Part shown: positions 1-64,000 of the stretch, piece after piece | Numbering within the stretch: position 1 is the stretch's first letter | Layout of the letters: every line of letters starts with the position of its first letter | DNA from: Macrostomum lignano | Lineage: Eukaryota | Assembly (NCBI GenBank): GCA_002269645.1 | Contig: NIVC01000043.1 | Coordinates: 62,001 to 126,000, forward strand | Direction: 5' to 3' | Length of the DNA: 64,000 nt | Program-made: the position numbers and the translations under genes | The notes under the pieces: generated by a model | Database searches by the model: none | Seen by the model: only the letters and a program-made list of their open reading frames with translations | What the model was told of the DNA's origin: nothing

Positions 1-199
1 GAGAGGGGATGGGGAGACGGTGAGCACACAAAGTACTGTAAGTAGACACAGGGAAAGAGGGGACAGCGCAGGAAAAGAGTGCAGAGGGAGACAAAAAAAG
101 GAGGAGGTAGAGAAAGTACAGGAAGAATAGGGCGGGAACAGAAGAGATAGGGTAGAGGGGGAGGTACAGAAAGGGGTAGGGGCTCCGGAAAGGCAGGTG

Positions 200-2400
200 T
201 GGCGGCAGGAGAGACAGGACCAAGGCAGCAGGAGGGGTGCAGCAGAGCGGGAGTCTCCAGGCCCGGGCGGAGACCTGGCCGAGTCTCGACAGCTCTATGC
301 AGAGGGTGCACGGGATAGGAGGCACTTTCGAAAAAGTTCCCATGCCCTATCCCGCGACCAGAGCGTGGTTACATCAAGTACTATAATTTTATCTATAGTT
401 TGTTGCAACCTCCCAAAGCTTTCTATTTGTTTTTAAAAGGTACACAAAGTTAATGATGTCTTTTGCTTAGAAAAATGTCCAAATTTTTCCAAAAATGAGT
501 TTTTGCCAATTGATAATATACTAATCCAACATTTTACCATTAATATATTCTTAGATTGTATATATTACACACTTACAACATTTGGCAAAAAATTGGCTGA
601 TAAGGCAATGGTCAGCAAAAATATTGACTTTTTCTATTTTCCAAATATGTCCATCTTATCTGGAATGAGCCTAAAGATTATAAATTGAAGATTTGAAGAT
701 TTTTGTTTTTAATTGTAAAAATAAAGAATAAAAAGGAGAAATAAAACACGATTCAGAGAATATTTTAAATGAAGCAATAGTTGTCAATTGTCATAACAAT
801 ATATTTGCAAAATCATTGTTAAACTTTGTGCAAAATTTCACGTTTCACATACTTTACATTTGAGGTGTGGTGGAGAAAGTTTTCTTGGAAATTGGTAGTT
901 TGAAATTAGTTGCTGACACCACAGAGGTAGGGTAGATTTCACATTTGAGTTGCCGCCTGCATTGTCTTGGCATTTGTAAAGCTGGAAAAATTTCACAAAT
1001 AGATATGTTTAACTTCTCCTTAATACTCCGTCTGCTGGGTCCTTAATTCTGGGGGAGGGTAGTCGTGATTTGGGGTTGAGCAGTCTTTCAGTGGCATGGT
1101 TATTCAAATGGTTCCTTAGACACTGAAAAATTCATAGTTTGTCAGTATGCTTGGTTTGTTACTGTCAGTAGTAAAGTAGCGCTGCCACCACTGTAATTTT
1201 GTATTACGGAACGTTAAGGATCTCAGAGCTTTCTTTGAGTTCAGACTAATTAGTTGTTTTATGCCTGCGGGCAAATAACTCAATAGAGACTAAAAGCTTT
1301 GATTAGGAACAAATGAATAATTAATTGTCGTTATGTATTATTATTAGTTTCATGGTTATTAGGTTACTAGCAAGTTGGATAGATATTAACTACAATGCAA
1401 TTCTAAATGATTATTATTATTTGGCTAATGCAATGAGCAATGAGCAATGAGCTAGATCAAAATAAAGTTGAAACAGAGTTAGAAACAGATGAAAACAAGT
1501 CAAACAGGGTTAGCAAAAATTGATTTCAAGCAACATTTAAATAGTAGTGGGCACAAATAGACCCAGTGGGTGGGACAATGAATAGGACAAGGGAGGGGGC
1601 ACCCAAAGAAAAAAGGGAGAACCTGGCCAGTGGAAGCAGTAAAACAACTGAAAGCAAGAGAAGGAACAGCAGAAAGAGCAAACAGGGAAGCAAAGGATAG
1701 GATAAATGGGGAAACAGACAAGGGAATATATATTGGAAATAAATGATGTCAACCGCCAGTCATTTGCAAAACAATAGTCTGCCTGGTCTGCACTAAAGAT
1801 CTGCCGTCATCTTCCCCAGTGGTAGACTGGCTTACCATACATTCTTTGATTTTGTCTTTCGCAGTGGCTGTGGCACAGCCTCCTCCAGTGTATGCCATAC
1901 ATGTGCGCCAAGCAGGGTGTGCCAATTGTACATATGCCAAGGTGTATGCCAGAAGACTGTTTCAAAACTTTTGTGCGCCAAGTGTACGCCAGCTATCCCA
2001 AATGTGCGCCAGAAATTTCTAGTGTACATGACATGATCTTGAGTGTGGCCTATATCTCCTTTGTTAATAGTAACAGTATATAACTTCAGCTTGAATACAA
2101 GGTGTATATCATCAGCTAACCATACTATAAAAGTGTACATTTGAACAAAAGTACTATCATTGATAGTATTGCTATACATGTAAATTTAGATTTCTATAAC
2201 AAAAAAGTACCTCAAGACTCCAGCCATTTAACTCTTACATGACTTTTAATAAAAAATTATATCAGAGGTATCATATATCTTTGAGAATGAATAAACAGTT
2301 CTTAGAAAGCATATTTAAATTAAAGTTTAGGATAGGGAGGCCTAAATCATGGATGAAACAAACTCAATTGAAAAATTTATATGTAATATATATACAATTG
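200..2400. mobile_element. Decayed non-LTR retrotransposon (LINE reverse transcriptase) fragments on both strands
   Basis: Interrupted frames carry LINE-RT-like motifs: minus 895-960 QLKCEIYPTSVVSATNFKL (cf. C-x-NYRPISLLS-x-x-YK), minus ~1850-2130 LADDI and LLGAHVWHTLEE, plus ~1590-1720 GRGHPKK..TW..AKDRIN, plus ~290-370 ARDRRHFRK..HAL. Many stops and frameshifts; AT-rich. Confidence 0.4.
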
Positions 2401-2687
2401 TACCAAAATTAATAAGATTATATAGAAATATTTTGTTGTCAAATTTGACTATATTGTTGCCAAAATTGCTTTTGCCAAATTTGTCCATGGTAAATCTCAG
2501 TCATAGAATTTGTTTTTTTACTAAATTGGTTAGCACCCAAATCATATATAGGTAATCGTAGGACATAATTGAGACAGTATACATATGTTCATATAAAAAT
2601 CATAGTTTGAAACACTTTGTATATACTCCAGAAAAAATGACCAATTTTTTTGGTATATGCCAATAAATGCCAAATGTTTTGATGGTT

Positions 2688-2731
2688 CATTCAATAAATT
2701 GAGTCTTCGCAGTAAGCGACTATTTTTCGGC
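2688..2731 (-). ncRNA. Spliced-leader (SL) exon-like sequence, relic/pseudogenic copy
   Basis: Minus strand reads GCCGAAAAATAGTCGCTTACTGCGAAGACTCAATTTATTGAATG. The last 29 nt match 28/29 to the Macrostomum lignano SL 3' end as recalled (CTTACTGCGAAGACTCAATTTATTGCATG). The terminal ATG is not followed by a GT donor. Confidence 0.7.
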
Positions 2732-4172
2732 TACTAGCCAACCGAACAAAACAACCAGCGTGCGCACTCTCTCTGGAGAGGCTGATAACTATATATTGCA
2801 ATAATTTTAAATAAATGGGGTGGGTGCTGCTGAACATTATAAATGGGGGCTGGGGCTGAAACGTACGTATCAAAATCTCTGCTATGAAAGTTACGCGTAG
2901 GTGAATGAAAAGTACACTCGTACATGTAAGCGAACTCCTAAACACCAAATACATTACTTTATGCAAAGCTTCCAATCATCAATTTTGAAATGTTATTACT
3001 AGACTAGCAATTTTGAAATTTAATTTCAATTAAATATAATTTAAAACTAAAAAATCAATTAGATTTTATAATGTTTTATATATATAAAATACAAAAAACA
3101 AAATTTGTAAATTTTTTGTTAAAATTTTAACTTGTTACCTTGTAGAAACACAGAAAGAAAACATAATCAAAAATGTAATTATGATATCTTTTGATGAACT
3201 ATATTACCTATGTCATTTATTTTCAATGGAGATTGACAAAACAAACAAAATTGAGATTATAGAACAAAAAAATGCTAGGTATATAAATCTTAAGTTTTAA
3301 CAAAAATATGATTTAGTCTAAGGCCTTGTAGTAGTCTAGCCATAATCTTGCTTTTTGTTTTCTTTCTACGCATTTTGTATTGTTACTTTGCTTTTATTTT
3401 GCTATTTTGAATGCTTTTACACACATATAACACACATTAATATAATATGCATGTTTTAAAAAGTATGTTTTAAATTTTTTTCGAAAAAGTATACAAAAAA
3501 TTATTAGCAATTCATTTTTTAAATTAGATAAAGCTATATGTACAAGGAGTGTCTGGAAAGTAGTGTTATTTTTACCTGTTGCAATGTTTAGTAAGTTACA
3601 TTGAAATAATTTTGATGTTGCACATAAGTGCACTTAACTCTTGAAATATAAATCCAAATCAATGGCAATTTAAGTCATTTAGCAATAAAGAGAAGACTTG
3701 AAACTTTCGAATGACACCAAATATTTATTTTAATGCAACTTACCAAATGTTTGCAACAAATAAAAGTAACACTATTTTCTGGACACCTGTCATGTATGTT
3801 AACTTTATAACTTTTTAGAAAGCCATATCTAGAAAGCTATATTATATTCAGGAACAAGTTTATATCTTTTTCAAAACCTTTCCTAGTAAATAACTTAAAG
3901 AAGGCCTGAAATTTTCTTTTTATCAAAGCTTCTACAATAGCAATAGCATACTCTAGTTCAGATAATTGAATGTATAAATTAGCAAATTGTAAAAATTTGG
4001 TTTCCTTAATAGTTTCCCATTATTTAATAAATAAATTTTCTAGGTCAGTACTTCTAATCTAAATAAATAGTAAATCAAAGCTATGGGAGACTTTTTATTA
4101 GTTAACCAAATTGCTTTTTTGTTATATTTAATACATAAAGTATACATTAAATTAATTCCTTTTGTCTTTTAG

Positions 4173-7100
4173 TCCGAAGAAGATGCCCAGCTAAAAGACG
4201 AGCTCAACATGCTAGTTGAGCGGCTTCAGGTGAGATGGCTGAATTAACTTTTGTCTCTCAAGCAGCAGTAAGGCAGTTCTGAGCACTCGTACACACGCTC
4301 ACACGGGGTGTACAGCCAGTGTCCCTGACTTCTAATCGTCAGGCATGTATACTCTGTGTGCCTTGGGGGTTGGCCACCATGTGTGTGATTCGCACTACAA
4401 CTCGCGGCTAAATGAATTTCGCCGCGAACAGACTCGAACCAGACGTTATGAAGGTGGGAAGTTCCCCTTACTTGAAATCCCAATAAATCAATTAAAATCA
4501 ATTGCCCAACAGGAGTCGGACTCCAACCTGTACAAGCCAGCTCTGGAGAGTCTGCGGAATTTAATCCGCTCATCAACAACTTCAATGATTTCGGCTCCTA
4601 AACCGTTGAAATTTCTTCGGCCGCATTACGAATCGTTGCGCAACGAAGTGTACGTAAAAATTCCCGACGGCCCTACTAAGCGACTGTGCGCCGACATTGT
4701 CTCCGTGCTGGCCATGACCGCCGTGGATAAGCCGGAGTTCCGCACCGATTCGCTGCGCTATCGATTCTTAGGCAGCGGCGAAGATGTCGGCGCCTGGGGC
4801 CACGAGTACGTCCGGCATCTCACTGGCCAGTGCGTGCTGGAATGGGAGGCCATGGCCGAGGCTGAACAACAGCAGATGCTTCGACAGCGTCGCCTGGAGC
4901 GTCGCCAGCAGCGACAACAGTCCGGTGCTGACAGCAAGAAAGACAACGACGACAACGACGAAGACAATGACGAAAGCGGCGACGAGGACGGCGAAGAACC
5001 CATGGAGGAGGACGGGCCAGCTGCCGGCGGAGTTCGGATTACTCGCGACCAACTGTTGTCACTGTGCGAGCTTATCATACCTTATCATATGAGCCACAAT
5101 GCCGAGTCTGAGGCCATCGATTTGTGCGTTGAAACTGGCCAATTGGCTATGCTTGAGAAGCATACTGGCCAGGTGAGATAAACTGCGGTGCTCTGTGTTT
5201 TTTGTAGGGCTGCTTTAGTTTATTGTTTGCTCAGATTAAGTTTGGTTTCCAATAGCAACCAGTCTAGTGTAGCATAGTAGCATTAATCTGGTTTCCAATA
5301 GCAACCAGTCTAGTGTAGTATAGTAGCATTAATCTGGTTTCCAATAGCAACCAGTCTAGTGTAGTATAGTAGCATTAATCTGGTTTCCAATAGCAACCAG
5401 TCTAGTGTAGTATAGTAGCATTAATCTGGTTTCCAATAGCAACCAGTCTAGTGTAGTATAGTAGCATTATTAATCTGGTTTCCAATAGCAACCAGTCTAG
5501 TGTAGTATAGTAGCATTAATCTGGTTTCCAACAGCAACCAGTCTAGTGTAGTATAGTAGCATTAATCTGGTTTCCAATAGCAACCAGTCTAGTGTAGTAT
5601 AGTAGCATTAATCTGGTTTCCAATAGCAACCAGTCTAGTGTAGTATAGTAGCATTAATCTGGTTTCCAATAGCAACTAGTCTAGTGTAGTATAGTAGCAT
5701 TAATCTGGTTTCCAATAGCAACCAGTCTAGTGTAGTATAGTAGCATTAATCTGGTTTCCAATAGCAACCAGTCTAGTGTAGTATAGTAGCATTAATCTGG
5801 TTTCCAACAGCAACCAGTCTAGTGTAGTATAGTAGCATTAATCTGGTTTCCAACAGCAACCAGTCTAGTGTAGTATAGTAGCATTAATCTGGTTTCCAAT
5901 AGCAACCAGTCTAGTGTAGTATAGTAGCATTAATCTGGTTTCAAATAGCAACCAGTCTAGTGTAGTATAGTAGCATTAATCTGGTTTCCAATAGCAACCA
6001 GTCTAGTGTAGTATAGTAGCATTAATCTGGTTTCCAATAGCAACCAGTCTAGTGTAGTATAGTAGCATTAATCTGGTTTCCAATAGCAACCAGTCTAGTG
6101 TAGTATAGTAGCATTAATCTGGTTTCCAATAGCAACCAGTCTAGTGTAGTATAGTAGCATTAATCTGGTTTCCAATAGCAACCAGTCTAGTGTAGTATAG
6201 TAGCATTAATCTGGTTTCCAATAGCAACCAGTCTAGTGTAGTATAGTAGCATTAATCTGGTTTCCAATAGCAACCAGTCTAGTGTAGTATAGTAGCATTA
6301 ATCTGGTTTCCAATAGCAACCAGTCTAGTGTAGTATAGTAGCATTAATCTGGTTTCCAATAGCAACCAGTCTAGTGTAGTATAGTAGCATTAATCTGGTT
6401 TCCAATAGCAACCAGTCTAGTGTAGTATAGTAGCATTAATCTGGTTTCCAATAGCAACCAGTCTAGTGTAGTATAGTAGCATTAATCTGGTTTCCAATAG
6501 CAACCAGTCTAGTGTAGTATAGTAGCATTAATCTGGTTTCCAATAGCAACCAGTCTAGTGTAGTATAGTAGCATTAATCTGGTTTTAATTAATCTGCAGA
6601 GTAAAATCAATATGGCCCCAGACACAGCGACTATTTGACGACTTGTACCGTGACATCTCGTCATTTTAGAGTCGTCTAGTAGAGACCTTGCCTATTTTAC
6701 CTGTGTTACCTGCAAAGACGAAGTGACTCTGAGGCGCTTCTTAGCCTAGCCTTCATCAGGATCGTATAACCCCCCTCTTCTCCCTCCCAAAGGCCAATTA
6801 CCAGCGAGTGTGCCTCTACCTGACCAGCTGCGTGCCCTACCTGCCAGACGAGGACTGGACAGCTGTGCTCGACACGGCCAGGCGAATCTACCTGAAATTC
6901 GGCGACCAAGGCAACGCAATGCGGTGCGCTTTGAAGTTGAACAGTCCCGAGCTGGTTTCCAAACAGTTCGCTGAGACGCCCGATCCTACAGTGCGCAAGC
7001 AGCTCGCCTGTCTGCTGGGCAGGCAGCAGTTCGCCGTTGACTGGGACGAAGACGCCTACGATGATGCGGAACTGCTCAGCGAGCTGATGGCCAATGCCAG

Positions 7101-10100
7101 GCTGAATGAGCATTTCCACGCATTGGGCCGGGAGCTCGATATTATGGAGCCTAAGGTATGGGGATGGCGTGCATGGCAATTCTGCCCAATCCTCTGACTC
7201 CAGAATCATAATAATAATTGATTACACCTGCCCCAATTGGGCCAGATGTGCAACCGACAGCTCAGCCGCAGCTATTGCGCGGCGCATCTGAAGGCTGCCG
7301 TACGGCTGGGGGGTCGCCACACACAGCCTCAATTACCCCAGCCAATGCTGGCACCCATTTCACAGCTGGGTTAACTGAAGCAATGCAGAGTTAAGCGTCT
7401 TGCACAAGGACACAAATTGTTCCAGTGGGATCGGGGATCGAACCCCCGACCACTAGGCTACAGGGGCAGAAGAGAAGAAAGAGATGCATAGCTAGGTAAA
7501 ATTACGTAAAAATAAATGCTCGCACAAGTACTGGTAGGATTGTGGGCACCCTGGCGCGCAACGTCTTCGGGGACATTGACTCCAGAGCACATTCATACAC
7601 TTGGGTGTGAATCGCGTAACTGATCGATCCACTTAATTGATGGAATTCATCAAACACTATTATTTAATTCTGCCGTGAAAAATTCAATATCCAGCTGCCG
7701 GAGGATATCTACAAGTCGCACCTGGAGCCCACTCGCATGAGCACTGGCACGGTGGATTCGGCTAGGCAGAATCTCGCCTCATCCTACGTTAATGGCCTAG
7801 TTAACTGCGGCTTTGGCCGGGACAAACTGCTGATGGAAGACGATAACAAAATGAAGTGGATCTATAGGAATAAGGATGCCGGCATGATGTCATCCGTGGC
7901 TACTCTTGGCTGGCTGCTACTGTGGGATGTGGACGGCGGTCTGGTACAGATTGACAAGTACCTGTATTTGCAGGTGAGTGACTCCTATCCAATATCAACC
8001 ATTTCCTATGCAATAGCATCTATTTATCCCATAGCAACCATCTATCCCATAGCAACCATCTATCTCATAGCAACTATCCCATAGCAACCATTTATCCTAT
8101 AGCAACTATGCCATAGCAACCCTCTATCCCATAGCAACCATGTATGCCATAACAACCATCTATCCCATAGCAACCATCTATCTCAGCAACTATCCCATAG
8201 CAACCATTTAATCCTATAGCAACTATGCCATAGAAACCATTTATCCTATAACAACGACGTCATAGCAACTATCTATCCCATAGCAACCATCTATCCCATA
8301 TAGCAACCGTCCATCCCATAGCAACCATCTATACCTTAGCAAGCATTTTCATTAGTTATTGAGTCCCTGATTCACTAAGCACCTTAATAGGCTATCACCC
8401 AACTCTCAACCATGGCAACCTAAAACCCTACTGCCAGGACGACAACATCAAAGCCGGCGCTCTGCTAGCCTGTGGCGTTGTTAACTCTGGCGTGCGCAAC
8501 GAATGCGAGCCGGCTCTGGCCCTGCTAGCCGACTACGTTGAGAATAAGACCTCCTGTCTGAACAAAGCCGCACTAATCGGCCTGGGAGTGGCTTATGCTG
8601 GCCGAGGCAGTGGCGGCGAATCGGCCATTGCTAAGCTGCAGCCGCTCATCACTGAGCAGGGCAAGCCTGAGCAGGCCGCCCTGGCCGCCCTGTCCTGCGG
8701 CGTGATCGCTGCCGGCACTCTGCACTCGGATGTGACGTCGAGCATTCTGCAGAGCCTGTTGGAGGCTCCGCCTGGCGACCGGGTGAAGCCGCTGGCTAGG
8801 CTGCACGCTCTCGGCTTGGCACTGTGCTGCTTAGGCAGGCAGGAAGCGGCCGAGCCGGTTCTAGCCGGCCTGGCAGCCGTAGAAGAGCCAGTCCGTTCCC
8901 TAGCTAGAGTCCTGTGCGAAGCATGCGCCTACGCCTGTACAGGCAATGTGCTCAAAGTGCAAAGCATGCTTCATCTGCTCAGCGAGAAGGCTCAAGAAGA
9001 AATTGGAGCTGGCGATGCCGGCAGTAGCAGCGGTGGCGGCGGCAGTCGGTCTACTTCTACAGCCAGTAGCGGCAGGCCTCTGGAGAACAACAGCGGCTCT
9101 CCGTCCGCCGCAGCTGCCGATAAAAAGTCGTCCGAAGAGGCCACAACAGCCTATGCTCAAGGCGCCGCCGTTCTGGGCGTCGCCCTGGTTGCTATGGGCG
9201 AAGATGTTGGCAAAGATATGGCTTTCCGAATTTTTGGAAATCTGCTGCGATTCGGCGAGGCCAATATTAAACGGGCTGTGCCGCTTGCGCTTGGCCTGGT
9301 TTATACCTCTAATCCGGAGCTTAAGGTGAGACTCTTGTCGGCTGGGTCTAACATGGTTCTGGTCCCAGATCCTCAGTTGCTGGGCCAGCCTCCCAGATCC
9401 TCAGTTGCTGGGCCAGCTTCTCAGATCCTTAGTTAGTGGGCCAGCCTCGCAGAGTGTTAGTTACTAGGCCTGCCTCCCACATCCTCAGTTGCTGTGCCAG
9501 TCAACTAACATTTTAATCTAGTTGAGTAGTTTTAAACTGAAACCATTTAAACTGAAACCCATTGCCAAACCCGCCAGGTGCTGGACCTGCTCAGCAAGTT
9601 CTCGCACGACTCCGACCTGGAAGTGGCCCTGTCCTCCATCCTGGCCATGGGCCTGTGCGGCGCCGGCACTAACAATGCCCGCCTGGCTGCTATGCTTCGT
9701 CAGCTGGCCGGCTATCACGCTAAAGATCCTCTAGCCCTGTTTGCTGTCCGCCTAGCCCAGGGCCTGACCCATCTGGGCAAGGGCACGCTAACGCTGACGC
9801 CCTCCCATTCGGACAAGTTTCTCAATAATCCTGGCGCTCTGGCTGGCCTATTGGCCGTGCTGGTTGCCGGGCTGGACATGCGCCGGCTGCTGCTGGCTAG
9901 CGGCTGGGACTGCCTGTTGTTCTATCTGACTCCGGCTATTCAGCCCCGCCTGCTGATGACTTTTGATGCCGATTTGCAGCCTATGCAGGTAATTTTATTA
10001 CTTCTTGTTTAGTTTGCTATTGAATGCATGTACAAAGATATTAAAATGACTAGGTGTCTCTCGAAAAAATGCGCCTATCTACTTTTTTCAGTAGTGAAAT

Positions 10101-11870
10101 TAGCGTTTTTCCTTTATTATAGTTAAAGTAATAAAATCTGTTAAATTTTTGCTGGCTATTTAAAGTTTTTAACCTGCAACAATCGCCTCTGGCTTTCTAC
10201 AAGCAGTCCTATTAGATTAGCATCTTCACCCTGTTTGAAGCTGCACCCAAATCCAGTGCGCGTGCATAGCGAGCAAGAGCGAAAAGAGGTGGCACCACAG
10301 CCCCAGCCAGGCCGAAAAACAGTTTTGGCTTTCCTCTTGCATGCCCAGCTAGACTGGGCCTGTCCCCTAGGCTGAGTATCGTCCGCCTGACTTTGACTTC
10401 TCTCCTTACTGCTCTCTCATTGGCTGGAGCTAGACTGGGCCTGTCCCCTAGGCTGAGTATCGTCCGTCTGACTTTGACTTCTCTCCTTACTGCTCTCATT
10501 GGCTGAGCTAGATTAGGCCTGTCTCCTAGGCTGAGTATCGTCTGACTTTGAATTCTCTCCTCACTGCTCTCATTGGCTGAGCTAGATTGGGCCTGTGTCC
10601 TAGGCTGAGTATCGTCTGACTTTGAATTCTCCCCTTACTGCTCTCATTGGCTGAGCTAGATTGGGCCTGTCTCCTAGGCTGAGTATCGTCTGACTTTGAC
10701 TTCTCTCCTTACTGCTCTCTCATTGGCTGAGCTAGATTAGGCCTGTCTCCTAGGCTGAGTATCGTCTGACTTTGAATTCTCTCCTTACTGCTCTCATTGG
10801 CTGAGCTAGATTGGGCCTGTCTCCTAGGCTGAGTATCGTCTGACTTTGACTTCTCTCCTTACTGCTCTCTCATTGGCTGAGCTAGATTAGGCCTGTCTCC
10901 TAGGCTGAGTTTCGTCTGACTTTGAATTCTCCCCTTACTGCTCTCATTGGCTGAGCTAGATTGGGCCTGTCTCCTAGGCTGAGTTTCGTCTGACTTTGAA
11001 TTCTCCCCTTACTGCTCTCATTGGCTGAGCTAGATTGGGCCTGTCTCCTAGGCGGAGTTTCGTCTGTCTTTGAATTCTCTCCTTACTGCTCTCATTGGCT
11101 GAGCTAGATTGGGCCTGTCTCCTAGGCTGAGTTTCGTCTGACTTTGACTTCTCTCCTTACTGCTCTCTCATTGGCTGAGCTAGATTGGGCCTGTCTCCTA
11201 GGCTGAGTTTCGTCTGACTTTGAATTCTCTCCTTACTGCTCTCATTGGCTGAGCTAGATTGGGCCTGTCTCCTAGGCGGAGTTTCGTCTGTCTTTGAATT
11301 CTCTCCTTACTGCTCTCTCATTGGCTGAGCTAGATTAGGCCTGTCTCCTAGGCTGAGTTTCGTCTGACTTTGACTTCTCTCCTTACTGCTCTCTCATTGG
11401 CTGAGCTAGATTAGGCCTGTCTCCTAGGCTGAGTTTCGTCTGACTTTGACTTCTCTCCTTACTGCTCTCTCATTGGCTGAGCTAGACTGGGCCTGTCCCC
11501 TAGGCTGAGTGCTAGTACGTTAGTATATCGCTAGCGTGGATTTTTCTCGACCGAATTTGTCTATGGCAAAACCCCATCCAGCGCTATGTGTTTTCTATCT
11601 AGAGCATACTCGGATGGTTATCGCGCGCATACACACACACACACACTTAAACAACAATTCCAGGTGCCTGTCCGAGTTGGCCAAGCTGTAGACACAGTTG
11701 GCCAGGCCGGCCGGCCCAAAACCATCACGGGATTCCAGACGCACACCACTCCAGTGCTGCTGGCCTACGGAGAGCGTGCCGAACTGGCCACCGAGGAGTA
11801 CGAGCCCGTCAGCAGCCTGCCGTTGGAGGGATTCGTCATTCTAAGGAAGAATCCTAATTACCAAGCCTAA
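4173..11870 (+). CDS. PSMD2: 26S proteasome non-ATPase regulatory subunit 2 (Rpn1)
   Basis: Exons 4173-4229, 4513-5172, 6793-7155, 7695-7973, 8438-9325, 9578-9988, 11664-11870, all phase 0 with GT-AG. Motifs [94 protein letters not shown]. No ATG-bearing first exon found in the window. Confidence 0.97.
4250..4480 (-). mobile_element. tRNA-headed SINE family B, copy 1 (Rpn1 intron 1)
   Basis: Minus strand has a B-box GGTTCGAGTC, then CCCAAGGCACACAGAGTATACATGCCTGACGATTAGAAGTCAGGGACACTGGCTGTACACCCCGTG, homologous to 31570-31730 and 58025-58190. Confidence 0.6.
5243..6585. repeat. 46-bp minisatellite, about 29 copies, Rpn1 intron 2
   Basis: Unit TAATCTGGTTTCCAATAGCAACCAGTCTAGTGTAGTATAGTAGCAT, near-identical copies. 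Confidence 0.97.
7230..7461 (-). mobile_element. CORE-like tRNA-derived SINE family A, copy 1 (internally deleted head)
   Basis: High identity to 59371-59651. Minus strand contains GTGTCCTTGTGCAAGACGCTTAACTCTGCATTGCTTCAGTTAACCCAGCTGTGAAATGGG, resembling the MIR/CORE domain. Confidence 0.75.
7988..8340. repeat. ~18-bp degenerate minisatellite (CCATAGCAACCATCTATC), Rpn1 intron 4
   Basis: Direct inspection; starts about 15 bp after the donor at 7974. Confidence 0.9.
9363..9500 (+). repeat. 28-bp minisatellite CCCAGATCCTCAGTTGCTGGGCCAGCCT, locus 1
   Basis: About 4-5 copies in Rpn1 intron 5; the same unit occurs at 12049-12125 and, reverse-complemented, at 39885-40310. Confidence 0.85.
10345..11510. 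repeat. ~74-bp minisatellite, Rpn1 intron 6
   Basis: Unit approx. CTAGGCTGAGTATCGTCTGACTTTGAATTCTCTCCTTACTGCTCTCATTGGCTGAGCTAGATTGGGCCTGTCTC, about 15 copies. Confidence 0.93.
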
Positions 11871-12048
11871 TATTTTGTTTTATATTTTGACTGATAATGC
11901 CGCTTGGGTGTGAAGCATAGTGTAGTTAAATTTTGCTGGTTTTGCTAGGACAAAATATTTAGATAATTAGCTTCGCATAAGTTTTAGTGACAATATTCGG
12001 TTTTCAAATTCCCGGCTGGTATTTAAAGTGAGATACGAACAGGGCCTA

Positions 12049-12125
12049 TAGATCCTCAGTTGCTGATCCAGCCTCCCAGATCCTCAGTTGCTGGGCCAGC
12101 CTCCCAGATCCTCAGTTGCTGAGCC
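12049..12125 (+). repeat. 28-bp minisatellite CCCAGATCCTCAGTTGCTGGGCCAGCCT, locus 2
   Basis: About 3 copies, ~180 bp after the Rpn1 stop. Confidence 0.8.
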
Positions 12126-12784
12126 ACTCTCTCAATGTCTAATTAAATCAATCTCTAAGTAAAGAATCTGTAGCAGCAAAAAAGTTTGTTAATAATTTTT
12201 AGGCGGCAAAGTATGTGGAATAAAAAAGTAACAACAACTGCAGCCTAATTATCTGTATGAAAAATCCTATTTAAGCTTGTATTGAAACCCTTCTACTCTT
12301 CTCTGTACCCTTAGCAGTTTTGTGCATCTAAAAGTTACTAGTGAAATGATTCAATTTGGTAACATAATTCAAGTGACTGGATTTAACTCTGCAAGCAGCC
12401 ATAAGTAATAAACTGTCTGTTTTTGCCTCCCCATGATTTTCTGTTTGGCCTCTGTGTTTTTTCTACAATTCCTTTCTTTATTATCAACAGCAAGTTTGTA
12501 TCGACGTATGGAAACAGTTTAGAAGCTAGCATATGGAACTGTAATATTCAGCATAAAATTTAAAACAGCCCAGTGCATTACGGTATACACAATGTGTATC
12601 GTCCTTATCACTCTCTATTTCGTTCTGCCGCAAAAGTACAACACAAGTGTTACTATTATAACAAATCTATAAAGTCGCATCCTTGATATCAACTCATTTT
12701 TGTTACTTTGTATTGAGGCTGCCTTGAAAAACAGCATTGTTTGCTAACTTGGATCCCTGCGGAAGTGATTAGCAGTTTAACAGT

Positions 12785-13103
12785 CCCATTCAGTGACTTC
12801 AATCGGTATTCAGTGACCCCAATTAGTATTCAGTGACCCAATCGGTATTCAGTGACCCCAATCAGTATTCAGTGACCCCAATCAGTATTCAATGACCCCA
12901 ATCAGTATTCAGTGACCCAATCGGTATTCAGTGACCCCAATCAGTGTTCAATGACCCCAATCATTAGTTCAATGACCCCAATCATTAGTCCAATGACCCA
13001 AATCATTAGTCCAATGACCCCAATCATTAGTTCAATGACCCAATCATTACTTCAATGACCCAATCATTACTTCAATGACCCACTCATTAGTCCAATGACC
13101 CCA
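12785..13103. repeat. ~20-bp minisatellite (CAGTGACCCCAATCAGTATT) just upstream of the MRPL9 coding exon
   Basis: Direct inspection; gradual sequence drift along the array. Confidence 0.9.
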
Positions 13104-13130
13104 AACTGCAACCACTCCTGCAATCCCTAG

Positions 13131-14077
13131 TGGTGGCTTCAATCTGTCGCTCGGCCTCGCTGAGGTCCGCAGCCGCAGCCTCCCTGCTGCATCGCCCGCA
13201 ACAACCCATTCGTACTACAGTGATCGTGGCCCGCAAGCACGAGCTGGACCGGCCCTATCCTGAACTGGACGGTAGGCCGCTTCTGCACGAGATTGACGAC
13301 TACCCGGACAGGGTGCCGATCTACAATAAGCTGTACGAGACTGCTGAACTGCTATCATTGCGACCGGAATCCGAACAGCTATTGTCAGTTCGTCTCAATC
13401 GCGATGTGCCCGGCCTAGGTGAATCCGGTCAATTAGTCTTTGTTCATCGGTCGCGATTCTGGCACTATTTGAATCCGCTAGGCTGGGCCAAGATTGAACA
13501 CCAGCAGCAGCAGGAGCAGAAACAGTCCAATCGTTCTGAGTCTTCCTGGCGCGATGCTCGCGTATTCACTGGTCCACTTTATCAACTACAGCGCACCCTG
13601 GAAGCTTTGCATCTGCTAGTGCCAGTAAATCTGTCTGCTGTTAATACTACTAGTGGTAGTAGTAGTAGTAAAAGCGACCGATTTCCTCTTAACGAGCGTC
13701 ACATATGCGTAGCATTCAGACGCTACGGTGTGGAGTTAAATAGGCAGTCTATTAAATTGCCTGACAAGCTGCCTAAATTGCCAAAGCCTGGCAGCGGCGG
13801 AGCTGGCAGTACATTTCGTATTGGCGTCCAGCTGAACAACCGGGTCACTGTACAGGTGAAGGCTTCCCTGTATCCCATTGCCCTTGGCGAGGCTGGTGGC
13901 GGTTTGCCGCCAGCCCAGCTGCCTAAAATTGATGTAGACAATTGGCTAACTGAGATGTATCCTCAACCAACTCTGCCGGAGGGTGTTCGAGTATTCGACA
14001 AGTACATGCTGCAGCAGGGGCCGCCGAATTTCGAACGGCTACTCGGCTCGAACAGAACTCGTATTAGGAAGCCGTGA
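13131..14077 (+). CDS. MRPL9: Mitochondrial ribosomal protein L9 (bL9m); start codon not resolved
   Basis: RTTVIVAR...LSVRLNRDVPGLGESGQLVFVHRSRFWHYLNPLGWAK matches the bL9 N-terminal motif (L..DV..LG..GD.V.V....RN.L.P.G.A). The Arg/Ala/Ser-rich N-terminus looks like a transit peptide. AG acceptor at 13129-13130; in-frame stop at 13088 and no in-frame ATG before the domain. Confidence 0.8.
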
Positions 14078-14429
14078 TGACCGACCGGTCCCCTTGACTG
14101 AACGTTGCTTATTTGTATCGAAATAAATTTCAATTTCAACTCTCTTGTTAGCCTGCAACAGCTTTTGTTGCCTAGCATTTTTTAAGACAATAATTGCGTT
14201 TGTTTTATTTGCTATTCTCTTATTTTTTACACTAATAAGCTCAGATTCCATTTGAGTTTACGCATTTTGTACAACTGCAGAAATTTACTCGTATTTAGAA
14301 CGTTTGCGCGCGCTAAATAGTATCTTGGAGATTTGAAATCTGGATTAATTCAGAACTTACAGCGAATGCTCAATCAACGTTTATTTAGTTTAAAATAACC
14401 CTTAGCTTCTAAAAATTCTGGATAAGGCT

Positions 14430-15345
14430 TCACATCTCAGCAATCCCCCATGAGCCTTAGCATCTCAACAATTCCTGATGAACCTTGGCATCTCAGCAAT
14501 CCCCCATGAGCCTTAGCATCTCAACAATTCCTGATGAGCCTTAGCATCTCAACAATTCCTGATGAACCTTAGCATCTCAACAATTCCTGATGAGCCTTAG
14601 CATCTCAACAATTCCTGATAAGCCTTGGCATCTCAACAATTCCTGATGAGCCTTGGCATCTCAACAATTCCTGATAAGCCTTGGCATCTCAACAATTCCT
14701 GATAAGCCTTGGCATCTCAACAATTCCTGATGAGCCTTGGCATCTCAACAATTCCTGATGAGCCTTGGAATCTCAACAAATTCCCCATGAGCCTTGGAAT
14801 CTCAACAAATTCCCCATGAGCCTTGGCATCTCAACAATTCCTGATAAGCCTTGGCATCTCAACAATTCCTGATGAGCCTTGGCATCTCAACAATTCCTGA
14901 TGAGCCTTGGCATCTCAACAATTCCTGATGAGCCTTGGAATCTCAACAAATTCCCCATGAGCCTTGGAATCTCAACAAATTCCCCATGAGCCTTGGCATC
15001 TCAACAAATTCCCCATGAGCCTTGGCATCTCAACAATTCCTGATAAGCCTTGGCATCTCAACAATTCCTGATGAGCCTTGGCATCTCAACAATTCCTGAT
15101 GAACCTTGGCATCTCAACAATTCCTGATGAGCCTTGGCATCTCAACAATTCCTGATGAACCTTAGCATCTCATCAATTCCTGATGAGCCTTGGCATCTCA
15201 ACAACTCCTGATGAACCTTAGCATCTCATCAATTCCTGATGAGCCTTGGAATCTCAACAATTCCTGATAAGACTTGGCATCTCAACAATTCCTGATGAGC
15301 CTTGGCATCTCAACAATTCCCCATGAGCCTTGGCATCTCAACAAT
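14430..15345. repeat. 28-bp minisatellite (GATGAGCCTTGGCATCTCAACAATTCCT)
   Basis: Direct inspection, about 32 copies. Confidence 0.95.
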
Positions 15346-15989
15346 CCGTATATATTAAGTATATAAGTATAAGTATAAACAGCGTATAAATTAGAGCAAA
15401 AATCTTCGGATTTAAATAAATTCACAAATTGAAATTTAAACTTCAATAAAGATATATGAATTGCTCATAAGCCTGTCAATGAATTTCACAATTTTTATTA
15501 GAAATTTGAGAATTTTTACACAGAACAGGTTTTAGTAATATTGCTGCAGTAGCATAAACGTACAATTAGTTAGTCAGTCAATTAAAACTTGTAGCTCTGA
15601 CATTGATGTGGTCCAGCTCTTCTAAACTATAGTGAGTTAGAAGATTTATCTTAATCCTTTAGGTCGCGGAATTAGCGCTTGAAGTTTTAGAGAAGCATCG
15701 CTGACAGCAGAAGTTACGTAACAATGTTTTTTTGTGACACGCGACAGGTTTTATACGTACAGGGAGAGATTTCTTATTCGCTTGCGAAAGGAATATTCGC
15801 TAATTAGCAGTGGTATACTATAGTGACAGCAACAGCTAGCGCATGAGTAGTAGGCAAACTCAAGCACTTATGCACAGACCATTTTGTAATTTTTGTCAGT
15901 CAAGCTGATAACTGAACCGACCAGGTTGAGAATGTGCAGCAGCCTCTTCATCATTCTACCCCCTCCACTTTATCCCATTGTCCCTTCAC

Positions 15990-17075
15990 TCTACCTCCTC
16001 CCTTCACTGTGCCCCATTCTCCCTTCACTGTACCCCATTCTCCCTTCACTGTACCCCATTCTCCCTTCACTGTACCCCATTCTCCCTTCACTGTACCCCA
16101 TTCTCCCTTCACTGTACCCCATTCTCCCTTCACTGTACCCCATTCTCCCTTCACTGTACCCCATTCTCCCTTCACTGTACCCCATTCTCCCTTCACTGTA
16201 CCCCATTCTCCCTTCACTGTACCCCATTCTCCCTTCACTGTACCCCATTCTCCCTTCACTGTACCCCATTCTCCCTTCACTGTACCCCATTCTCCCTTCA
16301 CTGTACCCCATTCTCCCTTCACTGTACCCCATTCTCCCTTCACTGTACCCCATTCTCCCTTCACTGTACCCCATTCTCCCTTCACTGTACCCCATTCTCC
16401 CTTCACTGTACCCCATTCTCCCTTCACTGTACCCCATTCTCCCTTCACTGTACCCCATTCTCCCTTCACTGTACCCCATTCTCCCTTCACTGTACCCATT
16501 CTCCCTTCACTGTACCCCATTCTCCCTTCACTGTACCCCATTCTCCCTTCACTGTACCCCATTCTCCTTCACTGTACCCCATTCTCCCTTCACTGTACCC
16601 CATTCTCCCTTCACTGTACCCCATTCTCCCTTCACTGTACCCCATTCTCCCTTCACTGTACCCCATTCTCCCTTCACTGTACCCCATTCTCCCTTCACGG
16701 TACCCCCTTCACCCTTCATGGTACCCCATTCTCCCTTCACTGTACCCCATTCTCCCTTCACTGTACCCCATTCTCCCTTCACTGTACCCCATTCTCCCTT
16801 CACTGTACCCCATTCTCCCTTCACTGTACCCCATTCTCCCTTCACTGTACCCCCTTCTCCCTTCACGGTACCCCCTTCACCCTTCATGGTACCCCCTTCT
16901 CCCTTCACGGTACCCCCTTCACCCTTCATGGTACCCCCTTCTCCCTTCATGGTACCCCCTTCTCCCTTCACGGTACCCCCTTCACCCTTCATGGTACCCC
17001 CTTCTCCCTTCACGGTACCCCCTTCACCCTTCACGGTACCCCCTTCACCCTTCATGGTACCCCCTTCACCCTTAT
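15990..17075. repeat. 21-bp C-rich minisatellite (CACTGTACCCCATTCTCCCTT)
   Basis: About 50 copies; explains the TVPHSPF/LYPILPS/MGYSEGR pseudo-ORFs. Confidence 0.97.
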
Positions 17076-17559
17076 GAGGCCATAATTATCCCTCATTCCT
17101 TATTACCCGTGTGGTCTTTGCACTTGAATTTTCGGCTATAGTGTTTCAATTAATCTACGTATGCAGTTTTACTGTTTAAACAATATAACGCTTATGCGTG
17201 TATATAATTAACTGGACATGGAGTGTAGTGTTAGGCGAAAAGCAAGCTCATTAATTATTCATCAATTATTGTGGACAATGTCTGTTTCGGACAATAATGT
17301 TATGTTAATTAGCTAATTATGATTTACGGGTAGACACCTAGACGACTTTTCCAGTTTCATTTTTACTATCAAGGTTTTCCAGCTTTACATGCGAAACTTT
17401 AAATGGTTTATGGAGCTGGCTCATTCAGGATATTTGGTTTGGAGTTCACTTTATCTGCCGTACACTGTACATTCGTAGCATGGCAACGCCAAAAACTTTT
17501 TAACTCCGCTGATATTATCCAAAGCGCCGATTCTGAAAAGAAGCGACATTCAATCTTTC

Positions 17560-18060
17560 CCAGCTAGAAATCCTTATGGGAATCCCCTGCTAGAATCATT
17601 AGAGGAATCCTAGCTAGAAATCCTTATCGGAATCCCCTGCTAGAATGTTTAGGGGATTCCCCAGCTAGAAATCCTTAGGGGAATTCCCAGCTAGAAATCC
17701 TCCGGGGAATCCCCAACAAGAAATCCTTAGGGGAATCCCCAGCTAGAAATCCTTAGGGGAATCTCCTGCTAGAAATCCTTAGGAGAATCCCCAGCTAGAA
17801 ATCCTTAGGGGAATCTCCTGCTAGAAATCCTTAAGGGAATCCCCTGCTAGAAATCCCTAGGGGAATCTCCTGCTAGAAATCCTTAGGGGAATCCCCTGCT
17901 AGAAATCCTTAGGGGAATCCCCTGCTAAAAATCCTTAGGAAAATCCCCTGCTAGAAATCCTTAGGGGAATCCCTTGCTAGAAATCCTTATCGAAATCCCC
18001 AGCTAGAATCATTAGGAGAATCCCCAGTTAGAAATCTTTAGGTGAATCTCCTGCTAGAAG
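17560..18060. repeat. ~26-bp minisatellite (CTAGAAATCCTTAGGGGAATCCCCTG) with internal palindrome
   Basis: Direct inspection; GGGG-AAT-CCCC inverted repeat in most units. Confidence 0.9.
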
Positions 18061-18140
18061 TCCCTGGCGGTAAAATGGCAGAATGCAATAGCCTTGTCGG
18101 TAAAGCTCGTTGGGAAAATGTCGCACTCTCGATTGATTTA

Positions 18141-31316
<13,176 letters not shown>

Positions 31317-31489
31317 GGCTTCGGAGATGAGCACCGGGAGAGCCTGCGATGGGCCAGAGGGGCGGATTCGATCACTTGCTCAGGCCCGATCAACACAGTG
31401 CGTGTAGCTTGGAGAGTGCTCTTAGGTTCAGCCGGATCCCCCGAGTAAGAATTGATGCTTTCCTAGAAATGCCTCGTCTATAAGAACCG

Positions 31490-31735
31490 CCCTGTACAGA
31501 GAGCTCAGCGGTCAGGCTTCTGTCTCTTGCGCCACAAGTTCGATTCATTTTATTGACCCATGAGGGTCAATCCCAAGACACACAGACTGTACATGCCTGA
31601 CGATTGGAAAGTCAGGGCCGCTGGCTGTACACCCTGTGCGAGCGTGTGTGATTGTGCGTGCCTGCGTACAGTATTGGCGCGCTTGTGTGCTCGGGGGTCT
31701 GCGGAATGGGCAGCATTGGCGCTGGTTGTGGGACC
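31490..31735 (+). mobile_element. tRNA-headed SINE family B, copy 2
   Basis: A-box-like AGCTCAGCGGTCAG, B-box-like AAGTTCGATTC, then CCCAAGACACACAGACTGTACATGCCTGACGATTGGAAAGTCAGGGCCGC...GCGGAATGGGCAG shared with 4250-4480 and 57888-58235. Confidence 0.6.
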
Positions 31736-31739
31736 ATGT

Positions 31740-34590
31740 TCCCATGAGAATCGCCCTCCTACTCTATGAGAATCGCCCTCCTACTCTATGAGAATCGCCC
31801 TCCTACTCTATGAGAATCGCCCTCCTACTCTATGAGAATCGCCCTCCTACTCTATGAGAATCGCCCTCCTACTCTATGAGAATCGCCCTCCTACTCTATG
31901 AGAATCGCCCTCCTACTCTATGAGAATCGCCCTCCTACTCTATGAGAATCGCCCTCCTACTCTATGAGAATCGCCCTCCTACTCTATGAGAATCGCCCTC
32001 CTACTCTATGAGAATCGCCCTCCTACTCTATGAGAATCGCCCTCCTACTCTATGAGAATCGCCCTCCTATCCCATGAGAATCTCCCTCCTATCCCATGAG
32101 AATCGCCCTCCTACCCCATGAGAATCGCCCTCCTACTCCATGAGAATCGCTCTCTTGGAGAATCGCCATGAGAAACCCCATGAGAATCGCCCTCCTATTC
32201 CATGAGAATCGCCCTCCTATCCCATGAGAATCTCCCTCCTATCCCATGAGAATCGCCCTCTTACCCATGAGAATCGCCCTCCTACCCCATGAGAATCGCC
32301 CTCCTACCCCATGAGAATCGCCCTCCTACCCCATGAGAATCGCCCTCCTACCCCATGAGAATCGCTCTCCTATTCCATGAGAATCGCCCTCCTATCCCAT
32401 GAGAATCGCCCTCCTATCCCATGAGAATCGCCCTCTTACCCATGAGAATCGCCCTCCTACCCCATGAGAATCGCCCTCCTACCCCATGAGAATCGCCCTC
32501 CTACCCCATGAGAATCGCCCTCCTACCCCATGAGAATCGCTCTCCTATTCCATGAGAATCGCCCTCCTACCCCATGAGAATACCCCCCAACCCGGAATCC
32601 AATGAGGACTGCATGTTTTGAGTGTTCATTTTTTGCCGGTCTTGCAGCAGCCAAAGCCAATTTAGTATCACAGAAATGTTGCAGATAGCATAGCCAGGCC
32701 ATGTGCAGAGGCCAGTCCCTAATTATGATGGCTCATGGCTATAGCAGCTCAGTCCTACCCGCTTTCTCATCAGCCAACAGCCCCCCCCCACCGAAAATGA
32801 TTGATAATGACGGAATAGTTAATTGTTTACCATGGCAGTCCCTCTGAACTTAATAAACCTCAAGAATTAGTCGTAAAAATAATTACATTAACCTTGAACA
32901 AGTTATAAAAATACGCGAATAAAATCTTTTCTTCTATTAGCTCAGCAGAAATGAAGTTTAATTTCACCACGAGAGTCGCCCTCCTCTCCCATGATAATCT
33001 CCCTCCTATCCCATGAGAATCTCCCTCCTATCCCATGAGAATCGCTCTCCTATCCCATGAGAATCGCTCTCCTATCCCATGAGAATCGCCCTCCTATCCC
33101 ATGAGAATCGCTCTCCTATCCCATGAGAATCGCCCTCCTACCCCGTGAGAATCGCCCTCCTACCCATGAGAATCGCTCTCCTACTCTATGAGAATCGCCC
33201 TCCTACCCGTGAGAATCGCCCTCCTACCCCGTGAGAATCGCTCTCCTATCCCATGAGAATCTCCCTCCTATCCCATGAGAATCTCCCTCCTATCCCATGA
33301 GAATCGCTCTCCTATCCCATGAGAATCGCTCTCCTACCCCGTGAGAATCGCCCTCCTACCCATGAGAATCGCTCTCCTACTCTATGAGAATCGCCCTCCT
33401 ACCCGTGAGAATCGCCCTCCTACCCCGTGAGAATCGCCCTCCTACCCATGAGAATCGCTCTCCTACTCTATGAGAATCGCCCTCCTACCCGTGAGAATCG
33501 CCCTCCTACTCTATGAGAATCGCCCTCCTACCCCATGAGAATACCCCCAACCCGGAATCCAATGAGGACTGCATGTTTTGAGTGTTCATTTTTTGCCGGT
33601 CTTGCAGCAGCCAAAGCCAATTTAGTATCACAGAAATGTTGCAGATAGCATAGCCAGGCCATGTGCAGAGGCCAGTCCCTAATTATGATGGCTCATGGCT
33701 ATAGCAGCTCAGTCCTACCCGCTTTCTCATCAGCCAACAGCCCCCCCCCACCGAAAATGATTGATAATGACGGAATAGTTAATTGTTTACCATGGCAGTC
33801 CCTCTGAACTTAATAAACCTCAAGAATTAGTCGTAAAAATAATTACATTAACCTTGAACAAGTTATAAAAATACGCGAATAAAATCTTTTCTTCTATTAG
33901 CTCAGCAGAAATGAAGTTTAATTTCACCACGAGAGTCGCCCTCCTCTCCCATGATAATCGCCCTCCTATCCCATGAGAATCGCTCTCCTATCCCATGAGA
34001 ATCGCTCTCCTATCCCATGAGAATCGCTCTCCTATCCCATGAGAATCGCTCTCCTATCCCATGAGAATCGCTCTCCTATCCCATGAGAATCTCCCTCCTA
34101 TCCCATGAGAATCTCCCTCCTATCCCATGAGAATCGCTCTCCTATCCCATGAGAATCGCCCTCCTACCCCATGAGAATCGCTCTCCTATCCCATGAGAAT
34201 CGCTCTCCTATCCCATGAGAATCGCCCTCCTACCCCATGAGAATCGCTCTCCTATCCCATGAGAATCGCTCTCCTATCCCATGATAATCGCCCTCTTACC
34301 CCATGAGAATCGCCCTCCTATCCCATGAGAATCGCTCTCCCATCCCATGAGAATCGCCCTCTTACCCCATGAGAGTCGCCCTCCTACCCCATGAGAATCG
34401 CTCTCCTATCCCATGAGAATTGCCCTCTTACCCCATGAGAATCGCTCTCTTATCCCATGAGAATCGCCCTCTTACCCCATGAGAGTCGCCCTCCTACCCC
34501 ATGAGAATCGCTCTCCTATCCCATGAGAATCGCTCTCCTATCCCATGAGAATCGCCCTCTTATCCCATGAGAGTCGCCCTCCTACCCCAT
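31740..34590. repeat. 21-bp minisatellite (ATGAGAATCGCCCTCCTAC(T/C)C) interrupted by two copies of a ~390-bp unique spacer
   Basis: Spacer copies at 32581-32970 and 33542-33930 are essentially identical. Confidence 0.93.
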
Positions 34591-35454
34591 GAGAATTACT
34601 CTCCTTGCACCTCTTAGTAAATTGTCTGCCCTGACAGTCACTCTGAGCTTGTTAAACCCAGAGAATTAATCTTGAAAAAGTTATCAGTACGCGTGGGAGA
34701 ATCTTACCTTCTTTACATGTATGCTCAGCAGAAGTACAAGTTTCTGTTCTGTAATCTCATTGTTGGTAGTCTTTAACAACTCTGGCTATTCTTGGTGCAG
34801 TTGCGAACAGAAATCGCAAAAGCAAAGGCTGCTTCTATCAAGTTCATGAATGAGAGGCAGGGGAGGGATATAGGATTCAATAACACTTCTCTCTGATCTT
34901 CATTGGTGACCAGCGATGTAGAGAGCCGCCTCAATGCTGGTTGGCTGCAGGCACAGGGAGGACAAGGGATAGATGTGGTGCGCACGGAAGCCAGGAGAAG
35001 ATAGCTAGATGAAGCTGAGCTCTACACAGCTCAATAATGTCTAATATGCTCACCCCCTGCCATTATTATATCGCTATAGCCACAATCTTATTTTACAGCA
35101 AGCCCAGGTGCAGACATGCAGGCACATTTCTTCCAGCTTTCTGTTTTAGAACCGTGGGATCTCCTTTTTAATCTGTCAGCTTTGTCAGCAAGAGCCCTAC
35201 TAGATATCTGTAGAAATTCTTTTGTCGTCGTCACGTGCAGGAAGCGGAGACAATCAAGTGAAACTGCTCGTTATCAGTAGAGATTCTACCTAATGAAACT
35301 AGGATTGCGGGACTTTCAGTTTGTTGTTTGGTAGAGAAGTGATTTGATTATTATTTCTTCCCGACTTTGGAAGTGGCAGTTAGTGCTGAACAATAAGGAA
35401 TTATTATAGCAGTATAAGACGTTTACTGCATTATTTCGTGCTTTGCATTCGTTA

Positions 35455-36160
35455 CTTGATCTGCTTGGCCCCATGTTTAGAGATCTGCTTGGCCCCATGC
35501 TTAGAGATCTGTTTGGCCCCATGCTTAGAGATCTGGTTGGCCCCATGCTTAGAGATCTGGTTGGCCCCATGCTTAGAGATCTGGTTGGCCCCATGCTTAG
35601 AGATCTGGTTGGCCCCATGCTTAGAGATCTGTTTGGTGCTGCAATTATAATCTGTTTGGCGTCATGCTTAGAGATCTGTTTGGCGCGATGCTTAGAGATC
35701 TGGTTGGCGCCATGCTTAGAAATCTGTTTGGCGCTATGCTTAGAGATCTGGTTGGCGCCAGGCTTAGAGATCTGTTTGGCGCCATGCCTCAAGATCTGTT
35801 TGACACTATGCTTAGAGCTGGTTGGCACCACTTAGAGATCTGTTTGGTGCTGCAATTAGAATCTGTTTGGCGTCATGCTTAGAAATCTGTTTGGCGCTAT
35901 GCTTAGAGATCTGGTTGGCGCCAGGCTTAGAGATCTGTTTGGCGCCATGCCTCAAGATCTGTTTGACACTATGCTTAGAGCTGGTTGGCACCACTTAGAG
36001 ATCTGTTTGGTGCTGCAATTAGAAATCTGTTTGGCGTCATGCTTAGAGTTCTGTTTGGCGCGATGCTTAGAGATCTGGTTGGCGCCATGCTTAGAGATCT
36101 GTTTAGCGCCATGCTTAGAGATCTGTTTAGCGCCATGCTTAGAGATCTGTTTGGCGCCAA
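35455..36160. repeat. 24-bp minisatellite (ATGCTTAGAGATCTGTTTGGCGCC)
   Basis: Direct inspection; includes an internally duplicated ~165-bp block. Confidence 0.92.
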
Positions 36161-36914
36161 AGTTATAGATCGGAGGTCTCTGCAACGTGATTGGATGGAT
36201 TTGATGAATTACGCTAAAAGGGATTCTTAATAGGCAAGCTAAGGCCAAGAAAAATTCCTGAAATATAACCAATCATTTTGCCTTAATTAATTAATTAATT
36301 ATGCCCATCCAGAACATTTATTATGTACAACTAAAAAACTACACAAGCAATTCAAAAGCTTGGAATTCTGGTCTAAAAGCAGCTACAGTTAATCTGGCAG
36401 CTGCAGATACCCACCAGCCAACGGGGCCAAATCCTCAACCTTCTGTTTGTGCAACTGCACTTAGCCTAGAGTAAATCATCCAACAAAAATGATATTTTCG
36501 CACGCAAAAGACTAGAGCTGTTTCGTGAGCCGCTAATGCCGGCCGTTATTTTTATTATAAAAATCTATATTTTATAGCGCCAGTATAATTGGCCAATTTT
36601 CGACGAACGGCGCAAACGAACGATCTAAAAAATGTTTGGCTCGCTCGCAGAGAAATCAAAGCAGCATATTTCAGCAGAGTCAGGCGTGTTGGCGTGACCC
36701 CGTGAGGCTTAAAAACTGCTGCCCGTTTAGAGCATCCGGCCTTGAATGCCAACAACGCAAAACTACGTATGTCCAGACCGGCAGTGCGAAGCTAATCAAT
36801 TTGATCTTTAAATCCAAACTACTCTACTGCAAGTAGCAATATTCGGTAGCCTTCCAAAAAAGTTGTGATCGTGGGATTGTCACTGTGACCAGTGCAGGTG
36901 ATCATATTGCGTAA

Positions 36915-37895
36915 CAGACTTGTCTAGGGTCACCAAGGTGACCGTGCTGTGTGACAGTTTTGTCTATGGTCACCAAGGTGACCGTGCTGTGTGACAGTCT
37001 TGTCTATGGTCACCAAAGTGACCGTGCTGTGTGACAGTTTTGTCTAAAGTCACCAAGGTGACCGTGCTGTGTGACAGTCTTGTCTATGGTCACCAAGGTG
37101 ACCGTGCTGTGTGACAGTCTTGTCTATGGTCACCAAGGTGACCGTGCTGTGTGACAGTCTTGTCTATGGTCACCAAGGTGAACGTGCTGTGTGACAGTCT
37201 TGTCTAGGGTCACCAAGGTGAACGTGCTGTGTGACAGTCTTGTCTAGGGTCACCAAGGTGAACGTGCTGTGTGACAGTCTTGTCTATGGTCACCAAGGTG
37301 ACCGTGCTATGTGACAGTTTTGTCTATGGTCACCAAGATGACCGTGCTGTGTGACAGTCTTGTCTATGGTTACCAAGGTGACCGTGCTGTGTGATAGTCT
37401 TGTCTAGGGTCACCAAGGTGAACGTGCTGTGTGACAGTCTTGTCTAGGGTCACCAAAGTGACCGTGCTGTGTGACAGTCTTGTCTAAGGTCACCAAGGTG
37501 ACCGTGCTGTGTGACAGTTTTGTCTCTGGTCACCAAGGTGACCGTGCTGTGTGACAGTCTTGTCTATGGTCACCAAGGTGACCGTGCTGTGTGACAGTTT
37601 TGTCTATGGTCACCAAGGTGACCGTGCTGTGTGACAGTTTTGTCTATGGTCACCAAGGTGACCGTGCTGTGTGACAGTTTTGTCTATGGTCACCAAGGTG
37701 ACCGTGCTGTGTGACAGTCTTGTCTATGGTTACCAAGGTGACCGTGCTGTGTGACAGTTTTGTCTATGGTCACCAAGGTGACCGTGCTGTGTGACAGTCT
37801 TGTCTATGGTTACCAAGGTGACCGTGCTGTGTGACAGTTTTGTCTATGGTCACCAAGGTGAACGTGCTGTGTGACAGTTTTGTCTATGGTCACTA
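36915..37895. repeat. 40-bp double-hairpin minisatellite, about 24 copies
   Basis: Unit GGTCACCAAGGTGACCGTGCTGTGTGACAGTCTTGTCTAT; GGTCACC-AA-GGTGACC and GACA-GTCT-TGTC inverted repeats; no spacers. Confidence 0.96.
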
Positions 37896-38062
37896 AGGTC
37901 TAGGGCCACAAGACTAGAAATTAAAAAAACGAAACTGGTGAAAAAGCAATCAATTTCCTGATTAAAATCAGACGCAATAAAATATAGAGACAATAGTTTT
38001 GAAAGAGATATACTCATATTTATATTTAATTAACTCTCTGCGCTGACCAAAATTATAAACCG

Positions 38063-40806
38063 CTACTTTCGCTTCGATTTCTTGTCAGTCCGTCCGGCCG
38101 CCGCCCCAGGCTTGATAGCGGCGTGGCCGCTCTCCTTCAAATGCTTGAACAGCTGATTCTTAGAATCGAACCACTGCCTGCAGGTTTTGCACACTTGGGT
38201 GGTCCCGTCAGCCTCCTCTTCCAACTGTTCCTGACGTTTCTGTTCAAGCAGCTCCTGCTGCTTCTGCCGTTGGCGATCCTTCCGTCGGCGCGGCTTCTTT
38301 GAAGTTTCCGGCGTTGCTGCTGCCGCCGCTTCATCATCGGAAGCTTCCGCAGCATCTTCCGCTGGTTTTGCTGCCGCAGAATTTGCATTTGGATTATCTG
38401 ATGGTTCCTCATTTTCTCCTAGCTGAGCCTGTAGCTGCTGGCGCTGCTGTTGCTTTCTTTTGCTCTTCTTTTTCTTGCCGCCAGAGACCTGCTGGACTTC
38501 CGCTTCCAGCTGTACGTCTTCATCATTGTCTAAAGAGTCATTGTCTGCTGCTGCTGGATCTTTTTCTACTGGCTGGGCATCGTGCTTTGCTAACTCAAGT
38601 TTGAGCAGCTCGAGTCGCTCTCTGTGCCGCTTGGATCGATCGTGGCTCTGCTTGGCGCCTGGGGTGCGGAATGCCTGCGATGGTGAGGAGGGGTGGCTGG
38701 ATGCAGCGATGCAGAGGGCAGCGTTGCGTCATCAGAGAGTCAGAGAAAGTGGGACTGTCAGGGTCAGACAGAGTCGATTGATAGAGTCAGAAACAATCGA
38801 GGAAGAGTCAGAGCTGATTAAGAAAGAGTCAGAGCTGATCGAGAAAGAGTCAGAGCTGATCAAGAAAGAGTCAGAGCTGATCGAGAAAGAGTCAGAGCTG
38901 ATTGAGAAAGAGTCAGAGCTGATCGAGAAAGAGTTAGAGCTGATCGAGAAAGAGTCAGAGCTGATTGAGAAAGAGTCAGAGCTGATCAAGAAAGAGTCAG
39001 AGCTGATTGAGAAAGAGTCAGAGCTGATCGAGAAAGAGTCAGAGCTGATTGAGAAAGAGTCAGAGCTGATTGAGAAAGAGTCAGAGCTGATCAAGAAAGA
39101 GTCAGAGCTGATCGAGAAAGAGTCAGAGCTGATCGAGAAAGAGTTAGAGCTGATCAAGAAAGAGTCAGAGCTGATCGAGAAAGTCATTAGCCATAAGGAA
39201 AACTTCAGACTGAGCTCACCTTCTCGCAAACAACGCACACCAGCGCATCCTCAGCATCATCCTCATCCGCTTCCTCAGCTTCATCACACTCGGCAGCACC
39301 TACAGCTCCATTGATCACCCCAGCGCCTTCTTCGCCGCCATCTTCCTGATCCTCCCAGTCTCCGTCATCGTCTAGATCGGAGGCGCCGGCCCCGTGCTCG
39401 GCTTCGATCTTGGCCAGCTCGGCCTCGAGGTCGTCAGTCCTGGCCCAGTCGGGCGCCCTGTACCGGCTGGCGGTCTCCAGGTGGGCCTTCCTAGCCGCCG
39501 AGGCCATCGCTTTCGCTTTGGCTTCGACTTCGCGCGCGCGCGCCTCTAATCGGCGCCGTTCGGCGCGCACCCGAGGATCGCGCTTTTTAACGAAAGCAAC
39601 CAGAGTTCGAATCTCTTCGTTGCGCTCTCGACGGGCGGCGTCTCTGGCTGCGCGATTCTCCTTCTCCATGGCCTTCCTGGCGTACTTGTTTGGCGCCTCC
39701 CTGGTGTCGTATTTCTCCACCCACACGTAGGACTTGCGCGTGAAGAAGGTCTCCCAGTGCGCGTAGAACGGCCTGACCACCGTGTCGTATGGGGAGTCGG
39801 AGCGGCCAAACTCTGTGCGGAATGGCAGGGGAGTTGAATGCGATAATAGTGCGATTCCTAGCTAATCCCATGCTGCATGGACTTGGGGGTGCGGCAACTG
39901 TGGATCTGGGAGGCTGGCCCAGCAGCTGAGGATCTGGGAGGCTGGTGGCCCAGCAACTGAGGATCTGGGAGGCTGGCCCAGCAACTGTGGATCTGGGAGG
40001 CTGGCCCAGCAGCTGAGGATCTGGGAAGCTGGCCCAGCAACTGTGGATCTGGGAGGCTGGCCCAGCAACTGTGGATCTGGGAGGCTGGCCCAGCAACTGA
40101 GGATCTGGGAGGCTGGTCCAGCAACTGAGGATCTGGGAGGCTGGCCCAGCAACTGAGGATCTGGGAGGCTGGTGACCCAGCAACTGAGGATCTGGGAGGC
40201 TGGCCCAGCAGCTGAGGATCTGGGAGGCTGGCCCAGCAGCTGAGGATCTGGAGGCTGGCCCAGCAACTGAGGATCTGGGAGGCTGGCCCAGCAGCTGAGG
40301 ATCTGGAAGGTCAACGGTGACACCTGGTTAGCCATCAACAGCCTCCAACCTGGAAAGTCAGGCGGCGGTTCGTCGTCTCCGTCGCAGGCCCGCCGCTCCT
40401 CCTCGGCCAGATCGCTGAACACCCGGGCGTACACAGTGAAGTAGCCTTCCTCGCCGTCGTCGTAGTCGTCGTAGCAGGCGGAGGTGAAGAATTGGAAGAC
40501 GTCCAGACGCTCCTCCTGATAGGCGTCGCCGCGGCCGAGGCCGCCTTTCAAGATCCGCTCGCGGTGCTTGTCGTACCAGGCCCGCTCCTGCGGGTCGGAC
40601 AGAGTCTCGTAGGCCTTCTGCACCAGTCGGAAGTGGGCGGTGGCCTCCTCCACCCTGTCCGGGTTCTTGTCCGGATGCCAGCGAAGCGCCAGCCGCCTGT
40701 AGGCCTTCTTCAGCTCATCGTCGGTGGCCTGGCGCTCCACCTCCAGCAGTTCGTAGTAGCAGCGGACTCCGCCGGCTCTCTGGTGCTGCTGTTCGACTGA
40801 GGTCAT
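38063..40806 (-). CDS. DNAJC21: DnaJ homolog subfamily C member 21 (Jjj1 orthologue), about 553 aa
   Basis: Exons 40806-40350, 39812-39220, 38674-38063 (phase 1, phase 0). J-domain with RWHPDKN, FYAHW..F..RKSY, NEEIRTLVAFVKKRDPRV, C2H2 fingers CVVCEKAFRTPGAKQSHDRSKRH and CKTCRQWFDSKNQLFKHLKESGH. Confidence 0.95.
38790..39185. repeat. 21-bp minisatellite (AGAGTCAGAGCTGATCGAGAA), DNAJC21 intron 2
   Basis: Direct inspection; source of the ESELIEK pseudo-ORF. Confidence 0.95.
39885..40310 (-). repeat. 28-bp minisatellite CCCAGATCCTCAGTTGCTGGGCCAGCCT, locus 3 (DNAJC21 intron 1)
   Basis: Same unit as 9363-9500, read on the minus strand; about 15 copies. Confidence 0.93.
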
Positions 40807-40859
40807 CGAGGCCGCTGCCGCATGCAGTACAGTGCGTTGAGATATGAAGATAATCCATA

Positions 40860-41005
40860 ATTCAGCTTCCTTCATCAAGCTACCAACTCAAACCTTCCTA
40901 AGACTTCCGAATCTAACCTTCAGCTTCCTTCATCAGGCTACCGACTCTAACCTTCAGCTTCCTTCATCAGGCTACCGACTCTAACCTTCAGCTTCCTCCA
41001 TCAGG
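40860..41005. repeat. 34-bp tandem repeat, about 4 copies, upstream of DNAJC21
   Basis: Unit ACCTTCAGCTTCCTTCATCAGGCTACCGACTCTA. Confidence 0.85.
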
Positions 41006-41215
41006 TTAAACCAGACAAATCGCAGGCAAAAAACAAGCGCCAAAATATAGTACACAAATTTTAATCATATTTTTCAGGAAAATATATTTAAAATTCAACG
41101 GGTCTGTAAGAGAAATCCATGGCATAAAACATTCTTAATCAGCACTAAATCATTGAACTATATGTAGTTCGGAATATATACCAGAATTAAAAATGCACAA
41201 TAGTTGTATCTCAAA

Positions 41216-43544
41216 TCAACAAGTCCCAATGGGTAGCTCAGCCTCCCTAGCCTCATCAGCTTCCTCATCAGCCGTTTGCTGTCCGTAAGCAAATCTCCTA
41301 GCCAACTGTAGCAGCCTGGCTCTAAACTGAGCATCTGTTGCTATCAGAGATGCCCACGTGGCCGAATCCATAGCGTTCATATCGCGCATAGCGTCTACGG
41401 TGAGCTCGGCTAGACGAGTGCGCTTCTCGGGCGGCATCGAGCGAATGGCGTCAGCCAGCGACACGAAGCCGCCTCGGTTAGCAACAGCGTAGGCTACGGC
41501 GGCGCACGCAGCGCCAAGCGCCAGGCCGAAATTGCAGACGCGAGGCAGCAACGCGCCGCCTAGCAGAGCGCCGCCTCCGACGGCTAAACCGGCCAAAACC
41601 GACCGGCTAACTGACGCTTGTAAAACCTCCTCCTCCGCTAAGCCGGTAATTAGTTGGGAGGCCGCCTGCACTCGCCAGTTGAACACTCGGGGATCCCAGG
41701 CTTTGACAAAGGCGAGCAATACGCGAAGCTCTTCACAGCGGCGATGCTGCTGCTGCTGCTGACTGCTCAGCTGAGTCAGGCTGGCCTCCCAGGCGGAGTA
41801 GAACGCGGCCACTACCGACTTGTAGTCGGAGTTCGATTTGCCGAATTCTGTGGGATTAGGGCCAGGGATATCGCAAATGTTTTGGGATAAAACTTAGAGA
41901 TTTGTTAAAAGGATTTTAGGGACTAGGAACTCGTAAAGAATCGGGACTAGGAACTCTTAAAGAATCGGGACTAGGAACCCTTAAAGAATCGGGACTAGGA
42001 ACCATCATAGAATCGGGACTAGGAACTCTTATAGAATCGGGACTAGGAACCATCATAGAATCGGGACCAGGAACTCTTATAGAATCGGGACTAGGAACTC
42101 TTATAGAATCGGGACTAGGAACCATCATAGAATCGGGACTAGGAACTCTTATAGAATCGGGACTAGGAACTCTTATAGAATCGGGACCAGGAACTCTTAT
42201 AGAATCGGGAACCAGGAACTTTTATAGAATCGGGACCAGGAACTCTTATAGAATCGGGACCAGGAACTCTTATAGAATCGGGACCAGGAACTCTTATAGA
42301 ATCGGGACCAGGAACTCTTATAGAATCGGGACCAGGAACTCTTATAGAATCGGGACCAGGAACTCTTATAGAATCGGTACTAGGAACTCTTATAGAATCG
42401 GGACTAGGAACTCTTATAGAATCGGGACTAGGAACTCTTATAGAATCGGGACTAGGAACTCTTATAGAATCGGTACTAGGAACTCTTATAGAATCGGGAC
42501 TAGGAACTCTTATAGAATCGGGACTAGGAACTCTTATAGAATCGGTACTAGGAACTCTTATAGAATCGGGACCAGGAACTCTTATAGAATCGGGACTAGG
42601 AACCATCATAGAATCGGGACCAGGAACTCTTATAGAATCGGGACTAGGAACCATCATAGAATCGGGACTAGGAACTCTTATAGAATCGGGACTAGGAACT
42701 CTTATAGAATAGGGACCAGGAACTATCATAGAATCGGGACTAGGAACTCTTATAGAATCGGGACTAGGAACTCTTATAGAATCGGGACTAGGAACTCTTA
42801 TAGAATCGGGACCAGGAACTCTTATAGAATCGGGACCAGGAACTCTTATAGAATCGGGACTAGGAACCATCATAGAATCGGGACCAGGAACTCTTATAGA
42901 ATCGGTACTAGGAACTCTTATAGAATCGGGACCAGGAACTCTTATAGAATCGGGACTAGGAACTATTACAGAATCGGGACTAGGAACTCTTATATAATCG
43001 GGACTAGAAACTATTACAGAATCGGGATAAGGACTATCATAGAATCGGGACTAGGAACTATTGTAGAATCGGGACTAGAAACTATCACAGAATCGGGACT
43101 CTGAATCTCACCAGGCACAGTCAAATGCAATTCGTCGGCCAACTTGTCAAACAGTCGGCCATAGACATCAAAGAAGCCGCCCGGGCCGTCGCCATAGTCG
43201 CTATAGCAACCAGGTGGGAAGTAGTTAAATAGGTTAGTAGAATCGGTATGAGGCTCCCAATTGGTGTCGCGCTGACGCAATATGGCCTCTCTGTGCTTAT
43301 CATACAGAGCTCTGGTGCGAGGATCTCCCAATATCTCATAGGCTCGTTGAATCTGTCGAAACTGATCAGTAGTATCCTCAGTAGTAGTACCGTTGGCATC
43401 GGCTCGATTCCGTTGCTTATCCGGATGCCATCGCAGGGCCTGACGGTGATAAGCTGTACGAATCTCAGCTTGACTAGCCTGACGATCCACCTGCAGAAGA
43501 TCGTAGAAGCAGCGAACAGAGCTGTCTGCCTCTTTCGATGCCAT
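41216..43544 (-). CDS. Chimeric DNAJC21-derived J-domain protein fused to a C19orf12/Nazo-like domain, about 354 aa
   Basis: Exons 43544-43112 and 41847-41216 join in phase 1 (CCT G/gtgaga..ccacag/AA TTC), the same position and phase as DNAJC21 intron 1. J-domain RWHPDKQ; PEFGKSNSDYKSVVAAFYSAWE and EELRVLLAFVKAWDPRV are DNAJC21-like; LAEEEVLQASVSRS..GGGALLGG..GGFVSLADAIRSMPPEKR is C19orf12-like. Confidence 0.85.
41905..43105. repeat. 24-bp minisatellite (TAGAATCGGGACTAGGAACTCTTA) filling the fusion-gene intron
   Basis: About 50 copies; source of the SPDSIRVP pseudo-ORFs. Confidence 0.96.
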
Positions 43545-43846
43545 TATCAAATTCAATAATAGTAGAGTTTTCTGAAATTAGATTTTTTCGGGTAAACGGC
43601 CGGAGAAATTTAAGCCTCGCCAGCTAATAAGCGGTTGAAAAATTATCGACAAAAATGAGACAATTAAACCAATTAATTATTAAATGCAGCAGCCAGAAAA
43701 AAACAGAATTTTGTTTGCTTTTGATGACGCAATTAATTTGTGTTTATTAGTATTAGAGTAAGGTTTTATAAACATTAATACAGCATAGCATAGTACAGAA
43801 TTGCATGTACAATTTACGAAGTCAAGTCATGTCAAGTAAAAAACTG

Positions 43847-46800
43847 TCAGTCGTCGGCAGGCTCCTCTGACGCCGGCGGCGGTGTCGGCACGGGCGACTG
43901 ACGCGCTGGCGGCGTCGGCGGCAGTTCGTCGTTGTCGTCGGAAGCTTCCGCAGCTTCCGCAGTTTCCACCTGTGCAGCTTCCGGTTCGGTTGACTTCTCA
44001 GTCTGCGGCAAAGGCCGCTCAGCCTCGGCTTTCGATACGGCCGTCTCTAAATCGGCGATTTCCCGCTCTAATTCGTAGTTCTTCATCACCAGGTGCACCC
44101 AGGTGTCTTCGAGGGTGTGCAACCGCTCGCCAGCTTGCACCTTGAATTAATTAATTAGATAAATTAAAGGAAAGCTAGGGTGCAATAAATAGATGGATTG
44201 TTGTGCTACACTTAATCACACCAGATGCTACACTCAATTACACTAGATATTACATTCAATTACACTAGATATTACATTCAATTACACTAGATATTACATT
44301 CAATTACACTAGATATTACATTCAATTACACTAGATATTACATTCAATTACACTAGATAGTACATTCAATTACACTAGATATTACATTCAATTACACTAG
44401 ATATTACATTCAATTACACTAGATATTACATTCAATTACACTAGATAGTACATTCAATTACACTAGATATTACATTCAATTACACTAGATATTACATTCA
44501 ATTACACTAGATAGTACATTCAATTACACTAGATATTACATTCAATTACACTAGATATTACATTCAATTACACTAGATATTACATTCAATTACACTAGAT
44601 AGTACATTCAATTACACTAGATATTACATTCAATTACACTAGATAGTACATTCAATTACACTAGATATTACATTCAATTACACTAGATAGTACATTCAAT
44701 TACACTAGATATTACATTCAATTACACTAGATATTACATTCAATTACACTAGATATTACATTCAATTACACTAGATATTACATTCAATTACACTAGATAT
44801 TACATTCAATTACACTAGATAGTACATTCAATTACACTAGATATTACATTCAATTACACTAGATATTACATTCAATTACACTAGATAGTACATTCAATTA
44901 CACTAGATAGTACATTCAATTACACTAGATTTTACATTCAATTACACTAGATATTACATTCAATTACACTAGATATTACATTCAATTACACTAGATATTA
45001 CATTCAATTACACTAGATATTACATTCAATTACACTAGATATTACATTCAATTACACTAGATAGTACATTCAATTACACTAGATAGTACATTCAATTACA
45101 CTAGATATTACATTCAATTACACTAGATTTTACATTCAATTACACTAGATTTTACATTCAATTACACTAGATAGTACATTCAATTACACTAGATAGTACA
45201 TTCAATTACACTAGATTTTACATTCAATTACACTAGATTTTACATTCAATTACACTAGATTTTACATTCAATTACACTAGATTTTACATTCAATTACACT
45301 AGATATTACATTCAATTACACTAAATTTTACATTCAATTACACTAGATATTACATTCAATTACACTAGATTTTACATTCAATTACACTAGATTTTACATT
45401 CAATTACACTAGATTTTACATTCAATTACACTAGATTTTACATTCAATTACACTAGATATTACATTCAATTACACTAGATATTACATTCAATTACACTAG
45501 ATATTACATTTAATTACACTAGATATTACATTCAATTACACTAGATATTACATTCAATTACACTAGATATTACATTCAATTACACTAGATAGTACATTCA
45601 ATTACACTAGATAGTACATTCAATTACACTAGATAGTACATTCAATTACACTAGATAGTACATTCAATTACACTAGATATTACATTCAATTACACTAGAT
45701 ATTACATTCAATTACACTAGATATTACATTCAATTACACTAGATATTACATTCAATTACACTAGATATTACATTCAATTACACTAGATATTACATTCAAT
45801 TACACTAGATTTTACATTCAATTACACTAGATATTACATTCAATTACACTAGATAGTACATTCAATTACACTAGATTTTACATTCAATTACACTAGATTT
45901 TACATTCAATTACACTAGATAGTACATTCAATTACACTAGATAGTACATTCAATTACACTAGATTTTACATTCAATTACACTAGATTTTACATTCAATTA
46001 CACTAGATTTTACATTCAATTACACTAGATTTTACATTCAATTACACTAGATATTACATTCAATTACACTAGATTTTACATTCAATTACACTAGATATTA
46101 CATTCAATTACACTAGATAGTACATTCAATTACACTAGATATTACATTCAATTACACTAGATAGTACATTCAATTACACTAGATAGTACATTCAATTACA
46201 CTAGATATTACATTCAATTACACTAGATTTTACATTCAATTACACTAGATATTACATTCAATTACACTAGATAGTACATTCAATTACACTAGATATTACA
46301 TTCAATTACACTAGATATTACATTCAATTACACTAGATATTACATTCAATTACACTAGATATTACATTCAATTACACTAGATAGTACATTCAATTACACT
46401 AGATATTACATTCAATTACACTAGATATTACATTCAATTACACTAGATATTACATTCAATTACACTAGATAGTACATTCAATTACACTAGATAGTACATT
46501 CAATTACACTAGATAGTACATTCAATTACACTAGATAGTACATTCAATTACACTAGATAGTACATTCAATTACACTAGATAGTACATTCAATTACACTAG
46601 ATTTTACATTCAATTACACTAGATATTACATTCAATTACACTAGATAGTACATTCAATTACACTAGATATTACATTCAATTACACTAGATATTACATTCA
46701 ATTACACTAGATATTACATTCAATTACACTAGATATTACATTCAATTACACTAGATAGTACATTCAATTACACTAGATATTACATTCAATTACACTAGAT

Positions 46801-47621
46801 ATTACATTCAATTACACTAGATATTACATTCAATTACACTAGATAGTACATTCAATTACACTAGATAGTACATTCAATTACACTAGATAGTACATTCAAT
46901 TACACTAGATAGTACATTCAATTACACTAGATAGTACATTCAATTACACTAGATAGTACATTCAATTACACTAGATTTTACATTCAATTACACTAGATTT
47001 TACATTCAATTACACTAGATTTTACATTCAATTACACAAGATGCTACCAAGGACGACTTAAGTAGAATGTCCTCCTACTTAAGTCGTCCTGGATGCTACG
47101 CATGCGGCACGCACCTGCTCAGTCTTCCGCTGCAAATTAACCTCCTTCACTGCTTTCCGAGTCGCCTGCAGACGCCGTTCAGTCTCAGCAACCATGCGCA
47201 CCAGAGTGTCGTTGTGACAGCGCCAAGCATCGGATCCGTGAGCCAGCAGCAGTTGCAGATTCTCAATGCGGACACTCTGGTGCTCCAGCTGGGCTCGACT
47301 GTTGTCAACTGAGTCTCGCCAGCTCTGCACATCGGTCAGGCGGCCAGTTGGCGGGGCTGGCAGTTCGTATCGCTTCATGCTCATGTGCTCAGGCGGCTGT
47401 CGACTGCTTAAACGTTCAAATTCGGCCCGCAATATATCGGTCTCAAACTGATGAAGATTCAATGGCGGCAGGTGTTCCAAATAGTTTTTAGTTGGCCGGT
47501 AGCGTCGCATCTCCTCTTCAACCATGCCGAGGGCGGCCTCTCTGACGCCGGCCTCGTCGAAGCCTCGGTCAACGTAAGGAAGAGCGTTGACCAAAGCGGC
47601 CTGTTGTTCCAGTGCAGACAT
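43847..47621 (-). CDS. BCAS2: Pre-mRNA splicing factor SPF27/BCAS2, about 266 aa
   Basis: Exons 47621-47115 and 44140-43847 (phase 0). ALPYVD, LVEEE-like MVEEEMRRYRPTKNYL, MSMKRYELPAPP, NSRAQLEHQSVRIENL, LEDTWVHLVMKNYELE. Confidence 0.95.
44225..47035. repeat. 22-bp AT-rich minisatellite (TACACTAGAT(AT/AG/TT)TACATTCAAT), about 128 copies, BCAS2 intron
   Basis: Direct inspection; variation is confined to one dinucleotide. Confidence 0.98.
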
Positions 47622-47669
47622 GCCTAAATTTGCTCAGTGGGCACGAATAGTCAGAGTTCAATACACTCA

Positions 47670-47890
47670 GCTCATCACGTGACTTTTCCTTGCGTGTTTA
47701 TTTGTCTAATACAGGGAGTGTCTGTTCAATTTATAGCCCATCGCGTGACCTCGTCTATGAATGTGCATAGGCGAGTGTTCTATTTTAGCACACCACGTGA
47801 CTTACTCGCCTTACAACATGAATGTACAGGGGGAGTGGGGCGGGTGTGTTCTATTTATAGTTCATCAAGTGACCTTCTCTAATATCGTGA
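47670..47890. promoter_or_regulatory. Putative BCAS2 promoter region with repeated (C)ACGTGAC E-box-like motifs
   Basis: TCACGTGAC (~47676), TCGCGTGAC (~47741), CCACGTGAC (~47793) and AAGTGAC (~47867) in a degenerate ~60-70-bp repeat 50-270 bp upstream of the ATG. Confidence 0.3.
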
Positions 47891-48714
47891 ATTCCCTATC
47901 TAAACGGATTCCCCAAAGACCTTTCTGAAAATAACTGAAACACGTTTAAAACAGCTTAAAACGCGAATTAAATAAAATATATATTATCGACGTTTTATTG
48001 AAAACATTTAAACAAAAATTTATAAAATTCGTTGTGTACAGTGTTCTACACGAAAAACCTGATTGTGTACGTACTGCAATAATGATGATCCAGGAGTGGA
48101 AAATTACAATATAAAAAATTAGGTGTCCAAAAGACCTCTAAATCGAGACAGTATAATAATAAAAAATTCAGTCAAAAACCTGCCAAAAAGATGGCAGCAG
48201 TGCAATCTAAAAAATTGAATATTTATTAAAACTATGGAAGACAGTCTTAGAGCACCAATTAAATGTGATATCAAATAATTAATTATGGAATAAGAAACAT
48301 TCACCATTAAATTTTGGAAGAGATTCACAGCACCAGTAGCCGCCAAAATAAGATATTATTCTCAAGAGTAAGACAAATATTCATAATTGGCCAAACTGAA
48401 TAACAAGAAAATCTGGTTTTATTTTAACATATTGCACGCGTACGACAAATAACAGCTGATATATGATTGATAATTACAAGCTGTATTACAGTTAACACAA
48501 TAGATAGCAGGTTTTAGTAATATCTTGAATATAACTGCATGGGATCTATTGAAAATAAGGAATTTAATATCACACACAAGAATGTTTTAAACATCGCATT
48601 ACATCTGGTGGCGTTCTGTGACCTTATCTGATAATTTTCTGATAATTTTGTGTTGTTCTGTGATCACTTAAGCTTTAAAAGATAAAAACTGAACAAATTT
48701 AAATAACAAGCGAT

Positions 48715-49745
48715 TTCAAATAGTTTGAGAGACAGTTTTCTAGAAATTCAAAACCGATTTCAAATATTTGGAGAGTCAGTTTTCTAAGAAATTCAAAACC
48801 GATTTCAAATATTTGGAGAGTCAGTTTTCTAAGAAATAAAAACCGATTTCAAATATTCGGAGAGTCAGTTTTCTAAGAAATTAAAAAAATCGATTTCAAA
48901 TATTCGGAGTCAGTTTTCTAAGAACAAAAAAAACGATTTCAAATATTCGGAGAGTCATTTTTCTAAGAAATTAAAAACCGATTTCAAATATTCGGAGATT
49001 CAGTTTTCTAAGAAATTAAAAACCGATTTCAAATATTCGGAGATTCAGTTTTCTAAGAAATTAAAAACCGATTTCAAATATTCGGAGTCAGTTTTCTAAG
49101 AAAATAAAAAAATCGATTTCAAATATTCGGAGTCAGTTTTCTAAGAACAAAAAAACGATTTCAAATATTCGGAGATTCAGTTTTCTAAGAAATTAAAAAC
49201 CGATTTCAAATATTCGGAGATTCAGTTTTCTAAGAAATTAAAAACCGATTTCAAATATTCGGAGATTCAGTTTTCTAAGAAATTAAAAACCGATTTCAAA
49301 TATTCGGAGATTCAGTTTTCTAAGAAATTAAAAAGCCGATTTCAAATATTCGGAGATCAGTTTTCTAAGAAATTAAAAACCGATTTCAAAGAATCTGAGG
49401 GACAGTTTTCGAAGGAGTTTGAAACCGATTTCAAAGAATCTGAGGGACAGTTTTCTAAGGAGTTTGAAACCGATTTCAAAGAATCTGAGGGACAGTTTTC
49501 TAAGGAGTTTGAAACCGATTTCAAAGGATCTGAGGGACAGTTTTCTAAGGAGTTTGAAACCGATTTCAAAGAATCTAAGGGACAGTTTTCTAAGGAGTTT
49601 GAAACCGATTTCAAAGGATCTGAGGGACAGTTTTCTAAGGAGTTTGAAACCGATTTCAAAGAATCTAAGGGACATTTTTCTAAGAAATTCCAGGGCGATT
49701 TCAAAGAGTCTGAGTGAGAGTTTTCCAAGACATTCAAAACCAATT
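48715..49745. repeat. ~45-bp minisatellite (AAACCGATTTCAAATATTCGGAGATTCAGTTTTCTAAGAAATTAA and variants)
   Basis: Direct inspection; between the Rab stop and BCAS2. Confidence 0.92.
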
Positions 49746-49847
49746 TTAAAGAATTTGGGGGTCAGTTTTTTCCAAAATAATTAACAGTTTTCCTGTCTAG
49801 GAAAAAAGAATGGTCAAATCCGTAAAAAATAATTCTAAGAATCTAAC

Positions 49848-51808
49848 CTAGCACGCACATCTGCCGCCGCCGATTTCATCGTCCTCATCTGCGTTACCAC
49901 GCCGCGGCTTGTTCTTCGCGCCGCTAACCGCCCCCAGCCGGACAATGGCCGGATCGTCGGTCAGTGAGACTGTCTGAGCCGCCGACTCAGAGTTGGCAGT
50001 CTTGGCTAGCACCGATTCAATTAGAAATCGCATCGCCTCCTCAATCATGACGCCCTCCTTGGCGCTGACCTCTGTCCAACCAATGAAGCCGTTCTCTCTG
50101 CAGAATGTCTCAATTTCGGACAGTTGCAGCTGCCGCTCGCCGCTCAACAAGTCGCATTTATTGGCCAGCAGGATGGCCGGTAGCGGGCTGCCATCGGGCA
50201 GGGCGCATTTGCTGTCCAAATCGCGTTTCCATTTCAGCGCACCGTCAAATGTTGAGCGTTTGGTTAAGTCAAATACGATTACGGCTGCGTGGGCGTCTCT
50301 GTAGTACACTCGCGTCATGGAGGTGAACCTGCAGGGGTGGGGGGTTGACTGACTGCCTGTGTCTTTCTCTGTGTCTCAGTCAGTCAGTCAGTGGGTCAGT
50401 CAGTGGGTCAGTCAGTGGGTCAGTCAGTCAGTCAGTCACCCACTCACTCAAGTCAGTCAGTCAGTGGGTCAGTCAGTCAGTCAGTCAGTGGGTCAGTCAG
50501 TCAGTCAGTCAGTGGGTCAGTCAGTGGGTCAGTCAGTGGGTCAGTCAGTGGGTCAGTCAGTCAGTCACCCACTCACTCAAGTCAGTCAGTCAGTGGGTCA
50601 GTCAGTGGGTCAGTCAGTCAGTCAGTCAGTCAGTGGGTCAGTCAGTGGGTCAGTCAGTCAGTGGGTCAGTCAGTCAGTGGGTCAGTCAGTGGGTCAGTCA
50701 GTCAGTCAGTCAGTCAGTCAGTCAGTCAGTCAGTCAGTCAGTCAGTCAGTCAGTCAGTCAGTCAGTCAGTCAGTCAGTCAGTCAGTCAGTCAGTCAGTCA
50801 GTCAGTCAGTCAGTCAGTCAGTCAGTCAGTCAGTCAGTCAGTCAGTCAGTCAGTCAGTCAGTCAGTCAGTCAGTCAGTCAGTCAGTCAGTCAGTCAGTCA
50901 GTCAGTCAGTCAGTCAGTCAGTCAGTCAGTCAGTCAGTCAGTCAGTCAGTCAGTCAGTCAGTCAGTCAGTCAGTGGGTAAGTGGGCCAGTCAGTCAGTGG
51001 GTCAGTCAGTCAGTCAGTCAGTCAGTCAGTCAGTCAGTCAGTCAGTGGGTCAGTCAGTCAGTCAGTCAGTCACCCACTCACTCAAGTCAGTCAGTCAGTG
51101 GGTCAGTCAGTGGGTCAGTCAGTCAGTCAGTCAGTCAGTCAGTCAGTCACCCACTCACTCAAGTCAGTCAGTCAGTCAGTGGGTCAGTCAGTCAGTGGGT
51201 AAGTGGGTCAGTCAGTCAGTCAGTGGGTCAGTCAGTCAGTGGGTCAGTGGGTCAGTGGGTCAGTCAGTCAGTCAGTCAGTCAGTCAGTCAGTCAGTCAGT
51301 CAGTCAGTCAGTCAGTCAGTCAGTCAGTCAGTGGGTAAGTGGGCCAGTCAGTCAGTGGGTCAGTCAGTGGGTCAGTCAGTGGGTCAGTCAGTCAGTGGGT
51401 CAGTCAGTGGGTCAGTCAGTGGGTCAGTCAGTCAGTCAGTCAGTCAGTCAGTCAGTCAGTCAGTCAGTCAGTCAGTCACCCACTCACTCAAGTCAGTCAG
51501 TCAGTGGGTCAGTCTGTGGGTCAGTCAGTGGGTCAGTCAGTGGGTCAGTCAGTCAGTCAGTCAGTCAGTCAGTCAGTCAGTCAGTCAGTCAGTCAGTCAG
51601 CCAGTGCTCACCTCTCCTGCCCGGCAATGTCCCACATCTGCAGTTTAATAGTTTGAGTGTCAGACCAGCGAATAACTTTAAGCGCAAAGTCCACCCCGAT
51701 GGTCTGCTTATAGTCAGTCTGAAACATGTTATTCACATATCGATGAACGAACGAAGTTTTACCAACTGTTGGATCGCCAATTACTAATATTTTCATTAGT
51801 TGCTCCAT
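49848..51808 (-). CDS. RAB29: Rab32/38/29-subfamily GTPase, closest to Rab29 (Rab7L1), 225 aa
   Basis: Exons 51808-51612 and 50328-49848 (phase 2). GDPTVGKT, IGVDFALKV, the subfamily-diagnostic WDIAGQE, then RFTSMTRVYYRDA (Rab29-like rather than Rab32 FGNMTR), WKRDLDSK, NKCD, C-terminal CAC prenylation motif. Confidence 0.85.
50375..51600. repeat. (CAGT)n microsatellite with GGGT variants, Rab intron
   Basis: Direct inspection. Confidence 0.98.
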
Positions 51809-51974
51809 CGGGAAAATTTACTGAAAGTAGTAACAATGAGGAGGTATGCTTTATAATGTACAAATATGTATTGGATAGAAAATAATAAATAGAATCAAGC
51901 AATTGTTCATTGTTAATAATTAAAAATTTGACACGAAAGTTAGTTTAGTCACTAAGTATAGTCACTGCCATACT

Positions 51975-52470
51975 TAAAGTCCCACTCCAGTCCCATCCCA
52001 GGTCCCAACCGAGTCCCACTCCAGGTCCCAACCGAGTGCCACTCCAACCCCACTCCAGGTCCCAACCGAGTGCCACTCCAACCCCACTCCAGGTCCCAAC
52101 CGAGTGCCACTCCAACCCCACTCCAGGTCCCAACCGAGTGCCACTCCAACCCCACTCCAGGTCCCAACCGAGTGCCACTCCAACCCCACTCCAGGTCCCA
52201 ACCGAGTGCCACTCCAACCCCACTCCAGGTCCCAACCGAGTGCCACTCCAACCCCACTCCAGGTCCCAACCGAGTGCCACTCCAACCCCACTCCAGGTCC
52301 CAGTCCCAATCCCAGCCCCACTCCAAGTCCCAATCCGACTCCCAGTTCCACTTCCAGTCCAAGTCCCAGTCCTATTCCGGTCCCAGTTTCAGTATACTCG
52401 TAAGTCCCAGTCCTAGTCTAGTCCCAACCCCAGTCCCACTCCAAGTCCCAGTCCCAGTCCTACTGCTATG
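51975..52470. repeat. 34-bp C-rich minisatellite (CCACTCCAACCCCACTCCAGGTCCCAACCGAGTG) with decayed flanks
   Basis: Direct inspection. Confidence 0.92.
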
Positions 52471-52863
52471 AAACAAGCTACAAATTTAACAAAGAAATCA
52501 CAAATAAAGTAGCAAGTGTCTACTAAGACAATGCAGTAATGTTAATTTACTGCATACATTAGTTTGTATGTAATAATTGATTTATTATTGGTTGAAATTC
52601 TAAATTTTCTATACGGGGCCTATTTAGTGAATACATAAGCTAGGACTGAAAGTGAGTGAATATTTAGCTAGGTCGACATTTTTGTATCAGTATAACAGAG
52701 CCATTGAACCTCTATTATTAAAATTGGCTATTTCATAAACTACAGTTCTAGATGCTGTAATATAAAGCTAAACGAACACACTACTTGCAGTCTTAGTCGA
52801 GTAGTAGTATCAGTTTCTCAAATAGTTATAGTTTTACAGGCCGCCCAGAACCGGGGGGCAAAC

Positions 52864-54864
52864 TTAGGGCGCCATCTCTTTCGGATTTCGATCGTGATTG
52901 TTGCCGAATTTGCGCATGTTGCCAATCAAAGTGTCCTCGTGCTCCAGAGTGCCAGGCTCCATATCAATCACATTCGGATATTTGTTTGGATCGCCTCGGC
53001 TGCCAACTTCGCCGTATTTTCTTTCCCACAGCATCCGGTGCTTCTGCTTCATCAGGGCGTTCTTAACGTTGTGCGCGTAGCCCATGTCGCCGTGCTTGAT
53101 GAAGTAGTTGGTGGAGGCTGCGTGGGTGGGAGGGGAGTTTCAACTACTTGTCACTCCCATAGATTGCCACTTTTCACTCTACTTGTCACTCTCCTAGATG
53201 GCTACTTGTCACTCTCCTAGATGACTACTTGTCACTCTCCTAGATGGCTACTTGTCACTCTCCTAGATGACTACTTGTCACTCCCATAGATTGCCACTTT
53301 TCACTCTCCTAGATGGCTACTTGTCACTCTCCTAGATGGCTACTTGTCACTCTCCTAGATGACTACTTGTCACTCTCCTAGATGGCCAGTTGTCCCTCTC
53401 CTAGATGGCTACTTGTCACTCTCCTAGATGGCCAGTTGTCCCTCTCCTAGATGGCTACTTGTCACTCTCCTAGATGGCCACTTGTCCCTCTCCTAGATGA
53501 CTACTTGTCACTCTCCTAGATGGCTACTTGTCACTCTCCTAGATGACTACTTGTCACTCTCCTAGATGACTACTTGTCACTCTCCTAGATGGCTACTTGT
53601 CACTCTCCTAGATGGCTACTTGTCACTCTCCTAGATGACTACTTGTCACTCCCATAGATTGCCACTTTTCACTCTCCTAGATGGCCACTTGTCCCTCTCC
53701 TAGATGGCTACTTGTCACTCTCCTAGATGGCTACTTGTCACTCTCCTAGATGACTACTTGTCACTCTCCTAGATGGCTACTTGTCACTCTCCTAGATGAC
53801 TACTTGTCACTCCCATAGATTGCCACTTTTCACTCTCCTAGATGGCTACTTGTCACTCTCCTAGATGGCTACTTGTCACTCTCCTAGATGACTACTTGCC
53901 ACTCTCCTAGATGGCTACTTGTCACTCTCCTAGATGACTACTTGTCACTCTCCTAGATGGCTACTTGTCACTCTCCTAGATGACTACTTGTCACTCCCAT
54001 AGATTGCCACTTTTCACTCTCCTAGATGGCTACTTGTCACTCTCCTAGATGGCTACTTGTCACTCTCCTAGATGACTACTTGTCACTCTCCTAGATGACT
54101 ACTTGTCACTCTCCTAGATGACTATTTGTCACACTCTCCTATTCACACTATAGCTATCCTTGTCACTCTTTCGATCGCTGAGCCTAGCTAGTCTAATTCT
54201 AACCCTTGTCACTGTTCCTTTAACCTGGTCACTCTCGTCATAGATTTTCTTCCGATCGCGAAGATTACCTTCATCATAATCCTTTTGAATCTGGCCGCAG
54301 TGTTTCTCAATAAGGTCGCGCTGCCTGCCGTACCACTGGAAGCACTGTTCCCGCCGACGACGAAGTATGTTGACAATCTCCTGGTCAACCAGGCTGGGTT
54401 AGTTGGGGACAGGTAAAAATTTACTTGTAATTAAAAAGTAGCTATTTTCAGTCTCGAAAATATCAACGCTACATATCGGGAAAATGGTTTTATTGTATAG
54501 ATTTTCACATCGATATCACAAAAATAGTGATAATTATTTGACATTTTTACTAGTTAGTAGGTTAGTAAGAAAATGTAACTTTTTTTAATTTAACAGTAAA
54601 AACTCACCGATCCCTTTTGTACTGCTCGTCGGCCTCCAGATTGCAAAGTTCGTCATCAACAAAGCACTGGTCGATAGTAGGCACCCTAGGATATCGGCGA
54701 TGATAATATGGATATTTCTTCCTGTACTTGTCAATCACATTCTCCTTGAACCAGGTGGTTGGCAAGTCGAATGCTTTGAATAGCCAAGTGTCAGTGAACG
54801 CCTTGCTAGTCACCGGGGTGTAGAGCGACTCCCGTGTCGGTTCAGGCTCGTGTCCGCCGCCCAT
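52864..54864 (-). CDS. NDUFB10: NADH:ubiquinone oxidoreductase subunit B10 (PDSW), about 211 aa
   Basis: Exons 54864-54608, 54393-54269, 53117-52864 (phase 2, phase 1). YPYYHRRYPRVPTIDQC..D.LC..EA..Q.KRD.LVDQEIV.ILR.R...C; NY..KHGDMG....VKNALMKQKHRM.WER. Confidence 0.92.
53145..54135. repeat. 23-bp minisatellite (CTTGTCACTCTCCTAGATGGCTA), NDUFB10 intron 2
   Basis: Direct inspection. Confidence 0.95.
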
Positions 54865-55399
54865 CCTTTATTGCTATTAGTAATATGTTAAGTTTTAGTC
54901 GCTAAGAAGCTGCGGGATTCAAGAAGGTAAGAGTAAAGTCATTGTAGAATTTTTACAATGGGCACCGGCCCTTGTGAATTTAATAAAATCGCTGAATAAA
55001 AAAACACAGCAGAGATTCCAAAAAACCATTGGCAAAAAACAAAGGATTTTTGTTTTTTTGCGCCAATATGTATTTCACTGCGAATGCACAAAAAGATCTT
55101 AAAGGCTTCCTCGCTTTAATTTAAGAGAAATTACACAGATACAATGCGTTGAACTACCGAAAGACACTGCAATGAGAAACTCTAAACAGATTATCAAAAA
55201 TATGCTTTTTAGGGCACAGGGAAAATATAAAATCATAACAGAAATGCTTCTCTAAAGAACTAACAGTTATACTGTATGGTTAGTCAGTCTAGTGCAAAGC
55301 ATTATGAAGATAAACACGATTCTATTAATAGACTTTTAACCAGATCACACTAAATACGAAGTACTTGACATGATTGCTATTCTTCAATAAGTATGTGCT

Positions 55400-56935
55400 A
55401 TCACACCCACCCGTCACCCTCCAGTCCTTCAGCATCTCCCCCCGTCACCCTTCACTCCTTCAGCATCTCCCCCCGTCACCCTCCACTCCTTCAGCATCTC
55501 CCCCCGTCACCCTCCACTCCTTCAGCTCCCCCCGTCACCCTCCACTCCTTCAGCTCCCCCCGTCACCCTCCACTCCTTCAGCTCCCCCCGTCACCCTCCA
55601 CTCCTTCAGCTCCCCCGTCACCCTCCACTCCTTCAGCTCCCCCTGTCACCATCCACTCCATCAGCTCCCCCGTCACCATCCACTCCATCAGCTCCCCCGT
55701 CACCATCCACTCCTTCAGCATCTCCCCCCGTCACCCTCCACTCCTTCAGCTCCCCCTGTCACCCTCCACTCCTTCAGCTCCCCCCGTCACCCTCCAGTCC
55801 TTCAGCTCCCCCGTCACCCTCCACTCCTTCAGCTCCCCCTGTCACCATCCACTCCTTCAGCTCCCCCCGTCACCCCCAGTCCTTCAGCTCCCCCGTCACC
55901 ATCCAGTCCTTCAGCTCCCCCGTCACCCCCCAGTCCTTCAGCTCCCCCGTCACCCCCAGTCCTTCAGCTCCCCCGTCACCCCCAGTCCTTCAGCTCCCCC
56001 CGTCACCATCCAGTCCTTCAGCTCCCCCCGTCACCCCCCAGTCCTTCAGCTCCCCCGTCACCCTCCACTCCTTCAGCTCCCCCCGTCACCATCCAGTCCT
56101 TCAGCTCCCCCCGTCACCCCCAGTCCTTCAGCTCCCCCCGTCACCATCCAGTCCTTCAGCTCCCCCGTCACCATCCAGTCCTTCAGCTCCCCCGTCACCA
56201 TCCACTCCTTCAGCATCTCCCCCCGTCACCCTCCACTCCTTCAGCATCTCCCCCGTCACCCTTCACTCCTTCAGCATCTCCCCCGTCACCATCCACTCCT
56301 TCAGCATCTCCCCCCGTCACCCTCCACTCCTTCAGCTCCCCCGTCACCCTCCACTCCTTCAGCTCCCCCGTCACCCTCCACTCCTTCAGCTCCCCCGTCA
56401 CCCTCCACTCCTTCAGCTCCCCCGTCACCCTCCAGTCCTTCAGCTCCCCCCGTCACCCTCAAGTCCTTCAGCTCCCCCGTCACCCTCCACTCCTTCAGCT
56501 CCCCCCGTCACCCTCCACTCCTTCAGCTCCCCCGTCACCCTCCACTCCTTCAGCTCCCCCCGTCACCCTCCACTCCTTCAGCTCCCCCGTCACCCTCCAC
56601 TCCTTCAGCTCCCCCGTCACCCCCCAATCCTTCAGCTCCCCCGTCACCCTCCACTCCTTCAGCTCCCCCCGTCACCCTCCACTCCTTCAGCTCCCCCCGT
56701 CACCCTCCACTCCTTCAGCTCCCCCCGTCACCCTCCAGTCCTTCAGCTCCCCCGTCACCCTCCACTCCTTCAGCTCCCCCGTCACCCTCCACTCCTTCAG
56801 CTCCCCCGTCACCCTCCACTCCTTCAGCTCCCCCCGTCACCATCCACTCCTTCAGCTCCCCCGTCACCCTCCACTCCTTCAGCTCCCCCGTCACCCCCCA
56901 ATCCAATTCAGCTCCCCCCGTCACCCTGCGGTCCA
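55400..56935. repeat. ~27-bp C-rich minisatellite (CAGCTCCCCCGTCACCCTCCACTCCTT)
   Basis: Direct inspection; source of the 531/523-aa Pro/Ser pseudo-ORFs. Confidence 0.95.
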
Positions 56936-56944
56936 TTCCAAGCA

Positions 56945-59225
<2,281 letters not shown>

Positions 59226-59370
59226 CTGCGGGCGGGATTAGAAAGTGAGAATTTCAAAACAAGGATCAAAAGAAAAGTCTTTGTTCTTGATGCCTTATAT
59301 CTGAGTCTAAGTTTAGTTCTTACAGATTTTAAGAGGATTTAGAAGTCTTAGCTTTGGATTCTGTTTTAGA

Positions 59371-59651
59371 GCCCAATTAGGCCAGATGTGCAACCGACAG
59401 CTCAGCCGCAGCTATTGCGCGGCGCATCTGAAGGCTGCGTACGGCTGTTCAGTCCAAGGACTGGGGGGTTGCCACACACAGCCTCAATTACCCCAGCTAA
59501 TGCTGGCACCCATTTTACAGCTGGGTGAACTGAAGCAATGCAGAGTTAAGTGTCTTGCTCAAGGACACAAATTGTTCCGACTGGAATCGGGAATCGAACC
59601 CCCGACCTTTAAGTCGTGAGTGCGACGCTCTAACCACTAGGCTACAACCTC
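59371..59651 (-). mobile_element. CORE-like tRNA-derived SINE family A, copy 2 (full head)
   Basis: Minus strand GGTTGTAGCCTAGTGGTTAGAGCG..GGGGGTTCGATTCCCG (A and B boxes), then GTGTCCTTGAGCAAGACACTTAACTCTGCATTGCTTCAGTTCACCCAGCTGTAAAATGGG (MIR/CORE-like). The anticodon stem does not pair. Confidence 0.8.
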
Positions 59652-60019
59652 CTTTGTTTTAAGGAATTAGAAGTCTTCGTTTTGAGGAATTAACGGGGAT
59701 ATTATTAGCTCCAAAAGAGACCAGGGTTAGGGTTAGTTTTAATTAATAAAAAATCTGTATTTAAAATTTACTAAAGCTTAATAATAAATTGTTACACCGA
59801 TGTCAATTTATCATTCGACCTAATGTAGCACGAGACAATTTTATTAATATAAAAAACCAATTCTCACAGAAAATAATTAGAAATCAATGATATCAATCGT
59901 AAAACACAGTAAAACACAGATAAAAGCTGGCAAATTTCTGAATAGAATAAACTTGTTAGAATCGGCACATTACATGTCAGACATTGGAATATGAAAAAGT
60001 TGAATCATGAGCAGTCTAC

Positions 60020-60439
60020 TCAAGACGGCTTCAGCATGAGACCAAGCTGTTCAGTGGCAAACGCACTCAGCTGGGTAAGCATCTGAGTTCGCAGATCCAT
60101 ATTGCCAGCCAGCATAGTAGCCAGCATAACCGCATCAGTAATGTCAAAACCGCGCAATAAATCCATTGTAGAGTCCACCAAATCGTTGCGTTTTTCTTGC
60201 GGCAATCGAAGCAGCACCGTAGCCAGCGGTTCGAATTGGCCCGACGTGGCCCAGGCGCCCGCCAGGCCACCAACGGCGCCGCCGACGGCTACACCGACTG
60301 GGCCACCGAGAAGTCCGCCGACAAAGGCGCCACCTCCGGCGATTGCAGCACCTTTAGCGGACTGCTTCACGGTGACTCGAATGCCTTCCTCCTCGGATAG
60401 CTTCACTAGCAGGTCGAAGACTTTTACCGGATCTAGCAT
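60020..60439 (-). CDS. C19orf12: C19orf12 / Nazo family glycine-zipper protein, 139 aa
   Basis: Single coding exon. [67 protein letters not shown] closely parallels human C19orf12 ([48 protein letters not shown]). Confidence 0.93.
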   Translation of the reverse strand: [139 protein letters not shown]

Positions 60440-60484
60440 TGCTGCCGGCTGTTGGCGCGGAGAGGGTGGCTACCTGTGAGATGC

Positions 60485-61185
60485 TTAGCTGTGCTTAGCT
60501 ATGAGATTGGGATGCTTAGCTATGAGATTGGGATGCTTAGCTATGAGATTGGGATGCTTAGCTATGAGATTGGGATACTCAGCTATGAGATTGGGATGCT
60601 TAGCTATGAGATTGGGATGCTTAGCTATGAGATTGGGATGCTTAGCTGTGACATTGGGATGCTTAGCTATGAGATTGGGATGCTTAGCTATGAGATTGGG
60701 ATGCTTAGCTGTGACATTGGGATGCTTAGCTGTGACATTGGGATGCTTAGCTGTGAGATTGGGATGCTTAGCTATGAGATTGGGATGCTTAGCTATGAGA
60801 TTGGGATGCTTAGCTGTGACATTGGGATGCTTAGCTATGAGATTGGGATGCTTAGCTATGAGATTGGGATGCTTAGCTGTGACATTGGGATGCTTAGCTA
60901 TGAGATTGGGATGCTTAGCTGTGACATTGGGATGCTTAGCTATGAGATTGGGATGCTTAGCTATGAGATTGGGATGCTTAGCTGTGACATTGGGATGCTT
61001 AGCTGTGACATTGGGATGCTTAGCTATGAGATTGGGATGCTTAGCTATGAGATTGGGATGCTTAGCTATGAGATTGGGATGCTTAGTTATGAGATTGGGA
61101 TGCTTAGCTGTGACATTGGGGTGCTTAGCTATGAGATTGGGATGCTTAGCTGAGATCGGGGTGCTTAGCTGTGAGATTAGCATAC
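60485..61185. repeat. 21-bp minisatellite (ATGCTTAGCTATGAGATTGGG) upstream of C19orf12
   Basis: Direct inspection; lies next to an acceptor-like ctcacag. Confidence 0.96.
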
Positions 61186-61944
61186 TAAGCTTAGATAAAA
61201 GACTAAAACGATGCCAAAGTCAAATGCAACAGGTTGGTAAAGCAACGCAAAAATCGATTTGCACAATATTTATTGATTGCCATAGATATTACAAAATTGC
61301 GAGACAAGGTTTAACAAAATTTAACAAAGTTAAAAAAAGACAAAAGAAGAGTCAACTAGTTTAAACGCAGGCCGTCCAAGGATAGCTTAGGAGAAAAAAT
61401 AACAAGTCACAAAAGGCAAGTTAAAAAATAGGCTGCCTTACATGGCGCATATATGGTACTAATATTTAATAAATAAATAAATAAAGCGTGTTTGTAAAGC
61501 AGCACAACAAAGACTGGCGGATATGTACGCACAAGGAAGGCAAAGTGAGACAAAGAAGAATCGAACAAAAAAACAAGCAATGCAGATAGCACCGATAGGC
61601 AAACAAAAAATAGTCACATAAAATAGTGCATGTTAATAAACACATGGGAAATGCTTTTAAGTGGGACAAGTTTGCAAAAAAATATATTAAATTAGCAAGT
61701 GCATGCGCGATTTTTATTACTTAAAGTAGCGAAATTGAAAGGCAAAACGTAAGTAATTAAAAATTAGATTAAGTAAAACAAACGGGTAGCAACCGTATGC
61801 AGGATTTAATTTACCGATTAACAATTTTGGCTGAATTGGGTCAATGCGTACTTTACTATGCAATTTATGAGGAAAATACAAAAATAACTTTGATTCTAAA
61901 GCTGCTGTGTGGTTCAGGAGCTACCCCTAAATTTTTCAGGTAGT

Positions 61945-64000
61945 GCAAAGGCGATTCTCATGGGTAGTTTAGGGGCGACTCTCACGGGTAGTTTAGGGGC
62001 GACTCTCACGGGTAGTTTAGGGGCGACTCTCACAGGTAGTTTAGGGGCGACTCTCACAGGTAGTTAAGGAGCGACTCTCACGGGTAGTTTAGGGGCGACT
62101 CTCACAGGTAGTTAAGGAGCGACTCTCACGGGTAGTTTAGGGGCGACTCTCACGGGTAGTTTAGGGGCGACTCTCACGGGTAGTTTAGGGGCGACTCTCA
62201 CGGGTAGTTTAGTGGCGATTCTCACGGGTAGTTCAGGGGCGACTCTCACGGGTAGTTTAGGGGCGACTCTCACGGGTAGTTTAGGGGCGACTCTCACAGG
62301 TAGTTAAGGAGCGACTCTCACGGGTATTTTAGTGGCGATTCTCATGGGCAGTTTAGGGGCGACTCTCACGGGTAGTTTAGGGGCGGGCGATTCTCATGGG
62401 CAGTTTAGGGGCGACTCTCACGGGTAGTTTAGGGGCGACTCTCACGGGTAGTTTAGGGGCGACTCTCACAGGTAGTTAAGGAGCGACTCTCACGGGTATT
62501 TTAGTGGCGATTCTCATGGGCAGTTTAGGGGCGATTCTCACGGGTAGTTTAGGGGCGGGCGATTCTCATGGGCAGTTTAGGGGCGACTCTCACGGGTAGT
62601 TTAGGGGCGACTCTCACGGGTAGTTTAGGGACGATTCTCACGGGTAGTTTAGGGACGATTCTCACGGGTAGTTTAGGGGCGATTCTCATGGGCAGTTTAG
62701 GGGCGACTCTCACGGGTAGTTTAGGGGCGATTCTCACGGGTAGTTTAGTGGCGATTCTCACGGGTAGTTTAGGGGCGATTCTCACGGGTAGTTTAGGGGC
62801 GATTCTCACAGGTAGTTTAGGGGCGATTCTCACGGGTAGTATAGTGGCGATTCTCATGGGCAGTTTAGTGGCGATTCTCACGGGTAGTTCAGGGGCGATT
62901 CTCACAGGTAGTTTAGGGGCGACTCTCACGGGTAGTTTAGGGGCGACTCTCACGGGTAGTTTAGGGGCGACTCTCACAGGTAGTTAAGGAGCGACTCTCA
63001 CGGGTATTTTAGTGGCGATTCTCATGGGCAGTTTAGGGGCGATTCTCACGGGTAGTTTAGGGGCGGGCGATTCTCATGGGCAGTTTAGGGGCGACTCTCA
63101 CGGGTAGTTTAGGGGCGACTCTCACGGGTAGTTTAGGGACGATTCTCACGGGTAGTTTAGGGACGATTCTCACGGGTAGTTTAGGGGCGATTCTCATGGG
63201 CAGTTTAGGGGCGACTCTCACGGGTAGTTTAGGGGCGATTCTCACGGGTAGTTTAGTGGCGATTCTCACGGGTAGTTTAGGGGCGATTCTCACGGGTAGT
63301 TTAGGGGCGATTCTCACAGGTAGTTTAGGGGCGATTCTCACGGGTAGTATAGTGGCGATTCTCATGGGCAGTTTAGTGGCGATTCTCACGGGTAGTTCAG
63401 GGGCGATTCTCACAGGTAGTTTAGGGGCGACTCTCACGGGTAGTTTAGGGGCGACTCTCACGGGTAGTTTAGGGACGATTCTCACGGGTAGTTTAGGGAC
63501 GATTCTCACGGGTAGTTTAGGGGCGATTCTCATGGGCAGTTTAGTGGCGATTCTCATGGGCAGTTTAGGGGCGATTCTCACGGGTAGTTTAGGGGCGGGC
63601 GATTCTCATGGGCAGTTTAGGGGCGACTCTCACGGGTAGTTTAGGGGCGACTCTCACGGGTAGTTTAGGGACGATTCTCACGGGTAGTTTAGGGACGATT
63701 CTCACGGGTAGTTTAGGGGCGATTCTCATGGGCAGTTTAGGGGCGACTCTCACGGGTAGTTTAGGGGCGATTCTCACGGGTAGTTTAGTGGCGATTCTCA
63801 CGGGTAGTTTAGGGGCGATTCTCACGGGTAGTTTAGGGGCGATTCTCACAGGTAGTTTAGGGGCGATTCTCACGGGTAGTATAGTGGCGATTCTCATGGG
63901 CAGTTTAGTGGCGATTCTCACGGGTAGTTCAGGGGCGATTCTCACAGGTAGTTTAGGGGCGACTCTCACGGGTAGTTTAGGGGCGACTCTCACGGGTAGT
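61945..64000. repeat. 24-bp minisatellite (GCGA(C/T)TCTCACGGGTAGTTTAGGG) with ~520-bp higher-order repeats; runs off the window
   Basis: Direct inspection; identical variant strings recur at 62549, 63057 and 63589. Confidence 0.96.

Follow-up and report, generated by a model that had tools for sequence, protein, structure and literature searches.

A class C J-protein takes its identity from the part that its J-domain is joined to, because this attachment decides where Hsp70 works. DNAJC21 (yeast Jjj1) is a class C J-protein in cytoplasmic 60S ribosome maturation. The membrane-anchored J-proteins DNAJB12, DNAJB14 and yeast Hlj1 hold a cytosolic J-domain on ordinary transmembrane or tail anchors. 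A chimeric J-protein, DNAJB1-PRKACA, arises in a human tumor by a somatic deletion that joins the J-domain part through an intron to a kinase. Mutation of C19orf12 causes MPAN in humans (mitochondrial membrane protein-associated neurodegeneration), and to our knowledge the molecular function of this protein is still unknown. Canonical C19orf12 has been located to the endoplasmic reticulum (ER), to the outer membrane of mitochondria, to contact sites between the two and to lipid droplets; its termini were modeled as cytosolic, and the hairpin topology is disputed for C19orf12 itself (PMC12384588). Localization within this family is known from the human and fly proteins only (PMC12384588, PMC10883546).

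Here, we analyzed a gene of the flatworm Macrostomum lignano that joins a DNAJC21-derived J-domain to a C19orf12-like domain. It lies in a window of 64,000 nucleotides (contig NIVC01000043.1, positions 62,001 to 126,000), to which all positions below refer. The sequence-level statements of the original prediction were all reproduced, and the fusion gene is real. Like DNAJC21/Jjj1, it has an N-terminal HPD-containing J-domain, the same site and phase of the first intron, alignable flanks of the zuotin homology domain (ZHD) and 40% identity over aa 10-199, but it is missing the 27-aa core of the ZHD, the charged region in the middle and the C2H2 fingers, and has a membrane-type domain instead. 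With C19orf12/Nazo (PF20721) it shares an N-terminal LxEEE helix, a putative hydrophobic hairpin and a helical C-terminal part with MPxEKR and D..D motifs; whereas the family members found are stand-alone proteins of ∼140 aa, the domain here forms the C-terminal half of 354 aa. The proposed logic, a J-domain at an organelle surface concentrating Hsp70 activity, is that of DNAJB12/DNAJB14/Hlj1, but their anchors are unrelated in sequence, and the anchor of the fusion would be a whole C19orf12-type domain with a biology of its own. As in DNAJB1-PRKACA, the first exon of a J-protein gene and an unrelated downstream gene yield an expressed chimeric protein; in contrast to the tumor chimera, the M. 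lignano fusion is a fixed germline gene that was duplicated along with the genome, and its two halves meet within exon 2.

Structure and surroundings of the fusion gene

The gene is encoded on the minus strand, starts with an ATG at 43544 and yields from two exons a spliced open reading frame of 354 aa without stops (Table 1). Exon 1 contains the J-domain and the beginning of the ZHD remnant and ends with CCTG/GTGAGA (donor GT at 43111-43110), in agreement with the M. lignano consensus GT[G/A]AG (PMC8629364). The intron consists almost entirely of a 24-bp minisatellite (41919-43100, 49 copies by TRF) and ends with the acceptor CCCACAG/AATTCGG (AG at 41849-41848), which is kept in all three copies of the locus. 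The predicted two-exon structure, with its phase-1 junction, minisatellite intron and 354-aa product, was thus recovered, coordinates included. Upstream of the C19orf12 domain, exon 2 has no in-frame ATG, the first one (aa 282) being located past the hairpin. A stand-alone exon 2 protein, started by a spliced leader on the exon 2 acceptor, was rejected, as this frame stops after 12 codons. The C19orf12-like domain is therefore translatable solely as part of the fusion.

Table 1. Positions of the fusion gene, its parts and neighboring genes in the window
Feature	Position	Strand	Basis and remarks
Likely spliced-leader trans-splice acceptor (TTTCAG/A)	43572..43573	-	Motif match; mature mRNA would start at 43571
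5' leader	43545..43571	-	27 nt, open, in frame with the ORF
Exon 1, coding part	43112..43544	-	433 nt; aa 1-144 and first base of codon 145
J-domain, aa 13-82	43299..43508	-	Pfam DnaJ PF00226
Intron, phase 1	41848..43111	-	1264 nt
Exon 2	41216..41847	-	632 nt; aa 145-354 and stop codon; stop ends at 41216
DNAJC21-derived ZHD remnant, aa 146-199 (from aa ∼120 in exon 1)	41684..41845	-	BLASTP and multiple alignment
C19orf12-like domain, aa 203-334	41279..41674	-	hhalign, phmmer; whole family length covered
Putative hairpin, hydrophobic, with a glycine/small-residue zipper, aa 227-268, SVLAGLAVGGGALLGGALLPRVCNFGLALGAACAAVAYAVAN	41477..41602	-	Hydropathy, alignment, AF2
Canonical DNAJC21 (parent 1)	38063..40806	-	3 exons: 40806-40350, 39812-39220, 38674-38063; 553 aa
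Canonical C19orf12 (parent type)	60020..60439	-	Single ORF, 139 aa, intronless
BCAS2/SPF27, upstream neighbor	43847..47633	-	Pfam BCAS2 E 1.4e-57; last exon = ORF 43847-44140

The sequence at the probable trans-splice site, TAATTTCAG/AAAACTC, fits the M. lignano acceptor motif [T/C]TNCAG (PMC8629364), and the GenBank coding sequence of sister locus L002 begins immediately downstream of the corresponding CAG. The spliced leader of M. lignano ends in ...TTGCATG, i.e., in an ATG (PMC8629364), which is in frame with the fusion ORF and would add MKTLLLLNLI. The sister proteins in GenBank begin with KTLLLLNLIMAS and KSLLLLNLIMAS and are flagged as partial, and copy L001 has a genomic ATG exactly where the spliced-leader ATG would fall. 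Only 273 nt separate the BCAS2/SPF27 stop from the trans-splice site of the fusion, a spacing that suggests that the two genes may share an operon; L001 and L002 show this gene order, too.

Both parental types are present in the window. DNAJC21 starts 410 nt downstream of the fusion stop, contains DnaJ, ZHD and two C2H2 zinc fingers (aa 344-368 and 503-541) by Pfam, and is 57% identical to its amphioxus counterpart. The canonical C19orf12 gene is located 16.5 kb upstream of the fusion on the same strand, and its product matches PF20721 with 114.2 bits (E 6.9e-33).

The DNAJC21-derived part

The J-domain of the fusion scored 70.8 bits against PF00226 (cutoff, 27.8; E 1e-19; profile positions 2-63 of 63), and it also matched J-domains in the PDB (best E 3.9e-12). 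Its HPD motif, predicted to be intact, was located at codons 43427-43419 in the context LRWHPDK and is conserved in all three copies; relative to DNAJC21, the alignment placed a 7-residue insertion directly after HPDK. Exon 1 of DNAJC21 ends with ...TTTCCAG/GT at 40350, and exon 2 begins at 39812. Both gene models agreed with the claim that the fusion shares the first intron of DNAJC21, since the two introns interrupt the same P/EFG site in phase 1 (TVP/EFGKSNSDY in the fusion versus DFP/EFGRSDSPY in DNAJC21).

Homology to the adjacent DNAJC21 continued across the junction, as foreseen, with an internal deletion: BLASTP aligned aa 10-199 (E 6e-46) with a gap of 27 residues, and the alignment ended at DPRV. 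The missing block (YVWVEKYDTREAPNKYARKAMEKENRA) is the most conserved one between flatworm and amphioxus DNAJC21, and beside the deletion a poly-Q stretch stands in place of the original residues. The ZHD was retained and alignable at both ends (GFFDVYGRLF...EFGKS..FYSAWE and ELRVLLAFVKAWDPRV); against the Pfam profile ZUO1-like_ZHD (PF21884) the fusion reached 16.9 bits (cutoff, 25.1; profile positions 2-44 of 105), compared to 54.4 bits for DNAJC21. The charged middle region of DNAJC21 is missing as well, and Pfam found no zinc finger in the fusion, versus two C2H2 fingers in the adjacent DNAJC21, which bears out the claimed loss of both. In a three-way comparison with amphioxus, 21 residues were common to the fusion and M. 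lignano DNAJC21 only, and 12 to the fusion and amphioxus only. Private changes numbered 39 in the fusion lineage and 12 in DNAJC21; by this count, the DNAJC21-derived half is changing about three times as fast as its parent.

The C19orf12-like part

The predicted full-length C19orf12-like domain was likewise recovered: aa 203-334 of the fusion aligned with residues 3-131 of the 139-aa protein encoded at 60020-60439. Profile-profile comparison to 27 canonical C19orf12 proteins by hhalign gave a probability of 99.35% (E 6.2e-21, 129 columns), and exhaustive phmmer against 1.84 billion representative proteins retrieved 28 stand-alone C19orf12 proteins of 137-160 aa (best E 1.5e-10). At these E values, chance similarity is excluded. 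The Pfam model PF20721 gave 21.7 bits, which is under its gathering threshold of 30 (E 1.9e-4; aa 204-322; profile positions 19-129 of 163). A significant assignment was obtained for DnaJ by Pfam, and for C19orf12 by hhalign and exhaustive phmmer only.

The domain is 32% identical to the local C19orf12, compared to a mean pairwise identity of 34% among canonical members. It was nearer to the local protein than to each of the outgroups (25 of 25 comparisons; 20.6 versus 14.6 exclusive identities). In the hairpin, the Kyte-Doolittle maximum was 1.85, versus 1.71 in the canonical copy. G33, G44 and G48 (canonical numbering) stayed invariant with the fusion included in the alignment. Several glycines were changed to Ala, Cys or Pro. 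G46, invariant in the canonical family, is replaced, the conserved G57 is alanine, and the turn carries an insertion of 3 residues. The AF2 model (whole-model mean pLDDT, 62) placed helices at 229-244 and 249-267 in the hairpin, with a pLDDT below 50 there. Foldseek against the PDB and a PDB sequence search returned J-domains only and no solved relative of C19orf12.

Sister copies, transcript models and selection

Two near-identical copies of the locus with the same two-exon model are present in GenBank (PAA57946.1 and PAA53278.1), where they have been named "hypothetical protein BOX15_Mlig015190g4/g7" since 2017, with DnaJ as the sole domain recognized. Because the GenBank annotation of M. 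lignano was built solely from RNA-seq assemblies and experimentally mapped trans-splice sites (PMC5730564), these models support the predicted splice junction by joining the same exons at two sister loci; this transcript support belongs to the sister copies, not to the exact copy analyzed here. Intron length differs among the three copies (1264, 1302 and 611 nt), with splice sites conserved. Two UniProt models of 626 and 1008 aa (A0A1I8FLB6 and A0A1I8F438) were rejected as cDNA evidence, being frame-shifted, mis-merged with neighbors and derived from an older assembly.

All three copies are intact, free of any disablement, and differ by 16 synonymous and 20 nonsynonymous changes. The resulting omega (dN/dS) of ∼0.39 (binomial p=0.006) indicates purifying selection and comes from 36 substitutions. 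Almost all of these fall in exon 1; in the C19orf12-like part, only 4 or 5 sites differ between copies. The gene had been described as old and maintained. Its maintenance is supported by these data; great age is not, as no orthologue was found outside M. lignano, and age is not datable from divergence alone, since the C19orf12 family itself evolves fast (34% among its members versus 32% for the fusion).

Origin and proposed function

Since each half is nearest to its M. lignano parent in three-way residue comparisons, the data support the claim that the chimera was made from DNAJC21, duplicated in tandem, and a copy of C19orf12, both parents being in the window. The DNAJC21 duplicate would have retained exon 1 and the beginning of exon 2, with the ancestral phase-1 intron between them, and lost the conserved ZHD core together with everything downstream, including both zinc fingers. 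Inside exon 2, it would be joined in frame to a duplicate of C19orf12, an intronless gene, of which nearly all the coding sequence (residue 3 onward) is included. Microhomology at the junction (...DPRV of DNAJC21 versus MLDPVKVF at the C19orf12 N terminus) was considered and found without support, the spacing being unfit. With the parental intron and phase kept, the junction within an exon, both parents close by and one half changing ∼3 times faster than its parent, the locus is a clean case of new-gene formation.

Judged from its domains, the product is probably a membrane-tethered Hsp70 co-chaperone. We infer membrane insertion, topology, Hsp70 recruitment and clients in the following way: the C19orf12-like glycine-zipper hairpin would enter the cytosol-facing membrane of an organelle, leaving both protein ends in the cytosol, and the J-domain, through HPD, would recruit cytosolic Hsp70 and stimulate its ATPase at the membrane surface. 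The zipper of the fusion may also pair with canonical C19orf12. Lacking the conserved core of the ZHD as well as the zinc fingers, the protein has probably abandoned its parent's function in 60S ribosome maturation.

On balance, we favor the view, with somewhat better than even confidence, that M. lignano has here a genuine chimeric gene, expressed and restricted to its lineage, whose product acts as a hairpin-anchored class C J-protein that brings cytosolic Hsp70 to C19orf12-type membranes. It is unlikely that the locus is instead a young chimera, transcribed yet without function or in decay, a duplication-deletion accident in a repeat-rich polyploid genome that is open merely through recency. 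Such a history would agree with the restriction to M. lignano, the 39 versus 12 private changes, the deleted ZHD core, the subthreshold Pfam C19orf12 score and an omega of 0.39, which is not strong constraint. However, although the halves are 32 to 40% identical to their parents, the 354-codon frame, the splice sites, HPD and the family-invariant glycines survive in three copies; the synonymous excess is significant (p=0.006), and such divergence without one disablement is unexpected for neutral sequence. We give hardly any credence to an annotation artifact, in which separate J-only and C19orf12-like transcripts were joined by assembly software. Short reads map poorly to the minisatellite intron, and the older models A0A1I8FLB6 and A0A1I8F438 are plainly mis-merged, but canonical splice sites were kept in three copies while intron length varied from 611 to 1302 nt, the phase is preserved, the intron is a homologue of the first intron of DNAJC21, exon 2 offers no start codon that a separate protein could use, and DNAJC21 homology crosses the junction into exon 2.

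Two further readings keep the protein functional but place its activity elsewhere. The ZHD remains could dock on 60S, as in DNAJC21/Jjj1 and zuotin, and so hold ribosomes or pre-60S particles, and Hsp70 with them, at the membrane of an organelle. Both ZHD ends are retained and alignable, with a weak Pfam match; with the most conserved 27-residue block deleted, the adjoining residues turned into poly-Q, the ZHD score reduced from 54.4 to 16.9 bits and both zinc fingers lost, however, we regard this as very unlikely. Slightly less probable still is a lumenal J-domain that would engage BiP in the ER rather than cytosolic Hsp70, the start at the spliced-leader AUG adding the signal-peptide-like MKTLLLLNLI. 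The leader ATG (PMC8629364) is in frame, copy L001 has a genomic ATG at that very position, and the extension is hydrophobic (up to 2.6 in a 9-residue Kyte-Doolittle window). Yet it would not be unusual for 9 leader codons to be open by chance, the hydrophobic stretch is short, with an Asn in it, and there was no sign that the spliced-leader AUG is used; moreover, DNAJC21 is cytosolic/nuclear, and the C19orf12 termini were modeled as cytosolic (PMC12384588).

Distribution and significance

Outside M. lignano, no J-domain/C19orf12 fusion was found in protein database searches, including the exhaustive phmmer search of 1.84e9 representatives. Word-indexed protein searches with the exon 2 product and with a 28-sequence C19orf12 alignment gave almost no matches, because glycine-rich low-complexity words flood the candidate list; J-domain fusions of the wider C19orf12 family are outside the reach of such searches. 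A 3256-aa protein (P0019) with 8 weak matches proved unrelated, having neither a C19orf12 nor a DnaJ domain. Literature searches on the gene identifier and on the domain combination found no description. The original prediction had held that no protein of this architecture was described: the architecture is indeed apparently undescribed, but the gene itself has been in GenBank, unnamed, since 2017. Within the scope of these searches, the attachment of a J-domain to a C19orf12-type domain is undescribed.

As a fusion under natural selection, with a module that recruits Hsp70, the gene offers a cheap and testable hint at the partners of C19orf12. A Rosetta-stone reading, in which C19orf12 family proteins generally partner Hsp70, or serve as its clients or adaptors, at ER-mitochondria or lipid droplet surfaces, is a long shot; if true, the orphan MPAN protein would gain a directly testable molecular partner. 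Neuroaxonal dystrophy has been reported both for Hspa8 mutation in rats (PMC10880117) and for loss of the mouse C19orf12 homologue (PMC12619510), a loose lead in the same direction. Transgenesis and RNA interference are established in M. lignano (PMC5730564, PMC11075559). The matches of the fusion in PDB searches included entry 4wb7, the DNAJB1-PRKACA chimera.

Structure and homology of the fusion gene

The fusion gene is read from two exons on the minus strand, and its spliced frame is open over 354 codons. Re-reading of the sequence confirmed all coordinates, the intron phase and the peptides quoted in the original prediction. Canonical DNAJC21 adjoins the fusion downstream; its intron 1 is likewise made up of a minisatellite, and both genes carry a phase-1 intron at the identical site (DFP/EFGRSDSPY in DNAJC21 vs TVP/EFGKSNSDY in the fusion).

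Positions and properties of features at the fusion locus and elsewhere in the window (a slash marks the splice site)
Feature	Position	Strand	Details
Fusion exon 1	43112-43544	minus	433 nt, starts at ATG 43544; donor CCTG/GTGAGA, GT 43111-43110
Fusion intron		minus	1264 nt, nearly all 24-bp minisatellite (41919-43100, 49 copies)
Fusion exon 2		minus	632 nt, stop ends 41216; acceptor CCCACAG/AATTCGG, AG 41849-41848
DNAJC21 (canonical)	40806-40350, 39812-39220, 38674-38063	minus	rebuilt gene model, 553 aa
C19orf12 (canonical)	60020-60439	minus	139 aa
Minisatellite	37000-37899		40 bp x22.5
Minisatellite	DNAJC21 intron 2		21 bp x18.5
Minisatellite	DNAJC21 intron 1		28 bp x14.7
Minisatellite	BCAS2 intron, 44207-47042		22 bp x129
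Proteasome RPN1/PSMD2-like gene, M1-family aminopeptidase, Ras-family GTPase	among 4336-11900, 22789-27934, 49851-50375, 56945-59237	plus, plus, minus, minus	Pfam

Residues 13 to 82 matched the full Pfam DnaJ profile (70.8 bits, E = 1e-19) with the HPD motif intact, and a PDB sequence search and Foldseek returned only J-domains. Compared with DNAJC21, 7 extra residues follow HPDK. From residue 10 to the motif AFVKAWDPRV, the fusion was 40% identical to the adjacent DNAJC21 (BLASTP, E = 6e-46). A remnant of the zuotin homology domain (ZHD) occupies residues ∼120 to 199. It lacks 27 residues of DNAJC21, YVWVEKYDTREAPNKYARKAMEKENRA, in which conservation between the flatworm and amphioxus proteins is highest, and a poly-Q stretch stands in for the residues beside this gap; the Pfam ZHD score was 54.4 bits in the DNAJC21 parent vs 16.9 bits in the fusion. 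Pfam found neither DNAJC21 zinc finger in the fusion, in line with their predicted loss. The fusion is therefore a paralogue of DNAJC21 by descent, but the complete ZHD and the zinc fingers, defining features of that family, are missing.

For the C19orf12-like domain (residues 203 to 334), the HMMER result expected for the 354-aa product was obtained only in part: DnaJ was detected, but the score against Pfam PF20721 (21.7 bits, E = 1.9e-4) fell below the cut-off of 30. Canonical C19orf12 in the window scored 114 bits. Homology over the full domain nevertheless held up. Searched exhaustively with phmmer, 1.84 billion representatives yielded 28 stand-alone C19orf12 proteins (137 to 160 aa, best E = 1.5e-10), all aligning to the same stretch of the fusion, which, unlike them, is not small and carries other domains. 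Against 27 canonical members, profile-profile comparison gave 99.35% probability (E = 6.2e-21) and spanned residues 3 to 131 of the canonical copy. A hydrophobic two-helix segment (residues 227 to 268) is kept, as are family-invariant glycines; three residues are inserted at its turn, and several glycines have become Ala, Cys or Pro. With low confidence, AlphaFold2 placed short strands on either side of helices 229-244 and 249-267. Within exon 2, the DNAJC21-type homology gives way to the C19orf12-type homology over about four residues (DPRV-FNW-RVQ). One phmmer match of 285 aa (P0013) consists of two tandem C19orf12 domains, and the family therefore takes part in domain duplication elsewhere.

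Sister loci and origin of the chimera

The best database match of the 354-aa product was GenBank PAA57946.1 (94% identity, 100% query coverage), whose record lists DnaJ only; a second copy, PAA53278.1 (g7), lies inside its 90% cluster, and the exact window protein was absent from the protein collection searched. Both are encoded on Mlig_3_7 contigs that have the gene order NDUFB10, Ras-family GTPase, BCAS2/SPF27, fusion, DNAJC21 in common with the window. The two GenBank loci (L001 and L002) can be aligned with the window over their whole length, and unique segments around the fusion are 96 to 100% identical, except fusion exon 1 (93%). Because of this shared order, alignability and identity, the window locus is, on sequence grounds, a third copy of one locus, allelic or homeologous. 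Large duplications are known in the M. lignano genome (PMC5730564, PMC8629364). Two older M. lignano models, UniProt A0A1I8FLB6 (626 aa) and A0A1I8F438 (1008 aa), were unusable as evidence, since SPF27, the fusion and DNAJC21 are merged in them with frame errors; these mis-annotated entries with frame-shifted stretches would mislead domain-architecture searches.

Full-text literature searches found no paper on a J-domain/C19orf12 combination or on the gene identifier, so the claim that no such protein had been described stands for the literature; the gene itself, however, has been in GenBank since 2017, unnamed. Among 31 proteins matching exon 2, the J-domain carriers were solely M. lignano models of the fusion locus. 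No fusion orthologue from other species was retrieved from protein collections, but this absence is weak evidence, because even M. lignano RNA-seq-derived copies of the gene did not surface there and coverage of other flatworm transcriptomes is uncertain.

That the 5' parent was a tandem duplicate of DNAJC21 is indicated by the adjacency of the two genes, by their common intron site and phase, and by homology that extends past the splice junction into exon 2. When the fusion was compared with DNAJC21 of M. lignano and of amphioxus (57% identical to each other), 21 of its residues were shared only with the former and 12 only with the latter. Private changes numbered 39 in the fusion vs 12 in the DNAJC21 parent, and the fusion's DNAJC21 half therefore evolved about three times faster. 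Exclusive residues shared with the local C19orf12 averaged 20.6, vs 14.6 with the outgroup, the local copy being ahead in 25/25 outgroups although these had been picked for similarity to the fusion. This favours the flatworm's own C19orf12, duplicated within the lineage, as source of the 3' half, and the several lines agree with the chimera originally proposed. Canonical C19orf12 is a single ORF and the junction is exonic; most simply, therefore, a deletion or insertion at the DNA level would have joined mid exon 2 of the DNAJC21 duplicate to residue 3 of the C19orf12 duplicate. Mean identity among canonical C19orf12 members was 34%, and that between the fusion and its local parent 32%; judging from such values, the family is intrinsically fast-evolving.

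Proposed function and alternatives

J-domains dock on Hsp70 through HPD and trigger ATP hydrolysis, and the targeting module is what differs between J-proteins. In the fusion, the ribosome-related modules of DNAJC21 have been deleted, with a complete C19orf12-type domain in their place. In the published model of C19orf12, a glycine zipper forms a hairpin and the two termini face the cytosol (PMC12384588); the protein has been found at the ER, the mitochondrial outer membrane, contact sites between the two, and lipid droplets (PMC12384588; PMC10883546). Because the replacing domain is of a type with known membrane localisation, the fusion is probably a hairpin-anchored class C J-protein; we infer its membrane insertion, topology, Hsp70 binding and clients. 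The hairpin would anchor it in ER/mitochondrial/lipid-droplet-type membranes, on which the J-domain would concentrate cytosolic Hsp70 activity, and mixed zipper oligomers with canonical C19orf12 could form. Membrane-anchored J-proteins are a known kind, which the fusion would resemble functionally; a C19orf12-type anchor on a J-protein appears undescribed. A more ambitious reading, that C19orf12 and Hsp70 are partners in general and that the fusion reveals a link relevant to MPAN, we consider improbable.

That the gene is a functionless young chimera seems unlikely. Frame, splice sites and HPD motif are kept in 3/3 copies, with intron lengths of 1264, 1302 and 611 nt. Window and L001 differ by 16 synonymous and 20 non-synonymous changes (dS 0.066, dN 0.026, omega 0.39), with synonymous changes above neutral expectation (binomial p = 0.006). 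The gene had been suggested to be old and maintained: maintenance is borne out by these values, but age is not given by the divergence, as the C19orf12 family is fast-evolving. Between copies, differences in the C19orf12-like half are too few to test recent constraint; its long-term constraint can be argued from the open frame and from family-invariant residues kept at about 30% identity. A membrane-tethered ribosome factor, which would use the ZHD remnant, is very unlikely.

Still less probable is a lumenal J-domain, which would arise if the spliced-leader AUG created a signal-like N-terminus. The GenBank coding sequence of L002 begins at the base after TAATTTCAG (AG 43573-43572, window equivalent), a site fitting the M. 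lignano trans-splice acceptor motif [T/C]TNCAG (PMC8629364), and the terminal ATG of the spliced leader, in frame with the 27-nt leader, would add MKTLLLLNLI. An annotation artefact is the least probable alternative. The GenBank annotation of the Mlig_3_7 assembly was derived solely from RNA-seq, by StringTie/TACO genome-guided assembly and a de novo transcriptome; mapped reads with a spliced leader or poly(A) defined the gene ends, and TransDecoder called the ORFs (PMC5730564). The two-exon fusion model therefore derives from transcripts and was not predicted ab initio; it documents the sister copies rather than the window copy itself; we are highly confident that the fusion gene is real and expressed. 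A spliced leader on the exon 2 acceptor would be followed by a stop after 12 codons, and exon 2 has no in-frame ATG before residue 282; translation of the C19orf12-like domain is therefore possible only as part of the fusion.

Exon 1 divergence, transcription and repeats

Fusion exon 1 forms an island of divergence between the window (43112-43544) and both GenBank copies (10028-10460 in L001 and in L002), differing at 7% of sites (31/433; 14 synonymous, 17 non-synonymous, dS 0.16). The BCAS2 exon, intergenic DNA, fusion exon 2 and DNAJC21 exons differ by 0 to 2%, and the 3' flank by up to 3.9% vs L001. Synonymous changes were unevenly distributed between exons 1 and 2 (Fisher's test, p = 4e-5), and L001 compared with L002 lacks the island. 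The pattern resembles gene conversion from a more distant copy, with the minisatellite intron marking the edge of the patch; no donor was found.

On the minus strand (38063-47633), BCAS2/SPF27, the fusion and DNAJC21 follow one another head to tail. From the BCAS2 stop to the probable trans-splice site there are 273 nt, and from the fusion stop to the DNAJC21 ATG 410 nt, both within the 1-kb spacing used for operon calling in M. lignano (PMC8629364), so the three genes may be co-transcribed. The predicted MKTLLLLNLI extension (43545-43573) would be a hydrophobic peptide. In L001 (9990-10030), a genomic ATG replaces the CAG acceptor at the exact position (tttATGaaaactc); L001 is therefore without the AG acceptor but supplies an upstream start codon of its own.

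Between the GTPase cluster and C19orf12, two long ORFs of the minus strand (367 and 232 aa) had no Pfam match. Each intron or spacer looked at in the cluster (37000-47042) is a different minisatellite with copy numbers varying between genome copies, and L001 carries about 2.8 kb more of the spacer repeat at 40861-41008.
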